In this document: in pieces, positions 1-64,000 of the stretch
Numbering within the stretch: the stretch's first letter is position 1
Layout of the letters: each line of letters starts with the position of its first letter
Assembly (NCBI GenBank): GCA_963848835.1
Contig: CAWKFB010000017.1
Coordinates: forward strand, 12,675 to 76,674
Length of the DNA stretch: 64,000 nucleotides
From: Candidatus Aminicenantes bacterium
Lineage (GTDB): Bacteria; Acidobacteriota; Aminicenantia; Aminicenantales; UBA4085
Direction: 5' to 3'
Notes under the pieces: generated by a model
The model's database searches: none
What the model saw: the letters and a program-made list of their open reading frames with translations, nothing else
What the model was told of the DNA's origin: nothing
Made by a program: the position numbers and the translations under genes

Positions 1-78
1 GTTCAAATCGATTACGCCGGAAAAGTTCATTATCTGGTTCATTATGTGCATAATAGAATGCTTTTTATTTTCAACGTT

Positions 79-110
79 GGGACACGACTGATACTGTCCC
101 CCGAATTATT
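79..110 (-). repeat. Family-A short palindromic (REP-like) element, copy A1 (degenerate)
   Basis: Plus strand reads gggacacgactgATACTGTCCCCCGAATTAtt and shares the TACTGTCCCCCGAATTA core with the 1321, 8046, 10279 and 10368 copies. The TTA at 106-108 inside the repeat is the TAA stop of the minus-strand gene 106..1199. Confidence 0.55.
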
Positions 111-1199
111 TTGCGGCGAAGACCTCGACACTATCTTCGGGGTACGTACGGAGGATGTAGAACTCTTTTCGACCGGCCTCTTTTCCAACCAGGAGGCCGC
201 AAAATCCCAAAGCCGAGCGCCTATTTTGGTAATAATACTCTCGGATCTTTCCCTTCATGTCCAGTAACAGCACCTCTATTCGATACGAAGCCCCTGTCGC
301 GACATAAAGGCCGTCTTCATTCGCGTAAATGGCATTGATGATGAAACCGAAAGGGAACTGTCCTCCCGCCTCCGCTCGCTCAAACATCTTCTTATTTATC
401 GGGACGATCTTTTCGCTGATGCCGCTCTCCAATTTGAGCTCGCCAAGCAGGGCCCCATCAAGAGAATACCGACGGATGATCGGGAGAAACCGGAAGGCGA
501 CGAATAGCGTCCCATCGGGCGCGATTGTCATCCGGACCGAACCCAAATCCTCAATATTGTATTTCGGGAGGTCCGGAAGGGACCCGAACGCGTTCGAGAC
601 CTTGCCCTGGAAATCCAACACCTCGATGAGCCCGATCTTCGACGCGGGCCGGGTAAAACGATTCCAAATCGGGGCCGCATAGATCTTCCCCCGCGGACGC
701 AGAAATCATGATGGCTCTTGGACGCCGCGAAGCCCGAGAGATATTTCCCCTCCAGATCGAAAAGTTGGAATCTATTCGTCGAAGCTTCACGCACTAGAAC
801 CCGATCATCCCAAGTGTAGAGATTCGTAGGCCGAGAGAATTCGCCTGGACCTTGGCCGGTCCGCCCGAATTTGAACGCTATCTTTCCGTTTCTGTTGAAA
901 ACAAGGACTTCGTCGGAACGCCAATCTGGGATGAAGATCCGCCCTTGGCGGTCTTCGGCAAAATTCTGGGCGGCCCCGATATAGATGGCGTCGGGCTCAT
1001 CGCCGCCGGGAGGGAAAGCACGGATCGACTCGAGTTCGATCGCACCGGCGGGCGTCCGAAATTCCTTGGCTTCAATGCGAAAGAGCTTACGAAGCTCCGG
1101 GTCTGTTTCTTGGACCGGCGATCCGCCGGCGAAAATAAAGCCGGCGATGACGACTAAAAGCAGAAGGAATAACGACCATCCTTCCCTCATGAGGGCCAT
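106..1199 (-). pseudogene. Six-bladed beta-propeller protein (GxGPGEF/NHL-like type), secreted; one frameshift, possibly an assembly indel
   Basis: ORFs 528..1199 and 106..621 are the N- and C-terminal parts of one protein. It has an N-terminal TM/signal (MREGWSLFLLLLVVIAGFIFAG) and blade motifs (RIFIPDWRSDEVLVFNRNGK, GRTGQGPGEF, DGTLFVAFRF, DGLYVATGASYRIEV). Hand translation shows that adding one C to the C5 run at 688-692 gives ..FCVRGGKIYAAPIWNRF..VLDFQGK and joins the two frames. Confidence 0.8.
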
Positions 1200-1320
1200 T
1201 CTTCTTCCCCCGATCGAACCCGCTCCAGCCTTCAGGATCCATCCCTAATCATAACATTAAACTCAAGCACACGGTCCTTAGTTGCGCCGATGAAAAGGCC
1301 ATTTTTGCTCTGGTAACGCC

Positions 1321-1360
1321 CGAATAATTCGGGAATTACGTATACTGTCCCCCGAATTAG
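1321..1360 (-). repeat. Family-A short palindromic (REP-like) element, copy A2
   Basis: Sequence is cgaaTAATTCGGGaattacgtatactgtcCCCGAATTAg, with a 9-bp inverted repeat TAATTCGGG/CCCGAATTA. The TTA at 1357-1359 is the TAA stop of the minus-strand gene 1357..2898. Confidence 0.7.
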
Positions 1361-2898
1361 ATGAAGTGCTTGTCGCGCACCCAGAGCTCGGCCATCGTGA
1401 CCTTCAACCCGCGGCAGAGGAAGACCGGCCGGTTGTTCTCATAGGGCATCGCCAGGGGATGCTTGAACGTCCCGGCATGCTCGACGGACTCGAAGAACGG
1501 ATTGATGTCTTCGAGGCTCTCCCCAAGATCATGCTCGGTCCCGAGGACGATCATCACCTCGCCCGTCTTCCCCTCCGGCGGGCCCCAGAGCCAATACGAA
1601 TTGTGGGCGCAGGTCGCTTTGGGCAGGCTGTATTTCCAGCCGAAGAAATCGATCGCCCCCGCTTCGCCGTATTCCGGACGTAAATGATGCACTTGGCCCG
1701 GTCCTCCGGGCTCAGCTTTTCGTAGACCCCGGCATACAACGCGATCATCTCCTCCCAGCCGAACATGTCCGCGTAATGTTGAGGTAGGGCCCCGATCGCG
1801 TTCCTTTCCTCGGCGTAACCCTCGAGACCGAGCGCTTTGAAATAGGCCTGGGTCGCGTCCAAAGATAGGACCGGAAGGGTGATCGGCCGCGTGAGCAGGC
1901 CGCAAACGACGATGAGGCCGGTCAGCGCCGCGGTGAAGGCCCGGGACGCTTTCTCAGGCTTGAGCGACTCCCAGAACGCGGCTCCCCCTGCGAACAGGAC
2001 CGGGTACGCAGGCGAAAGATAATAATTCTTGCCTTGGAGGGCCATCATCGCCAGGAACATCGCCGCGAACGCCCAGCCGAAGAATCGAAAAGGCCGGCCC
2101 GACCGGCGAAAGAAAAAGACCAGTCCGGGAACCCAAACCAGGATGTTCAGCGGATTTTGAAAGAGCACCTGGCCGGCGATGAACCCGAGCGGCGTCACCG
2201 GCGTGTTCTTTTCCGCGGATGCGTTCCCGAGGAACTCGAGGTGGGCCCAGCCCTGGCCGGCATTCCACAGGATATACGGCAGGAAAAGAAGCGCGGCCAA
2301 GCCGACGCCGGTCCAGAGGAACCGGCTTTTACGAAGTGCGCCCGGAGCGAGGTGAGCAGAACTCCGGCGGCGATGCCGAGGCACAGGAAGACGATCGTGA
2401 TCTTGTTTTGGAAGCCCAGGCCAAGGAGCAGGCCGATCCAAAGCCAAAGCTTCGGATTTCCGGTTCGGATCATCCGGGCGAGCATCCACAGGACGCCGGA
2501 CCAGATCAGGAGGTCCCACAGGTTCATGGAATAGATATGGAAGCTGAAATAATTGGACGTGGCGAACGCCGCCGCCGCGGCCAATCCCATCGCCCGCCCC
2601 CTCCCCCGAGCTCGCGGGCGATGAGAGCGGCGAGGAGGACGAAGGCGGCGCTCCCGAGGGCGGGCAGGAGCCGGACGGAGGCAAGCGAATCCCCGAAAAA
2701 GAGCCGGACGAGCTTAAGGATGAAGATCGAAAGAGGCGGGTGGTCGACAAAGCCGGCGGCGAGGTGGTCGCTGCAAGCGACATAGTAAAGCTCGTCCCGG
2801 AACCAGCCGAACCTGCCGATCGCGGCGAGCGCGAGCCCCAGATTGGCCGCGGTTAGAAGGCCGGGAACGAAGAAATCCCCCCGGACGAGCTTCTTCAT
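1357..2898 (-). pseudogene. ArnT/PMT-type (GT39/GT83-like) integral-membrane glycosyltransferase; at least 3 frame changes
   Basis: Four ORF fragments read as one multi-TM protein: the tail of 2524..3345 from MKKLVRG (ATG at 2898), then 2195..2590, 1554..2783 and 1357..1905. The N-terminal motif DELYYVACSDHLAAGFVDHPPL is typical of this family. One junction checked by hand at ~1674-1679 joins ..AKCIIYV to PEYGEAGAIDFFGW. Confidence 0.7.
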
Positions 2899-2899
2899 C

Positions 2900-4099
2900 T
2901 TAGAACGCCTCCCCTGCCGTGAAGTACATCCCCGACGTGCCCTTGCCGTAGCCGAAGTCGAGCCGGAGAGTAGCGCCTTCCGGGGTGACTTTAAAGCGCA
3001 GGCCCCAGCCCGCGACGCCTTTGAAGCCGGAGAGCCCGAGGCCGCCCAACCGGGGAGCGACCCGGCCCGCCCCGACGAAACCGGCCAGGCTGAATTTCCA
3101 GACGAGCGGCAGGCGGTATTCGGCCTGGACTGCCGCAAGGTGGTTGTCGCGGAAGCGGCCGCCGTAGTACCCGCGCATGGTATTGTCCGTCCCGAACATG
3201 GGCAGGGCGGTGAACGGGGCCGTCCCGAAGACGGACAGGAGATAAGCCTGCAGGGCGAGCGTGTGCGTATTCCCCACCGGGATGAAGGTCCGCAGGTCCG
3301 CCTTGACCTTGGTATAGCTGAAATCGCTGCCAAGGAGGCGGCCATAGGCGACGGCGGCCAGCTGGAGGAAATTCCCGTTCCGAGGATAGAACGTGCTATC
3401 CCGGTTATCCCACTTCACCACCGCGCCCGCTCCGCTCGTGACCCCTCCCCCGCTCCCCGGGACCTTCCCTTCGATCAATCGGCCGGCGGGATCTAGCTCC
3501 ACGAGTGTGCACCTGTCATAAAGATAATAGATGAGCCCGGCAAAGACGCTCCGGGCTTTCCAAACGCGCTTCGCCGCCGACGCCTCAAAGGAGAGGACGC
3601 GAGGCGTAAAGGCGTCTGCGCCGGCCGCCGGGGCGTCATTACCGACGCCGAAGAACTTCGACGGGGTTTTCTTCCAGCTCAGGTTCCCGGTGACGATGAG
3701 CGAATCGCCGGCGAGGTAAAGCTCCGGCTTGACGCTGAGCTCGAACTGCTTGTTCTGGGTGACCGTCCCGATGAAGGAAACCGAGGACGGCCTCCGGCCG
3801 GGACCGCGCCCGCCCGGCCAAAAGGTCACGATCCCGCCCACACCTCCGCCCCAACGCGTCTCGGGGGAATAGAACAGGACGGGGATGACGATCGTTGAGC
3901 CGTTCTTCTCCTTAACCTTCTCCGCCGGGCTCCCCTCCTGGGCCGCGCCTATGCCCTCCGCGCCGGCGAACAGGGCCGCCAGAAGGACGAGGGCGCGCGC
4001 CCGTCTGGGCCGATGCACTCCCGCCGTCCTCCCGCGGTTTTTCACTTCTTCAGAAAGCGGCCGAGGAACTCGTCGCCACGGTTGAAGACCATGGCCCAT
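2900..4099 (-). CDS. Omp85/Bac_surface_Ag-family outer-membrane beta-barrel protein
   Basis: 399-aa ORF with a signal-like RRARALVLLAALFAGAEG. The C-terminal beta-barrel pattern is ..RGYYGGRFRDNHLAAVQAEYRLPL..GFVGAGRV..WGLRFKV..LRLDFGYG.. and ends in F. The stop abuts the start of the next gene (2898). The start is uncertain because 4099 overlaps the upstream gene by 58 nt. Confidence 0.7.
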   Translation of the reverse strand: MGHGLQPWRRVPRPLSEEVKNRGRTAGVHRPRRARALVLLAALFAGAEGIGAAQEGSPAEKVKEKNGSTIVIPVLFYSPETRWGGGVGGIVTFWPGGRGPGRRPSSVSFIGTVTQNKQFELSVKPELYLAGDSLIVTGNLSWKKTPSKFFGVGNDAPAAGADAFTPRVLSFEASAAKRVWKARSVFAGLIYYLYDRCTLVELDPAGRLIEGKVPGSGGGVTSGAGAVVKWDNRDSTFYPRNGNFLQLAAVAYGRLLGSDFSYTKVKADLRTFIPVGNTHTLALQAYLLSVFGTAPFTALPMFGTDNTMRGYYGGRFRDNHLAAVQAEYRLPLVWKFSLAGFVGAGRVAPRLGGLGLSGFKGVAGWGLRFKVTPEGATLRLDFGYGKGTSGMYFTAGEAF

Positions 4100-6267
4100 T
4101 TGCCGAAGACGAGGAAATCGTGGACCTCGTCGGGGAAGATGATGAGCTCATGATAGATGTTCCGGGCCCGGAGGAGCTGGACGAGGCCGGTCAGCTGAGT
4201 GAAGGCCACGTTCCGGTCGTCGTCGCCCTGGACGAGGAGGACGGGCGACGTCCAATTGTCGACGGTCGAGGCCGGCGACGATTTGAATGCGGTGTCGTTC
4301 TGGTCGAGGGCGCCCCACTGATGGACGCCGGCGATGTCGAACCCGACCTTGAAGATGTCCGAATTCCGCGACAGGCCCCAGGCGGTGATCAGCCCGCCGT
4401 AGGACAGCCCCCACAATCCGATCCTCTCGGGGTCGACGTCCGGGCGCGATTGAAGGTACTTGGCCGCCGCGTAGACGTCCTGGTACTCGGACGCTCCGGC
4501 CCGGCCGCGGTTCGGGGCCATCCGGAAATCCCGCCCGTAGCCGATGCCCGAGCGGTAATTGACGGAGATGACGACATAGCCCTTGTTGGCCCAGTACTGA
4601 TTCATGGCGTAGGACATGTGGTAGAAGAACATGTAGTGGTAGCCGAGGAGCATCTGCCGGCCCGGGCCGCCGTGGGTGAAGAGGATGGCCGGCCGGCGCT
4701 CGCCGGGCTTGATGTCCTTGGGGACGAAGACCTGGTTGTGGAACTCGAGTCCGTCGGCCGCCTTGAGGATGACCTGTTCCGGAACGACCTGGGCTTCGAG
4801 GGGAAACGCGGCCGGGAGCGGCCGGGAGATGATCTTCGCCTCACCACCCGAGGCCGGCACGAGGGCGACGGCCCGGGGGCGCTTGGCGTCGGAATAAAAG
4901 ACGGCAATCCGCTTTCCGGACGCGAGCGGCGCGGCCTCGGTCTCGATCCCTTCGCCCTTGGTCAGTGGAGCGGGGATCCCGCCCGCGGTCGGCGTCGCCC
5001 AGAGGTGCCGCCGGTCGATGTCGCCGACGTTCGTCGTGTAATAGAGCGTCTTTCCGTCCCGGGCCAGGCCGATGAACTCGGCTTCACCGTCACCGGGCGT
5101 GAGGTCGAACGGGACGGCGTCGGCCGGGCCCGAGGCGAGGATGCCGTAGTAATGGGCCCAGTTGTTCCGCTCTTGCCGGAAGATGAAGCTGTCGCCGGCC
5201 CACATAATCCCCGTCGGGCGGAACGAAGTGTCGTCGAGCGGCTCGTGCCAGGCCTTGGCGAGCTCGCCGGTGGCGAGGTCCACGATGCAGATGTTGAGCA
5301 TGTGGCCGTCGGCGAACTTGGCCAGGACGAATCCCGGGCTCGTCACGGGTTGGGGCGCCGGGGCCGGCTCCTGGGGGTTCGTCGGCGGAGTTTGGGGCAG
5401 GCCCGGAACAAAAGCCCCGCGCTGTCCCCCCTGCCGCTGGGCGGCTTGCGCCTGGGCCAGGGCCAGAATCAGGGCGAACGACGAGCCGGGCCGGCGGATG
5501 AAAGCGATCTTTTTCCCGTCCGGCGACCAGGTTGGGCTCGAATCGCGGTCCACGGACGGCGCGAGATACGACACCTTCCGTCCCGCGAGCTCATAGATTC
5601 CGATGAAGGAATGGTCCTGGCGGTCACTGACGAAGGCGAGCCGCTTGCCGTCGGGCGACCAGACGGGATTGGAGTTCGTCCCCTGGGTCCGGAAGAGCGG
5701 ATTCAGCTCATCGGCGCCGGGATAGGGCGCCGGCTTCACCGTAGGCGCTACGCGAGCGCCGTAGATCTGCCCGCTCCTGACGAAGGACACCCACGCGCCG
5801 TCGGGCGAGAGCCGCGGCGAGGCGCCCGCGACGAGCCGGAAGGGCTTCGCTTCGAGGGTCCGGCAGGCCCAGATCGCCTGCTCGCTCCCGTCCGGGAAAT
5901 GCGACGGGTTGGCCACCCAGCCCTCGCGGTTCGGGTCATGCCCGCGGACGAACACGACGACCGCGCCGTTGTCCGAAATGGCCAGGCTGGTCAGGTCGGT
6001 CCCGTCGTCGGCCATGAAGCTCGTCAGCCGGATGGGCTTGAAATCGGGCCCCGCGGCCGTCCAGACGTTGCGCTTGCCTTGCTCGAACTCGAGCCAGGCG
6101 ATCCGCTCGGCTTTAGCGGCCGAAACGAGCTCGTAGGGGAACGCGTAGCTCAGGAACTGCTCGATGGTGGGCGGGGCCTGCTGAGCCAGGGCCGAAGCCG
6201 GCAGGACGACGGCCAGCGTCAGGAGGAAATAGACCGGGACCAGGAAGGCTTTTTGGAGACTTTTCAT
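4042..6267 (-). CDS. S9-family serine peptidase (prolyl oligopeptidase/DPP-like) with N-terminal TolB/PD40-type propeller
   Basis: Start placed at MKSLQKAFLVPVYFLLTLAVVLPASALA (ATG 6267). The rest of the 1037-aa ORF is read-through into the next gene. PD40 repeats are present (WSPDGKRLAFVSDR, WSPDGKKIAFIR), followed by the nucleophile elbow GLSYGG, then QGDDDRNV and DEVHDF. Confidence 0.9.
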   Translation of the reverse strand: MKSLQKAFLVPVYFLLTLAVVLPASALAQQAPPTIEQFLSYAFPYELVSAAKAERIAWLEFEQGKRNVWTAAGPDFKPIRLTSFMADDGTDLTSLAISDNGAVVVFVRGHDPNREGWVANPSHFPDGSEQAIWACRTLEAKPFRLVAGASPRLSPDGAWVSFVRSGQIYGARVAPTVKPAPYPGADELNPLFRTQGTNSNPVWSPDGKRLAFVSDRQDHSFIGIYELAGRKVSYLAPSVDRDSSPTWSPDGKKIAFIRRPGSSFALILALAQAQAAQRQGGQRGAFVPGLPQTPPTNPQEPAPAPQPVTSPGFVLAKFADGHMLNICIVDLATGELAKAWHEPLDDTSFRPTGIMWAGDSFIFRQERNNWAHYYGILASGPADAVPFDLTPGDGEAEFIGLARDGKTLYYTTNVGDIDRRHLWATPTAGGIPAPLTKGEGIETEAAPLASGKRIAVFYSDAKRPRAVALVPASGGEAKIISRPLPAAFPLEAQVVPEQVILKAADGLEFHNQVFVPKDIKPGERRPAILFTHGGPGRQMLLGYHYMFFYHMSYAMNQYWANKGYVVISVNYRSGIGYGRDFRMAPNRGRAGASEYQDVYAAAKYLQSRPDVDPERIGLWGLSYGGLITAWGLSRNSDIFKVGFDIAGVHQWGALDQNDTAFKSSPASTVDNWTSPVLLVQGDDDRNVAFTQLTGLVQLLRARNIYHELIIFPDEVHDFLVFGKWAMVFNRGDEFLGRFLKK

Positions 6268-6275
6268 GGCGAACC

Positions 6276-7967
6276 TCACTTCCATAGGATTTTCATCTCG
6301 TCGTCGAGGCCGGTCATCTCCCAGCGGATGAGGGACTGGGGGATGATCCCTTTGGAGAACATCTCTTCCAGGAATGTCTTCAGGACGAACGACTCCCCTC
6401 GCAGGCGGGCGGCGTCGGCCATCAGCTTTTCGACCTGGACTTTTCCGACCACATAGCTCGTTCCGTAGCCGGGCTGGTGGAGGTAGATCTTCAGGTCGGT
6501 CGCCATCGCCGCGCTGTCGGGAGCGATCCATCCGCGCGGCGTCGTCCGGGCGGCGTATGTGGCGGCGTCTTCGAGCGTCCATTCGTTGCTGTGGATCTTG
6601 AGGTCGGTCATAGCCCGGACCGCCCGGAAGGCGAGGAGGATATAGACGAGCTCGCGGGACCGCGGATTCCGGTCCATCATCCCGGCGCCCATCATCATCT
6701 CCTCGAACGCGGTGGCGAACCCCTCCGCCCGGCTGTCCCAGATGTTGTAGAGGAGAGGCGCGCCGCGGAGCGGATGGGTGTTGTGCCGCTCGCGCTCCTT
6801 CTCCAGCCAATGGACGGAATGGGCCCGCAGGGGCAGGACGTCGCGGTATTCGACCTGGCTCCAGAAGTCGCGGCGCTCGGGCGGGACGAGGGGCCCGACC
6901 CGGTCGCTGAGCTTCATCTGAGGCGTGACGGTCATGATCTCCGCGCTTTTCAGGAAAGCGAAGAACTCGGCCACGCCCTTGGTCATTCGCGCCTGCTGCT
7001 CCTCTCGGGTTTTCGGCAGCGGGAGGGGGGGGAGGAGGCGGTTGCGATGCTCCTCGAGCTTGAGATAGGCAAGGGACCGGTCGAGCTCGCGCTGGACGAT
7101 GGCAACCTGCTCTTCCCAGGTGTACGGCACGAGATGGACGTATTTCTGATACCAATCGTACTCGCTTTTGCCGATGCCGGAGGGGGCCTTGAGGCCGGGG
7201 AGCCTGCCTTCGAGCCAGGCGCGAAAGTCTTCCGCCGCGGCCTTCGCCGACTCGGCCAACGGGACGAGGTCCGGGTTCGATTCCGCCAGCCGTTTGGCCA
7301 GCCGGTCGAGCGCGGCGGCTTCATCTTTTTTGAGCCTGATCCCCATGATATAGAGATCCCGGGCGTCCTCGGTCAAATTGGACTTGGCCTGGGCGAGGAG
7401 GACGGGAATGGCGGCCAGCTTCTCACGGAAGGCTTCGGCCGCCGGTCCGCGGAGAGGGAACTCGAAGTCTGAGAGGCACAGACAACCGAAGACCTGGGCG
7501 CCTTCCCGGGCCGGGACGTCGGGTCCCGAGCCCTCGAGAACGGCGTAGAACGTCGGGTCGCGCGACCAGGGCCGCAGAACCCTGTGGTCGAACTCGAGGC
7601 CGTTCAGCTCCGCCCGGACGATCTCATAATCGACTCGCTCCGCGATCGGCCAGGCCGCCGTGTCGAACGCGGCGAGCCGGTCCCGGAACTCCTTGATCCT
7701 CGCCCGCTGAGCGGCCATGGCCGCCGCCGTGTAGTCCGGAACGCCGGCCGTCACCCGGGGCTTCCGGAATTCGCGGAACTCCTTCCAGAAGGACAGGAGG
7801 CTTGCGTACCCCGGCTTGGCTTCGCGGGCGGACGCGGCGGCGGGATCGGATGCTTCCGAATCCGTCTTTTGGGGGGAAGAGCCGGACCGGCAGGCCGGCA
7901 ACATTGGAAGAAGAAAGGAAAGAAAGAAGGCAGTTAGGCGAAAGGGACGGAATCTTCTGAGCGGCAT
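6276..7967 (-). CDS. DUF885-like lipoprotein (putative peptidase-like)
   Basis: 563-aa ORF with a lipoprotein signal (FFLSFLLPMLPAC). Its length and C-terminal region (..WDSRAEGFATAFEEMMMGAG.., IYLHQPGYGTSYVVGK) resemble DUF885 as I remember it. A GAGGAG RBS lies upstream. The family call is from memory. Confidence 0.6.
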   Translation of the reverse strand: MPLRRFRPFRLTAFFLSFLLPMLPACRSGSSPQKTDSEASDPAAASAREAKPGYASLLSFWKEFREFRKPRVTAGVPDYTAAAMAAQRARIKEFRDRLAAFDTAAWPIAERVDYEIVRAELNGLEFDHRVLRPWSRDPTFYAVLEGSGPDVPAREGAQVFGCLCLSDFEFPLRGPAAEAFREKLAAIPVLLAQAKSNLTEDARDLYIMGIRLKKDEAAALDRLAKRLAESNPDLVPLAESAKAAAEDFRAWLEGRLPGLKAPSGIGKSEYDWYQKYVHLVPYTWEEQVAIVQRELDRSLAYLKLEEHRNRLLPPLPLPKTREEQQARMTKGVAEFFAFLKSAEIMTVTPQMKLSDRVGPLVPPERRDFWSQVEYRDVLPLRAHSVHWLEKERERHNTHPLRGAPLLYNIWDSRAEGFATAFEEMMMGAGMMDRNPRSRELVYILLAFRAVRAMTDLKIHSNEWTLEDAATYAARTTPRGWIAPDSAAMATDLKIYLHQPGYGTSYVVGKVQVEKLMADAARLRGESFVLKTFLEEMFSKGIIPQSLIRWEMTGLDDEMKILWK

Positions 7968-8002
7968 GGGACTCTCCTCGAGACCGCGCGCCTCGCGGGC
8001 AT

Positions 8003-8031
8003 AAAATAATCGAGCCCCACGCTTATGTCAA
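8003..8031 (-). promoter_or_regulatory. Sigma70-type promoter for 6276..7967 (TTGACA-17-TATTTT)
   Basis: The minus strand reads TTGACAtaagcgtggggctcgatTATTTT, followed by a 35-nt leader containing GAGGAG before ATG 7967. Confidence 0.45.
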
Positions 8032-8045
8032 CGAAAGGAATTAAG

Positions 8046-8076
8046 GGGAATTAGGGGGACAGTATACGCAATTCCC
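8046..8076 (+). repeat. Family-A short palindromic (REP-like) element, copy A3
   Basis: Sequence is GGGAATTagggggacagtatacgcAATTCCC, with a perfect 7-bp stem. It lies in the divergent intergenic region between genes 6276..7967 and 8149..9234. Confidence 0.7.
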
Positions 8077-8098
8077 AAACTCATCGGTCCGGCACAGG

Positions 8099-8127
8099 TT
8101 GACAACATCGATATCCGCTTACATACT
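8099..8127 (+). promoter_or_regulatory. Candidate promoter for 8149..9234 (TTGACA-17-CATACT)
   Basis: Sequence is TTGACAacatcgatatccgcttaCATACT, 21 nt upstream of ATG 8149, with GAGGG as a possible RBS. Confidence 0.4.
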
Positions 8128-8148
8128 ATCGGCCAGAGGGTACGGGAC

Positions 8149-9234
8149 ATGCTCGGCTATATTCCTTCCCGGGTCGCCGGGTCGAGACAACACCATGTTC
8201 GGCGCGCCCGGGCCGCAGGAATTCTATTCGCCATCTATTGGTCATCGATTCTTTTCTCGCAGATAGCCGTCTCAGCTCCCCAACGCTACGATGTGGCGGC
8301 AGGCGAGATCACGATCGGACCGGTCCGTTTGGCGCTCGACCTGATGTTGGGCAGCGGCCCGGCGCCCAATAACGTCTTTAAATATCCCTACTCGCTGTGC
8401 GTCGATGACGACGGACGGATTTTCGTTGCCGACCGCGGGAACAAGCGGGTCCAGGTCTTCGATCCCGAAGGGGCTTTTCTTGCTACGATCGGAGGGCGCA
8501 AGAATAATGTCGTCAAGCTTTCGTATCCGAAGGCCCTGGCCGTAGATCCTGCGGGTCGGCTTTTCATCGGTGAATCCGGCTTACGCCAACCGTGGTTGTA
8601 CCGCTTGTCGAAAGTCCTTACCTTGGAGCGAAAGATCAAGATCCCATACAGCGCCGTCGGGATCGGATTTATCGACGAACGGATGGCTATCGCGACGAAG
8701 GACAAGCGTTCGAATGCGAACATATATATGACGGATCCCGAGGGCAATAAGGTCGGTACGATCGACGATATCGACCCGAATGAGATGCTCTGGAAAACCC
8801 GCGTCAACGCATGTATCGATCCGGCGGCGGGGATCGTCCTTGCGAACGAGTTTCGGCCAGGAATCAGGATTTTTTCCTCGTCTGGAAATCTCGTCAAGAG
8901 CTTCGATTATCGTGCCCGGCCCTTCAATTACAAAGAGCCCGACGAAAACGGCATCCTGGATTCGGGGAACAACGTCATCGGCAAGCCTTTCTGCTACGAC
9001 GTCGCCGTCGCCCCTAACGGCTGGATCTATCTCCTCGTCGCCAGGGATTTCGCCAGGAACGAATCGAGCAACTTGTTCCAGTTCGATCCGTCCGGAAAGA
9101 TGGTTGGCGTGATCAGTCTCTCGTTCTTGTGCAGCCGCCTCCTGATCGACAAGTCCGGCCGCTTTTATTTTCTCAGTCAGATGGAAACCGGGCTCCTCTA
9201 CCGGTATCGCCCGATCCCGGATCGGGGTGAATGA
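8149..9234 (+). CDS. NHL-repeat six-bladed beta-propeller protein, secreted or membrane-anchored
   Basis: 361 aa with an N-terminal hydrophobic segment (ILFAIYWSSILFSQIAVSA). NHL blades are YPYSLCVDDDGRIFVADRGNKRVQVFDPEGAFLATIGG, YPKALAVDPAGRLFIGE and FCYDVAVAPNGWIYLLV. Confidence 0.85.
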   Translation: MLGYIPSRVAGSRQHHVRRARAAGILFAIYWSSILFSQIAVSAPQRYDVAAGEITIGPVRLALDLMLGSGPAPNNVFKYPYSLCVDDDGRIFVADRGNKRVQVFDPEGAFLATIGGRKNNVVKLSYPKALAVDPAGRLFIGESGLRQPWLYRLSKVLTLERKIKIPYSAVGIGFIDERMAIATKDKRSNANIYMTDPEGNKVGTIDDIDPNEMLWKTRVNACIDPAAGIVLANEFRPGIRIFSSSGNLVKSFDYRARPFNYKEPDENGILDSGNNVIGKPFCYDVAVAPNGWIYLLVARDFARNESSNLFQFDPSGKMVGVISLSFLCSRLLIDKSGRFYFLSQMETGLLYRYRPIPDRGE

Positions 9235-10277
9235 TGAAGATTGATCGACTTCGGCATTTCGATAAAATCCTCGGCTCGATCTTATCGATCCTCCTCGCCA
9301 GCGCCGTCGGCCGCGCGCAGGGGAATGGCCCCGCGAAGATCGAGTTCAGCGATCTGGCCTTCGTCCACGACCTCGCTTTGGGCACCTCGGAAAACGACCC
9401 GGTCACTTTTAAAAACCCGGCGGGAGTCGCCGTCGACAAGGAGCGCCGAATCTACGTCGCCGATCCGACGAACAAGTGCATTGAGGTCTTCGCATCCGAC
9501 GGCCGGCATCTCGAAACGATCGGAGGAAAGGAAGGAGTTCTTCGTCTCGACGGGCCGGCCAGCATCTGTTTCGACGACCAGGACGTCCTTTTTATCTTCG
9601 AATTCACCAGGAGCACTCGAAGGATCGTCGCAATTTCGTTGGAGAAAAAGATCCTGCGGAGCTATCCCCTACGTTATCCGCCCGCAAAGATCCTGAGCGT
9701 TGACGATTCGATTCTCGCCGGGCTCGCGGCATCCGATTACAACATCCAAAAGTTCTCAAAAGAGGGTCGGCTCATCGCCGAGATGGACCTCGTGTCCGGA
9801 CAGGAGGAGGAGAAAGCGGCGACATCATTCGCTTTGGACCGTGGCGGAAACCTTCATCTGGCCAGGAAATTCGTTCCTGTCATTAAGCGACTCGCTCCCG
9901 ACGGCCGCGAATTATCGTCCTTCGAGTACAATCCGACGATCGCCAATCGGCAGCCCCCCATCCAGCTGAAGTCGATTCCTCTCGGGCAGAGGGGGAACGC
10001 CGGGGCATTCAGGATCGAGGGCGCGAAATATCCGATCTGTTACGACATTGCGGTCGATTCTAAGGGATTCCAATATTTGTTGGTCGCCAGGGATCACGCC
10101 CAATCCGAGCTCTGCGCCCTGTGGAGGATCGATCCCGAAAACAAGAAGATCGAATCGGCGCCCCTACCGTTCTGGTGCAGCCGGATCCACATTGACCGGT
10201 TCGACCAATTCTATTTCTTCGGGTCGTCTGACGCCCCCTATGTCAACCGCTGTCGCGCCGAGCGCCGCCGTCCCTAA
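9231..10277 (+). CDS. NHL-repeat six-bladed beta-propeller protein (tandem paralog)
   Basis: 348 aa, with an ATGA overlap with the previous gene. NHL blades are NPAGVAVDKERRIYVADPTNKCIEVFASDGRHLETIGG and ICYDIAVDSKGFQYLLV. The C-terminus parallels the neighbouring paralog (FLCSRLLIDKSGRFYFL versus FWCSRIHIDRFDQFYFF). Confidence 0.85.
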   Translation: MMKIDRLRHFDKILGSILSILLASAVGRAQGNGPAKIEFSDLAFVHDLALGTSENDPVTFKNPAGVAVDKERRIYVADPTNKCIEVFASDGRHLETIGGKEGVLRLDGPASICFDDQDVLFIFEFTRSTRRIVAISLEKKILRSYPLRYPPAKILSVDDSILAGLAASDYNIQKFSKEGRLIAEMDLVSGQEEEKAATSFALDRGGNLHLARKFVPVIKRLAPDGRELSSFEYNPTIANRQPPIQLKSIPLGQRGNAGAFRIEGAKYPICYDIAVDSKGFQYLLVARDHAQSELCALWRIDPENKKIESAPLPFWCSRIHIDRFDQFYFFGSSDAPYVNRCRAERRRP

Positions 10278-10278
10278 C

Positions 10279-10305
10279 GGAATTCGGGGGACAATAGGTA
10301 ATTCC
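10279..10305 (+). repeat. Family-A short palindromic (REP-like) element, copy A4
   Basis: Sequence is GGAATTcgggggacaataggtAATTCC. It starts 2 nt after the TAA stop (10275-10277) of 9231..10277. Confidence 0.65.
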
Positions 10306-10311
10306 TGAACT

Positions 10312-10335
10312 CGGGGACGTGATTCCCTGTCCCCG
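10312..10335 (+). terminator. Hairpin between convergent genes (possible terminator)
   Basis: Sequence is CGGGGACgtgattccctGTCCCCG, with a 7-bp GC-rich stem. There is no clear U-tract. It sits between the inverted A4/A5 repeat pair. Confidence 0.35.
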
Positions 10336-10367
10336 AAGGGCGGCAGGATATCATGTCCCTCAATCTT

Positions 10368-10402
10368 TAATTAGGGAATTACGTATACTGTCCCCCGAAT
10401 TA
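10368..10402 (-). repeat. Family-A short palindromic (REP-like) element, copy A5
   Basis: Sequence is taattagggaattacgtatactgtcccccgaatta. The TTA at 10400-10402 is the TAA stop of minus-strand gene 10400..12661. It is inverted relative to A4, about 60 nt away. Confidence 0.7.
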
Positions 10403-12661
10403 TTTCTTTTTGAGGAGCTCGACGACGCCCTGCCGTTCCAAGTTCCGGATGATGTTCGCCACCGCTTCGATGTCGACGTCGGGATACTCGGGCCCGAGGA
10501 CGTAGGCGTATTTGCCTTCGTTGCTTCCGACCTGGAGGTTCCCGCACTCGGCCCGGACGGCATTGTAGATGTCCAGGATGCTCCGCTTGCCGTCGATGAA
10601 ATAATTGGTCGAGGTCGAGGCGAAGCCCATGCCTCCGCGCTGACCGCCCGGGGCGCCGGAGGGCGCGCCCGCCGCGGGCTTTGCCGCCGGAGCGGGGGGC
10701 ACTCCGGCCGCGGCTTGTTTCGCCGGAGGTTCCGTGGGAACAGGCGGCTTGGCTTGCGGCTGAGCCGGGGCTTCCCCGGTCCTACCCGAAGGCAGGGCGG
10801 GTGGCTGCCCGCCGCGCTGGCCCTGGCCGAGCTTCTGAGCTTCCGGCGAATAAACTTTGAATTTCCGTCGCGGGATGAGCTGGGCGTACTCGCGCTCCTT
10901 GTCCGTCATCGGGAGGACGGCCGGCTTCACCTTGAGCTCCGAGCAGAGGTCCCGGTAAACGGCCTCGAGCATCTTCAAGGCCGCCTGCCGGTTCGCCTCG
11001 AGCCCGCCGCCGAGCGTCTTGATCAGGCTCTCGACCTCGGGCGCCGCGCTCAGGCTCCGGACGGATTCGACGCTGCCCCGGCCCCGGCCGAAGGCTCCAT
11101 TGACCTTGTTCTGAGCGGCCTTATGCCCCTCGTGGACATTCTCCGGGTCCTTCACGAGGAGCCGGACGCTCTGGCGGGCGACCTCGGCGATCCATTTCGA
11201 TCCGTTTTCGGCCGCTTCCCAGGCCAGGTCGCGGGCTTCCTGGGCGTCGGCCGCGGCGAGGTAGGCGAAAGCCGCGGCCGCTGTGAACCCGACCCGCTTC
11301 AGCTCGGTTGGATCGACCTCGGTGATCCGGTCGCCGCTGCTGTGGTAGAAGTTGTCCGGCCAGTAGTTGAACTGCATGGTCGGGATGCCGCCGGCGTTGA
11401 AGACGGAATGATCGCTGCCCGAGGTGATGGTCGCCAGCGGGCAGAGCCGGTAATTGAACTGGGCGTTCCTGCCCTGGGTCGTGCGCACATCGCTCTGGTC
11501 GACAAACTGGAGCAGGTTGGCCACGAGGTCGTTCAGGAAGCTCGGCCGGGCATCCGGGGTCATCTTGATCCGGAGATAGGAATCGGTCGAAACGGGGTTT
11601 GCCCCCGTCATGTCGAAATTGAGCGCCGCGACGAGCTTGTCCTGAAGCTCCGGATGCTTGTTCATATAGGCGGTCGAGCCCGAGATCTCGTTGCCCCAGA
11701 CGAAGCGGAGGGTCCGCCGGGGCTTGGGGATCGCCCCGTCGCGGATGAGCCGCGAGAGCGTCCGGCCCACCTCGAGGATGGTCGCGACGCCGGTGCAGTT
11801 GTCGTTGGCGCCGGGCGTGGCGATGGTCTCGTAGGCATGGGCGACGAAGAGGAGCTCGCCCGCGTTCGGATCGGTCCCGGGGATGGCCGCGGAAATGACG
11901 TTCATCTTCCCGGGATACGTCTTGGCCCGGACATGGGCACGCACGACGACCTTTTCGCCCCGTTCGCACAGGCCGCGCAATTCGAGAAACTGCCGGAGCG
12001 AGAGGGAGAAGCCGAACCCGCCCGTATCGGGCTTCGGGGAAACGCTCCCCCAGCCGATCTGATCGAACGTCGCGCCGGCCGCGTTGCCGCTGATCCCGGG
12101 CGAGCCCGTCCCGAGCGCTCCGGCCGCGCCGCGGACGTTGACCGCAGTGCCGAAGACCGAGCCGACAGAGCCGCTGCCGAGGACGATCTTGCCCTTGACG
12201 TCCTTGCCGGCGTAGTCCGCCTCGCGCCCGGCGCCGACATAGACGAGCTCCGCCTCGACGTCGGCGTTCATGCTGCCCGGCGCGAGCGAGGTCGGGACCT
12301 GGTTGAGCGAGGCGATCTTCTTCAGGACGGGCTTGACCAGCCAGAGGTCGCCTTCCTCCCCGTCCCACGTGTCGCGCGACGGAAAGAAGTCCACCTGGAC
12401 GTCGGTCAGGCCGTACTGCTTTGCCATATCGCGGATGTAGCCGGTCTCATAGTAGCCGTCCTGGTACTCGGCAGGCTGGCGGTCCCGGTTGGCCGAGATC
12501 ATCTGGACGTGCATGAACGCCTGCTCGCCCGAGAACTCCTGGAGGATCGGATTGCGGAGGGCGGGCGGGACGAGACAGCGGTCGGGAGGGACCTGGGCGA
12601 TGACGAGCCTCCGATCAGGACGCCCAGGACGATAAAGAGCGGGGCGAAGCGGCGTAGTCAT
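10400..12661 (-). CDS. M28-family zinc aminopeptidase with PA-like insert, Pro/Ala-rich linker and extra C-terminal domain
   Basis: 753 aa. M28-type motifs are FVAHAYETIATPGANDNCTGVATILE, FVWGNEISGSTAYM and HSSGD. There is a long low-complexity linker (..GGQPPALPSGRTGEAPAQPQAKPPVPTEPPAKQAAAGVPPAPAAKPAAGAP..). The N-terminus as called lacks a signal peptide (see findings). Confidence 0.8.
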   Translation of the reverse strand: MTTPLRPALYRPGRPDRRLVIAQVPPDRCLVPPALRNPILQEFSGEQAFMHVQMISANRDRQPAEYQDGYYETGYIRDMAKQYGLTDVQVDFFPSRDTWDGEEGDLWLVKPVLKKIASLNQVPTSLAPGSMNADVEAELVYVGAGREADYAGKDVKGKIVLGSGSVGSVFGTAVNVRGAAGALGTGSPGISGNAAGATFDQIGWGSVSPKPDTGGFGFSLSLRQFLELRGLCERGEKVVVRAHVRAKTYPGKMNVISAAIPGTDPNAGELLFVAHAYETIATPGANDNCTGVATILEVGRTLSRLIRDGAIPKPRRTLRFVWGNEISGSTAYMNKHPELQDKLVAALNFDMTGANPVSTDSYLRIKMTPDARPSFLNDLVANLLQFVDQSDVRTTQGRNAQFNYRLCPLATITSGSDHSVFNAGGIPTMQFNYWPDNFYHSSGDRITEVDPTELKRVGFTAAAAFAYLAAADAQEARDLAWEAAENGSKWIAEVARQSVRLLVKDPENVHEGHKAAQNKVNGAFGRGRGSVESVRSLSAAPEVESLIKTLGGGLEANRQAALKMLEAVYRDLCSELKVKPAVLPMTDKEREYAQLIPRRKFKVYSPEAQKLGQGQRGGQPPALPSGRTGEAPAQPQAKPPVPTEPPAKQAAAGVPPAPAAKPAAGAPSGAPGGQRGGMGFASTSTNYFIDGKRSILDIYNAVRAECGNLQVGSNEGKYAYVLGPEYPDVDIEAVANIIRNLERQGVVELLKKK

Positions 12662-12679
12662 GACGGCCTCCTCGGTCGG

Positions 12680-13102
12680 TTACTTGACGAGCGTGATCTG
12701 GAGCCGGATCTCGGGGCCGCCGGCCAGGGCCTTCGACACGGGGCAGCCCTTCTTGGCGGCTTCGGCGTGGATACGGAGGGCCTCTTCGGTCAGACCCGGG
12801 ACTTCGGCCTCGGTCTTGAGCTCGATGAGGGCGATGGTCGGCCCGGCCTCGAGATGGACGGTTGCCGTCGTGGCGATGCGCGTCGGCGTGAAGCCTTCCT
12901 TTGCCAGCAGGGCGGCGAGGAACATCGAGAAGCACCCGGCGTGAGCCGCCCCGACGAGCTCCTCGGGATTGGTCCCCTTCCCTTCTTCGAAGCGCGAGGC
13001 ATAGGTATAGGCGCCCTCATAAGCGCCGCTGGCCAGCCGCATCGTGCCGGCGCCGTCTTTGAGGGTCCCCTTCCAAACCGCGGATGAGGTTCTTACGGCC
13101 AT
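12680..13102 (-). CDS. osmC: OsmC/Ohr-family peroxiredoxin
   Basis: 140 aa. WKGTLKDGAGTM.., ..NPEELVGAAHAGCFSMFLAALLAKEG.. and ..AAKKGCPVSKAL.. carry the two conserved Cys in typical OsmC context. Confidence 0.9.
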   Translation of the reverse strand: MAVRTSSAVWKGTLKDGAGTMRLASGAYEGAYTYASRFEEGKGTNPEELVGAAHAGCFSMFLAALLAKEGFTPTRIATTATVHLEAGPTIALIELKTEAEVPGLTEEALRIHAEAAKKGCPVSKALAGGPEIRLQITLVK

Positions 13103-13107
13103 GGCGG

Positions 13108-14127
13108 TTACTTCGTCTTGTTCTTGTAACCGGCCGGGACCTGGAACGCGGCCGCGTCCACGGTCTCGACGCTGACGGACTTCACTTCCGTGTAAAAAGC
13201 GATCACGGGGGCCTTTTCAGCCTCCGGATCGGGCTTCTTCTTGAGTAAGCCGCCGACCGCCTTCCCGAGGAGGCCGCCGCCCGTCGTCGGCTGGGGCTCT
13301 TCCTGGGGCTTGACCTTCGGCATTGGATAATACTTGCCGTCGGTAACGATCGGATAGCCCTGGATCTTCCCCATCTCCTGGGCGACCTGGACCGACTTGG
13401 CGTCCATCTTCGATCCGCCGCCGACGGGATCCAGCCCGGCCAGGAGGGAGATCCACTGCGTCCCGAGAACGTCGTTCTGGAGCTTGGTCACGTCGAGGCC
13501 CATCGCTTTGAGGTAGGCAGGAATAGAAGGCCGATTCCTCAGCCTGGGCGGCGCCGAGGGCGTCGCCGGGGGTGGTCCACAGGACGGTCTCGAGCCGGTC
13601 GGTCCCCTTGTCCCCCGTCTTCGTGTTCTCCCAATCGACCGTCCAGAGGGCGACATACTTCCTGCAATCGAACCCGTTGATGGCCTTCGACTCGCCCGTG
13701 TCCTCGACCTTGAACTCGCTCTTGACGATCTTGATGTCGCTCTCCTGGGCCTCAGGCTTGCTCTGCTGCTGGGCGGCCATGGCCTTGTTGCGGTCCGCGA
13801 CGAACTTTTCGATCGAAGTGACCGTGTACTCCTTGCGCCGGTGATCGATCGTTCGTGATCGAGCTCGCTCCCAGGTCGACGAGCTCGGACGTCTTCCCGG
13901 TCGGGAAGAAGGCCTTGAAGATGCCCGCCGAGGATGCCCTGGCCTTTGAAGGCGCTGTCCAAGTCGGCGAAGCGCTTATCGGCCGAGAGCCTTTCGGTCT
14001 GGGTGGACGTGAACGTCCCGAACTTCTTGAACGTGATCTGCGATGAGGTCGTCCGGACGACCCCGCCGAACGAAAGCGAAGCCGCGATCAGGGCGACCGC
14101 CGCGGTGAACATAAACCCTTTTCTCAT
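13108..14127 (-). pseudogene. Secreted hypothetical protein; two frame changes
   Basis: The N-terminus (signal MRKGFMFTAAVALIAASLSFG) and C-terminus (..YLKAMGLDVTKLQ..AFQVPAGYKNKTK) are in the frame of ORF 13108..14127. The middle of that ORF is Arg/Ser/Pro junk. ORF 13217..13780 carries a plausible middle (..KIVKSEFKVEDTGESKAINGFDCRKYVALWTVDWENTK..). Confidence 0.55.
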
Positions 14128-14215
14128 AACGACCTCCTGAATTGAGAATTCCCATACATTTTATCGGCACTCGGCGGGAAAGCAAAGCCGCTTTCGGGGG
14201 AAAGGGTGTTTTGTC

Positions 14216-15537
14216 CTATCTAATTATTTCGGTCTCGGTTCCGACGGCAAAGAATTTGTATTTATCATAGGCGATATCGATATTCAGCTTGAGAGTCCGA
14301 TCCTTGCTGAAATCCCCCCGCCTAGGGTATTCGACTCGAATAGACGAGCTCGTCGGAAACAGGATTCCATTTTTATCTTGTCCATAAGCACGTGAGTCGT
14401 GACGAGATAGGGCCTGACTCTGAACTGGATGCCGTCGTTGAGGACGTCTTCGTATCCTTCGACCGGAACTCCCTGAATTTCGATCCGAAGGACCCGGCCA
14501 TCGTTTTGCGCGACCCAAACCCTCGCGCTTTCGACGCCCCATAGATTGCCGGGCTTGGGAACGGCTTGGAGCACGAAAGAACGGCTTCCCTTGACGGAAT
14601 CCATCTTGACGAAGCTGAAAAAGTAAAAAGCCTGCGCGTCACGACCCAGAATTCGGATTGCTGCGAGTTTGCTTTCCCGCACCGCTTGAACTGCGGCGAA
14701 GTCCAGATAAGGATGCAGCGGCCTCTCGACCTTGATCTCGGCAACGGATCCGCTCTCGTCGGTGACGACGCGGAGCTCGACTGTGCCTTGAATCCCTTGC
14801 TTCCTCAGCTCCTCTGGGTAGGCGGGGATGACCATGTTGAGCTCTTTGGGAGGCGTGATCGGTGTCGCGAGGACCGCCTTCGGCTTCTCGCCCTTTCTCC
14901 GTGCGTAGACTAAAAGAAAATAGGTCTTCCCGCCGGCTGGAATACTCGCCAATATCGGGCCATCGATGTTCAGGAAGAATTTCGTTTCAACGATCGTATC
15001 CCATCGGAAGTCGGGCTTTTCGTATTGACCTTTCTTCAGCTTATTGATTCGTTCTTCGTATTTGACCGGATCCTCCGCCCCATAATTGAGAGTGTAGCCA
15101 AGCTCGAGTGTTTCCGGGGAGATAAGAACGGGTGAAAGCACCATGTGAAAATGATGATAGCGTTGTTCGATGTTATGGTTGTAGGTCGCTCTTTTGCCTT
15201 CCCATCCGACGGAGTAGGCGAAATATTCGGTCACGTCGTTCAAATCGAATTTTTCCAGAAGGTAATCGATCGTCTTCGCCGTAATATCAGACCCAACGTT
15301 GTTGAGAATAGCCTTAATCTGAGACAGTTTTGGCTCCGTCTCTTCGGTGAATATCGATATCTCGGTCGGCTTGGTCCCTGGCTCCGCCTCCGCAGCAAAA
15401 AGATGGAAATGAAATACGACATTTTTCTGCGGCGCCGACCTCATCGGAGCCGCCGACGCCTGCCCGATGATGATCAACGCTGAAATCAGGGCATACTTCC
15501 CGTGTTCTTTAAGCGCCATGGTTTCGCCCCCCGTCAA
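14216..15537 (-). pseudogene. TonB_C-domain protein with atypical architecture (domain internal); one frameshift
   Basis: The signal-like start is MALKEHGKYALISALIIIGQASAAP. An internal TonB C-terminal-type domain reads IPAYPEELRKQGIQGTVELRVVTDESGSVAEIKVERPLHPYLDFAAVQAVRESKL. Hand translation shows that one extra T in the T5 run at 14370-14374 joins ..HVLMDKIK to NGILFPTSSSIRVEYP.. (ORF 14216..14542). Confidence 0.65.
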
Positions 15538-16727
15538 AACGCGGGCGCCTCCATCTTGCGGTCGACGATCTTAAAATGATGGACGACGGCGTCGCTTTCA
15601 TCCCAAATGAAGAGGTCTTCGCCGAAGATTCTTAGACCGTGAACTGCGCGGTCCATTGGAATGATCCCCATTAAAACGCCATCTTCGTTGAAGACATCGA
15701 TTCTGTTGATGTCCATTTTGAGATTTTCGGGCTCAATGGAAATACGGCCGGCTCCTCCAACGGGTGCGACGGCTCCCCACTCTTCTTTTGTTATCTGGCG
15801 GTTCCATGTATTGACCCAAACCCTATTATTCGAATCGACGCCGATTCCCTGCGACACGGTAGCCATCCGGGGGCCCTTGATATCCACCAGCTTGCCCCGC
15901 GAATCGGCTTCAACGCTGCCTTTGTCGGTCATCTCCGTCGAATAAGCGAGCGGCCTGTCAGCCCGCCAAAGAAGCTTTCCTTCTGGCGAATACTTTTCTA
16001 TCCTATTCTGGTAGCAAAAGCTGATGTAAATATTATCCCGTCCGTCGGTCTCCAGTCGAAAATTGTTGGCAAGGGAATTTGCCATGGCTGCTTTGAAATC
16101 CGTGCCTTCGCCAAAGGCGGCTTCAAGCCGGCCGTCCGAATCGAGGATTTCGAGCAATTTTGGGAGCTTATCGCGCTCGGTCAAAAGCCTCCCCAGGAAG
16201 AATGAGCCGCCCTTGACGAACGCTCCGGATTTTAGCCTCCGGATCTGGACGATGGCTCGCTCCGAAAGCTTTACGGCTCCTCGATACACCCCGTTCGGTG
16301 CGAATAAGTGAATCCGCATGCCCATTATGTCGGGCACACAAAGCCGGTTTTCATCGTCGATGTCGAAAGACAATATGCGTTGAAATTCCCCGGGCCCCTG
16401 GCCTTTTCTTCCGATCGTAAGGACAAATTTCCCTTCAGGGCTTATTTTTTGGATTTGCGAATTGCGCGCATCCAACACATAGATAAAGCCCGAGGCATCT
16501 TGCACCACGTCGTAAGGCGCGCCAAACGCGAGGTTTGGATCGGTTTCATTCAAACCACCAATCGTCCTCACGAGCTCAAGCCTAACGGGAATATTCTCTC
16601 CCCAAACTCCTTTGACGTTGTGAATAAACGGAGGCTTGTTCGAAGCGCTGTTTTGTGGATCCGCCGATATCGTATTTGCAAGAACGATGGCTACGATTAA
16701 AGGAAAGCCCCGCATTTTTACGGACAT
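15534..16727 (-). CDS. Six-bladed beta-propeller protein (GxGPGEF type), secreted
   Basis: 397 aa with signal MRGFPLIVAIVLANTISA. Blades are GFIYVLDARNSQIQKISPEGKFVLTIGRKGQGPGEF. Its stop overlaps the start of the TonB_C gene at 15534-15537. GC is visibly lower than in neighbouring genes. Confidence 0.85.
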   Translation of the reverse strand: MSVKMRGFPLIVAIVLANTISADPQNSASNKPPFIHNVKGVWGENIPVRLELVRTIGGLNETDPNLAFGAPYDVVQDASGFIYVLDARNSQIQKISPEGKFVLTIGRKGQGPGEFQRILSFDIDDENRLCVPDIMGMRIHLFAPNGVYRGAVKLSERAIVQIRRLKSGAFVKGGSFFLGRLLTERDKLPKLLEILDSDGRLEAAFGEGTDFKAAMANSLANNFRLETDGRDNIYISFCYQNRIEKYSPEGKLLWRADRPLAYSTEMTDKGSVEADSRGKLVDIKGPRMATVSQGIGVDSNNRVWVNTWNRQITKEEWGAVAPVGGAGRISIEPENLKMDINRIDVFNEDGVLMGIIPMDRAVHGLRIFGEDLFIWDESDAVVHHFKIVDRKMEAPAF

Positions 16728-16889
16728 TTGAAACCACCCACCAATAATACGAATATGCCGAAGGAGGTGTTAAAAGTCAATAAAAAGTATGTCAACAAAT
16801 TAGATTATTTCCGACGTCAATTGAGGCTTCAACACGTCAATTCCGTCTCGTTTATTCAATATTCTAGCGCATTCTTTAAGTCCCTCCCC

Positions 16890-16918
16890 TTGCATCCCGC
16901 CCTTCCGATGAATAGGAT
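16890..16918 (+). promoter_or_regulatory. Candidate promoter for 16925.. (TTGCAT-17-TAGGAT), leaderless geometry
   Basis: Sequence is TTGCATcccgcccttccgatgaaTAGGAT, followed by only 6 nt (gttcgc) before ATG 16925. There is no SD. Confidence 0.4.
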
Positions 16919-16924
16919 GTTCGC

Positions 16925-19393
16925 ATGACAGAGACGCCTACGACCCGCCGTCATCTTCCCCTGATCCTCCTCCTCTTCTTCGGGAGCGGCGCCGCCGCCC
17001 TCGTCTACGAGGTCGTCTGGTTCCAGATGCTCCAGATGGTCGTCGGCTCGACGGCCGTCTCCCTGGCCGTGGTCCTGGCCACGTACATGGGCGGGATGTG
17101 CATCGGGAGCCTTCTCCTGCCCCGGAAGATCGGGCAGGGGCGGCATCCCCTCCGGGTCTACGCCCTGATCGAGCTCGGCATCGGGATCATCGCCCTGCTC
17201 GTCCTCCTGGCCATGCCCCTCGTCGACACGATCTATGCCGCGATCGGCGGGCCGGGCTTCCTGGGCATCCTGTTCCGCGGCCTCATCTGCGCCCTCTGCC
17301 TGCTGCCCGCCGACCATCCTCATGGGGGGGACCCTGCCCGCGGTGTCGCGCTGGGTCGAATCCACCCCGGCGGGCGTTTCCTGGCTGGGCTTCCTCTACA
17401 GCGGCAATACGGTCGGAGCGGTCGCGGGCTGCGCCCTGGCCGGCTTCTACCTCCTCCGCGTCCATGACGTCCGGACCGCGACGTTCGCCGCCGCGGCCGT
17501 GAACGGGGTCATCGCCCTCGTCGCTTTCCTCCTTTCGAAACGGGCTCCGCACACTCCTCCGGCGGCAAGCGCGGATTCGGCCGCCGTCTCGATCCAGCCC
17601 GCCCCCGGAACGCTTTCCATCCAGGTCACGATCGCCCTGTCCGGCCTGACCGCGCTCGGCGCCGAGGTGGTCTGGACCCGGCTCCTGTCGCTCATGCTCG
17701 GCGGGACCGTCTACACGTTCTCCATCATCCTGGCCGTGTTCCTGTTGGGGCTGGGTCTCGGGAGCGCCTACGGCTCCGCCCTGGGCCGCCGGGTCCGAAG
17801 CCCCCGGCTCGCCCTCGGCTACGCCCAGTTCCTCGTCGCCCTGGGCGTCGCCTGGACGGCCTTCATGATCGCCAAGTCGCTCCCCTACTGGCCGATCAGC
17901 GGCGGCCTGGCCAAGAACGCCTGGGTCCTCTTCCAAGTCGACATGATCCGCTGCCTCTGGGCCGTCCTGCCGCCGGCGTTCGTCTGGGGAGCGAGCTTCC
18001 CGCTCGCCCTGGCCGCGGCCGCGGCACGAGGGCAGGATCCGGGCCGGCTCGTCGGGCGGATCTACGCCGCGAACACGATCGGCTCGATCATCGGCTCGAT
18101 CGGGTTCAGCGTCTTCCTCATCCCCCTGATCGGAACCCAGAACTCCAACCGGATGCTCATCCTCCTTGGCCGCGGCATCCGGTCTGATCGCCCTCGGTCC
18201 GCTCCTGAAGCCCTCGACTCAGGCCCGGCGGGGCGCGGCGGCCCAGGAGCCAGCCGCCGCCGGGAGCGCGCCCGGCGTTCCTTCGCTCGGTTTCGCCGGG
18301 CTCATCGCCGGGGCCCTGATCCTCGTCTTCACCGTGCCCAATATCCCCTGGCAGCTCGTCGCCTGGGGCCGGAACCTCCTCCCCAAGATCGGCTACGGCA
18401 GTCCCCTGTACGTCGGGGAAGGGATGAACTCCTCGGTCGCCGTCATCGAGCTCGCCGACGGGACCCGCAATTTCCACGTCAGCGGCAAGGTCGAGGCCTC
18501 GAGCGATCCGACCGACATGCGGCTCGAGCGGATGCTCGGCCACATCCCGGCCCTGGTCCATCCCGAACCCCCGCTCGGTCCTCATCGTCGGCTGCGGAGC
18601 GGGGATCACGGCCGGGACGTTCGTCCTCTATCCCGGGATCGAGCGGATCGTCATCTGCGAGATCGAGCCGCTCATCCCCAAGGTCGTGGCCCGCTACTTC
18701 GGGCCGCAGAACTACAATGTCCTGGACGATCCGCGGGTCCAGGTCGTCTACGACGACGCCCGGCACTTCATCCTGACGACCAAGGAAAAGTTCGACATCA
18801 TCACCTCCGACCCGATCCACCCCTGGGTCAAGGGCTCGGCGACGCTGTACACGCGGGAGTACTTCGAGCTCGTCAAGAGCCGCCTGAACCCGGGCGGGGT
18901 GATCACCCAATGGGTCCCGCTCTACGAGAGCACGCCCGCCGTGGTCCAGAGCGAGATGGCCACGTTCTTCCAGGTCTTTCCCGAGGGGACGATGTGGGGC
19001 AACGACAACGCAGGGCTCGGCTACGACGTCGTCATGCTCGCCACGGACGGACCGACGGCTATCGATATCGACGCGCTGGAGAACCGGCTCGCCCGGGAGG
19101 ACCACCGCGGCGTCCTGGCCTCGATCAACGAGGTCGGCTTCCGGTCCGCGGTCGCGCTCTTCTCCACGTACGGGGCCCGCAGCCGCGACCTCGCGGCCTG
19201 GTACAAGACCGGCGAGATCAACCTCGACCGGAATCTCCGACTCCAATATCTGGCCGGGTTCGGGCTGAACCTGTACCAGAGCACGGACATCTATGAGGAC
19301 ATCCTGAGCTATCGGAAATACCCCCAGGACATCTTCCGGGTTTCGCCCGAGCGGGAGGAAGTCCTCCTCAAGATGATGGGGATCTCGCGCTGA
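16925..19393 (+). pseudogene. Fused multi-TM / spermidine-synthase-like (polyamine aminopropyltransferase fold) protein; 3 frame changes
   Basis: ORFs 16925.., 17235.., 18166.. and 18686.. continue one another. The N-terminal ~500 aa is polytopic (LILLLFFGSGAAALVYEVVWFQML.., GTLPAVSRW.., YAANTIGSIIGSIGFSVFLIPLIG). The C-terminal part is a SpeE-like methyltransferase fold (..IVICEIEPLIPKVVARYF..VVYDDARHFILTTKEKFDIITSDPIHPW..GGVITQW). Confidence 0.8.
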
Positions 19394-19456
19394 TCCGGCT
19401 CACAGTCCGAACTTGAACCCGATCTTGCATTGGCCTGCCGGGACGTCTTCCCCCAC

Positions 19457-19485
19457 TTGACAAGTGTCACGTGATAGTTTACAAG
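19457..19485 (+). promoter_or_regulatory. Candidate higBA promoter with TCACGTGA palindrome in the spacer
   Basis: TTGACA at 19457-19462 is followed by a 17-nt spacer containing TCACGTGA (19467-19474) and a weak -10 TACAAG. GTG 19492 follows 6 nt later. Confidence 0.35.
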
Positions 19486-19491
19486 TAGGAT

Positions 19492-19773
19492 GTGATCAAG
19501 ACGTTCACGGACGAAGCGACCCGGGAGCTGTACGCGACCGGACGGTCCAAGCGGCTTCCGCCCGATATCGTCCGGCGAGCCATCAGAAAGCTGGAATATA
19601 TCGACCACGCGGCCCGTCTTGATGATTTGAAGGTTCCGCCCGGCAACCGGCTGCATTCGCTCGAAAGCGATCGGGCGGGCTTCCACGCTATATCGATCAA
19701 CGACCAATGGCGGATCTGTTTTCGGTTCGACAAAGGCGACGCTTATGACGTTGAGATAACGGACTATCATTAA
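19492..19773 (+). CDS. higB: HigB-type (RelE/ParE superfamily) toxin
   Basis: 93 aa: (M)IKTFTDEATRELYATGRSKRLPPDIVRRAIRKLEYIDHAARLDDLKVPPGNRLHSLESDRAGFHAISINDQWRICFRF. This is the classic plasmid-maintenance-killer/HigB pattern, with the toxin gene preceding the antitoxin. It uses a GTG start. Confidence 0.9.
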   Translation: MIKTFTDEATRELYATGRSKRLPPDIVRRAIRKLEYIDHAARLDDLKVPPGNRLHSLESDRAGFHAISINDQWRICFRFDKGDAYDVEITDYH

Positions 19774-19780
19774 GAGGACA

Positions 19781-20098
19781 ATGATGAGCATACCAAACAC
19801 CGGCAACCGACGGATTCGTCCGACACACCCGGGTGAAATGCTGCGCGAGGATTTTTTGCCCGATTATGGATTGACCGTCATGGCTCTGGCTCGGACACTC
19901 GGCGTATCGCGTCAGACGATGAACGAGATCCTGCGGGAGCGCCGCGCGGTGAGCCCGGAAATGGCTCTTCGCCTCGCGCGCGTCTTCGGCAATTCGCCCG
20001 AATTCTGGCTGAACGCCCAGCGAGCGATAGATCTATGGGACGCCGGCCGCTCCCTCGGCCAGAAGATCAAGCAAATCAAGCCTTTGTCTGCGGCATAA
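19781..20098 (+). CDS. higA: HigA-type antitoxin (XRE HTH)
   Basis: 105 aa: ..IRPTHPGEMLREDFLPDYGLTVMALARTLGVSRQTMNEILRERRAVSPEMALRLARVFGNSPEFWLNAQ. This is the typical HigA/VapI HTH. Confidence 0.9.
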   Translation: MMSIPNTGNRRIRPTHPGEMLREDFLPDYGLTVMALARTLGVSRQTMNEILRERRAVSPEMALRLARVFGNSPEFWLNAQRAIDLWDAGRSLGQKIKQIKPLSAA

Positions 20099-20248
20099 AT
20101 CAGAGGAAAAGGAACCCCACATCATCCATCGCCGGTGCGCAAGGAAGCCCTCCTCAAAATGATTGGAATCCAACCGTAAGCGGAACTATCGCTCCCCATT
20201 TCCCGTGTTATTACCTTTTTTCTCGAGATGTTTTGTATTTTAAAATCA

Positions 20249-21304
20249 TTAATTCAAGTTCCATTTCACTGAAAATACCTTTATCGAGGGAAGACCTTGC
20301 GCATCATCCTGGATAGTATAAAACCTTTCGTTTTTCCAAAAAAAATCAATGGGTCGGTTTAAACCGATTTTTCCAAAATATTTTCCGTCATCGCCGAATA
20401 CATCCAGGATCAAATTTTCTTTATCATTTTTCCCTTCATGAACTTCGACGAGCAAAATTCCGTGTTCGGCGGCAAAGACTCGATAATATGGCTCATAATA
20501 TTTCGGCAGTGCGTACGGAGATGGCCCATATTTTTCAATTTTCTTCATTTCTTCTTCGCGTATTCTTATCAACTTAGATTCCTTCTTGATTTCTCTGATC
20601 ACGCTCCCTGCCTTGTTGACGATCTGAACGATATAACCCCGATCGGGATTGCCAACGGCTATTTTATCATCACCTAATAACGCCAAGGTCATTGTCGCGG
20701 TAAACGGCGCGGGTTCTTTCCATCGTTTATTCGCTAAAACGGAATAGCGACCGCTTGACGGAGAGAACCGTACCAATTGAAGCACAGGTCCCATATTCTC
20801 CGCCCCGCTGAACATCACCCCGTACAGATCGCCCTCGGAATCGGCGACGGCTTGAGAGAACATGATTTTCGATTTGACGGTCCTTAAATATTTCCCATTT
20901 AAGGAAAAATAAATGATATTGCGTCGCAATCCGCAATTGACGCCGATTTCGTTATTCGTGACGAAAACATCATTGGCTCCGTCAATCTCTCCGGGACCGT
21001 AACCCGACCTTCCGACTTTTCTTACGAATTCGCCGGTGCGATCGAATACGTCAATCTCAACAGCCTTAGAGTCCAACACGTAGATATTGCCCTTATCATC
21101 CGCGGCTATTTTGATCGGTCTTTGAAGTTGGTAACCGTGGCCGGATTCACCGATGGATATTTCTTCCCTCAAGCTCAATACGTCGCCTCGTGTGTTCATC
21201 CCCTCAAGGAACTTCGTTTGAGGGCTTAAGCTATATACGGATATTGCCGAGACTGAGAGGATCATAGTCAATGTCGTACGATAAATCCGTCTACAGAAGC
21301 GCAC
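20249..21304 (-). CDS. Six-bladed beta-propeller protein (GxGPGE type), secreted
   Basis: 351 aa with signal-like TLTMILSVSAISVYS. Blades are GNIYVLDSKAVEIDVFDRTGEFVRKVGRSGYGPGEI. This is the AT-richest gene of the window; spot counts on two 60-nt lines give 35% and 50% GC. Confidence 0.85.
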   Translation of the reverse strand: MRFCRRIYRTTLTMILSVSAISVYSLSPQTKFLEGMNTRGDVLSLREEISIGESGHGYQLQRPIKIAADDKGNIYVLDSKAVEIDVFDRTGEFVRKVGRSGYGPGEIDGANDVFVTNNEIGVNCGLRRNIIYFSLNGKYLRTVKSKIMFSQAVADSEGDLYGVMFSGAENMGPVLQLVRFSPSSGRYSVLANKRWKEPAPFTATMTLALLGDDKIAVGNPDRGYIVQIVNKAGSVIREIKKESKLIRIREEEMKKIEKYGPSPYALPKYYEPYYRVFAAEHGILLVEVHEGKNDKENLILDVFGDDGKYFGKIGLNRPIDFFWKNERFYTIQDDAQGLPSIKVFSVKWNLN

Positions 21305-21469
21305 TCGATAACCTCATGAGAACTTTCGCCAGGCTCGCCGTCCAAGCCTATCAATCAGCAACTTGCGCTCCGGCCGGGGCCAGCGCCGGGCATGCTGGCA
21401 TTATCCGCGAATTTCCATAAAATTAGCAATTGGCGGGCGCCCAGGGACCCTGGAGCCCGGGAGGCCAGC

Positions 21470-21877
21470 ATGGAAAGCATCGATGTCCGGACGAGGAAAC
21501 GCGAAGAGATCGTGGATATCACTCGGGAAATCGCCGCGATCGCGGCGGCTGCGGACATCCGCGAAGGCCTCTGCACGGTCTTCGTCCCCCACACCACGGC
21601 CGGCGTAACCATCAACGAGAACGCCGACCCCGACGTCAAGGCCGACATCCTGATGGCCCTGAGGAACGCCGTCCCGGATTCCCTCCCCTACACCCACGGC
21701 GAAGGGAATTCTCCCGCCCACGTCAAGGCGAGCCTCGTCGGCTCCTCGGTGAGCGTCATCGTCGCCGGCGGGGAGCTTCAGCTGGGGACCTGGCAGGGGA
21801 TCTGCCTATGTGAATTCGACGGCCCGCGGACGCGGAAGGTCTGGATCTCCCTGACGGGGACCGCCCCTACTTCTTGA
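21470..21877 (+). CDS. yjbQ: YjbQ/UPF0047-family protein (secondary thiamine-phosphate synthase-like)
   Basis: Start placed at MESIDVRT (ATG 21470, RBS GGGAGG). Motifs are ..LCTVFVPHTTAGVTINENADPDV..D.., ..HGEGNSPAHVKASLVGSS.. and G.LQLGTWQGI. Confidence 0.85.
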   Translation: MESIDVRTRKREEIVDITREIAAIAAAADIREGLCTVFVPHTTAGVTINENADPDVKADILMALRNAVPDSLPYTHGEGNSPAHVKASLVGSSVSVIVAGGELQLGTWQGICLCEFDGPRTRKVWISLTGTAPTS

Positions 21878-22787
21878 TGCGCGGAGCGGGAGGCGCGGCC
21901 CCGGTCCCGAGCTTCTCGATCCGGCGCGCCCTCATGTCATAAACGTCCCCGGCCGAGAGGACGTAATACGGCTTTTCCCAGGGCTGGTAAAGACGGGTGT
22001 TGTCGTGGACGGCGACCTTCCACTTCCCCATGACCTCGAAGCGGTCTCCTTGGACGATAATGGCCGTGTCCTCGGACAACCCGATCCCGAGGAGATCGGG
22101 CATCTTTTTAATGAGCGGAATGAGGTCGTCCCAGCGGTTGCGCGTGTTGATATGCTGGTCGATGGCCGTCCGGCGGAGGAAACAGAAGGCTTTCTGGTGG
22201 TCGGGCTCGGGGGCCATCATTACGTCCGGGCCCGAGATCGCGCCGCGGACGAGATAGTCGCCCTGGATCGTCGCCCCCGCCGACGATCCGCCGATCACGC
22301 CGCCGCGTTCGAGGACCTTGTGGAACTCGGCATGGGTCCGGGTGCCGGCGTAGGAATCGACGATGTTCCACTGCCGGCCGCCGTCGAACCAGACGGCGTC
22401 GGCCTCCCTGAGGTCCTTGACGAATTCTTGGGTGTCGGCGATCTTTTTGTCGTGCGCATGAAGCATCTTGACGTTCTTGAGCCCCCGGGCGATCCACGGA
22501 GCGATGACCGTCTCTTCCTTGTAGGCTCTCACCTCGCCCATCGCGTCCCTGTTCCCGCCCGCCGTCGGAACGATGATGAACTTCGCTTCGGGCCCGCCGG
22601 CCAAATCGATGAACTTCTTGTAGATGGCGGGGTCCTTGAGCGCCCCGCCGGCGATAACCAGGGCGCCCTGGACCGGGCCGTACTCGGTCGGCCCGGCCGG
22701 AACAGGGGCCTGGGCCGGGGCGGCGAGAGCGAGGGCCAGGCAAGGAACGACGACGGCGAAAGCGACGAAACGGAATCTTCGGGACAT
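21867..22787 (-). CDS. Peptidase S51 / cyanophycinase-like protein, secreted
   Basis: Start placed at MSRRFRFVAFAVVVPCLALALAAPAQA. Motifs are ..KFIIVPTAGGNRD.. and ..AVWFDGGRQWNIVDSY..ERGGVIGGSSAGATIQGDYLV. Confidence 0.75.
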   Translation of the reverse strand: MSRRFRFVAFAVVVPCLALALAAPAQAPVPAGPTEYGPVQGALVIAGGALKDPAIYKKFIDLAGGPEAKFIIVPTAGGNRDAMGEVRAYKEETVIAPWIARGLKNVKMLHAHDKKIADTQEFVKDLREADAVWFDGGRQWNIVDSYAGTRTHAEFHKVLERGGVIGGSSAGATIQGDYLVRGAISGPDVMMAPEPDHQKAFCFLRRTAIDQHINTRNRWDDLIPLIKKMPDLLGIGLSEDTAIIVQGDRFEVMGKWKVAVHDNTRLYQPWEKPYYVLSAGDVYDMRARRIEKLGTGAAPPAPRIKK

Positions 22788-22960
22788 GGACGGCGCCTCC
22801 AATTAAGGATGGGAATCGTAGGTCGGCGGCCATGATACTCTACGAGTCGCACGTCCCGCAAATCCGCGCCGGGAAGCGCCGGCAGAACTTTTCCCGTCCG
22901 GTAAGCGTATCACAAGGAGAGGGCGGACTTCAGCCGACCCGCCGCCCCGAAGGAGCCATT

Positions 22961-23356
22961 ATGCGAAAAAAGATCATCCTCGCCGCTCTCATCTCCGCCG
23001 TCCTGTGCGCTTCGGCCGCCGTTGCCCAAACAGCCCCGCCGGCCCAGGCCCAGAAGCCCGTCGACACGGCCAAGCTCTACACGGAGATCGCCGGCGCATA
23101 CGGCTACAACTTCGACGGCCAGGACATGGTCATCAACTTCTGGGTCGAGGGCGGGAAGCTCTACGGCGCGCCCCAGGGCCAGGAGAACGAGTTCGCCGAG
23201 CTCGTCCTCCGGGACGCCGAGAAGCTCGTCTTCGAGGCGACTCCTCCGGGCGGACAGCTTTTCGTCATCACGTTCATCCGCGGGGAATCCGGAAGGTTCG
23301 AGAAATCGACCCTCCGGACCCAGGAAATCGAGATCGCCGGCGTCAGGATCAAGTAA
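22961..23356 (+). CDS. Small secreted hypothetical protein (131 aa)
   Basis: RBS GAAGGAG is followed by ATG 22961. The signal peptide is MRKKIILAALISAVLCASAAVAQ. I recognised no family. Confidence 0.6.
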   Translation: MRKKIILAALISAVLCASAAVAQTAPPAQAQKPVDTAKLYTEIAGAYGYNFDGQDMVINFWVEGGKLYGAPQGQENEFAELVLRDAEKLVFEATPPGGQLFVITFIRGESGRFEKSTLRTQEIEIAGVRIK

Positions 23357-23362
23357 TCCACC

Positions 23363-23381
23363 GGAACGGGGCGCCCGTTCC
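23363..23381. terminator. Hairpin between convergent genes (possible bidirectional terminator)
   Basis: Sequence is GGAACGGGgcgCCCGTTCC, with an 8-bp stem and 3-nt loop. It lies between stop 23356 (+) and stop 23381 (-). Confidence 0.4.
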
Positions 23382-24434
23382 TACCAGATATCCCCGATCG
23401 TGAATCCTTCGGGGAAAGGATCGTCGTCCTCGAGGACGTAATCGGCGATCCCGGTGATCCAGGCCCGGCCGCTGATCGTCGGCACGACGGCGGCATAAGG
23501 TCCGATCTTCGTCTCCTCGACGAGGCGCCCCTTGAAGACCGTCCCGAGGATTCCCTCGTGGCGGAAATCCTGATTCAAGCCGAGCTTCCCTTTGGCGTGG
23601 AGGGCGGCCATCTTGGCCGACGTTCCGGTCCCGCAGGGCGAGCGGTCGATCGCACCCGTCCAGGTCGCCGGCCGGTCCCAATCGAGCGTCCCCGTCGAGA
23701 CGACGACGGCGTTCTTGGCGTCGGCGTCCGGCCGGGTCGGCGGCCCCGAGACGACGGCGATGGTGATCCCGGCGAACCCCGGCTGCTCCGGATGGACGAC
23801 CGGAAGCTGGGCCTGCGCGGCGGCCTTGACCATCTCGGCGACGCGGACGATCTCCCCTCCCGCCTCGGGCGCGAGCCGGAGGCCGAGCGACGGGCCGTCC
23901 ATGATGACATAGAACATCCCCCCATAAGCCACGTCGACGACGACCCGTCCGAGGTGCGGGACGTCGATGGAGCGGTCGCAATGGACGGCGAACGAAGGCA
24001 CGTTGCGGAAGGTCACGCTCGTGACCCGGCCGCCGGCGCACTCGGCCCGGACGCCGATGAGCCCGGCCGGGAGATTCGAGCGTCAGGTCGGTCACGGGCT
24101 CGCGCATCGGGACCATCCCGGTCTCGAGCAGGACGGTCGCGACGCAGATCGTGTTCGTCCCGGACATCCCCGGGTACTCGGTCTGTTCCATGATGACGTA
24201 TCCCGCGTCGGCTTCAGGCCGCGTCGGGGGGAGGACGAGATTGCAGTTGGCCGCGGGATAGCCGCGGGGCTCCCTGAGCATGAGCTTCCTCAGCCCGTCG
24301 GCGTGGAGCCGGAGGTGCTCCCGCTTCTCGAACATCGTCCGTCCGGGCACGTCCCGGACACCGCCGATGATGACGCGGCCGGGCTCGCCGCAGGCGTGGG
24401 CATCGACCGCCCGGATCATTCTCTCGAATCGCAT
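23381..24434 (-). pseudogene. Proline racemase-superfamily enzyme (hydroxyproline epimerase/dehydratase-like), Ser/Cys active-site pair; one frameshift
   Basis: The N-terminal part is in ORF 23349..24434 (MIRAVDAHACGEPGRVIIGG.., ..EYPGMSGTNTICVATV..). The C-terminal part is in ORF 23381..24016 (..GAIDRSPCGTGTSAKMAAL..). The junction at ~24061-24072 joins ..TLESP to AGLIGVRAECAGGRVTSVTFRN. Confidence 0.85.
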
Positions 24435-24489
24435 GGTCGGACCTCCATCCCGTCGACGAGGGACGCGGTGACGCGCCTGAAAGCGGCGG

Positions 24490-25344
24490 TCACAGCACCC
24501 GGGCGTTGAACGTGTCGCCCTGGTTGATATCCCCGGTCCGGAAGCCCAGGGTGAACCAGCGGACGCGCTGCTCGGACGTGCCGTGGGTGAATGCGTCGGG
24601 GACTATATAGCCCTGCGATTGTTTCTGGATCCGGTCGTCCCCGACCGAGGAGGCGGCGTTGATCCCTTCCTCGATATCGCCCTCCTCGAGGATATTCTTC
24701 ATCCGCTGGGCGTGATGGGCCCATACGCCGGCCAGGAAGTCCGCTTGGAGCTCCATCCGGACCATCAGCTTGTTGAACTCGACCTCGCTCAGACGATGCT
24801 GCTGGGCCATGACCTTCTCGGACACGCCGAGTTGGTTCTGGACATGATGGCCGACCTCGTGGGCGATGACATAGGCCAGGGCGAAATCCCCCGGGGCGCC
24901 GAGCCGGCGCTGCATCTCCTCGAAGAAGTCGAGGTCGAGGTAGACCTTGGCGTCCCCGGGGCAGTAGAACGGGCCGGACGCGGCGCTGGCGAACCCGCAG
25001 CCGGAGGATGTCTGGCCCGAGAACAGGACGAGCTTGGGGGCCTCGTAGGTCCGGCCCGCCTGGCTGAAGATCTCGCCCCAGACATCCTCGGTGTCGGCGA
25101 GGATGACGGAGACGAAATCGCCCATCGTTTTGTCTTTTTCGCTCAGGGGCCGGCCGGCCGCGGCGGACGTCTCGGAGGGACCGGGCTGGAGGTTCTGGAG
25201 AACCTCGTCGGGGTTGCCGCCGAGGAGCATAAACAGAATGGCGATGACCAGACCGCCCAAGCCGCCGCCGATCGCGAGCTGTTTACCGCCGATCCCGCGC
25301 CGGTCTTCGACGTTGTCGCTCTTCCGCATTCCCTGCCATCTCAT
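24490..25344 (-). CDS. ypfJ: YpfJ-family neutral zinc metallopeptidase
   Basis: 284 aa: MRKSDNVEDRRG.., a TM segment, ..GCGFASAASGPFYCPGDAKVYLDLDFF.. and the HExxH site AYVIAHEVGHHVQNQLG. Confidence 0.85.
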   Translation of the reverse strand: MRWQGMRKSDNVEDRRGIGGKQLAIGGGLGGLVIAILFMLLGGNPDEVLQNLQPGPSETSAAAGRPLSEKDKTMGDFVSVILADTEDVWGEIFSQAGRTYEAPKLVLFSGQTSSGCGFASAASGPFYCPGDAKVYLDLDFFEEMQRRLGAPGDFALAYVIAHEVGHHVQNQLGVSEKVMAQQHRLSEVEFNKLMVRMELQADFLAGVWAHHAQRMKNILEEGDIEEGINAASSVGDDRIQKQSQGYIVPDAFTHGTSEQRVRWFTLGFRTGDINQGDTFNARVL

Positions 25345-25359
25345 GACGCTCTTCCTTTC

Positions 25360-25995
25360 CTAGGATTTGACCTTGAGGATGAAGATATTGTCCCGGGGAA
25401 GGAATGTCTCCTCCCGAACGAGCTCGAATCCGGCCTCCGCGGCGTCCCGTTCGATCTCTTCCCGGGAGGTTGATTCCGGCCCGCGGTCGTGGTCGCGGAC
25501 CGGATCGGGATCGAGGACGACGACGGTCGCGCCGGGCTTCAGGCTGGGGACCATGGCTTTGAGCATCTCGACCGGCCGGCCGAGATGGTGGTAAGTCAGG
25601 ACCATAAAGATCATGTCGAGCTTCCCGGCCGGGAAAAGCGGATTATCCGATCGTCCAAGGATGGTTTCGACGTTTTCGAGGCCGTCCGCCTGGCACCGCT
25701 CGCGGATATGGGCCAGACCGCCGGCGTTGATGTCGTTCGCATAGACCTTGCCGGTCGGGCCGACGCGGACGGCCAGGTGGACGGTATAGCGGCCGTGTCC
25801 CGCACCGACTTCTCCGACGATCATCCCCGCCTTGAGACCGATGGCGTCCATGACCTTGTCCGGAGGCTGGCGCTCGTTGGTCCGGGCTTCGCCGGATTCG
25901 ACGGTCTGGGCCGCGGACGAAACGGCGAGGGAGGCGGCAAAAGCGAGCCCGAGGCCGATGCGGCGAAAGCGATGGCAGCGAGTGCTCATATTCAT
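25360..25995 (-). CDS. Class I SAM-dependent methyltransferase with N-terminal signal-like segment
   Basis: Start placed at MNMSTRCHRFRRIGLGLAFAASLAVSSAAQ. The SAM-binding motif is VGEVGAGHGRYTVHLA, followed by ..VYANDIN.. and ..LDMIFMVLTYHHL. Confidence 0.7.
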   Translation of the reverse strand: MNMSTRCHRFRRIGLGLAFAASLAVSSAAQTVESGEARTNERQPPDKVMDAIGLKAGMIVGEVGAGHGRYTVHLAVRVGPTGKVYANDINAGGLAHIRERCQADGLENVETILGRSDNPLFPAGKLDMIFMVLTYHHLGRPVEMLKAMVPSLKPGATVVVLDPDPVRDHDRGPESTSREEIERDAAEAGFELVREETFLPRDNIFILKVKS

Positions 25996-26223
25996 TCTTC
26001 CATCATAAAGCGTCGGGAGCCCGACTTCAACCCCGAAGCCGGATCGGCGCATCCCCGGGGCGGCCTTACCGCGTCCTCCGGACATCTGGACATCCGGCGA
26101 AGGATGTTCTATCATGACGTTTCATATATTCGATCGATATTATCGGAATAAGCCCGGACGGGAACCGGCCCGCACTCTTGATGGGAAAGGACGGGACCCC
26201 TGCGTCCCGGCCGGAGGTCGCCG

Positions 26224-27642
26224 ATGAGTCGAGCCGATGAGATCATGGACCGGGCCGCCAAAGCCGCAGCCTCGTTCCGCAACCTGACCCAGAAGGACAC
26301 GGACGCCGTCGTCCGGGCGGTCTATCTCGCCGCCATGGCCGAGCGCGTCCGGCTCGCCCGGATCGCCCACGAGGAGACCGGGATCGGCCTCTGGCGCGAC
26401 AAGGCGATCAAGAATTTCATCGCCGCCCAGCTCGTCTACGACGACATCCGCGGCCTGCGCACGGTCGGGGTCGTTTCCGAGGACCCCAAGCTCGGGCTGC
26501 TCGAGATCGCCCAGCCGATCGGCCCCGTCCTGGGATTCATCCCCTTCACCAACCCGACCGCGACGACGATCTTCAAGGCCCTGATCGCGATGAAGACGCG
26601 CAATCCCCTCGTCCTGAGCCCGCATCCGGCCTGCCGGCGCTCGGTCTCCGCCGCGGCCTCGGTCCTCTGCCGGGCCGCCCGGGCCGCCGGCGCCCCGGAC
26701 GGATGCATCCAGTGGGTCGAAAAGCCGGCCCCCAAGCTTTCCGAAACGCTCATGACCGATCCCCGCCTCGCCCTCATCCTGGCCACGGGGACGAACGGCC
26801 TGGTCCGCAAGGCCTTCGCTTCGGGGACACCCGTCCTGGGCGTCGGACCGGGCAACGTCCCCGTCTACATCGGGGCTTCGGCCGATATCCCATTCGCCGT
26901 CGAAAGCATCATCGAGTCCAAGACCTTCGACCTGGGCACGGTCTGCGCCAGCGAACAGGCCATCGTCGTCAAGCGGGCCGTGGCCCGGAGCGTCGTCGAG
27001 GAGTTCGAGTCCCAAGGGGGCTATTTTCTCTCCCCGGCCGAGGTCGAGAAGCTCGGCCGGATCGCCTACGACCGTTCCCGGGAATCCATGGCCCCGATGG
27101 TCGTGGGACAGCCGGCGGCCCGCATCGCCGCCTCGGCCGGCTTCGCCGTCCCCCCGGGAACCCGGCTCCTCCTCGCCCGGCTGGACGGCGTCGGGCCCGA
27201 CTTTCCGCTCTCCGCGGAGATCCTCGCCCCGATCCTTGCTTTTTATGTCGCCGACGACTTCGACGAGGCCATCCGGCGCTGTTCCGAGATCATCCATTAC
27301 GGCGGCGTCGGGCACACGGCCGTCATCTATTCCAACCGTCCGGAGCGGATCGAATATTTTTCCCGGACTCTCGACGCGGGCCGCATCCTGGTCAACACGC
27401 CCTCGACCCAGGGCGCCCTGGGGGGGATCTACAACACGCTCAGCCCGTCGTTCACCCTGGCGTGCGGGAGCGGCGGCCGGAACATCACCACGGACAACAT
27501 CAGCGCCCGGCACCTTCTGAACATCCACCGCATCGCCCGGCGGCGGCCGAACGCCCTGTGGACGGCCCTCGATCCCGTCCTCGTCCTCGACGCGGACGTG
27601 GACGCGGAGCGGCTCGAGGCCGCTTACCACAGGAACTCTTAG
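26224..27642 (+). CDS. CoA-acylating aldehyde dehydrogenase (AdhE N-terminal/EutE-like)
   Basis: 472 aa. Motifs are ..ARIAHEETGIGLWRDKAIKN.., ..PIGPVLGFIPFTNPTATTIFKALIAMKTRNPLVLSPHP.. and the catalytic Cys context FDLGTVCASEQAIVV. Confidence 0.8.
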   Translation: MSRADEIMDRAAKAAASFRNLTQKDTDAVVRAVYLAAMAERVRLARIAHEETGIGLWRDKAIKNFIAAQLVYDDIRGLRTVGVVSEDPKLGLLEIAQPIGPVLGFIPFTNPTATTIFKALIAMKTRNPLVLSPHPACRRSVSAAASVLCRAARAAGAPDGCIQWVEKPAPKLSETLMTDPRLALILATGTNGLVRKAFASGTPVLGVGPGNVPVYIGASADIPFAVESIIESKTFDLGTVCASEQAIVVKRAVARSVVEEFESQGGYFLSPAEVEKLGRIAYDRSRESMAPMVVGQPAARIAASAGFAVPPGTRLLLARLDGVGPDFPLSAEILAPILAFYVADDFDEAIRRCSEIIHYGGVGHTAVIYSNRPERIEYFSRTLDAGRILVNTPSTQGALGGIYNTLSPSFTLACGSGGRNITTDNISARHLLNIHRIARRRPNALWTALDPVLVLDADVDAERLEAAYHRNS

Positions 27643-27770
27643 CGGGCGGAAGCCCCTCTCCCCGTCCAGGGACGAGCGCCGCGCCCCGAGACGTAACGCC
27701 CCGGGACCGCCAAGGAAACGGAGCCGCCGGTGTCTAACTATGGTAGGATATTGTCCCTAAGGAGACGCGC

Positions 27771-28523
27771 ATGTCCAAGAATAAGAGCTTCCCCGGGACG
27801 GCGGTCATCGCCGCCGTCCTTTTCGGCATCATCCTCGGAGCGCCGGGCCTGGCGGCTCAGGAGCGCCGGAGCGGTCGGGCCATGTCCCGCTTCTCCCTCG
27901 CCGCATCCGGGGGGATGGGCCGGACCGAGGATCATCAAGGCCTGGCCGACCTGAAGCTGGGAATCCAGTACAGGGTCGCGGCCTCCCTCCGCGTGGGACT
28001 CGGGATCGGCTACCTCAAGTCAGAAAACCACGACCGGATGCACGGAGATGACCGTTATTGGATGCAGTCAGGCAAGAACGGCATGTCTGGATGGAGCGAC
28101 GGGCAGACGGCCGCGGGACGGGATTTCAGCGTCCAGGCCGCGACCCTCGACCTCGTCTACGCCCTCCCGCTCGGGAGAAAGTGGGACCTTACCATCGGAG
28201 GCGGCGCGGGCCGCTATTTCGGGGAGTTTCCGGGACCGGCCGGGGAAGTCCACCGGAGAAGCTGGGGAGGCCAGGCCGGCCTGGGCGCCGAGGTCCATTT
28301 CTCGGCCCGGCTGAGCGCCTTCGCCGAGGCGGTCTATCGCTTCCTGGAATTCCACGACATTCCGACCCCGGCGCCGCTCGTCCCCCTGGCCCAGGTCGAT
28401 GAGAAGATCCGTCCGATCGTGGATTGGATCAATCAGGGCCTGGCGATATGGATCGCCCCGCGGCCCGTGGATGTCCGCCTGAACGGACCCGTCCTGCGCC
28501 TGGGACTCCGCTTCGGGCTCTGA
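27771..28523 (+). CDS. Outer-membrane beta-barrel-like hypothetical protein
   Basis: RBS TAAGGAG is present. The signal peptide is MSKNKSFPGTAVIAAVLFGIILGAPGLAAQE. Alternating beta-strand patterns end in LRLGLRFGL. Confidence 0.5.
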   Translation: MSKNKSFPGTAVIAAVLFGIILGAPGLAAQERRSGRAMSRFSLAASGGMGRTEDHQGLADLKLGIQYRVAASLRVGLGIGYLKSENHDRMHGDDRYWMQSGKNGMSGWSDGQTAAGRDFSVQAATLDLVYALPLGRKWDLTIGGGAGRYFGEFPGPAGEVHRRSWGGQAGLGAEVHFSARLSAFAEAVYRFLEFHDIPTPAPLVPLAQVDEKIRPIVDWINQGLAIWIAPRPVDVRLNGPVLRLGLRFGL

Positions 28524-28526
28524 ATC

Positions 28527-29390
28527 TTAAAGATCGATCTTGATTCCGGCCGTGAAGGTGAAGCCGGAGAGGTTGAATTCGGCTTTCCGGACGTTGCTCG
28601 CCCCGCCACCCGTGGGCCCGTTCCCGTCGAAGAAGCCGACGACCGGATAGGTTCCCTTGGACCCGGCGAGCTCATAGTACCAGAGATAGTACGTCGAGCT
28701 CGTTCCGTCCGTCGTCCCGGTCGAGGACGTCCCGAAATAGGTCCAGTTCCCCACGAAATTGTAGGCCTTCTCGTAGCGGTAGAGGCCGTCGGCGACGAGG
28801 GAGATCCCCGGGCCGAGGGACAAGCTGAGGCTGAGGCCGGCCTGCAGTCCCACGGTCGGGACCGAGGCCTTGAAGGCTTCGACCTCGGTCAAGGGATCGG
28901 CCGTGCTCGCCGCGTTCCGTTCGCTCGAGAACTGGGCGATCTGGAAGACCGGGCCGCCGAAGACGTCCAGGCCGAATTTTTTCCCCAGGCTCATCTTGTA
29001 ATGGGCGTTCAGGAAGAACGGGATGGCCGAGAGCTGGGGCATGAGCGTCGTATCGACCGTGACCGCGCCCCCGGCGGCGGCGGAAACGGCCGTGACCATG
29101 TCGCTCTTGCCGATCTGGTAATAGCCCCCGCCGAAGCCGACCGCCAGGCGTTTTCCCCAATGGGTGATGATCTCGGCCTGAAAATTGCTCCCGTTCGTGA
29201 GCGCCCGGTACTCCCCGCTGACGCTCGTGGACACGTCGCGAAGGTAGCCAATCCGTCCGGCGGCGGCCGTCTTGTAATCGTCGCCCTGGACCGTGGTCCA
29301 GCCCCCCGTGAGCTTGAAGGAGATCTGCTGGCAGAAGGCCGGCGCGGACAGGACCGCGAGCGCGATGGCGGCGGAGAGCGTTCTTTTCAT
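28527..29390 (-). CDS. Outer-membrane beta-barrel protein (OmpA-N/OmpW-like fold, hypothetical)
   Basis: Start placed at MKRTLSAAIALAVLSAPAFCQQ (ATG 29390, 6 nt after GAGAGG). The upstream MKNK.. codons fall inside the predicted promoter. Beta-strand periodicity ends in FTFTAGIKIDL. Confidence 0.6.
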   Translation of the reverse strand: MKRTLSAAIALAVLSAPAFCQQISFKLTGGWTTVQGDDYKTAAAGRIGYLRDVSTSVSGEYRALTNGSNFQAEIITHWGKRLAVGFGGGYYQIGKSDMVTAVSAAAGGAVTVDTTLMPQLSAIPFFLNAHYKMSLGKKFGLDVFGGPVFQIAQFSSERNAASTADPLTEVEAFKASVPTVGLQAGLSLSLSLGPGISLVADGLYRYEKAYNFVGNWTYFGTSSTGTTDGTSSTYYLWYYELAGSKGTYPVVGFFDGNGPTGGGASNVRKAEFNLSGFTFTAGIKIDL

Positions 29391-29451
29391 GTTCATCCTC
29401 TCGGGGGATGTTTTATTCTTCACGACCCCCCGGTTATGTCAAGGGCGCTTC

Positions 29452-29585
29452 GGGTTGCCCCACGCTCACGGGGAACCCGAGCGGGTTCCCCCCGCGAAAC
29501 GCGGGTCCTCCCTCCCATGTTCGCTTAGGGGCAATCCCTCCGCTCAGCGAGTTTTTCAGAAATGCCAAACGCTCACGGTGCACCC
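29452..29585 (+). repeat. Family-B structured intergenic element, copy B3 (core 29452-29538, half unit 29559-29585)
   Basis: Sequence is gggTTGCCCCacgctcacgGGGAACCCgagcGGGTTCCccCCGCGaaaCGCGGgtcctccctcccatgttcgcttaGGGGCAAtcc, then ..gaaatgccaaacgctcacggtgcacc. It has the same stems and conserved single-stranded blocks as the other copies. Confidence 0.75.
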
Positions 29586-29617
29586 ATCCCGCAAGTACCC
29601 TTCGGAGCCGACGGCAC

Positions 29618-31867
29618 TTAAGCTCGGCGCGGCCGGCTGGCCCGCTTGGAATACCAGACCGAGACGACGACCGCGGTCAGGGCCGCGGCGATGAAGAGGG
29701 CCGTCCCGATCGAGATCCGCTTGAAATGGACGAGGAGCGGCGCGCTCAGGACCGAGACCAGGTTGATGACCTTGATCATCGGGTTGAGGGCGGGCCCGGC
29801 CGTGTCCTTGAGGGGATCGCCGACCGTATCGCCGACGATCGCGGCTTTGTGCTGGGCCGAGCCGCGGCCGCCGTAATGGCCGTCCTCGATGAGCTTCTTG
29901 GCGTTGTCCCAGGCCCCGCCCGAGTTGGCCATGAACACGGCCAGGAGCTGCCCGGACAGGATGACCCCGCCGAGAAACCCTCCCAGGGCCTCGACCCGCA
30001 GCGTCAACCCGACGATGAGCGGGATCATGACGGCGATGACGGCCAGCCCGACGAGCTCCTTCTGGGCGGCGACGGTGCAGATCCCGACGGCCTGGCCGTA
30101 ATCGGGCTTGACCGTGCCTTCCATAACCCCGGGGATCTTGAACTGGCGCCGGACCTCGACCACGATGAGCGAGGCCGCCCGTGAGACGGCGTTGATGGCC
30201 AGCGAGGAGAAGAGCCAGGGGATGGCCCCGCCGATGAGGAGGCCGATCAGGACGAACGGCTCGGAGATGCGGATCCCCGTCTGGAAGAGCTGGGCGGACG
30301 CGGCCACGCCTTCCTGGACCTGGACCTTGGTCACGTCCGTGATGAAGGAGCCGAAGAGGGACACGGCGGCGATGACCGCCGAGCCGATGGCCACGCCTTT
30401 GGTGATGGCCTTGGTCGTATTCCCCACGGCGTCCAGGTCGGCCATCCGCTCCCGGGCGTCGTCGGGCAGTCCGGCCATCTCGCCGATGCCGTTGGCGTTG
30501 TCCGCGATCGGGCCGAAGGAGTCCATGGCCACGTTGTTGCCCGTGAGGGTGAGCATCCCGATGCCGGTCATGGCCACGCCGTAAAGGACGAAGGCGATGG
30601 GCTGTCCCCAATAGATGAGGACGGAGGAGAGGATGGTCGCGGCGAGCACGAGGAGCGTCCAGACCGCCGACTCCATCCCCACGGACAGGCCGGAGAGGAT
30701 GAGGGTCGCCGCGCCCGTCCGGGACGACCGGGCGATCGATTTGACCGGCGTGTATTTCGTGTGGGTGAAATATTTGGTCAGCTCGTCGATCGCGACGGCG
30801 AGGAGAATGCCGACCGCGACCGAAAGGAAGGCGCGCCACTCGTGCATGTAGAAACCGGCCAGGACGGCGAAGGCGGCCAGGCAGATCGCGGCCGAGGAAT
30901 AGAATCCCTTGTTGATGGCTTTCATCGCGTCGCCCGGGGCGCCCTTTTTCCCCTTGACGAGATAGGTCCCGATGATCGAGGAGAAGACGCCGATCCCCCG
31001 GACGAGGAGGGGGAAGATGAGCCATTTGACCTGGCCGGTGATGGCGACGAGGGCCAGGCTGAGGATCAGCCCGGAGACGATCGTCACCTCATAGCTCTCG
31101 AAGATGTCGGCGGCCATCCCGGCGCAGTCGCCGACGTTGTCGCCGACGAGGTCGGCGATGACCGCGGCGTTCCTCGGATCGTCCTCGGGGATGCTGGCCT
31201 CCACCTTGCCGACGAGGTCGGCCCCGACGTCGGCGGCCTTGGTGTAGATCCCGCCGCCGACCCGCATGAACAGGGCGAGGAGGGTCCCGCCGAAGCCGAA
31301 CCCGAGCAGGGCGTCGGGCGCGGCTTTCTGAAAGACGAGGAAGATGATCGTTCCGCCGAAGAGCCCCAACCCGTCGGTCAGCATGCCGGTGATCGTCCCG
31401 GCCCGGTAGGCGATCTGCATGGCCTTGTCGTAGCTCGTCCGGGCGGCGGCGGCGACCCGGACGTTGGCCTGAACCGCGATGCGCATCCCGAACTGGCCGA
31501 CCAGGAGGGAGAACATGGCGCCGAGGATGAACGCGATGGCCCGGCCGAAGCCGATGATGAGCTTGATGTTCGCTTCGGACGTCCCCGGGAAGCGCTCCAG
31601 GGCTTCCGCGGAAGGCGGGACGACGGCCACGCTGAAGAACAGGGCGACCGTCAGGACGGCGATGATGGGAAGGATCGTCCGGAGCTGCCGGGTCAGGTAG
31701 GCGTTCGCCCCCTGCCGGATGGCTTCCCAGACCTCGATCATCCGGGGCGTGCCCTTGTCTTCGCGGAGAACATTCCGCCGCAGAAAGAGGGCATAGGCCA
31801 GGCCCAGGAGGGCGATGCCCAAGACGGCCCACAAGGCGGTGGATTCGAAAGTCGTCGTTTGGATCAT
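29618..31867 (-). CDS. hppA: Membrane-bound H+/Na+-translocating pyrophosphatase
   Basis: 749 aa, polytopic. Hallmark blocks are GGGIYTKAADVGADLVGKVE, DPRNAAVIADLVGDNVGDCAGMAADIFESY, GGAWDNAKK and VGDTVGDPLKDTAGPALN. Confidence 0.95.
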   Translation of the reverse strand: MIQTTTFESTALWAVLGIALLGLAYALFLRRNVLREDKGTPRMIEVWEAIRQGANAYLTRQLRTILPIIAVLTVALFFSVAVVPPSAEALERFPGTSEANIKLIIGFGRAIAFILGAMFSLLVGQFGMRIAVQANVRVAAAARTSYDKAMQIAYRAGTITGMLTDGLGLFGGTIIFLVFQKAAPDALLGFGFGGTLLALFMRVGGGIYTKAADVGADLVGKVEASIPEDDPRNAAVIADLVGDNVGDCAGMAADIFESYEVTIVSGLILSLALVAITGQVKWLIFPLLVRGIGVFSSIIGTYLVKGKKGAPGDAMKAINKGFYSSAAICLAAFAVLAGFYMHEWRAFLSVAVGILLAVAIDELTKYFTHTKYTPVKSIARSSRTGAATLILSGLSVGMESAVWTLLVLAATILSSVLIYWGQPIAFVLYGVAMTGIGMLTLTGNNVAMDSFGPIADNANGIGEMAGLPDDARERMADLDAVGNTTKAITKGVAIGSAVIAAVSLFGSFITDVTKVQVQEGVAASAQLFQTGIRISEPFVLIGLLIGGAIPWLFSSLAINAVSRAASLIVVEVRRQFKIPGVMEGTVKPDYGQAVGICTVAAQKELVGLAVIAVMIPLIVGLTLRVEALGGFLGGVILSGQLLAVFMANSGGAWDNAKKLIEDGHYGGRGSAQHKAAIVGDTVGDPLKDTAGPALNPMIKVINLVSVLSAPLLVHFKRISIGTALFIAAALTAVVVSVWYSKRASRPRRA

Positions 31868-31888
31868 GACTCGCGCTTCCTTTGCCGG

Positions 31889-32719
31889 TCAGTCGACGTG
31901 GAGGTCCCAAGACCGCGGGATCGCGGCCGGGAATTGCCACAGGGACAAGCCGTTGCGGTCGCCGGCGAAGAGCCCGCCCCGGACGCCGCCGCGGTAGCCG
32001 ATCCAGTTGCGGAAGGGGATCTCGTCGAGGAACTCCCCGACGGCGATGACCTTCGTCTTCTTGGAAGGCTTCTTCTCCAGCTCCTCCCGGGCCTCCTCGT
32101 AGCGGCTGACGGCGACGACCTCGGGGTGCTCCTCGCCGAGCTCGGCAAAGAGGACCTGACGGAAGATCTTGCCCGGCCGGTGGGTCGCGTACCAGCCGTA
32201 TTCCTCGGCGGTCAGGTTGGTCATGACGAGGAACGGCACGGGCTCGATGACCAGGAAGGTGCGCGCGTTGCGGCTCCCCGAATAGGGGCGGCCGATGGCG
32301 CCGGCGACCTGCTCCGTGGTCAGGCCCTCGTGGCAGACATGGTTGGTGTAAGTGATGATGGAAACCGGGGCCGACATCTCCAGGAGCTCTCCGGCCGTCT
32401 TGCACAGGAAGAGGCGCTTGAACGCCGAGAGCGGAGTGACGCTGAACCCGTAGTTGGACAGGGCGGTCTTGGTCCGCTTGCCGGCCCGGACCGCGGCGAT
32501 GGCGGCGATCGTGTCGCCCCCCGCGTCCCGCCAGCCGCCCTCGTCCAGGTATTTGAAGGCCGGCCGGTCGCCCTCGAGGGCCAGGTCGACCATGATCGTC
32601 TTCCCGTGGAAGAATTTCCCGGAGCCGGGGCTCCGGTGCTTGGCATAGCCCTGGAGGCCGAGCCCGGTGGCGACGATCAGGCCATAGGGGACGGTCAAAA
32701 TCAAATTCGGATCGCTCAT
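31889..32719 (-). CDS. Conserved-looking cytoplasmic hypothetical protein (276 aa)
   Basis: Start placed at MSDPNLILTVPYG (ATG 32719, strong RBS GAGAGGAG). It has clean, non-low-complexity composition. It lies 22 nt upstream of hppA on the same strand. I recognised no family. Confidence 0.6.
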   Translation of the reverse strand: MSDPNLILTVPYGLIVATGLGLQGYAKHRSPGSGKFFHGKTIMVDLALEGDRPAFKYLDEGGWRDAGGDTIAAIAAVRAGKRTKTALSNYGFSVTPLSAFKRLFLCKTAGELLEMSAPVSIITYTNHVCHEGLTTEQVAGAIGRPYSGSRNARTFLVIEPVPFLVMTNLTAEEYGWYATHRPGKIFRQVLFAELGEEHPEVVAVSRYEEAREELEKKPSKKTKVIAVGEFLDEIPFRNWIGYRGGVRGGLFAGDRNGLSLWQFPAAIPRSWDLHVD

Positions 32720-32771
32720 ATCAACTCCTCTCTGCCTTGGGGAGCCCGCGAAGCGGGCGAAAAGCCCTAAC

Positions 32772-32800
32772 AGGGTACCTTCCGGCCGCGGCTCTGTCAA
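32772..32800 (-). promoter_or_regulatory. Candidate promoter for 31889..32719 (TTGACA-17-TACCCT)
   Basis: The minus strand reads TTGACAgagccgcggccggaaggTACCCT. The leader contains the hairpin GCCCGCttcGCGGGC and an RBS. Confidence 0.4.
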
Positions 32801-32810
32801 GGTTCGCTCC

Positions 32811-32943
32811 GTGATTGCCCAACGCTCACGTTGGAACCCTTCTGGTTCCCCCCCGAATTAGGCGGGGCCCCCCCTCCTGATGTTCGCTTTTGGGCAATCA
32901 CTTCGCTCGGGAGTTTCTCGGAATCGCCCTTCGCTCAAGGGAA
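32811..32943 (+). repeat. Family-B structured intergenic element, copy B1 (core 32811-32901, half unit 32921-32943)
   Basis: Sequence is GTGATTGCCCAAcgctcacgttGGAACCcttctGGTTCCcccCCCCGaattaggCGGGGccccccctcctgatgttcgcttTTGGGCAATCAC. The outer stem is a perfect 12 bp. The tail is gaatcgcccttcgctcaagggaa. It is flanked by two divergent promoters. Confidence 0.8.
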
Positions 32944-32957
32944 CTGTTGCTGGAAAA

Positions 32958-32988
32958 TTGACAAGGCCCGGCCCTCCGGGGCTATAAT
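32958..32988 (+). promoter_or_regulatory. Near-consensus sigma70 promoter for 33024.. (TTGACA-19-TATAAT)
   Basis: Sequence is TTGACAaggcccggccctccggggcTATAAT. The spacer is long at 19 nt. A ~35-nt leader with GGAGA precedes ATG 33024. Confidence 0.5.
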
Positions 32989-33023
32989 GTCGTTTCTTGA
33001 ATCAGATCCGGAGATAGCCAACC

Positions 33024-34253
33024 ATGCTCCACCTCTTCCGTATCCTGAGGATCTCGATGCGGGCCCTCACCCGGAACAAGATGCGGACGTTCCTGACCGC
33101 CCTGGGCATCATCATCGGCATCGCCTCCGTCATCGCCATGGTCAGCATCGGCTCGGGGGCCAAGAGCGCCATCAAGGACCGCTTCGACGCCATGGGCTCG
33201 AACCTCATCTTCGTCCGGCCGGGAAGCGCCCGCATGCAAGGCGTCCGGACGGGCTTCGGCGGCCGAAGCTCGCTCAAAATCGGAGACGTGGGGGCGATCG
33301 AGAGGGAATGTCCCTCGGTCAAGGCGGTTTCGCCGAACATCAACGCCCAAGCCCAGCTCATCTACATGAACAAGAACTGGCGGACCCAGATCCAGGGCGT
33401 CAGCGACAAATACCCCGAAATCCGGAAGTGGGAGATGGAGCAGGGCTCGTTCTTCAACGAGGAGCAGCTCCTCGGCGGGGAGAAGGTCGTCGTCCTGGGG
33501 ACCCAGGTCAAGCAATACCTCTTCGAGGATGACGACCCGATCGGCAAGGTCATCCGCCTCCGCCGCGTCCCCTTCACGGTCATCGGCGTGCTCAAGTCCA
33601 AGGGCCAGGCCGGAGGCATGGGCAGCCGCGACGACCTCGTCTGCGTTCCCTTCACCACCGCCAGCCGGCGGCTGATGCGCCAGACCTTCATCCAATCCAT
33701 CGACATCCAGGCCGTTTCGGCCGAGGCCATTCCCGCGGCCCAGAATGAGATCATCGAGCTCCTCCGCGACCGCCACAAGATCCTGGAGGGCCAGCCCGAC
33801 GACTTCCAAGTCCAGAACATGGCCGAGATCGCGGAAAGCCGCGAGAACGCCATCGGGACGATGACCCTCCTCCTCGGCAGCATCGCCGCCATCTCGCTCC
33901 TCGTCGGCGGGATCGGGATCATGAACATCATGCTCGTTTCGGTGACCGAGCGCATCCGCGAGATCGGCATCCGGATGTCGATCGGGGCCCGGGAGAAGGA
34001 TATCCTGATGCAATTCCTGGCCGAGGCGATCGTCCTGAGCCTGACGGGGGGGGTCCTCGGCATCATCCTCGGCGTGGGATTGTCCAAGCTCCTCAAATAT
34101 ATCCCGATTTTCTCCCGATTCCCGGCCATCGTTTCTCCGGGATCGGTCATCATGGCCGTCGCCTTTTCGGCATCGGTCGGGATCTTCTTCGGGTTCTATC
34201 CGGCCCGCAAGGCCTCCAAGCTCGATCCGATCGACGCCCTGCGCTACGAGTGA
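33024..34253 (+). CDS. MacB/FtsX-type ABC transporter permease (permease only)
   Basis: 409 aa. The N-terminus is LRISMRALTRNKMRTFLTALGIIIGIASVIAMVSIG. A periplasmic MacB_PCD-like region follows, then the FtsX block ..GGIGIMNIMLVSVTERIREIGIRMSIGAREKDILMQFLAEA. Confidence 0.9.
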   Translation: MLHLFRILRISMRALTRNKMRTFLTALGIIIGIASVIAMVSIGSGAKSAIKDRFDAMGSNLIFVRPGSARMQGVRTGFGGRSSLKIGDVGAIERECPSVKAVSPNINAQAQLIYMNKNWRTQIQGVSDKYPEIRKWEMEQGSFFNEEQLLGGEKVVVLGTQVKQYLFEDDDPIGKVIRLRRVPFTVIGVLKSKGQAGGMGSRDDLVCVPFTTASRRLMRQTFIQSIDIQAVSAEAIPAAQNEIIELLRDRHKILEGQPDDFQVQNMAEIAESRENAIGTMTLLLGSIAAISLLVGGIGIMNIMLVSVTERIREIGIRMSIGAREKDILMQFLAEAIVLSLTGGVLGIILGVGLSKLLKYIPIFSRFPAIVSPGSVIMAVAFSASVGIFFGFYPARKASKLDPIDALRYE

Positions 34254-34274
34254 CGGCCGGGACCGAAGCCGCGC

Positions 34275-35459
34275 TCAGTCCGCCCAGAGCGTCTTTCCCG
34301 GGTCGGGCTTGAAGACGCCGTCCCGGGCCTCCTCGATCATCTGGGCGACGAGCAGGTTCCAGCTGATGAAATCCGGCGCGGCCAGCGGCGCCCCCGTCTC
34401 GGCGTGATAGTTCTCGTGCATCATCCCGTTCCGGTCGAGGTCGTCGAGGCAGAGGCGCGTCACGCGTTCGGCGACGGCGCGGGCTTCCGCCGCGTATCCG
34501 GCGCGGAGGAGGGCGTGCATGACCATCCAGTTGGCGTGCGGCCAGATCGGGCCTTGCCAGTTGGAATAGGGCTTGAGGACGTTGGCATTGTTGTAGAGCG
34601 GCTCGTCGGCGGCGAGGGAGCGGACGCCGCGAGGCGACCACAGCCGCCGGGGCTCGAGGACGTTTCGCTCGACGACCGCCCGGACGCGCTCCGGAGAAGC
34701 CAGTCCCGCCCAGAGCGGCACCAGCCCGCTATACGCGATGCACGGGACGCGCGAGCGTTCGACGCAATCATAGCTTTGGTAAAAGCCGGCCCCGGGATCC
34801 CAGAGGGTCTCATTGACCGCGTCCGTCAGGGCCCGGGCGCGCTCACGGAAGCTCCGCGCGTCTTCGGCGCGGCCCAGGCGCGCGGCGAGAACGGCCATGG
34901 CTCGATAATCGAGGACCGTGAAGGCGTTGACGTCCGGGGCGGCCATGCTGTTGTGGTAGCGCCGGACGAGGGAGGGATTGTTGTCGGCCCCCGACTCCAT
35001 GCTGTCCCACCATTTGACGAGCCCCGTGGCCGGGTCTCCCATCTTCCGCTCCCGGTACGTGACGACGGAGACCATCGTCTCCCAGAGCGGGCCGACCCAG
35101 CCCCAATCGTCGAGCGCCCGGGAGGCGTAGTAAGCGGCCTGGCCCATGAGAGGCTTGATGTGATAGAGCCGCGCGTCGCGGCCCGACCACGGCCGGATCC
35201 CGCCCGGGGTATGGCCGTCCGGTTCCGCGTGGCGGAGAAAATTCAGGCACCAGTTCTTGAGATAGATCCCCTGCGAACGATCGGCCGAGATGAGATGCAG
35301 GCCGACGAAGAAGGCGTCCCAGTCCCAGAGCTCCTCGTAGACGCCGTTGGGGACGATGTAATCATAAGGCAAGGCGCCGTTCGCTTTGCGAATGACGCGG
35401 CGGGCGAGAGGACCGATCTTGTCCCGGGCCTGCGCGGCGAGGATGTCCAAGGGTTCCAT
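34275..35459 (-). CDS. Six-hairpin (alpha/alpha)6 glycoside hydrolase, GH63/GH37-like (MGH1-like)
   Basis: Start placed at MEPLDILAAQ (ATG 35459); the TTG at 35495 is the -35 box. Motifs are ..ELWDWDAFFVGL.., ..VKWWDSMESGADNNPS.. and ..YSNWQGPIWPHANWMVMHALLRAG. The family call is from memory. Confidence 0.65.
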   Translation of the reverse strand: MEPLDILAAQARDKIGPLARRVIRKANGALPYDYIVPNGVYEELWDWDAFFVGLHLISADRSQGIYLKNWCLNFLRHAEPDGHTPGGIRPWSGRDARLYHIKPLMGQAAYYASRALDDWGWVGPLWETMVSVVTYRERKMGDPATGLVKWWDSMESGADNNPSLVRRYHNSMAAPDVNAFTVLDYRAMAVLAARLGRAEDARSFRERARALTDAVNETLWDPGAGFYQSYDCVERSRVPCIAYSGLVPLWAGLASPERVRAVVERNVLEPRRLWSPRGVRSLAADEPLYNNANVLKPYSNWQGPIWPHANWMVMHALLRAGYAAEARAVAERVTRLCLDDLDRNGMMHENYHAETGAPLAAPDFISWNLLVAQMIEEARDGVFKPDPGKTLWAD

Positions 35460-35467
35460 GGAGGAAG

Positions 35468-35495
35468 GGTATAGCCGCGGCGCGCTCGGTGTCAA
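35468..35495 (-). promoter_or_regulatory. Candidate promoter for 34275..35459 (TTGACA-16-TATACC), leaderless geometry
   Basis: The minus strand reads TTGACAccgagcgcgccgcggcTATACC, followed by 8 nt (cttcctcc) before ATG 35459. There is no SD. Confidence 0.4.
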
Positions 35496-35557
35496 CCTTT
35501 TACCGCTAAAACCAGTATATATGAAGGATTCGGAAATTCTGAATCGAAAGAAGTGCT

Positions 35558-38230
35558 ATGCTCATATCCAAGATAGGCCGCCGGGCCGCGCTCCCGGCAC
35601 TCATGCTCCTCGCCGCCGGCTTCGCCGCGGCCCAGGACAAAGCCAAGCCCGCCCCCGAGCCGGCCAAGAAATGCTACGTCACCGCCCGCCTCGCATCCGC
35701 CCCTCCTGAGATCGACGGGAAGCTCGACGACGAAGCTTGGTCCCGGGTTCCCTGGTCGGACGGGTTCATCCAGAGCGAACCATACGAGGGACGGGAGCCG
35801 TCGGAGAAGACGGCCTTCAAGATCGCCTACGACGACAAGAACATCTACGTGGGCGTGCGGGCCTACGACTCCCAGCCGGGGAAGGTCGAGCGCCGGATGG
35901 CCCGCCGCGACCAGGCCGGCGGCGACTCGATCGACGTCGGCTTCGACAGCCTGTTCGATCATCTCACCGCCTTCATCTTCTCGGTCAACGCCGCGGGCGT
36001 CAAGGCGGACCAGCTCGTGGCGAACGACGGCCAATCGAGCGGCAACGGGGACGACATGAGCTGGGACCCGATCTGGGACGTGGCGACATCGGTCGACGCC
36101 GAAGGCTGGACGGCCGAGATGCGCATTCCCTTGTCGCAGCTCAAGTTCGCCGCCCGGGACGATCAGGTCTGGGGGCTCCAGGTCCGCCGGACCCTGTTCC
36201 GCAACAATGAATCCTCGGATTGGCAGTTCATCCCCCGGAACACGTCCGGACTCGTTCATTGCTTCGGAGAGCTGAAAGGCCTGTCGGGCCTGGCCGCTCC
36301 CCACCAGGTCGAGATCCTGCCGTATACGGTCGGAAGCCTCCAGTACGACCGGGCCGTGCCCGGGAATCCGTTCGCCACGGGGAGGGAACGGACGCTCCAG
36401 GGCGGCGTGGACGGTAAGGTGGGGATCACGAGCGACCTGACTATGAACTTCACCATCAACCCGGATTTCGGCCAGGTCGAAGCCGATCCCTCCGTGGTCA
36501 ACCTGACCGCCTTCGAGACTTTCTATGAGGAGAAGCGGCCCTTTTTCGTCGAGGGGCGCAACATCCTTCACTATCAGCTCATGGGCGGTGACGGCGACTT
36601 CTCCATGGACAATCTCTTCTATTCGAGGCGGATCGGGCGGAATCCGCACCTTACGCCGTCCGCCGACGGATACGTGGACATGCCCCAGGCGACCTCGATC
36701 CTCGGCGCCTTCAAGCTGACGGGCAAGACCCGCTCGGGGATCTCCATCGGCGTCCTCGAAAGCGTCACTTCTCGCGAGACCGCGTCGATCTTCTCCGGGG
36801 GCTTGACGTCGCAGGAGCCTGTCGAGCCCCTGACGAACTATTTCGCCCTGCGGGCCCAGAAGGATTTCAACCGCGGAGCGACGATCGTCGGCGGGATGCT
36901 GACGGCGGTCAACCGCAGCCGGGCCGACGACGGCCTCGATTTCCTCCATCGCGCCGCGTACGCCGGGGGGATCGATCTCTACCACAGCTGGAAGGACAAG
37001 AACTATTACGTCTCGCTCAAGGCCGTGGCCAGCCGCGTGGAAGGGACGCCGGCGGCCATCCTGGCGACGCAGCGCTCGTCCGCCCGCTATTTCCAGCGGC
37101 CGGACGCCGATTACCTCGAGCTCGACCCGAGCCGGACGTCGCTCAGCGGCACGGGCGGGACCCTTGAGTTCGGCAAGGCGGGCGGCGGCCAGTTGATGTA
37201 CGTGGCCGGGTTCTCCTGGCGCTCCCCCGGGCTCGAGCTCAACGACGTCGGATACCTGAGGTCTGGGGACACCTCCATGCAGTATTTCTGGGCGGGCTAC
37301 CGCATCTACGAGCCGTTCGGCCCGTTCCGCTCGGTCAGCCTGAACCTCAACCAGTGGATGGGCTGGAATTTCGGCGGGGAGAGGATCTTCGCCGGCGGGA
37401 ACGTCAACGGCAACGTCCAATTCAAGAACTACTGGAGCGCCGGCGGCGGCTACAACATCCAAGGTGAGCAGCTCGCCGCGAGCTCGCTCCGGGGCGGCCC
37501 GTCGCTCCGCCTGCCCGGCGGATATTCGGTCTGGTTCAACCTCCAGACCGACTCGAGGAAAAAGCTCCGCTTCTTCGTCTTCGGGAACGGGTTCGAGCGG
37601 CGCGGCGGGGAAGCCAGCAGCTGGAGCTGGCAGCCGGGGCTGACCATCATCCCGAGCCCCGCCCTCCAGGTCTCGATCAATCCCTCGTATTCGACGAACC
37701 GGAGCATCCTCCAGTACATCGGGACCGTCTCCATGGCCGGAGCGCCCCGCTATCTCTTCGGGACGATCGACCAGAAGACGCTCGGGTTGACCCTCCGGCT
37801 CAGCTACAGCCTGACCCCGGACCTGACCATCCAGTATTACGGCATGCCCTTTCTTTCCGCCGGCCGCTACGGCGAGTTCAAGCGCATCACCGACTCCCGG
37901 GCGAAGGTCTTCGCGTCGCGGTACCGCCTTTTCGGCGAGACGGCGTCCTATGACGCCGCGGCGAAGCGCTATTCCGTGGACGAGGACGGCGACGGGGCCG
38001 CCGACTATTCCTTCGGCAATCCCGACTTCAACTTCCGCCAGTTCCGCTCCAACCTCGTCCTGCGCTGGGAATACGTGCCCGGATCGGCCCTCTTCGTCGT
38101 CTGGTCGCAGGGCCGGACCGGATACCTTACGGACGGATCGTTCGACTTCGGGCGGGATTTCGACGGGCTCTTCGGGGTCCATCCGACGAACGTCTTCCTG
38201 ATCAAGTTCTCCTACTGCTTCCAGCTTTAA
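35558..38230 (+). CDS. CBM9/DOMON-like plus DUF5916-type large beta-barrel protein, secreted
   Basis: 890 aa with signal MLISKIGRRAALPALMLLAAGFAAAQ. The N-terminal part is PPEIDGKLDDEAWSRVPWSDGFIQSEPYEG..FKIAYDDKNIYVGVRAYD. A long beta-rich C-terminal part ends FLIKFSYCFQL. Confidence 0.7.
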   Translation: MLISKIGRRAALPALMLLAAGFAAAQDKAKPAPEPAKKCYVTARLASAPPEIDGKLDDEAWSRVPWSDGFIQSEPYEGREPSEKTAFKIAYDDKNIYVGVRAYDSQPGKVERRMARRDQAGGDSIDVGFDSLFDHLTAFIFSVNAAGVKADQLVANDGQSSGNGDDMSWDPIWDVATSVDAEGWTAEMRIPLSQLKFAARDDQVWGLQVRRTLFRNNESSDWQFIPRNTSGLVHCFGELKGLSGLAAPHQVEILPYTVGSLQYDRAVPGNPFATGRERTLQGGVDGKVGITSDLTMNFTINPDFGQVEADPSVVNLTAFETFYEEKRPFFVEGRNILHYQLMGGDGDFSMDNLFYSRRIGRNPHLTPSADGYVDMPQATSILGAFKLTGKTRSGISIGVLESVTSRETASIFSGGLTSQEPVEPLTNYFALRAQKDFNRGATIVGGMLTAVNRSRADDGLDFLHRAAYAGGIDLYHSWKDKNYYVSLKAVASRVEGTPAAILATQRSSARYFQRPDADYLELDPSRTSLSGTGGTLEFGKAGGGQLMYVAGFSWRSPGLELNDVGYLRSGDTSMQYFWAGYRIYEPFGPFRSVSLNLNQWMGWNFGGERIFAGGNVNGNVQFKNYWSAGGGYNIQGEQLAASSLRGGPSLRLPGGYSVWFNLQTDSRKKLRFFVFGNGFERRGGEASSWSWQPGLTIIPSPALQVSINPSYSTNRSILQYIGTVSMAGAPRYLFGTIDQKTLGLTLRLSYSLTPDLTIQYYGMPFLSAGRYGEFKRITDSRAKVFASRYRLFGETASYDAAAKRYSVDEDGDGAADYSFGNPDFNFRQFRSNLVLRWEYVPGSALFVVWSQGRTGYLTDGSFDFGRDFDGLFGVHPTNVFLIKFSYCFQL

Positions 38231-38236
38231 GCTCCG

Positions 38237-38368
38237 GGATCGTCCAACGCTCACGTTGGAACCCTTCTGGTTCCCCCCCGAATTAGGCGGGGCCCCCCCT
38301 CCTGATGTTCGCTTATGGACGATCCCTTCGCCGACGAGTTCTTCAGAATCGTTCAACGTGCTTATAGG
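38237..38368 (+). repeat. Family-B structured intergenic element, copy B2 (core 38237-38325, half unit 38346-38368)
   Basis: Sequence is GGATCGTCCAacgctcacgttGGAACCcttctGGTTCC..CCCCGaattaggCGGGG..cctcctgatgttcgcttaTGGACGATCC. The core is identical to B1 over ~65 nt. The outer stem is re-written on both strands. Confidence 0.8.
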
Positions 38369-38412
38369 AGGGACGTCTACCGGCAGTCCGCCCCGAGTCA
38401 ATCCTCTCCATA

Positions 38413-38441
38413 TTGACTTTGGGATTCATTTATTCGATGAT
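38413..38441 (+). promoter_or_regulatory. Candidate promoter for the small ORF/rSAM pair (TTGACT-17-GATGAT)
   Basis: Sequence is TTGACTttgggattcatttattcGATGAT in an AT-rich patch, ~37 nt upstream of ATG 38479. Confidence 0.4.
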
Positions 38442-38478
38442 GGGAAACAACGTCAAGTCATCAAGCGCGGGAGGGATC

Positions 38479-38721
38479 ATGGACAAAAAGACGATGCAAA
38501 AAGCCTCGGCCCGGAAAGCGGTCGGACGCCCCAAGGTCGTGGGGCTGCCCTTCTACTTCAAGCAGATCGAGACGTTCCTGAATGAAGCCGAGGTTCCGGT
38601 GTCGATGATGTCGGACCTGCTGAAGGCGCGAAACGCGATGGGGAAGGCCCTCTTGCTCATCTATGGCTTCGAGTCGAGCCAGGTCTGCCTGGATGACTTG
38701 CCCCTCTTCCCCCCGATCTGA
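38479..38721 (+). CDS. 80-aa hypothetical protein immediately upstream of the radical SAM/SPASM gene (candidate precursor peptide or accessory protein)
   Basis: RBS GGGAGGG lies 3 nt before ATG 38479: MDKKTMQKASARKAVGRPKVVGLPFYFKQIETFLNEAEVPVSMMSDLLKARNAMGKALLLIYGFESSQVCLDDLPLFPPI. It is on the same strand as the rSAM gene, 44 nt upstream. Coding status is unproven. Confidence 0.4.
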   Translation: MDKKTMQKASARKAVGRPKVVGLPFYFKQIETFLNEAEVPVSMMSDLLKARNAMGKALLLIYGFESSQVCLDDLPLFPPI

Positions 38722-38765
38722 TCCATCCGGACGGATGCCGACGGCCGAGGGACGCTCGTTCCTCC

Positions 38766-39950
38766 ATGGAAAAGTCCGTGTTTCCGGGCGGGTTTCGGAC
38801 CCCGGCGATGGAGTTTTCGACCTTCACGGTCATCCTGACCGATCGCTGCAATTTTCACTGCTCCTATTGTTATCAGGCCAGAAAAAACCTCGATCTCGGA
38901 ATTTCGCCGATCGCGGAAGCGCTGGACTTCCTCTTTCCCCGCTTCACCCGGGATTGCACCGTCAATTTCTACGGCGGGGAGCCGCTCCTGGCTTACGAAA
39001 CCCTGCGACGGACGGTTGTCCATCTCCAGCGGTTGAACCGCGGACGAGAGAAGAGGGTCCGTTACGCCCTCTCGACCAACGGATCTCTCCTGACCGAGGA
39101 GGCGCTGGAGTTCCTGGACGAACACTCCTTCCACCTCCTCTTGAGCTTCGATGGATGGGCCCAGGACATCGGCCGGGAGGACGGGAGCTTCGATCGGCTT
39201 GTGTCGCTCATCCCGGCGATCTTGAAACACCGGAAGATCGCCCTTGAAACGAACAGCGTCTTCACGGCGAGAACGATCCGTCATCTCGCATCCTCCGTGC
39301 GGCTTATCCTCGACCTCGGCGTCCCCAGGTTCCATGCCGGGGTTTCCATCCAGGTTCCCTGGCACCCCTCCGCCCTCGCTCGCCTGAAGCGGGAAATCGC
39401 GGCGGTTCGGGGCTGGTTCCTCGAACGATACGATCGTCTCGCTGACATCCCATGGGTCGAGATGGCGAAGACGGCGGAGAGAGGCGTCCAGAGCTGCGAC
39501 GCGGGCCGGGGGCAGCTGGCCCTGGCGGCGGACGGAAGGCTCTGGGGGTGCTTCCTCTTCCCCCATTATTTCGACGGCAGGACGAAGATCGCCGGCGGGA
39601 CAAAATACGGCTTCGGCAAGGTGGGGGCGTTTCTCCGCGACCCTGAGGCCATCTATGCCCGGGTCATGTCGGCCATCGCCGGGCTCTGGATGGCCAACGC
39701 CCGAACGCCGGAGAGACATTGCGTCATGTGCGACGAGATCGAGTCGTGCTGGGTTTGCCCCGTAGCCGCCGCGTTTTTAAGCGGGGAAATGGGAATCATC
39801 GCCTCCCGGACGTGCGGAATGGCGAAATTCATGCGCCGGGAAAAGGAGATCTTCGCCAAGGGTTTCCTGGAGAAGCGGCGGGCCGCGGGTCCGGCCGTCA
39901 CGGCCGCGGGCTTTTCCCGAGAAGGGCGATCCGTCTCTTCGCCTCGCTGA
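38766..39950 (+). CDS. Radical SAM enzyme with C-terminal SPASM domain (peptide-modifying maturase type)
   Basis: The radical SAM cluster motif is CNFHCSYC, followed by FYGGEPLL. The C-terminal seven-Cys pattern is CDAGRGQLALAADGRLWGC ... CVMCDEIESCWVCP ... RTCG (CX12GX4C, CX2CX5CX2C, C). The start could instead be MEFSTF at 38808. Confidence 0.85.
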   Translation: MEKSVFPGGFRTPAMEFSTFTVILTDRCNFHCSYCYQARKNLDLGISPIAEALDFLFPRFTRDCTVNFYGGEPLLAYETLRRTVVHLQRLNRGREKRVRYALSTNGSLLTEEALEFLDEHSFHLLLSFDGWAQDIGREDGSFDRLVSLIPAILKHRKIALETNSVFTARTIRHLASSVRLILDLGVPRFHAGVSIQVPWHPSALARLKREIAAVRGWFLERYDRLADIPWVEMAKTAERGVQSCDAGRGQLALAADGRLWGCFLFPHYFDGRTKIAGGTKYGFGKVGAFLRDPEAIYARVMSAIAGLWMANARTPERHCVMCDEIESCWVCPVAAAFLSGEMGIIASRTCGMAKFMRREKEIFAKGFLEKRRAAGPAVTAAGFSREGRSVSSPR

Positions 39951-42900
39951 CCTCCGCCCGGCCGGGATCGGCGTCTTTCCACATTTCGACGAATCTCTCG
40001 AATTGGCCCGCCGCTTCGGCCGCCGCGTTTTGTTTCTGGCGGAGGATTCCCAGCCGAAAGTAGCTCAGGGCGTAAAGATCTCCCCAGCGCAGCCGCCCGG
40101 TCGTCAGAGTCTGGATTTCTCGATAGAGGCTCGCGGCTTTCTCGAGATTCCCGGCTTGATCATAGGCGACGGCCAGGGACTCCATGAAGAAGGCCTGCTC
40201 ATCCGACCGTTCCCGCTGCTGGGGAAGAAGGGCGCACGCTTTTTCCAAATCATCGACGGCGTCCCCGGGCCGGCCTTCGGCAAGAGCGATCTTGCCCCGG
40301 AGATGATGAAAATATCTCATGTGTTTGAGGTTTCCGTATCGTTCGATCGACTGCCTGAGCTCGAGGGACACCGTCCCGGCCTCATCGGGCCGTCCGAGCC
40401 CGACCTCGGCGAGTCCGAGCAGATGCAGCGCGGGCCTGAGGTTATACGATCTCCCGGCCTTGCGGCAGGCCTCGATGATCGGACGCAGGATTTCCTCGGC
40501 CTCGGAAAAGCGGCCTTCGCGGATGAGGAGGTTCCCCAGCTCCAAAAGGAGTTCGATCTCTCCGAACTCCTGCTTCAACCGCCGGGCGTTATCGATCGCC
40601 CGCCGGATCTCGTCCCGGCCCTCTCCATATCGGCCCCGCTGGAACGCGATCCGGGCCAGTCCGATCCGGCCCCGAAAATCCCCGCTCCCCCCCTCGCGTT
40701 TCCTGAGGCGTTCGTAGGAGGTTCGGGCCGACGTCAGATCCCCCCGCAGGTGCTCGAGGATGGCTTGGAATTCGAGAGAGGCCGGATCGTCCGGATCGCG
40801 GGCGAGATCCTTCCCGATCGCTTCAGCCGCCGCGTCGTATCGGCCGAGGATGATCTCGATCAAAACCGTTTGGGTGGCGAAGAACCGCACCTCCGGGAAG
40901 ATCCCTCCGCTGGCCTGCAGGAGATCGAGCGCTTTTCCGTACCATCCCTTGGCCGTATAGACGAAGGCCAGGTTCTCGTGCGCGGCCATGCGCCTGGGGT
41001 AGAGCTTGAGGATCTTTTCGTACTGCTCGACGGCCGCATCCCATTCTTCCATGTTCCGGTAGATCGAGCCGAGAGAGGACATCCCCGACTCATCGTTGGG
41101 ATAAGAAGCCAGCAAGCTCCTGTAGCTTTCGATGGCCTTGAGGGGGGTCTCCTCCAGGAGCAAGGCGGCGAAACCCTGGATCAGATAACGGTCACGGAGG
41201 GAAACACGGTCCGATAAGGACAAGGCCTTTTGGATATTGGCCTTGGCCAAGCCGATGTTTCCCGCATACGAGTGATTGACGGCCAATTTCCAGTAAGCCA
41301 TCGCGTATTCGGGGTCCAATCCGACGGCCTTCTCCAGGGCGCGGATGCTCCCGGCGTGGTCGGCGAGGGCGAAAAGCCGTTCACCCTCCACGTAAGCGCC
41401 GAGCGCTTCGAGCGAGGGGGTCGTGATCTTGCCCAGCTCCCGGCGATATTCGCCGGCCGCATCCTCGGGGAACGTGATGAAGATGGACCGGACCTTAGAA
41501 TTCAGCTCCTGGACCATGGCCAGGAGGTCCTCGGCCTTGCCCTCGGCCTCGGCCGAGTCGGCGATCGTCGAAGAATCCGCCTTACGGATCTTGGCGCTGA
41601 TCCAGAGCTTGTCGCCCGCCCGGACGAAGCTCGGGAGGACGAAATAGTCGATGTTCTCGGACGCGCCGATTTTATCCAGCGTTCCCGATACGTGCTGGAC
41701 GGCGTCGAGCTGGCCCATCTTCGTCAGGGCTTGGAGGAGCCGGTCGAGAGGCAGAATACTGAGGTATTTGGACTGGGCCAGGCCGGTGATCATCAGGTCG
41801 GCGATCTCCCAGCGCAGATGGTCCAGGCTCCGGTCCTGGGACGCGTTGACGGAGAACAGGACGGCCACGGCGACCCGCGTATCCCCCGCGGCGGGCGGGA
41901 TCGGCTTTTTTTTCAGCCCGAGCCAGATCCCTCCGAGGGCGAGGCCGAGGATCACGACTGCGGACAGGCCGGCGCGGAAACGGCGCGCCCGGCGCGAGCG
42001 GGGCACGGCCGGTCCGCCCGGGGTCCGGGAAGCCCGCAGGTCCTCGAGCAAAGCGCCGGCGGACGGATACCGGTCTTCCATCTTTTTTTCAAGACATTTC
42101 AACACGATGCGGTCGAGCGCGGCCGGGATCCCGGAATTGACCTTCGAGGGCGGGACGGGGACCTCTGAGGCGTGCTTCTCGGCATAGCCCTCGATCGTCG
42201 ACGCCCGGAAGGGAAGCTTGCCCGTGAGCATCTCATAGAGGATGACCCCCACGGCATAGATGTCCGAGCGCTCGTCCGCCTTCCCCCCTCGCGCCTGCTC
42301 CGGGGCGAGATACTGAGGGGTCCCATAGATTTTTCCGGACTTTTCGAGAGAAGGGCCGGACAGCGTGCGGGCCAGTCCGAAGTCGGTGATATAGGCCTTG
42401 CCCGAATGGTCGACCAGGATGTTCTGCGGCTTCAGGTCCTGATGGACGATCCCTTTGGCGTGGGCGGCCGCGAGGGCCTCGCAGACCTGCTCGATGAGCC
42501 GTAACGCCGTCTCCGGGCTCAGCTGCCCCGAGGTCCGGATCAGGTCATCGAGGTTCCCCCCCTTGATGTAATCCATCGAGATGTACCGGACGGGCCCGAC
42601 TTCCCCGAGGTCGTGAGTCCGGACGACGTTCTCATGGGAGACGGACCGGGCCAGCAGGGTTTCCTTCTTGAAGTGGGCGATCATCGTCCGGCTGGACGAA
42701 TATTCCGGCCGGATCATCTTCAGGGCGACGACGGTGCCGAGCTCGACGTCCTCGGCCTTATAGACCCGGCCCATGCCGCCCCGCCCGATCTCCTCGATGA
42801 TCCGGTACCTCGGGCCGAAAGACGCCCCCGGGGCGAAATAGAGCTCCTCCTTGAGCCGCGTCTCGAGCGGACCGGGGATGGTCAGCGTCGCCGCGGCGTC

Positions 42901-42996
42901 GGAAACGGCCTGTCCGCACTTGCTGCAGTATTGGCTTTTCGAGGGGATCTCGGCCTTGCAACGCGGGCAAACGACGGTCGCGACGGTCTCCCCCAT
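39898..42996 (-). CDS. Ser/Thr protein kinase with N-terminal zinc ribbon, TM segment, extracytoplasmic domain and TPR repeats
   Basis: 1032 aa. The zinc ribbon is CPRCKAEIPSKSQYCSKCG. Hanks kinase motifs are GRGGMGRVYKA, VALKMI, HQDLKPQNIL, DFGLAR and GTPQYLAPE. The TM segment is LSAVVILGLALGGIWLGL. A long TPR region follows (..AMAYWKLAVNHSYAGNIGLAKANIQKAL..). Confidence 0.9.
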   Translation of the reverse strand: MGETVATVVCPRCKAEIPSKSQYCSKCGQAVSDAAATLTIPGPLETRLKEELYFAPGASFGPRYRIIEEIGRGGMGRVYKAEDVELGTVVALKMIRPEYSSSRTMIAHFKKETLLARSVSHENVVRTHDLGEVGPVRYISMDYIKGGNLDDLIRTSGQLSPETALRLIEQVCEALAAAHAKGIVHQDLKPQNILVDHSGKAYITDFGLARTLSGPSLEKSGKIYGTPQYLAPEQARGGKADERSDIYAVGVILYEMLTGKLPFRASTIEGYAEKHASEVPVPPSKVNSGIPAALDRIVLKCLEKKMEDRYPSAGALLEDLRASRTPGGPAVPRSRRARRFRAGLSAVVILGLALGGIWLGLKKKPIPPAAGDTRVAVAVLFSVNASQDRSLDHLRWEIADLMITGLAQSKYLSILPLDRLLQALTKMGQLDAVQHVSGTLDKIGASENIDYFVLPSFVRAGDKLWISAKIRKADSSTIADSAEAEGKAEDLLAMVQELNSKVRSIFITFPEDAAGEYRRELGKITTPSLEALGAYVEGERLFALADHAGSIRALEKAVGLDPEYAMAYWKLAVNHSYAGNIGLAKANIQKALSLSDRVSLRDRYLIQGFAALLLEETPLKAIESYRSLLASYPNDESGMSSLGSIYRNMEEWDAAVEQYEKILKLYPRRMAAHENLAFVYTAKGWYGKALDLLQASGGIFPEVRFFATQTVLIEIILGRYDAAAEAIGKDLARDPDDPASLEFQAILEHLRGDLTSARTSYERLRKREGGSGDFRGRIGLARIAFQRGRYGEGRDEIRRAIDNARRLKQEFGEIELLLELGNLLIREGRFSEAEEILRPIIEACRKAGRSYNLRPALHLLGLAEVGLGRPDEAGTVSLELRQSIERYGNLKHMRYFHHLRGKIALAEGRPGDAVDDLEKACALLPQQRERSDEQAFFMESLAVAYDQAGNLEKAASLYREIQTLTTGRLRWGDLYALSYFRLGILRQKQNAAAEAAGQFERFVEMWKDADPGRAEVSEAKRRIALLGKSPRP

Positions 42997-43005
42997 GGCG
43001 ATGCC

Positions 43006-43034
43006 ATCATAGCGAGGGCGGAGAGGGCTGTCAA
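43006..43034 (-). promoter_or_regulatory. Near-consensus promoter for the kinase (TTGACA-17-TATGAT), leaderless geometry
   Basis: The minus strand reads TTGACAgccctctccgccctcgcTATGAT, followed by 9 nt (ggcatcgcc) before ATG 42996. There is no SD. Confidence 0.5.
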
Positions 43035-43044
43035 CGAACCAAGG

Positions 43045-43282
43045 CCCGGCTCGGGTTCCCCTTGTGAGCTAAGGGCGATTCGGATCAGGACGCCTTTTCT
43101 GACTTTGATCTCAAATTATCTACCTCTCCTGCCTCCCCTATTACTCGGGAAGGACTGCATGTAGGCGTCCTTCCTTCATGTCGGCGACGGGATCGCCCAT
43201 AAGCGAACATCAGGAAGGAGGACCCGCGCCTTGCGCGGGGGGGACCCGCTCGGGTTCCCCTTGTGAGCTTATAGGCGATCCC
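43045..43282 (-). repeat. Family-B structured intergenic element, copy B4 (inverted; core 43189-43282, half unit 43045-43083, ~105-nt insert between)
   Basis: The reverse complement reads GGGATCGCCtataagctcacaaGGGGAACCCgagcGGGTCCCCcCCCGCGCaagGCGCGGGtcctccttcctgatgttcgcttatGGGCGATCCC. The half unit reads gaatcgcccttagctcacaaggggaacccgagccgg. The insert carries its own inverted repeats (AGGACGCC/GGCGTCCT and GGAAGGAC/GTCCTTCC). Confidence 0.75.
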
Positions 43283-43365
43283 GAAGCTCTCCCGTTGACA
43301 ATTGGAACGGCCTGTGCGACCCTTCAGGCGCGGATTCGGGGGGATTCCCCGACGAAGGAGTCACG

Positions 43366-43761
43366 ATGAAACACCATACCCTGGCCCGGATTCTTTTGGC
43401 TTGCGCCCTGTGCGCCGGATCGATCCTGCCCGCGGCCGCGGCCCAGGAAAAGAAGGACGACCCGTACAAGGACGTCCTGGGAACGTGGGACGTCCGGACC
43501 GACGACGGGGCCTATACCTTCGTCTTCAAATTCTTCATGGACAAGGGCGAGCTAGCCGGGCTCTTCACCGGTCAGTCCGGCGAGGTCAAGATGCAGAACC
43601 TCAAGGTCGACGGGACCAAGGTGACCTTCCTCGTCAACGTCGGGGCCGGCGGACAGGGCATGGACATCAACTTCACGGTTTTCGTCGCCGGCGACGCCCT
43701 CACCGGCCAGCTCGCGCTCCAGTTCGGCGAGGCCAACGTCAGCGGCAAGAAGAAGAAATAG
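43366..43761 (+). CDS. Small secreted hypothetical protein (131 aa)
   Basis: RBS GAAGGAG is present. The signal peptide is MKHHTLARILLACALCAGSILPAAAAQ. The mature part is beta-rich and ends in KKKK. Confidence 0.6.
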   Translation: MKHHTLARILLACALCAGSILPAAAAQEKKDDPYKDVLGTWDVRTDDGAYTFVFKFFMDKGELAGLFTGQSGEVKMQNLKVDGTKVTFLVNVGAGGQGMDINFTVFVAGDALTGQLALQFGEANVSGKKKK

Positions 43762-43831
43762 CGGACGCCCGATCATTTCTCGAAATCTTCACCAAGGCAT
43801 CCCCAAAGCGGCAAGGAGGGGAGCCGGATCG

Positions 43832-46000
43832 ATGATACGGTTCCCGGACATGGAAGGCGGGAAGCGGCGGCCCAGGATCATCCTGCTTTTCGGGGCCGGG
43901 ATCGTTCTGCCCAGCCTCCTTTTGGGGTATCTGGCTTTTCGCGGTATCCGGAACGACCGCGCCCTTGTCGAGAAAGAACGGCTTGAAGAAACCCGGCGCG
44001 GCGCCGACAAGGTCTTCGAGAAGCTCGAAGTCCCGATCGCGGAAGCCGAGGGGGCCCTGGCCAAGATCGTTCAGGATCATCCCGGTCCGCCCGACGGAGC
44101 GACCGGATCCGCCCTGGAAGGGCTGGCGGCCGGATTTCCGTTGATCGAACGAATCTTCTATCTGCAGGAGCCCGGAACCGCCCGCTTCCCCGCCGCCGAA
44201 GGATTGTTTGTTCCCGACGGACAACGGGGGCCCGGTCCCCTTCATCCAGAATCGGCGGCCGCTAGTGCCGGAGTGAGCGACGCCGAACGGCTCGAATTCA
44301 GGGAAAACGATCTTCCGGCGGCCCGAGCCGCATACGCGAAGGCGCTTCAGAGGATCGACAGCGGCCCTCTCGCGGGAATGATCCTGAACGCCATGGCCCG
44401 GGTCCAGAGGAAATCCGGGCTTCTCAACGAAGCCCTGGCAACCTATGAGATCATCGCCCGCGAGCATGGAAGCGTCATCCTGCCCGGAAGCGTGGCCCTC
44501 GGCCCGTCGGCAGCCCTCGAAATGTGCGCGGTGTCCCGGGAGCTCAAGGATATCCCCGGGGCCCTTCAGTCGGCCCTGAAGCTCTATCGCGGCCTGCTCC
44601 GTCCCGAATGGACGCTCGAGAGGGCCGAGTTCGAATTCTTCGTCTTGCGCGCGCGGAGCCTCATCGAAGGGCTCCTGGCCGGCCTTCCTCCGGGTTTCGA
44701 CGGCGCGCCGGGCCGCAAAGAGTTCGAGGAGCTCGGAGCGGAAGAGGGAAAGCGGCGGAACGCCACGGAGAGAATGATCGCCTTCGTGGAGAAAGCGGCC
44801 CCGGCCTTGCGGCCGAAGCTGAATGCCGCCCGCGTTCAGGAAGCGCGCGCCTCCGGATTCGTCCGGATGTCTCTCGAGTTGGGGAATTCTTTTTTCCTCG
44901 TTTCGGTCAAGGACACGGAACGGAGGACCGGCGGCGAGCCGGGCGCGGCGTGGGGAATCATTTTCGACCCCCAGCGGCTCCTGGGTGCCGTCCTCGAGCC
45001 CGCCCTGCGGGATCATTTTCCGCCGGGGGAAACGCCGTGGGAGGTCAAAGGACGCGACGGCGTCGTCCTTTCGGCGGCCCCGCGGACCGGCTCGGGGCCG
45101 GTGATCCTCAAGCTGAATCCCCCCGCGAATTTTCCGGACTGGACACTGGAATTCCGCGAGCCGCCGGCCCGGCTCATCAAGTCGTTTCTCTTTTCCCGGC
45201 GGGGGCTCTATTCCTTCATTTTCCTCCTCATCGCCGGGATCCTCGTCTTCGGACTGATCCTGACCTTGCGCTCGGTCTCCCATGAGCTCGAGCTCGCCCG
45301 GATGAAATCGGATTTCGTCTCCACGGTCTCCCACGAGTTCAAAAGCCCTCTGACCTCGATCCGCCAGCTGGCCGAGATGCTCCAGTCGGGCCGGGTGCCC
45401 TCCGATGAGCGGCGCCGGCGGTATTACGATGTTCTGCTCGAACAGAGCGAGCGGCTCTCGCATCTCACGGACAACATCCTCAATCTGGCCAAGATCGAAG
45501 AAGGCCGGCCGGGATTCGCCTTCGGGCCGACGGATGTTTCCTCCCTTCTGACCGAAGTCGTCGCGGACATCCAGGACCGGGTGCGCCACGAAGGGTTTGA
45601 GATCGGACTCGATATCCGGGGACCTCTTCCGCCCGTCGACGCGGACCGGACGGCCCTCTCCCAAGCGGTCGCGAACCTGATCGACAATGCGATCAAGTAC
45701 TCCGGCGATTCGCGGATCGTATCGGTCCGCGCTTCGATCGAAGGTCCCTTCGCGGTCCTCGCCGTCGAGGACCGTGGGATCGGCATCGAGAAGGACGACC
45801 TCGGCCGGATCTTCGAGCGGTTCTACCGGGGCGGCGACGCATTGACTCGGACGGTCAAGGGGTCCGGGCTCGGACTGACGCTGGTCAAGAAGATCGCCGA
45901 GGCGCATCGCGGACGCGTCCGCGTCGAGAGCGAAGTCGGGAAGGGAAGCATTTTTTCGATCCTGGTCCCATTTTTGAGCGAGAAAGAAGGCCGCCGATGA
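43832..46000 (+). CDS. Sensor histidine kinase with large periplasmic domain
   Basis: 722 aa with two TM segments (IILLFGAGIVLPSLLLGYLAF and LYSFIFLLIAGILVFGLILTL). The HisKA H-box is DFVSTVSHEFKSPLTSI. HATPase blocks are NLIDNAIKYS, VEDRGIGI and GSGLGLTLVKKI. Confidence 0.85.
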   Translation: MIRFPDMEGGKRRPRIILLFGAGIVLPSLLLGYLAFRGIRNDRALVEKERLEETRRGADKVFEKLEVPIAEAEGALAKIVQDHPGPPDGATGSALEGLAAGFPLIERIFYLQEPGTARFPAAEGLFVPDGQRGPGPLHPESAAASAGVSDAERLEFRENDLPAARAAYAKALQRIDSGPLAGMILNAMARVQRKSGLLNEALATYEIIAREHGSVILPGSVALGPSAALEMCAVSRELKDIPGALQSALKLYRGLLRPEWTLERAEFEFFVLRARSLIEGLLAGLPPGFDGAPGRKEFEELGAEEGKRRNATERMIAFVEKAAPALRPKLNAARVQEARASGFVRMSLELGNSFFLVSVKDTERRTGGEPGAAWGIIFDPQRLLGAVLEPALRDHFPPGETPWEVKGRDGVVLSAAPRTGSGPVILKLNPPANFPDWTLEFREPPARLIKSFLFSRRGLYSFIFLLIAGILVFGLILTLRSVSHELELARMKSDFVSTVSHEFKSPLTSIRQLAEMLQSGRVPSDERRRRYYDVLLEQSERLSHLTDNILNLAKIEEGRPGFAFGPTDVSSLLTEVVADIQDRVRHEGFEIGLDIRGPLPPVDADRTALSQAVANLIDNAIKYSGDSRIVSVRASIEGPFAVLAVEDRGIGIEKDDLGRIFERFYRGGDALTRTVKGSGLGLTLVKKIAEAHRGRVRVESEVGKGSIFSILVPFLSEKEGRR

Positions 46001-46677
46001 ACACGATCCTGATCGTCGAGGATGAGGAAAGCATCCTGATGCCCCTCGAAGACAACCTGAAGCTCGAAGGATATGAGGTTGCCTGCGCCCGGGACGGTCA
46101 GGAAGGCCTGTCCCTGGCCCGCGAACGGCCCTTCGACCTCATCGTCCTGGACATCATGCTGCCGAAGCTGGATGGATTCGAGGTCTGCAAGCGCCTCCGC
46201 CAGGACCGGGTGATGACGCCGATCCTGATCCTGACCGCGAAAAGCCAGGAGATCGACAAGGTCCTCGGCTTCGAGCTCGGAGCCGACGACTATATGACCA
46301 AGCCCTTCAGCTCCCGGGAGCTTCTGGCCCGGATCAAGGCCATCCTCAGGCGGGTCCGCGAACCGCAACCGGAGGCCGAATCCTTCCGGTTCGGCGCCGT
46401 CGAGGTCGATTTCGCCAAGTACGAGGCGACGAAGAGAGGCGCGCCGGTCCTCTTGACCTCGCTCGAATTCGCCCTGCTCCGCTTTCTGGTCCGGAACCGG
46501 GGCCGCGTCGTCCACCGGGACGAAGTCCTGGACGCCGTTTGGGGGAAAGACGTCTACGTCGACGCCCGGACGGTCGACAAGCACATCTCCCTGCTCAGGA
46601 AGAAGTTCGAGGACGATCCCCAGGACCCGAAATACATCCTGGGCGTGCGGGGCGTCGGATACAAGTTCGCCGGATGA
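45997..46677 (+). CDS. OmpR/PhoB-family response regulator
   Basis: 226 aa with an ATGA overlap with the kinase gene. The receiver domain has ILIVEDEE.., DLIVLDIMLPKLDG and LILTAK. The winged-helix output domain has ..LTSLEFALLRFLVRNRGRVVHRDEVLDAVWG. Confidence 0.9.
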   Translation: MNTILIVEDEESILMPLEDNLKLEGYEVACARDGQEGLSLARERPFDLIVLDIMLPKLDGFEVCKRLRQDRVMTPILILTAKSQEIDKVLGFELGADDYMTKPFSSRELLARIKAILRRVREPQPEAESFRFGAVEVDFAKYEATKRGAPVLLTSLEFALLRFLVRNRGRVVHRDEVLDAVWGKDVYVDARTVDKHISLLRKKFEDDPQDPKYILGVRGVGYKFAG

Positions 46678-46785
46678 GCCGGACATCATGGAATCTTCAC
46701 AAAAAAGCGGCGCGGACTTCAAGCGGGCCGCTTCCCCTTCGTGTATCGTCCCTCTCGAAATGACATCCTCAAGGAGGGACGAACC

Positions 46786-48924
46786 ATGAGAACCAGCCTG
46801 ATCGGACTCGTCGCATTGGCCCTGATCCTGGGCACGACGCTCGCGGCCTCCGGCGGTCAAATCGGGGAGCAGCTGTACACCTCGGCCCTGTACGAAGAAG
46901 AGGTCGGCGGGAATCTGCAGAAGGCGATCGGCCTCTACCAGGACATCCTGAAGCGGTTTCCGGGAAACCGCGATGTCGCCGCCAAAGCCCAGCTGAGGCT
47001 GGGATTCTGCTATGAAAAGCTGGGCATAAAAGAAGCGGAAAAAGCCTTCCGGCAGGTGATCGACAACTACCCCGAGCAGTCGGAAGCCGTCCGGCAGGCT
47101 CGAGAGAAATTGAAAACCCTCATGAGGGCTCAGATGCCTTCCGAAAAAAACGAGGGCGGGCTGACGCTTCGCAAGATCTGGTCGGGCGAGCTCGACATCA
47201 CGGCCAGGATATCTCCCGACGGCAGGTCTTTGGCCCGCACGGATTGGACGACGGGCGATCTTACCATCCTGGATATCGCGACCGGAAAAGAGCGGAACCT
47301 GACCCATAAGGGTCCTTGGACGAAATCCCCCGAATTCGCCCTCACGACGGCCTGGTCCCCCGATGGAAAACAAATCGCTTACGGCTGGTGGCAGGCACCG
47401 AACGATCTCGAGGTGCGCGTTGTCTCGCTGGAGGATCCGGCGCCTCGGACAGTCTACAAAGTGGCTGACCCTGAGATCGAGGCCCCCCTGCCCGTCGACT
47501 GGACGCCGGACGGGAAAGCCATCCTGATCAACATCGAGGACGTCAAAGGAGTCAGGTGGTACGGCGCCGGAGGAAAGATCGCACTTGTTTCGGTGGCCGA
47601 TGGATCGCTGCGGATCCTCAAGGACCTCGAGTCTGTGGACAAGTGGCGCGGAGGGATCTTCTTTCCGCGGATTTCGCCGGACGGCCGTTGGATCGCCTAT
47701 TCCTTCCAGACAGGGGATCCGCCGAATTGCGACGTTTTCCTGCTCTCGATCGACGGAAAAAAGGAACATGTTCTCGTCGAGCACCCCGCGCACGACTCCT
47801 TCTTCGGCTGGGCCCCGGACGGGAAAAGCATCCTCTTCTCGAGCGATCGGACGGGCGCGCTGGACGCCTATGTCCTCCGGATCAAAGATGGAAAGGCCGA
47901 TGGGCAGCCGGAATTGGTCAAGAAGGATATCGGAGACGCCTGGCCTCACGGCATTTCCAAGGACGGGATTTTTTATTACATGGTCACGAAGGGAGCCGAG
48001 AACGTCTATACAATCCCCTTCGACCCCGGCCGAGGAAAGATCCTCGATCCGCCGGCGGCCCCGATCCCTCATCTCGGAGGCTCCTCCCATTCGCCGGCCT
48101 ACTCTCCCGACGGCAAGTCCCTCGCCTTTGTCTCCGAGCGCGGCATCCAGTTTCGCGTCCGGCCGGTTCTCTGCGTCCGCTCACTCGAAACGGGCAAGGA
48201 TCGCGAATTCCGCCCGGAGATATCCTTTATCAAACAACTCCGTTGGTCGGCCGAGGGGTCGTCCCTGCTGTTCCTGGCGACACCCGAGGACAGCTACGAC
48301 CAGATCTGTTCGATCAACCTGGGAACAAGCCAAGTCACCACGATTTTCCGATGCCAACTGCCGAACAATGTGGAAGAGATCGAATCCGCGGATTGGTCTC
48401 GCGACGGGCGTTCGATCACCTACGTTCTCAGAAATAATAAAGACAAGATCAGCCGCCTTCTGGTCCGAGACCTTAAAAAAGGCCAGGAAAAAGAGCTCTT
48501 CCGGGCCCCCCAAGGGGAAACTCGATTCGGGGCCGCCGTCTCGCCCGACGGGAAGCAGTTGGCGATCCTCTTTCGATCCTGGGACCCGGTGCTCGATGTT
48601 ATTCTGAGGATCATGCCGGTCGGCGGAGGGGACCCGCGGGACCTTCATAAGTTCGGCGGCGCGACGAGCGTAGGGCAGATCGCTTGGACACCGGACGGGA
48701 GGTCGATCCTGGCCGCCGTCACCATCGGAGAGAAGAATACCGGATCCCTGTGGCGCGTTTCGGCGGACTCCGGAGAAGCCGAGAACCTCGGCTTGGAAAT
48801 GACCCTCAAACGAATGAGCATCCATCCCGACGGACGACGGCTCGCCTTCAGCTCCCCGGGTCCGGCTCCGCAGAAGCCGGAGCTCTGGGTCATGGAGAAT
48901 TTCCTGCCCTCGGGAAAGAAGTGA
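46786..48924 (+). CDS. Secreted TPR (YbgF-like) plus TolB/PD40-repeat beta-propeller protein
   Basis: RBS AAGGAGGG precedes ATG 46786. The signal peptide is MRTSLIGLVALALILGTTLAASG. The TPR-like N-terminus is LYQDILKRFPGNRDVAAKAQLRLGFCYEKLG. There are at least 8 PD40-type repeats (WSPDGKQIAY, ISPDGRWIAYS, WAPDGKSILFSSDRTG, YSPDGKSLAFVSER and others). Confidence 0.8.
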   Translation: MRTSLIGLVALALILGTTLAASGGQIGEQLYTSALYEEEVGGNLQKAIGLYQDILKRFPGNRDVAAKAQLRLGFCYEKLGIKEAEKAFRQVIDNYPEQSEAVRQAREKLKTLMRAQMPSEKNEGGLTLRKIWSGELDITARISPDGRSLARTDWTTGDLTILDIATGKERNLTHKGPWTKSPEFALTTAWSPDGKQIAYGWWQAPNDLEVRVVSLEDPAPRTVYKVADPEIEAPLPVDWTPDGKAILINIEDVKGVRWYGAGGKIALVSVADGSLRILKDLESVDKWRGGIFFPRISPDGRWIAYSFQTGDPPNCDVFLLSIDGKKEHVLVEHPAHDSFFGWAPDGKSILFSSDRTGALDAYVLRIKDGKADGQPELVKKDIGDAWPHGISKDGIFYYMVTKGAENVYTIPFDPGRGKILDPPAAPIPHLGGSSHSPAYSPDGKSLAFVSERGIQFRVRPVLCVRSLETGKDREFRPEISFIKQLRWSAEGSSLLFLATPEDSYDQICSINLGTSQVTTIFRCQLPNNVEEIESADWSRDGRSITYVLRNNKDKISRLLVRDLKKGQEKELFRAPQGETRFGAAVSPDGKQLAILFRSWDPVLDVILRIMPVGGGDPRDLHKFGGATSVGQIAWTPDGRSILAAVTIGEKNTGSLWRVSADSGEAENLGLEMTLKRMSIHPDGRRLAFSSPGPAPQKPELWVMENFLPSGKK

Positions 48925-48937
48925 GCTTAAGGGGAGA

Positions 48938-48978
48938 GGCTCTCGGTCGAAGAGGAATTACCTCACCGGCCGAGAGCC
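48938..48978. terminator. Hairpin between convergent genes (possible bidirectional terminator)
   Basis: Sequence is GGCTCTCGGtcgaagaggaattacctcaccggCCGAGAGCC, with a 9-bp stem and an inner GAGG/CCTC hairpin. It lies between stop 48924 (+) and stop 49015 (-). Confidence 0.45.
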
Positions 48979-49014
48979 GATGATTTGGCGTAATCCTGCG
49001 CCGGGACGCCTGCC

Positions 49015-51226
49015 TTATTCTTCCATCTCGTCCTTAAGGGCCGCGGCGATCTTCTTGACGATGTCCTCGGGGATGCCGGTTTTCCCGGCGCCCTTGACCG
49101 TCAGGGTGATGATCCCCCCGGCTTCGTCAAACTCGGGCTCGAGCGTCAAGCCTTCGGGCAGGTCTTTTTTCAGCTGGGTGACGGCCCGTTCAAAATCCGC
49201 GCGCGTCTTCCCTTTTCCGCTCACTGCCACAACCGTGGCCGCGCCGTTCTCCTCGATCGTTCGGACGGTCAGGGCGCCGGCGCGCGCCTCGGCCCGGGCC
49301 CTCGGCTTGACGGTGACGGCCGTCTCGCCGCCTTCCTTCTCCCGGATGACCGTCACGACCTCGGGCTTGACGATCGTCCGGACCTCGGTCTTGGCGTCCG
49401 GCTTGGTGATCGTCCAGGCTCGGGGAGCGGCGGAGATCCGGTATCTCCCTGCGCCCTCTTTTTCCCGGTCGGCCAGCGCCTTCTCGAGCTCGGACACCGC
49501 TTTATCGAGGTCGGCCAGGTCGCGCTTCTTCTCCTTCGACCTCGTTCAGCATCTCCCGGATCTTCTTGGCCTGCTCCTGCAGGGCGGCCGTGTCCTCGGT
49601 TAAAGCCGTGAGCCTGGCTCTCGGGGCGACGGCGATCTTTTCGGTCAGCGCTTTCATTTTCTGCGCGTCGAACTCGGAGGCGATCTTCTTCCGGATGACG
49701 TCCCGGACCTTCTCCCGGGCTCCGATCTCGGTCTCGATCTTCTTGAGGATCACATCCTTGACCGCCGCCTCGGCGTCAGTCTCGATCTGGATCTTCTTCC
49801 GGATGATATCCTTGACCTTCTCCGGATCGGTCTGGATCTCGATCGCCCGGCGGAGCTTTTCCTCGAGCTTCGGCAGCTCGGTCTTGATCCGGAGGACGTC
49901 GACTTCGGGATCCGCCGAGACGACGATCCTCTTCCCGTCCTTTTCGAGGTCCGGCACGGCGACGGTGATCTTGATCGGGATCGTTTCCGTATCGGTCTTG
50001 ACGACGAAGTCGAATTTCTTCTCGACGGGCTGGACCGCTTCTTTCTTTTGGGCTTCCGCCGCGGCCGGCTTCTTTTCCCGGGCGGCGGCTTTCGCTTCCT
50101 GGGCCGGCGCGGGCTCCGCGGCCGGGGCGGCGGGCGCGGCGACGGCCGCCGGCGGCGCCGTCTGAACGCGCGCGGCCGCGGGACGGGCGCAGCCGATGAA
50201 GACGACGACACAGGCGATCGCGGACGCGATCATGATCTTGGTTTTCATGGTGATCTCCTTAAAGGCCAGCCTCTGTCTGAGGATGGCGGCTAAACGCTCG
50301 TTGAACGAGGATCCGCCGAAGAGCCCGGGAAGAGCGGCGGAGGGATTCCAGCGGAACCCCGCCGCGCGCTTGAATAAAAGCAGGTTGGCGGCGTAAGTCG
50401 ACGGCTTGACCCCGGCCCTCAGGACGAGATCGTCGCAGGCTTTCTCCTGCTCCTTCCGGATCCGGGCGAAGACGGCCCAGCTCAGCGGATTGAACCAGAA
50501 AGCCGCGAGGCTCAAGCGGACGAGGACGAGGACCAGAAAATCCGCCCGCTTGACGTGGGAAAGCTCGTGAAAGAGGACCGAGGAGCGCTGGTCGTCCGTC
50601 CACGTCCCATGTCCGGCGGGGATCAGGATCACCGGCCGGAACAGGCCCCAGGTCAGCGGAACGGCGACGTCCCGGTGGGACTTGAGGCGGATCCGGCGCC
50701 TCAAGCCGACCGCGGACAGGAACCGCTCGAGGATGACGCGCCAGACCGGGTCGGCAACGTCCCGGCTTTCGCGGGTCAAGCGGCGCGCCCCCACGAGGCC
50801 GGCGGCGAGCCGAAGAATAATGAGCCCGACCCCCGCCGCCCAGGCGCCGGCGACGATCGGACCGGCGGACCCGAACCGAAACGGGAATCCGGCTTCGGAG
50901 GCTTCCGCGGCGGAGGATATTCCGGCTTGGGGAGCCGCCGCCACGGGAGGCATAAGGCCGGCCGCGGCCGGATCGACGCTTCGGGCGGAGCCCGCCGCCC
51001 GGCTCGGAAGGACGCTCGTCTCCCAGCCGAATGGGGCGAGGGAAAAGAACGGGAGGGCGAGCAGGCTCAACAGGGCGAGCGAGAGGATGAAATGGCGCAG
51101 GGAGGCGGCGCGACGCCGGGCGAGGGCCGCCGCGGCCAGGGCCAGGCCGAGAACGACCGTGCTCTTGACGGCGTATTCCGCCAGCCAAAGGATTCCCGAT
51201 CCCGTTGAAAAAGGGCTCATGCTCAC
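49015..51226 (-). pseudogene. M56-family BlaR1/MecR1-like membrane metalloprotease/signal transducer with non-PBP repeat-rich sensor region; probable frameshift near 49515-49545
   Basis: ORF 49502..51226 has TM segments, the HExxH site SVLFHELSHVKRADF and ..FWFNPLSWAVFARIRKEQEKACDD. ORF 49015..49497 has no ATG or SD and starts 5 nt after that stop. Its frame is open back to ~49545 (..KRDLADLDKAVSELEKAL..), so the two most likely form one gene. Confidence 0.6.
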
Positions 51227-51606
51227 CGGCCTTCGTCTTGGGCTTTTCGAACGAGCTCGGCCAGCCTCCGATAATCCTCCTCGGAAAGGCTGGCCTCGGA
51301 GATATCCAGGAGGGCGGCCACCGCCGCTTCGGTCGAATTATCGAAAAAGGTTTTCAAGAGGTGGCGGAGCTCGCTCCGGCGGGCCGCGTCCTTCGCCAAG
51401 CGGGGTATGTAGACGTAACGCGGGCCGACCTGGCGGTGTTCGAGATGACCCTTGTTCTCAAGGACGCGGAGAAGGGCCCGGACGGCCGAATATCCGGGCG
51501 CGTCCGGAAGGCGCTCCATGACCTGTTGGGCCGTGGCTTCCTTGGACTCATAAATGATGTCCATGATCTGCCGTTCTCTTCGGCTGAGGCTCGTGTCTTT
51601 CGTCAT
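51223..51606 (-). CDS. BlaI/MecI/CopY-family winged-helix transcriptional repressor
   Basis: Start placed at MTKDTSLSRRERQIMDIIYESKEATAQQVMERLPDAPGYSAVRALLRVLENKGHLEHRQVGPRYVYIP (ATG 51606, RBS GAGGG). The stop overlaps the start of the M56 gene at 51223-51226. Confidence 0.9.
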   Translation of the reverse strand: MTKDTSLSRRERQIMDIIYESKEATAQQVMERLPDAPGYSAVRALLRVLENKGHLEHRQVGPRYVYIPRLAKDAARRSELRHLLKTFFDNSTEAAVAALLDISEASLSEEDYRRLAELVRKAQDEGR

Positions 51607-51623
51607 CGGCGCCCTCGCGATCA

Positions 51624-51655
51624 TGCTAATTATTTAGCATGCTAAAATATTAGCA
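51624..51655. promoter_or_regulatory. Two abutting 16-bp palindromes, candidate BlaI-type operators
   Basis: TGCTAAttatTTAGCA (51624-51639) is directly followed by TGCTAAaataTTAGCA (51640-51655). They lie 18-50 nt upstream of the repressor start. The second palindrome contains the predicted -10. Confidence 0.6.
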
Positions 51656-51675
51656 CTCGCAACGACCCCTGTCAA
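51647..51675 (-). promoter_or_regulatory. Near-consensus promoter for the blaI-like/M56 operon (TTGACA-17-TAATAT)
   Basis: The minus strand reads TTGACAggggtcgttgcgagtgcTAATAT. The -10 lies inside the second palindrome. Confidence 0.55.
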
Positions 51676-51755
51676 GTCGCGGTGTTGTTTTTTTAACATT
51701 CAAATAAAAACAACGCCCGGGGCGGCCCGTTCGTTGCCCGCCAGCCGCGGATTTT

Positions 51756-52112
51756 TCAGCGCCCGCAGAGGCTGATGAATTCTTCGAGCTGCCCCCGGCT
51801 CAGGCCGATATGGTAGGCGCCGTCCAGCCGCCGCTCCACCTTGCCGTTCCGGAAGAAGAGGACCGTTGGAAAGACCTCGATGCCGTAGCGCCGGGTCAGG
51901 ATCTCGTCTTCGTCGGCTAGGATACGGCGGTAGCAAGGCTCCCCTTTCGCGGCCTGCTCGATGAACGAGGGCAGGAACATCCTGGAGAACGGACACCAGG
52001 AGGCGTAGAAGAGGATGAACATCCGCTCGCTCTCGCGGATTGTCTTCTCGAGGTCCCCCCCGCTTTCGATGAGGGGGCAGATCGTGTCGAGATTCGGGGC
52101 GTCTTTCGTCAT
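51756..52112 (-). CDS. Thioredoxin-fold protein with monothiol WCPFS motif
   Basis: Start placed at MTKDAPNLD (ATG 52112). Motifs are ..MFILFYASWCPFSRMFLPSF.. and ..YGIEVFPTVLFFRNGK. The active site is CxxS rather than CxxC. It starts 15 nt after the GH38 stop. Confidence 0.7.
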   Translation of the reverse strand: MTKDAPNLDTICPLIESGGDLEKTIRESERMFILFYASWCPFSRMFLPSFIEQAAKGEPCYRRILADEDEILTRRYGIEVFPTVLFFRNGKVERRLDGAYHIGLSRGQLEEFISLCGR

Positions 52113-52126
52113 GGGACCTTCGCTTC

Positions 52127-55100
52127 CTAATGACGCTCCAGCGTGTCGAAGAGGGGCTGGACCGGCTTCACCGCCCAAGGGTCATCGGTCAGAGTGACCG
52201 CCAGGACCTTGATCTTCTCATCCTTCGGAAGGACAAGCGTCCGGGCCCCCGCGGGAATGTCGATGGCATAGGCGAAGAGATATGAATACATGTAAAGATC
52301 GTTTGTCCCGTCCGGAAGGTGCCGGTGGGAGGCGAACCAGGCCACGGGGGCGGGCTTGGTGAAACCGGGCGTGAGGCCGGCATATTCCATGACCGTCCTC
52401 ATCCGGGGCGGCTGGGGCTTGGCTCCCGGCGCGGCGGGAGTCGGCTTCGCCGCCGCGGGCTGCGGCTTGGCCGGCGCCGGAACAGGCTCCTCGCGGATGT
52501 TCCATTTCCGGTTGTCCCATTGCCCGATGAACCCGCCCCAATCCTGGACGTTCAGCTCGACGGGACGGCCATCGATCTTGAAGACGGCTTTCCGGTCGCC
52601 GTCGGACGCGGCCAGGAGGTAGAGGCGGGTGAATTTCCCTTCGGGCAGGGCAATGGACTGGCCTTTCGCCGCGACCGCGTTCGGCCCGCCGGACGGACCC
52701 AGAACGAACTCCACCCCTCCGAAGTCGATGGCCCCCGGCAGGAGCTCGGCGGCGATGCTCCGCCCGGCGGCATCGAATTCGGTCCCGGAGGCCCCGTCCG
52801 CCCGGGCGGCGGCGTGGTCAAAGGGAAGGGTCACGGGCACGGACGCGGGCGCGGCGGCCGCAGCGGGCGCCGGTCCGAGCTTCAAGGCGAACGTCCGGAT
52901 CGCGAAGGGTCCGAAGTCCGCCTTCAGCATCCCGTTGGCCGGCAGGACATCGGCAACCGGCATCTCCGTGCCGTCGACCTCGCGGGCGGCGATGACCGGA
53001 GCCGCGAGCTCGATGGAGACGCCGGGCGCGGCTTTCCCGTCCATCTCGACCAGGCGCACGACGAGCTCGTCGCTCTGCTCGGCTTTCTTGAGCGCGAGGA
53101 GCCGGACCCGCGGATTATTGATGGAGAAAAAGGAGAATGTCTTTCCGAGAGGCCCGGCATGGGCCGGGCTTTCGAAGGCGATCAGGGGCTGGTTCAAGCG
53201 GAAAGCCTGCCAGTCCGTGCCGCCGGCGCGGAAATCGCCGGCGTGTCCGGCCAGGCCGTAGAAGAAGGCGTGATGTCCGAGATCGAGCGTGGACTGGTCG
53301 GGATATCCGCCCCGGACTCCCGGCGTGCGGATGAGGGTGAGGCGGAGCGTGTTGTCATCGGGCTTGTCCGAGGCGTTCTTGCAATCGGTCAGGAGCGTGG
53401 CCCCGAAGCCGCCGCTCTTATCGGTCAGATCGACCCATTGGTGCGAGGCGACTTCGAACTGCCGGTCGAAGTCGTTCGAACGCTCGATCGTCCCCAGGTC
53501 CCAATTATAGGTCGCGACGCGGTTCGAGGCGGCAAGGGGAAAGACGGCCTTGAGGTGCGCTTCCCGGGTCATCCAATCCATGTCCATGCCGAGCTCGACG
53601 CGGTTCCCGGCGTCGCCGGCGGCGAGGCGGACGGTCTGGATGAACGTCGAGCCCTCGGCTTTTCGTTCGATCGCCAGGGCCACTCGGGCCGCCCCATTCT
53701 CGACGATCCGGACCTTCGCCGGCCCGCCGACGATCGTCCGCGGCGGCGCCACCTGCTGGTCATAGTCCATGTTCCAGGCCGGCCAGTTCCGCGGGTTGTC
53801 CGTCTTGATCTCGAGCCGGGCCGGCGCCGCGAGAAGATCCCGTTTGAGTTCCTTGTCGAAGATCTCGGCCAGGTCGCCGTTCTTGTCGATCCGGATCCTG
53901 TAGCGCCCGTTTTCGAGCGAGGCCAAGTCCGCCTTGAGGCTCGACGGCGCCGGGGTCGCGGACGGCCGGACGTCATAGACCGCGAAGCCGACGGAAGGCG
54001 CCTTGGCCGCGAAGACGACCTTCCCTCCCGACTCGAGCTGGGAAGGGACCTCGGACCCGTCCGGGCCGTAGACCCGGACCGCCGCGGGCGGACCCGCGGG
54101 GAACTTGAGCTTCGCCTCGACGATGTCCTCCCGTGGGATTCCAAGGGAGTTATAGACGATCACGGACAGGCCCTCGGCCCGCGTGTCCAGGGTCGAGGCG
54201 ACGGATTGGACGGCGCTCGTCAGGACGCTTCCAAACTGGTTGGCCGCCAGGATCTCGTCGTTCCAGCTGTATTCGTAGGCTTTGGGTATGCTCGTGCCGG
54301 GGATGATGTCGTGCATCTGGCTCCCCAGCACCAGGCCCCAGGCCTGGTTGAGACGCTCCAGGGGGTAAGCCCGGCCGCCCAGCCAGGCGGCGGCGACCGA
54401 AGCCCGCTCCGCGCCGTCGGCCAGGACTTCGTTCATCCGGTTCCAGCGCTTCATGTAGTTCTGGGACGTGAGCGAGCCGGCCGAGTGGTTGATGAGCTCG
54501 AGATCGCCCTTATAGCGCGGGAGCCGCGCCGTCTGCTCGGGCTTGATGTCGAGGAAGACCTGCTCGGCCGTGGAGGAAAGGACCTTGACCGGGCCCTTGC
54601 CGACGAAGACCTCGGGAGCCGGAGGGGCCGCCGGCGCTTCGCCGGCCGGAGGGGCCTGTCCTCTCTGCCCCCGCTGGGCATAGGGATTCGGCGGAGCGAT
54701 CTTCTTTCCGGAGATGATGGCATCGAGGAGCTTCACGGACGACTCTTGGGCCGCTCCGCCTGTGTCCCCCGTTCCGAAGTACATGAAATCGGCGTAGACT
54801 CCGGTCACTTTCCCGTTCAGATCGATCCGGGCCGGCCAATCGACGAGAGAGCGAAACCGCTGTTCCCTCTGCTGGAGCTGCTGGGCGGAGAGGCCGGGTT
54901 CCGGCTTGGGCGGCTCGGGTGGCGTCTGGCTGAGGTCATAGGTGATCTGGCCGCCGTAGCTTCCCGGGTTGAGCGCGGCGAGGATGCTCTTGCCGTCGGG
55001 GCCCTCCCAGACGCCGATGTTGAAGGGGATCCCGGGAGGCGTCTTCTCCGCCGACTCCGGTCCGCCGACCTGGGCGGCAGGCTGCCAGCTCGAAGAGAGC

Positions 55101-55657
55101 TTCTGGGAGGAGAAGCCCTTGATGCCGCAGTGGGCCAGGAGGGACGGGAGAGAGGCCGGGAAGCCGAAGCAGTCCGGGAGCATGTACTCGGCGCTCGTCC
55201 GGCCGAACTCGCGGCGGAAGTACTGCGTGCCGTAGAGGATCTGGCGGATGATCGATTCCGCCGAGGGCGAATTGACGTCGTTTTCCTCCCAGGACGAGCC
55301 CGAAGGGAACCAGCGCCCGGAGGCGACGTAGCTCTTGACCCGCTCATATTCCGCCGGGTAGTACTCCTTCATCATCGCGTAGCGCCGGGCCCCGCTGAAA
55401 TTGAACAGGTAGCTCGGATACTTTTCGAAGAAATCGAAATTGACCCGCATGGTCTTGGTCAGATAGTCCCGGATCGTGGTCGGATAATCCCACCGCCATT
55501 GTGTGTCGAGATGGGCGTACCCGACCACGTAAAGAGTCGGCTGTTTGGCCAGGTTCGGCCGGCCGGAGCCGTCGCCGCCGCAGGACGCGGCGAGACACGC
55601 CAGCAAGGCCAGGATCGATACAAGCGGGATGAACGAACGCCGCCGGGTTGCTTTCAT
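52127..55657 (-). CDS. GH38-family alpha-mannosidase-like glycoside hydrolase, lipoprotein/secreted, with long C-terminal extension
   Basis: 1176 aa with signal/lipobox LVSILALLACLAASCGG. The GH38 N-terminal block is LYVVGYAHLDTQWRWDY..YLFNFSGARRYAMMKEYYP..GRWFPSGSSWEENDVNSPSAESIIRQILYG, followed by ..SQMHDIIPGTS. Confidence 0.85.
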   Translation of the reverse strand: MKATRRRSFIPLVSILALLACLAASCGGDGSGRPNLAKQPTLYVVGYAHLDTQWRWDYPTTIRDYLTKTMRVNFDFFEKYPSYLFNFSGARRYAMMKEYYPAEYERVKSYVASGRWFPSGSSWEENDVNSPSAESIIRQILYGTQYFRREFGRTSAEYMLPDCFGFPASLPSLLAHCGIKGFSSQKLSSSWQPAAQVGGPESAEKTPPGIPFNIGVWEGPDGKSILAALNPGSYGGQITYDLSQTPPEPPKPEPGLSAQQLQQREQRFRSLVDWPARIDLNGKVTGVYADFMYFGTGDTGGAAQESSVKLLDAIISGKKIAPPNPYAQRGQRGQAPPAGEAPAAPPAPEVFVGKGPVKVLSSTAEQVFLDIKPEQTARLPRYKGDLELINHSAGSLTSQNYMKRWNRMNEVLADGAERASVAAAWLGGRAYPLERLNQAWGLVLGSQMHDIIPGTSIPKAYEYSWNDEILAANQFGSVLTSAVQSVASTLDTRAEGLSVIVYNSLGIPREDIVEAKLKFPAGPPAAVRVYGPDGSEVPSQLESGGKVVFAAKAPSVGFAVYDVRPSATPAPSSLKADLASLENGRYRIRIDKNGDLAEIFDKELKRDLLAAPARLEIKTDNPRNWPAWNMDYDQQVAPPRTIVGGPAKVRIVENGAARVALAIERKAEGSTFIQTVRLAAGDAGNRVELGMDMDWMTREAHLKAVFPLAASNRVATYNWDLGTIERSNDFDRQFEVASHQWVDLTDKSGGFGATLLTDCKNASDKPDDNTLRLTLIRTPGVRGGYPDQSTLDLGHHAFFYGLAGHAGDFRAGGTDWQAFRLNQPLIAFESPAHAGPLGKTFSFFSINNPRVRLLALKKAEQSDELVVRLVEMDGKAAPGVSIELAAPVIAAREVDGTEMPVADVLPANGMLKADFGPFAIRTFALKLGPAPAAAAAPASVPVTLPFDHAAARADGASGTEFDAAGRSIAAELLPGAIDFGGVEFVLGPSGGPNAVAAKGQSIALPEGKFTRLYLLAASDGDRKAVFKIDGRPVELNVQDWGGFIGQWDNRKWNIREEPVPAPAKPQPAAAKPTPAAPGAKPQPPRMRTVMEYAGLTPGFTKPAPVAWFASHRHLPDGTNDLYMYSYLFAYAIDIPAGARTLVLPKDEKIKVLAVTLTDDPWAVKPVQPLFDTLERH

Positions 55658-55795
55658 GATCGCCCTCCTCCTCCCGTCCCCTCGCGGGCAGGCGGATAAC
55701 GTAATTCAATCAGAGGGCTAAGTCAACTTGGGGGGAGCGAGGCGCTCCCCTCCAACGGGCGCCGCGAAACGCGACAGCCAATTCCCGGCAGTCCG

Positions 55796-58700
55796 TCAAA
55801 ACGGGGCGATACGGACCCGGACGGACGTCCTGGCGACGGGCCGGCCGTTCCTCTCGGCCACGAAGACGAGGTCGAACGCTCCGAGAAACCCCGGACCCGG
55901 CTGCCAGGTCCAGAGGCCTCGCTTCGGATCCAGGGTCGAGCCCGCGGGCAAAGGCCTGACCTCGCCCCCGACGAGCTGGTAGCCCCGGTACGCCAGGCCG
56001 TCTCCCGCGCTCCCCCGGTCGAGGCCGATCTCGACGCGGCCCGTTTCCCGGATTTCGATCTCGAACGGATTCCCGGCCCCGGCATGGAGGGGGAGCCGTT
56101 CGCCTTTCCCGAAGCCTCGCCGGACCAGGATCGGGGCGGGGTCCGCCGCGATCACGGCCAGGTCCGTGATGTCGGGAAGGAGACCGGCCGGACCGGACAG
56201 GACCGGGGCGCCGGCGGCGTTCATCACCGAGAAGAAGCGGCTTCCGATGCCGTCCGCGTGTCCGGCGTTGTCGGCCGCGATCCAGGCAATCGTGTGGATG
56301 CCGTTGGCCAAGGTGGTCGTATCGATCATCCGATACCCGACGGCCCCTCCGCTGTTCAGATAGCCCGGGAAGTTCGCCGCGATGTCCGAGCGGTACTGGT
56401 TGTAAGTGGCAGGCCCGACGGGAATCCCGTCGATATAGACCGTGATCGTGGAGCCGTCGACCGGGATCAGGGCCTGCGGGGGAGTCAGAGCCCAGCCGAA
56501 ATTGATGTAATCGGCCCCGGAAACGGTTCCTCCCTGGGCGGGGGTGTCAATGGTGCCGAAGGGGTTGACGGCGTGAGCGTTGTCGCACTGGATAGATTTG
56601 CGAGCGACGCGCGACTCGATTGGGACAAGCTCGGTCTGATGGCCCTCCTTGTCCGAGGCCACGGCCACGAGCGTCACGGGTCCGTTCCCTTGCCGGGCAG
56701 GAAATTCGTCAGGAGCATGTATCCCCAGCCGGCCCGGTAGCTGAAGGGCAAGCCCGGCATGAGTCCGCCTCCACGTCGGGCCGGGCGCCATCGACGAGAA
56801 TGGCGTCGCCGATGTAAACGAGCCCGGGCGGAGACGAGGCCTCGCCGGGCCCGGCCGTCCGGTAGATCTTGACCGCGGCGACTTCGACGTCGTCCAGGAC
56901 CCAGCCGGTCACGGGAATGCTCGAGGCCACGACCGATCCGTCAAGCGGGGTTTCGAAGGAGCCGAAGGGGCTCCCCGAGCCGCCCGATCTGTAAACGGTC
57001 ATGACCACCGTGACGGCCTGGGGAGAATTGGCGCCGTTGGCCGCCGAGACGCGGACCGAACCCGTGTAGGTTCCCGCGCCGAAACCGGAAGGATTGACGC
57101 CCACGAGCAGCGTCCCCGTCCCGCTCCCCGATGCGGGAGCGACGGACAGCCAGCCCTGGTCGGACACAGCCGTCCAATTCATCGTGCCGGTCCCTCCATT
57201 GGACACAACCACGGACTGATGGGCCGTAACCGCGCTCGTGCCCACGGCGCCGAAAGCGAGGGCCGTCCGGCTCAACCGGATCAGGCCGGTCGGCGCGGGG
57301 CCGATGCTGAAGACGGCGTCGCTCGCATCGCTCGCGGCGCCGTCACGGCTCGTGACGCGGACGAGACAGCTGGCCGAAACACAGGAGGGCAAAGTCCAGG
57401 CGTATAGGCCGGTATTGGCGACGGAAGCCGCGGCGACGGACCAGGAGGAGCCGCCGTTCTCGGAATATTCGATCTTGACGTTCCCCGCGACGCCGGACGA
57501 AATCCAGGTGACATCGCGCGAGGTGCCTGAAAACCACGATTCCGCGCCGTTCGGGGAAACGACCGTGATTCCGCCCGCGAGCGCCAGGTACATGATCTCC
57601 CAATTCCCGTTGACCTGGGAGGAGTAAGCAAGGTGGGCGCCTCCGGACGGGTCCACGGCGACGGACGGCTGCATGCAGGGATTATGGCTGTTTGTGATGT
57701 TCCCCGGTCCGGACCAGGCTCCGTTGAGGTAGGCATTGGCGAAAATGTTGCCGCTCTCCGTCCAGGCCACGAGAAGGTCACCCGTGGCCCGGTTCACCGC
57801 GAGGGCCGGCTCGGACGAGTCCGCCGGGCTCGCCGAAACGTTGAATTCGGGGCCGACCATCCCGTTGGCGTCGATCCGCCGGATGAAGATCTCCGCGTTC
57901 CCGGTCGTCACATCGTCCCAGACGACGTAGGCATTTCCGGCGTTGTCGCAATCGACGGAAAAAAAGCTCCAGTCGAGCCCAGTCTCCTTGAGCCGGATCG
58001 GATTCGTCCATCCGGAGGGGTTGGTCGGGGTGGCGTTTTTCGAATACCAGAGCGTAGAGGTGTGGGCGTAGCCGTAGACCATGTGCGCGGTTCCCCGGGC
58101 ATCGATGGCGATCTTGGGCAGATACCCCCATACGAGAGGCGAGGAATCGGCGAGCCTCTGGATGTTCGACCAATGCCCGGAAGCCGTCCGGTAGCGCAGC
58201 ATGAGGAGCCATTCGCCGGGGACATCGGCCTGGTTCTCCTCCCAAACGACGAAGGTTGTGCCGTCGACGGGATTGACGGCGACGCCGCCGTAACAACTGG
58301 ACCCCGTGGCGACCCCGCTGACGTTGGTCGTTCCCGTCCAAGCCCCGCCCTCGAAGGCGAGGTGATAGATATCCGCGTCGATCATCGGAGGGCGCCCATC
58401 GTGAAACATGAGCTGGACGCGTCCCCCCGGGGAAACGGCCAAGACGGGGAATCCCATTTCGGCGGACCAGCTCAAGTTCAGCTGTTCGATTTCGACCGGC
58501 TTCGACCACGCGCCGCTCGCATTCGTGGCGAAATAAAAGCGGCGGGGTTCCAGCCATTCGTACCAGACGGCATAAGCTTTCCCGCCCTGGTCCACACCCA
58601 ATAGATGGGCGCTGCCGTTCCCGGGAAAGTCAAAAGTCGAATCGGTTGGTGAGTTCGAAATATTGACCGGGGTGATGCCCGGCGCGGGGAAGGAAATCGT

Positions 58701-58799
58701 TTGAGACCTCTTAGCCGGCTGGCCGAGGGCGGTGCCGGCAAGGGTAAAGGCCAAGGCGATCAGGATCCATCCGGGACGTACGGCCGATGTCCTTTTCAT
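55796..58799 (-). pseudogene. Large secreted BNR/sialidase-like propeller plus Ig/BACON-like domains protein; two frame changes near 56683-56692 and 56758-56766
   Basis: ORF 56709..58799 has signal MKRTSAVRPGWILIALAFTLAGTALG, a repeated propeller-like region, and ..LAFGAVGTSAVTAHQSVVVSNGGTGTMNWTAVSDQGWLSVAPASGSGTGTLLVGVNP. Hand translation links ..GARPDVEA, then (third frame) PGLPFSYRAGWGYMLLTNFLPGKG, then NGPVTLVAVASDKEGH.. of ORF 55796..56791. Confidence 0.7.
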
Positions 58800-59027
58800 T
58801 CCACTTTCTCCTTATCCTGCTTCAGCTGGTGCGAAATCCCTGAACGTGCTTGCGCATGAAGTTGAGTCGACCTTATGCCCATATAATTGACACTGTATAA
58901 TACTGATACAGCTCTTCATCATCATCGATATTATAGCATACGCAGGAAATGGCTATCCCCTTACGGGGCGAAATCAGGGGGTGATATTACCGTTCCGGAC
59001 GGCCTGAGAAGGCTGAGAAAAAGCCGC

Positions 59028-59061
59028 GGCCCGGAGGAACCCGGGCCGCGGTCGAGAATCG
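59028..59061 (-). terminator. Rho-independent terminator of the M16 peptidase operon
   Basis: The minus strand reads CCGCGGCCCGGgttcctCCGGGCCGCGG (11-bp GC stem) followed by cTTTTTc. It begins 16 nt after stop 59077. Confidence 0.7.
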
Positions 59062-59076
59062 TCGCTTAAGGAGTCG

Positions 59077-60635
59077 TTATTTCAGCTTGACGATGTTGAC
59101 CGTTCCGTCACCGTATTTCTTGGCCAGTCCGTCGATCGTGCGGCCGCCGAACTTGGCCGCCATGGCGTCGATCGTCGCCTGGTTCGGGAGGAGCTTGTCC
59201 GCTCCGGCCCGGCACTCCTCGATGTTGCCGGCAACCATGATGACCATTTGGTCGGGCCTGAGGTACTTCTGGGCCACCCGCTTGAGGTCGGCGAGCGTGA
59301 CCTTCTCATATTTGGCCACATAGCCCTCGTAGTAGTCCTTGGGCCGGCCGTTGAACTCGAGGGAGGCGAAGCTCTGAACCATCGATCCCAGGTCGGTGAA
59401 GATCGGCTGGGAGGGGAAGGCGTTGACCCGGCGGACTTGGCCATCTTGAGGTCGGCCTCGCTGATGTCGCCGGCCCGCAGGCCTTCGATGATGTCGAGCA
59501 TGAGCTGGGAAGCGAAAACGACGGTCGAGTTCTTGGTCTGGCAGGAAGCGGTGAACGTCCCCGGATAGAGGATCCCGCCCCCGGTCCCGCCGCCGCCGCC
59601 CCGCTGGCCTCCGCCGCCCCCGCCGAAGCTCGAGCTCGTCGAGTAGGCCAGGCCGTTGTCGGTCCGGACGATCTTGGTGATCCGGGAGGAGAACGAGCCG
59701 CCGCCCAGGACATAGTTCATCAGGTCGACGGCCGGATAGTCCGGGTCGTCCGTCTTGAGGCCGAGATGGCCCATCCGGATGATGCCCTGATTGGGCGTTT
59801 GGCCCTCGGGCTGGACCATGTAGACGCCCGCCTTGGAGGCCTGGGCGACCTTGGGGATGGGCGGCACGGCCTTCTCGGCCTTGCGCCATTTCCCGAACGT
59901 CGCTTCGAGCTTCTTCAGCATATCGGCTTTCTTGAAGTCGCCGGACACGACCAGGATGGCGTTATTGGCCCCCCAGTATTTCTTGTGCCAGGCGACAAGG
60001 TCGTTCCGGGCGATGCCGGTGATGACCGCCTCGGTCTGCTCGGCCGTGATCGGCGAGTCCTCGCCGTAGATGAGCTTCTCATAGGTCCGCGCCGCGACCT
60101 GGGAAATATTCCGGTTGCGGTTGCGGATCATCGGCAGGGCGGCGTCCTTCTCGCGGCGGAGCCGGTCCTCGGGGAAGGCCGGGTTGAGCAGGATGTCCAT
60201 CCAGATCTTGAGGCCCTCGTCGAAGTGTCGGGTGTGGATGGACAGGCTCGTCGCCGTGACCGTCCCGGCCAGGAAGTCCATCCGCTCGTTGATCTGCTCC
60301 CCGGTCATGGTCGTCGTGCCGCCCGAGCGCATGATCGAATTCGTCAGCCCGGCGACGCCGAGCTTGTCCTTGGGCTCGAGGAAGGGTCCGGTCCGGACCA
60401 TCAGGGAGCCGCTGAACCAGGGGATCTCGTGATCCTCGGCGATGTAGACGATGAGCCCGTTCGAGAGCGTCGTGCGGAAATCGGCCGGCTTCGGGATCTT
60501 GAAATCCAGGGGCGGATACTTGAACTGTTCCGGCCGCGGTCCGACGGGGGCTTGGGCGAACGCCCCGGCCGCAAGGGCCAGGACGATCCCGCCGAGGAGG
60601 AGCCGCTGATAAGCCTTTCTTTCGCGCATCATCAT
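59077..60635 (-). pseudogene. M16-family peptidase, non-catalytic-type subunit (no HxxEH); one frameshift at ~59436-59440
   Basis: ORF 59082..60635 has signal LLLGGIVLALAAGAFAQA and M16 fold blocks, but no HxxEH. ORF 59077..59889 provides the C-terminus (..VNAFPSQPIF..KYLRPDQMVIMVAGN..). One missing base joins ..EADLKMAK to VRRVNAFPSQ. It contains a Gly-rich insert, SSSFGGGGGGQRGGGGGTGGG. Confidence 0.8.
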
Positions 60636-60658
60636 ATCCTTTCCGGAGCGGGCGGCCG

Positions 60659-62212
60659 CTATCTCTCCCTCTCCAGGACGCCCGTGACGCAGTTGTCCCG
60701 GGTGAAATACTTCTTGGCCACGCGCATCAGGTCGGCCGGCGTGACGGCCATGCTCTGTTTGAACTGATCGTCCAGGAACTGCCAGCGGTAGGCGACCTCC
60801 ATCCGGGCCAGCTGGCCGGCGATGCCGGTGCCCTGAAGGCTCTGGAGGTAGCGGGCCTCGACCTGGTTCTTGACCCGCTGGAGGAGGGTCTCGTCGCAGG
60901 GGACGGTCTTGGCGTCCTCGAGGTACGTCCAGAGCTCCTTCTCGAGCTGATCGAGAGGGACGACGGGGGCGTTCTTGACCTCGCGCGCGGTAGCGCTGAC
61001 GCCGAACTGGCCGTCGTATTCGGAGTTCGAGGCGTTGGCCCTGATGCTCGTCGCGTGCTCGTTCTTCAGGACCATCTCGTTATACATCTTGCCCGTCCGC
61101 GAGCTGAGGACCTGGCCGAGGATGGACAAAGGCGCCAGGTCGTCGTTCCAGATGGGCGGGATGTGAAAGAGGATCTCCACGCTGGGGTTCGTCGCGGCCC
61201 GTCCGAGGATGCGCTTCTCGACGTACGGCGGCCTGAAGTCGGCCCCGTTCGTCTCTTTATAGTAGGACGGCGAGGGCTCCTGGGTCCGGACGCGGGGCGC
61301 CTTCCCCGGAGGATTCTTGATCGCCCCGAAGTACTTGGTCACGAGGGCCATGGTCGGCTCGATGTCCACGCCTCCGGCCAGGACGAGGACGGCGTTGTCG
61401 GGCCGGTAATACTGGTTGCGGTAATCGATGACGTCCTGCTTGGTGATCCGGCTCAGGTCGGACATCCATCCGACGACCTGCCAGGAGTACGGGCTGGCGG
61501 CGTAGAAGGTCGCCTGGAGCTGCTCCCGGAAGAAGAAGCCCGGTCCGTTTTCGCTCATCCGGCGCTCCTCGACCAGGACGTCGCGCTCGGAGTAGAACTC
61601 CCGGAAGACGGGGTTCTGGAGCCGGTCGGCCTCGAGGGCGAGGAAGAGCTCGACCTTGTTCTTGGGGAGGGTGACATAGTACTGGGTCATCTCCTGGCCC
61701 GTCGAAGCGTTGAGCCCGGTCCCGCCGGCCTCCTGGTACGCGCCCCAGATCTCCTCGCTGACGATCGTCTCGGCCCGCTCCTTGGCGATGATGTCCGAGA
61801 CCTGCTTCTTGAGGGCGATGATCTTGGCTTCGTCGCGGCCCTTGACTTTGGCCTCCTCCGCGGCGACCTCCTCTTCCAGGGCGTCGATCTGGCGGTTGTA
61901 TTCCGTGTCCTTATCGAGCGTGCCCGGCTTGATGCCCATCGTGTACGTGCCCTTGAACATCATGTGCTCGTGCATGTGGGAGATGCCGGTGATGCCGGGC
62001 CGCTCATTGACCGAGCCGACCCGGAAGGCGAGGATGCAGCGCACGGTCGGAATCTCCGGCCGCTCCACGATCAGGACCTTGAGCCCGTTGGGAAGAACGC
62101 GCTCGACGACCTGCTTCGCCACGCTGACATCCTGAGCCGCCGCGGACGCCAGGAGGACGCCCAGCCCGAGCGGCGCGAACAGGATCCGCGAGAGGAATCT
62201 TCGACCGATCAT
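60659..62212 (-). CDS. M16-family (pitrilysin-type) zinc peptidase, catalytic subunit
   Basis: 517 aa with signal ILFAPLGLGVLLASAAAQ. The inverted zinc motif HxxEH is in GISHMHEHMMFKGT, followed by ..ERDVLVEERR. Confidence 0.9.
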   Translation of the reverse strand: MIGRRFLSRILFAPLGLGVLLASAAAQDVSVAKQVVERVLPNGLKVLIVERPEIPTVRCILAFRVGSVNERPGITGISHMHEHMMFKGTYTMGIKPGTLDKDTEYNRQIDALEEEVAAEEAKVKGRDEAKIIALKKQVSDIIAKERAETIVSEEIWGAYQEAGGTGLNASTGQEMTQYYVTLPKNKVELFLALEADRLQNPVFREFYSERDVLVEERRMSENGPGFFFREQLQATFYAASPYSWQVVGWMSDLSRITKQDVIDYRNQYYRPDNAVLVLAGGVDIEPTMALVTKYFGAIKNPPGKAPRVRTQEPSPSYYKETNGADFRPPYVEKRILGRAATNPSVEILFHIPPIWNDDLAPLSILGQVLSSRTGKMYNEMVLKNEHATSIRANASNSEYDGQFGVSATAREVKNAPVVPLDQLEKELWTYLEDAKTVPCDETLLQRVKNQVEARYLQSLQGTGIAGQLARMEVAYRWQFLDDQFKQSMAVTPADLMRVAKKYFTRDNCVTGVLERER

Positions 62213-62252
62213 GGATTCGAACCTCCTTCGGAAAAGGGATTTTTCAATTATA

Positions 62253-62978
62253 TCATGACTCTGACAGGTGGTGAAGAAACGCGGCGCGGACGTTTTCGAC
62301 GAGAGGATCGTGGGCCTCCCGGGTGAAGCCGCCCGACGGGATCTCCGGCTCGAGGACGATGTCCACCCGGCCGGGGCGGATGAGGCGGCTGCCCTTGCGG
62401 TTGATCCGCTCGGCCCCGATCTGGACCATGGGGAGGATCCCGATCCCCGCCTCGACGGCCAGGATGAATCCTCCCCGCTTGAAGGGGCCCAAGCGCCCGT
62501 CCGGAGAGCGCGTGCCCTCGGGCAAGACCAGGAACGAAAACGCCGGCCGGATCCGGATGAACTCTGCGGCCCGGCGAAGGCTCTCCTTCGCTTTCTGCGG
62601 GTTCGCCCGGTCGACGGGAACGATCCCGAGCCGTTTCAAGACGGCGCCGTAGACGGGCCAGCGGAAATGCGACTCCTCCTCGATCCCCCGGGCCGGGCCG
62701 GGATAGGCGGCATAGAAAACGAGCGGATCGAAGAAATTGACGTGGTTCATCATGATGAGATACTGCCGGCCGGGGACGGCGTTCTCCTCCCCGCGGATCC
62801 GGAGCCGGATCCCGCAGCACCGGAGAACGATCCGGCAGCAGCGCTTGATCAACCGCTCGAAGCCCGGGCCCCGGGGGAAAAAAGACGCGAACAGGACGAT
62901 AAGGCAGCCGACGACGAAAACCGGGAGGGCGACGATCCATATGAGGAGAGAGCGGATGGATTCGAGGGCGCGGATCAT
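62253..62978 (-). CDS. plsC: 1-acyl-sn-glycerol-3-phosphate acyltransferase
   Basis: 241 aa with an N-terminal TM segment. The acyltransferase motifs are NHVNFFD (HX4D) and VLPEGTRSPDGRLGPFKRGGF. Confidence 0.9.
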   Translation of the reverse strand: MIRALESIRSLLIWIVALPVFVVGCLIVLFASFFPRGPGFERLIKRCCRIVLRCCGIRLRIRGEENAVPGRQYLIMMNHVNFFDPLVFYAAYPGPARGIEEESHFRWPVYGAVLKRLGIVPVDRANPQKAKESLRRAAEFIRIRPAFSFLVLPEGTRSPDGRLGPFKRGGFILAVEAGIGILPMVQIGAERINRKGSRLIRPGRVDIVLEPEIPSGGFTREAHDPLVENVRAAFLHHLSES

Positions 62979-63928
62979 ACCAGGACGGTCAGCTCGGACG
63001 GGAGGACCTTCAAGCGGAGGGGGGTTTCACCAAGAAGCTCGCCGTCGGCCATGACGAGCTGGGGCGGGTCTCCGGTGATCGATATCGCGGCGGCCTGGGC
63101 CGTTTCGACCTTGGGGTGGGCGACGTGCCGTCCGGAAAAGACCCGGCTGAAGATGGCCAGGATCTCGCGGCGGTTCACGCCGCGGAAGACGACGAGGTCG
63201 GCTTTGCCGTCGGCCGTGTCCGCGTCCGGGGCGATCTTCATCTTGCCGCCGGTGAATTTCGAGTTAGAAATGACCAGGGCGCTGTTCCGGACCGTCCGGA
63301 CGGTACCATCCGTCCCGATCTCGATCATGTTGTCCATTCCTTTGGCCAGCCGGAGCAGGACGGCCAGGCTGTAACCGAACGAGCCGAACGGCTTGAGCTT
63401 CTCGTTGGTCAGCTTGAGGATGTCGGCGATCAAGCCGACGCCGATGATGTTCAGGGAGTACAGGCGGGCGGGCCGGCCGTCCCGGACGCACTCGAACTCG
63501 ACGAGATCGACGGACCGGCGGCGGCCCGAGAGGATCCTGTCCAAGGCCTCCTCCGGCGTCGTCACGCCGAAATCCCGGAGGAACGAGTTTCCCGTCCCGG
63601 CCGGGATCAGTCCGATCTCCGGGACGAGCGCCGGCCGGCCGGCGGAGTAAAGGCCGTTGACGACCTCGAAAGGCGTCCCGTCCCCGCCGAGGCAGAGAAC
63701 CCGGGGGAAGCCGTCCCGCGCGGCCTCGCGGCCGATCTCGATGGCGTGGCCGGGACGCTCGGACCGGCGGATCTCGAGTCCGGGGAATTCGTCCTGCAGC
63801 CGGGATTTCAGCCGCGCGAACGTTTTCTCTCCGTTGCCGTGGCCGGCCACCGGATTGACGATGAGAAGGGTGCGGAGGAGGGCGTTGGACACGGGCCCGC
63901 TTATAACACGAGTTCTCCGGGAATTCAA
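62975..63928 (-). CDS. Diacylglycerol-kinase-family lipid kinase (YegS/BmrU-like)
   Basis: 317 aa. Motifs are LLIVNPVAGHGNG.. and ..VLCLGGDGTPFEVVNGL..IPAGTGNSF. There is a 4-nt overlap with plsC. Confidence 0.85.
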   Translation of the reverse strand: MNSRRTRVISGPVSNALLRTLLIVNPVAGHGNGEKTFARLKSRLQDEFPGLEIRRSERPGHAIEIGREAARDGFPRVLCLGGDGTPFEVVNGLYSAGRPALVPEIGLIPAGTGNSFLRDFGVTTPEEALDRILSGRRRSVDLVEFECVRDGRPARLYSLNIIGVGLIADILKLTNEKLKPFGSFGYSLAVLLRLAKGMDNMIEIGTDGTVRTVRNSALVISNSKFTGGKMKIAPDADTADGKADLVVFRGVNRREILAIFSRVFSGRHVAHPKVETAQAAAISITGDPPQLVMADGELLGETPLRLKVLPSELTVLV

Positions 63929-64000
63929 ACGACTGCGTCCGGAAAAGGGCTTGAGCGCGGCCCGCGTCTTCGCGCCTCAGCGGAAGGCGGGCCGGATCGA

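Follow-up and report, generated by a model that had tools for sequence, protein, structure and literature searches.

Four copies of a structured intergenic element in a 64,000-nt stretch of Candidatus Aminicenantes DNA (the window) raise the question of whether the element, here called family B, is a new RNA or a palindromic mobile repeat. An earlier note on this sequence left both readings standing: a new non-coding RNA or a BIME/MITE-like repeat. The BIME/MITE-like reading is the better one. It is supported by the size of the family, its patchy distribution in relatives, its presence in both orientations and in all intergenic classes, and the existence of variants in tandem, in truncated form or as chimeras. 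A non-coding or cis-regulatory RNA finds no support, given the unconserved 5' flanks, the host promoter boxes that lie downstream of the element and an outer stem (P1) in which G:U pairs are no more frequent than A·C. Family B is a previously undescribed palindromic intergenic repeat family with more than 100 copies in an uncultured Aminicenantes lineage, and it probably represents a non-autonomous selfish repeat of the REPIN/BIME/MITE type.

Anatomy of the family B unit

The basic unit consists of two inverted arms of ~20–24 nt, GCTCCGGGATYGCCCA..GCTCAC and an imperfect mirror of it, which form a long hairpin with TCAC...ATGTTC at its apex. In most copies the apex also carries two perfect hairpins, P2 and P3, so that the whole folds into a three-way junction. 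On the 3' side the unit is usually followed by a T-rich linker and by the half unit, which is the arm repeated a third time in direct orientation. Four copies of ~102 nt are present in the window, with a half unit trailing each of them, at the places given in the earlier note (Table 1). Reading the sequence also bears out the P1 arms listed there: GTGATTGCCCAA/TTGGGCAATCAC, GGATCGTCCA/TGGACGATCC, TTGCCCC/GGGGCAA and GGGATCGCC/GGCGATCCC for copies 1–4. Half units behind all four cores are recovered by nhmmer and an arm scan, weakly at copy 2, and the TTGAC(A/T) boxes reported past them are present at 32958, 38413 and 43034(-).

Table 1. Window coordinates of the family B copies, their companion modules and neighboring host boxes, and lengths of the four sites in the window and in the relative L285
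Feature	Position	Strand	Remarks
Copy 1, full unit	32806–32906	+	P1 32811–32822 paired with 32890–32901; P2, P3; junction motifs TCAC, ATGTTC; fold z -4.2; covariance model 64 bits, E 9e-14
Copy 1, linker GGGAGTTTCTCGG and half unit	32907–32950	+	Arm A, GCTCA, P2 start again, then stop; nhmmer match 32918–32950, arm scan 32919–32938
Copy 2, full unit	38231–38331	+	First base directly after TAA stop (38228–38230) of DUF5916 gene
Copy 2, linker and degenerate half unit GAATCGTTCAACGTGC, then partial family C module GGAGGGACGTCTACCGGCAGTCC	38332–38400	+	Half unit gives only a weak match, 38340–38377 (nhmmer/arm scan)
Copy 3, full unit	29447–29545	+	Between -35 box of the 28527–29423(-) gene and the hppA stop codon, antisense to both neighbors; covariance model 121.7 bits
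Copy 3, linker TCAGCGAGTTTTTCAG, half unit AAATGCCAAACGCTCAC and degenerate tail	29546–29617	+	Tail reaches hppA stop codon; half unit found at 29555–29586 (nhmmer/arm scan)
Copy 4, full unit, inverted	43184–43287	-	P1 lengthened to 17 bp by ATAAGC/GCTTAT variant; covariance model 87 bits
Family C module (another repeat family)	43084–43183	-	Between copy 4 and its half unit
Copy 4, half unit	43040–43083	-	Arm A, GCTCAC, P2-like hairpin; ends ~6 nt before kinase -35 box; nhmmer match 43045–43081, E 1.5e-4; arm scan 43064–43083
Host -35 box TTGACA of divergent 276-aa gene	32795–32800	-	5 nt from 5' end of copy 1; outside family B
Comparable host -35 boxes	29437–29442(-), 43295–43300(+), 32958–32963(+), 38413–38418(+), 43029–43034(-)		
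Copy 3 site	29444–29621		178 nt in window, 13 nt in L285
Copy 1 site (unit, linker, half unit)	32802–32953		152 nt in window, 36 nt in L285
Copy 2 site (DUF5916 gene and copy 2)	35479–38406		2928 nt in window, 32 nt in L285
Copy 4 site (copy 4, family C module, half unit)	43041–43270		230 nt in window, 21 nt in L285

The four loci align with 70% mean column identity (MAFFT), and RNAalifold finds an 11-bp P1 in which four pairs are changed on both sides among only four sequences. All four copies share one fold, as had been proposed, and each folds better than its own shuffled versions, with z scores of -4.2 to -5.7. The reverse strands fold equally well, at -3.3 to -5.8 against shuffles. Alignment and RNAalifold agree that copies 1 and 2 have an identical core and P1 stems that differ by compensated pairs. 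The blocks described earlier as conserved and unpaired are in part paired: GC in GCTCAC and GC in TTCGC form pairs that co-vary in copies outside the selection by the search pattern.

Across the family, the imperfect arms measure 16–24 nt and the units 67–118 nt, with no coding capacity. The shortest forms, of 67 nt (L171, L172, L114), consist of P1 and a TCAC-N5-ATGTTC loop without P2 and P3; a second short type, in L155 and L180, has a CACATAACAAGG loop. One copy (L196) is a perfect 35-bp palindrome whose 3' half mirrors its 5' half, and in another (L169) P3 is replaced by a nested family D repeat. Many loci have junctions with families C and D, and a family C module stands 3' of family B units in L085, L118, L166, L169 and L179 as well as at copy 4. 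Tandem arrays of mixed subfamilies, with a period of 147 nt, end in a truncated unit. The T-rich linker lies just past P1 in 84 of 112 copies, and a well-kept half unit is present at a fixed distance in 43 of the 112; in only four of these 43 does the second unit extend as far as ATGTTCGC in the 120 nt that were examined.

The half unit was also considered as an alternative partner of P1 that co-evolves with it. This was rejected, as the correlation between arm and half unit is weak (likeness 0.681 to the own half unit vs 0.649 for random pairs, with the observed value reached in 17 of 2000 permutations) and the truncation points vary. Varying truncation points fit a truncated tandem unit better; in copy 1, homology of the half unit to the paralogous copy in L176 stops at GCTCA. 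A rare P1 and 12 nt of 5' flank are common to copy 1 and this L176 copy, but their P2/P3 cores differ, a sign of recombination or conversion among copies. That copies 1 and 2 have identical cores therefore does not require these cores to predate the differences in their P1 stems.

Family size and host

A search with the pattern GCTCAC-N1-6-GGAACC-N30-55-ATGTTCGCTT yielded at least 120 metagenome stretches that fit it. Eleven copies of one subfamily served to build a covariance model, which gives the four window copies E = 4e-29 to 9e-14 and detects at least 112 further full copies at E<1e-10 on ~0.63 Mb of pattern-bearing contigs from sediment and peat metagenomes. The architecture seen in the window is thus no chance arrangement, as it recurs in 112 full copies on metagenome contigs. 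Among 185,579 GTDB species genomes the core pattern has only four matches, in unrelated taxa and apparently by chance. The arm pattern has ten matches in the same genomes, only one of them in an Aminicenantes MAG (L294), where there is one diverged family B copy scoring 37.5 bits. Viral contigs gave no match to the arm pattern, and the covariance model found no copy in 40 MacB loci from genome contigs, Aminicenantes MAGs included.

The nearest named relatives of the MacB-like and hppA proteins of the window are from Candidatus Aminicenantes. The best MacB relative, at 75% identity, is on L205, and MacB is the sole gene that this contig shares with the window. The earlier note had recognized no RNA family here, and a comparison with Rfam 15 agrees: at the gathering score there is no match in the whole window or in 20 related loci (112 kb). 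At E<=10, seven weak matches appear over positions 29300–43500, none of which covers a full unit, a linker or a half unit; a weak match to RF02133 at 32973–33045(-) lies just 3' of the half unit of copy 1. A hammerhead or other known ribozyme was rejected, since CUGAUG is in the wrong strand of the junction and Rfam gives no match. The literature searched contains no description of a repeat family in Aminicenantes.

Covariation of the stems

In an alignment of 112 copies fitted to the model, 93.7% of stem cells are standard pairs, compared to 82.9% after shuffling and 34–56% when the partners are slid. Changes on both sides are found at 25 of 31 pairs, and none of 500 shuffles reaches the observed covariation on any measure. 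The covariation first suggested by four copies is therefore real and beyond chance in the wider set. It is well illustrated in P1, where C:G (62 copies) alternates with U:A (39 copies) at position 19:144, and A:U (84 copies) with C:G (23 copies) at position 24:139. The alignment was fitted to the model, and part of the P2 signal is probably a register shift of one subfamily, which the apparent double changes at 41:67 and 43:65 resemble. GCTCAC, GGAACC and ATGTTCGCTT are fixed by the search pattern. TCAC and ATGTTC are also kept in eight full copies that were found by the model and not selected by the pattern, and the inner P1 co-varies in these copies, for example CCCATGGC with GCCATGGG.

When the inner part of each copy is folded singly, two hairpins form in 106 of 120 copies. 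These single-sequence folds contain 34 different P2 and 53 different P3 sequences, and the stem-loop is perfect in 100 of 106 cases for P2 and in 87 of 106 for P3. The junction bases TCAC, CCCC and CCUCCYGAUGUUC are invariant, and the stems co-vary freely.

Functional RNA is normally far more tolerant of wobble pairs than of A·C. The P1 cells of family B include 22 G:U or U:G and 34 A·C or C·A. Since G:U is not favored over A·C, both strands fold equally well and the 5' flanks are unconserved, the level at which selection acts does not look RNA-like. The covariation by itself is no sign of RNA, because compensatory changes have been reported for mobile DNA of the REPIN type too (PMC3116915).

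Genomic context and promoters

Family B follows no rule of orientation or context. With gene calls from our own crude codon-usage caller, 111 of 121 non-redundant copies are not covered by a called ORF. The intergenic classes comprise 23 co-directional sense, 11 co-directional antisense, 18 divergent and 18 convergent positions, proportions no different from those of intergenic regions in general on these contigs (chi-square p = 0.10). Downstream of genes there is a modest sense bias (58 sense vs 34 antisense, p = 0.016). In the 58 copies with a co-oriented 5' gene the median gap is 5 nt, and the stop codon lies within 12 nt of the 5' end of the element in 34. The median length of element-free spacers is 22 nt between co-directional, 36 nt between convergent and 115 nt between divergent genes, compared to ~300 nt for spacers that bear an element. 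The units occupy the few dispensable bases of these compact spacers, either flush with a stop codon or between -35 boxes, at distances of 4–7 nt from the box. Such positions follow from very compact intergenic spacers, and the proximity to promoters is a by-product of the same shortness.

A comparison of 5' flanks revealed no conservation in the 30 nt upstream of the unit, which implies that no promoter travels with the element. The idea that the element brings a -35 box was rejected: the boxes are present in the element-free relative L285, and of 113 copies only 15 have GTCAA no more than 16 nt from the 5' end, the 5' gene being divergent in 12 of these. For the MacB, rSAM-operon and kinase genes, the -35/-10 boxes are found on the downstream side of the element and are kept in L285, which places the element upstream of the transcription start. 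A riboswitch or 5' leader was rejected for this position of the promoter boxes and for the presence of copies in every orientation class. An intrinsic terminator was likewise rejected, as a consensus scan flagged no site at any copy and found 9 terminator-like sites, compared to 9.5 in shuffles; a T-run does occur ~15 nt past P1, behind a hairpin of only 4 bp.

Presence and absence in close relatives

Relatives of the window were traced through hppA homologs, at 95, 92, 91, 89 and 87% identity, to their contigs. The contig with the 95% homolog (amino acid identity), L285, is syntenic with positions 23.4–44.8 kb of the window over ~21 kb at 68–91% nucleotide identity, rising to 75–91% in the blocks at 38.4–43.0 kb and 32.9–35.5 kb that flank copies 1, 2 and 4. 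It has no covariance-model match at E<=1 and no full copy at any of the four sites, all of which are far shorter than in the window (Table 1). At the copy 1 site the L285 spacer is 44 nt between two -35 boxes, and at the copy 3 site it is 9 nt from the -35 box to the hppA stop codon, in both cases with no trace of an arm. The copy 4 site retains a solo arm of the short type, GCTCCGGGATCGCCCATGCCTCACATAACAAGGC, and the copy 2 site a 19-nt arm-like remnant. The host -35/-10 boxes are kept in this element-free contig, with the arrangement TGTCAAG ... TTGACA-N19-TATAAT at the copy 1 site and matching boxes at the other sites.

Other relatives show a similarly patchy picture. L290 (91%) is empty at both sites covered. 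In L289 (92%) the copy 1 site is empty and the copy 3 site holds two inverted family B 5' halves around ~90 nt of other sequence. L100, with 89% nucleotide identity over 5.8 kb, has an orthologue of copy 4 with one compensated P1 change, in tandem with a second unit of a different subfamily. The content of these spacers thus turns over much faster than the genes. Some of the L285 differences may be deletions and not insertions, given the solo arms kept at two of its sites. No direct repeat that could be a target-site duplication was seen at the four copies or between filled and empty L285 sites; these spacers are diverged in sequence, however, and the half unit obscures the 3' boundary.

Mobilizing enzyme

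The earlier note had proposed a search for a RAYT/IS200-like transposase. An HUH-motif scan and tblastn over ~0.75 Mb of lineage sequence found two RAYT genes, both on contigs that bear family B. One is at L115:3773–4531(-) (Pfam Y1_Tnp, E 1.5e-12), and the other, at L195:2230–2907(-), is 46% identical to it. Neither is flanked by family B arms; the flanks are other palindromes, GGGGACACAATACTATGTCCCC in L115 and GGGGACGTAGCACTCGTCGCACCC in L195. Between facing copies 0.6–0.7 kb apart (L145, L156, L169) there is no called gene, and the contigs examined yielded no parent insertion sequence that shares the ends of family B.

Comparison with known systems

REPINs of Pseudomonas fluorescens SBW25 are described as inverted REP doublets that form hairpins in single-stranded DNA or mRNA and are mobilized by RAYTs, with common compensatory changes, tandem clusters "plus an additional REP sequence", and singlets as remnants (PMC3116915). 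Family B resembles them in its two inverted conserved arms around a less conserved spacer, its long hairpin with compensatory changes, its many extragenic copies, its tandem clusters with an extra single arm, its solo-arm remnants and its patchy distribution between lineages. It differs in that its arms do not take the form of short REP palindromes with a 5' tetranucleotide like GTAG; GCTCCGGGATYGCCCAACGCTCAC contains no GTAG and is self-complementary over just 3 bp (GGG..CCC). In addition, two further perfect hairpins usually occupy the spacer of family B and create the three-way junction, the unit is trailed by a fixed T-rich linker and then by a direct half unit, and the two RAYT genes found in the lineage have palindromes other than family B arms beside them. 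We regard the REPIN/BIME type as the closest analogue of family B.

BIMEs of enterobacteria and BOX elements of Streptococcus pneumoniae are modular mosaic repeats that family B appears to resemble. The likeness is in the mosaic of short modules with alternating orientation, set linkers and variable module number, in the position after or between genes, and in the combination with other modules, which for family B are families C and D. Family B has no sequence similarity to them and a host in a different phylum, and the analysis gave no sign of IHF or gyrase binding or of mRNA stabilization by it. MITEs such as Correia of Neisseria and ERIC/IRU are similar in size (~70–160 bp), in being non-coding, in their imperfect terminal inverted repeats of 16–24 nt, in the stable hairpin formed when transcribed, in their position beside promoters and gene ends, and in presence/absence polymorphism. 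Family B differs from these by the lack of a visible target-site duplication and, in the contigs examined, of a parent insertion sequence with matching ends, by stems that co-vary rather than keep one transposase-binding sequence, and by promoters that belong to the host and not to the element.

As in integron attC sites, an imperfect palindrome of ~60–140 nt keeps its structure more than its sequence, and many 5' arms contain GCCCAAC, which resembles RYYYAAC. The 3' arm reads T(A/T)TGGGC, with no GTTRRRY core, and family B occurs in both orientations and not in a cassette array. An integron attC site was therefore rejected on the missing core, on the mixed gene orientation and because none of the 35 window ORFs scanned against Pfam matches an integrase family.

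Interpretation

If family B is, as we think probable, a selfish palindromic repeat, it would spread or be copied as DNA, probably by way of a folded intermediate, single-stranded or hairpin, that would be read by a structure-specific enzyme supplied in trans. Propagation may be restricted to copies whose arms still pair; alternatively, mismatches may be corrected with the opposite arm as template. Either a pairing requirement or arm-templated correction would produce co-varying stems without any RNA function. Recombination between direct arms would generate the tandem arrays, solo arms and deletions, and effects on neighboring genes are likely incidental. Several observations do not fit this explanation easily. 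No mobilizing gene was found and the two RAYTs have other palindromes at their flanks; no target-site duplication or clean empty site is readable in the diverged spacers; and two of the L285 sites carry solo arms. The stem pairing of 93.7% and the retention of TCAC...ATGTTC exceed what the decay of a dead repeat would leave and would suit a functional RNA too. The sense excess downstream of genes (p = 0.016) also speaks against a selfish repeat, and all such context counts inherit the crudeness of the gene caller.

There is a small but appreciable chance that family B is instead a domesticated cis-acting RNA at the 3' end of the upstream gene, giving protection from exonucleases, modulating termination or stalling the terminating ribosome. 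The acting parts would then be the three-way junction and the small hairpin that carries a U-run, with selection on the RNA fold; comparable mRNA-level roles are described for E. coli REPs. The abundance of co-oriented 5' genes that end close to the unit (34 of 58 within 12 nt, median gap 5 nt), the modest 58:34 preference for the sense orientation, the T-rich linker just past P1 in three quarters of copies (84/112) and the strongly kept stems would all be expected of such an RNA. Yet ~40% of the copies at gene ends run antisense, one copy in four sits between divergent promoters and upstream of the transcription starts on either side, the terminator scan picks out none of the elements and yields as many sites as in shuffles, G:U does not exceed A·C, and the closest relative lacks the element at all four sites. 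A role at the RNA level for sense copies in 3' untranslated regions is possible and compatible with a selfish repeat. Very improbable is an independent structured RNA present in many copies, be it an sRNA gene, a riboswitch-like leader or a new ribozyme. In its favor are the co-varying stems and the invariant nucleotides at the three-way junction; such an RNA would be new, as no known family matches. Nevertheless, no conserved upstream sequence could serve as its own promoter, host promoters that predate the element lie downstream of copies 1, 2 and 4, orientation relative to genes is free, P2 and P3 are dispensable in the 67-nt forms, wobble pairs are not in excess and close relatives lack the element.

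Two readings at the DNA level appear improbable to a similar degree. Family B could be a site for a protein, either an attC-like recombination site in folded single-stranded DNA or a nucleoid or regulatory platform comparable to the IHF and gyrase sites of BIMEs; stems that keep structure more than sequence, conserved apical bases, the match of GCCCAAC in many 5' arms to the attC inverse core RYYYAAC and the copies beside promoters in compact spacers agree with this. The 3' arm T(A/T)TGGGC in place of GTTRRRY, the ordinary chromosomal genes of mixed orientation without a cassette array and the lack of an integrase-family match among the 35 window ORFs scanned against Pfam do not, and a regulatory site would be expected in the closest relative, where it is absent despite the same promoters. 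The other is an old repeat that spread once and is not truly transposing, reshaped by homologous recombination, gene conversion and slippage, with palindrome-templated repair keeping its stems. The unusual P1 and 5' flank that copy 1 and L176 share around differing cores, the identical cores of copies 1 and 2 under different P1 stems, the mirrored halves of L196, the slightly closer likeness of an arm to its own half unit and the solo arms in L285 can all be read in this way. Recombination alone, however, does not put copies into new spacers, and the 44-nt and 9-nt spacers of L285 have no arm trace; more than 100 dispersed sites also need a dispersal step. Unlikely too, though a little less so than these two, is that a transcribed self-processing or protein-recruiting RNA motif rides on the mobile repeat, or that family B is the folded-DNA substrate of an unrecognized, structure-specific mobilization system unrelated to the RAYTs in the same genome. 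This would combine invariant junction bases with freely co-varying stems, and a parallel for an RNA motif on a mobile repeat is found in the small ribozymes that ride on retrozymes.

Significance

Aminicenantes (OP8) are abundant, uncultured sediment bacteria. Family B would provide a marker for one of their sub-lineages and would account for contig breaks and for differences in intergenic length in assemblies of this lineage. It would also show that REPIN-like, structure-preserving replicators exist outside Proteobacteria, beside classical RAYT-REP pairs in the same genomes. For RNA discovery it would be a caution that strong covariation and a neat three-way junction can stem from palindromic mobile DNA. 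The cognate enzyme, if found, would offer a tractable case of structure-specific DNA recognition.

Spacer differences and adjoining modules

The hppA protein of the window shares at most 73% identity with that of any GTDB species representative and 95% with metagenome contigs; the genome collection seems either to lack the family B-bearing lineage or to conceal it. Relative to L285, the syntenic relative at 95% identity, window positions 35479–38406 constitute a 2.9-kb indel comprising the DUF5916/CBM9 gene together with family B copy 2. At this site in L285, the promoters of the GH gene and of the operon of the small ORF and the radical SAM enzyme lie just 19 nt apart. That gene pair, which may be a peptide-modification pair, is kept in L285, where the small ORF encodes 80 amino acids, compared to 102 as listed in the window. 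The radical SAM ORF, ending at 39950, and the kinase ORF, ending at 39898, are convergent, and their 3' ends overlap by ~50 nt (window 39898–39950).

Where the window has copy 3, the 92% relative L289 carries an inverted pair of 5' halves of a family B unit (L289:4774–4943), in a contig that ends 25 nt beyond this composite. Each half consists of the arm, GCTCAC and hairpin P2, and ~90 nt of unrelated G+C-rich sequence separates them. Family B units are also joined to other modules. The family C module, which has no match in Rfam, directly follows family B units in L085, L118, L166, L169 and L179 as well as in the window. The family D module has an outer stem and a hairpin of its own, and GTTC/TCC forms the junctions where it meets family B.

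Features in the window and in related loci
Feature	Position	Strand	Remark
RAYT-type (Y1_Tnp) transposase gene	L115:3773–4531	(-)	contig also bears family B
RAYT-type (Y1_Tnp) transposase gene	L195:2230–2907	(-)	contig also bears family B
Family C module (GGAAGGACGCCTACATGCAGTCCTTCCCGAGTAATAGGGGAGG...)	window 43084–43183	(-)	
Partial family C module	window 38369–38400	(+)	
Family D module (GTTCCTTTCCCGAAGCGCC...CCCCCCATGTTAGTTGGGGGGCAGGGG)	L092, L096, L126, L147; nested in L169:893–1074		nested in L169
Small ORF, then radical SAM enzyme	window 38413–39950		
Second repeat family TAATTCGGGAATTACGTATACTGTCCCCCGAATTA	window 74–108, 1325–1359, 8049–8087 (inverted), 10368–10402		

REP-RAYT systems beside family B

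A second repeat family in the window, TAATTCGGGAATTACGTATACTGTCCCCCGAATTA, shares CCCCCGAATTAGG with hairpin P3 of family B copies 1 and 2. It is probably a classical REP, since its core GGGGGACAGTAT is similar to the palindromes GGGGACACAATACTATGTCCCC around the RAYT gene of L115. The RAYT genes of L115 and L195 each have their own short palindrome, present in two copies, on either side of the gene. The family B lineage therefore has at least two classical REP-RAYT systems in addition to family B.
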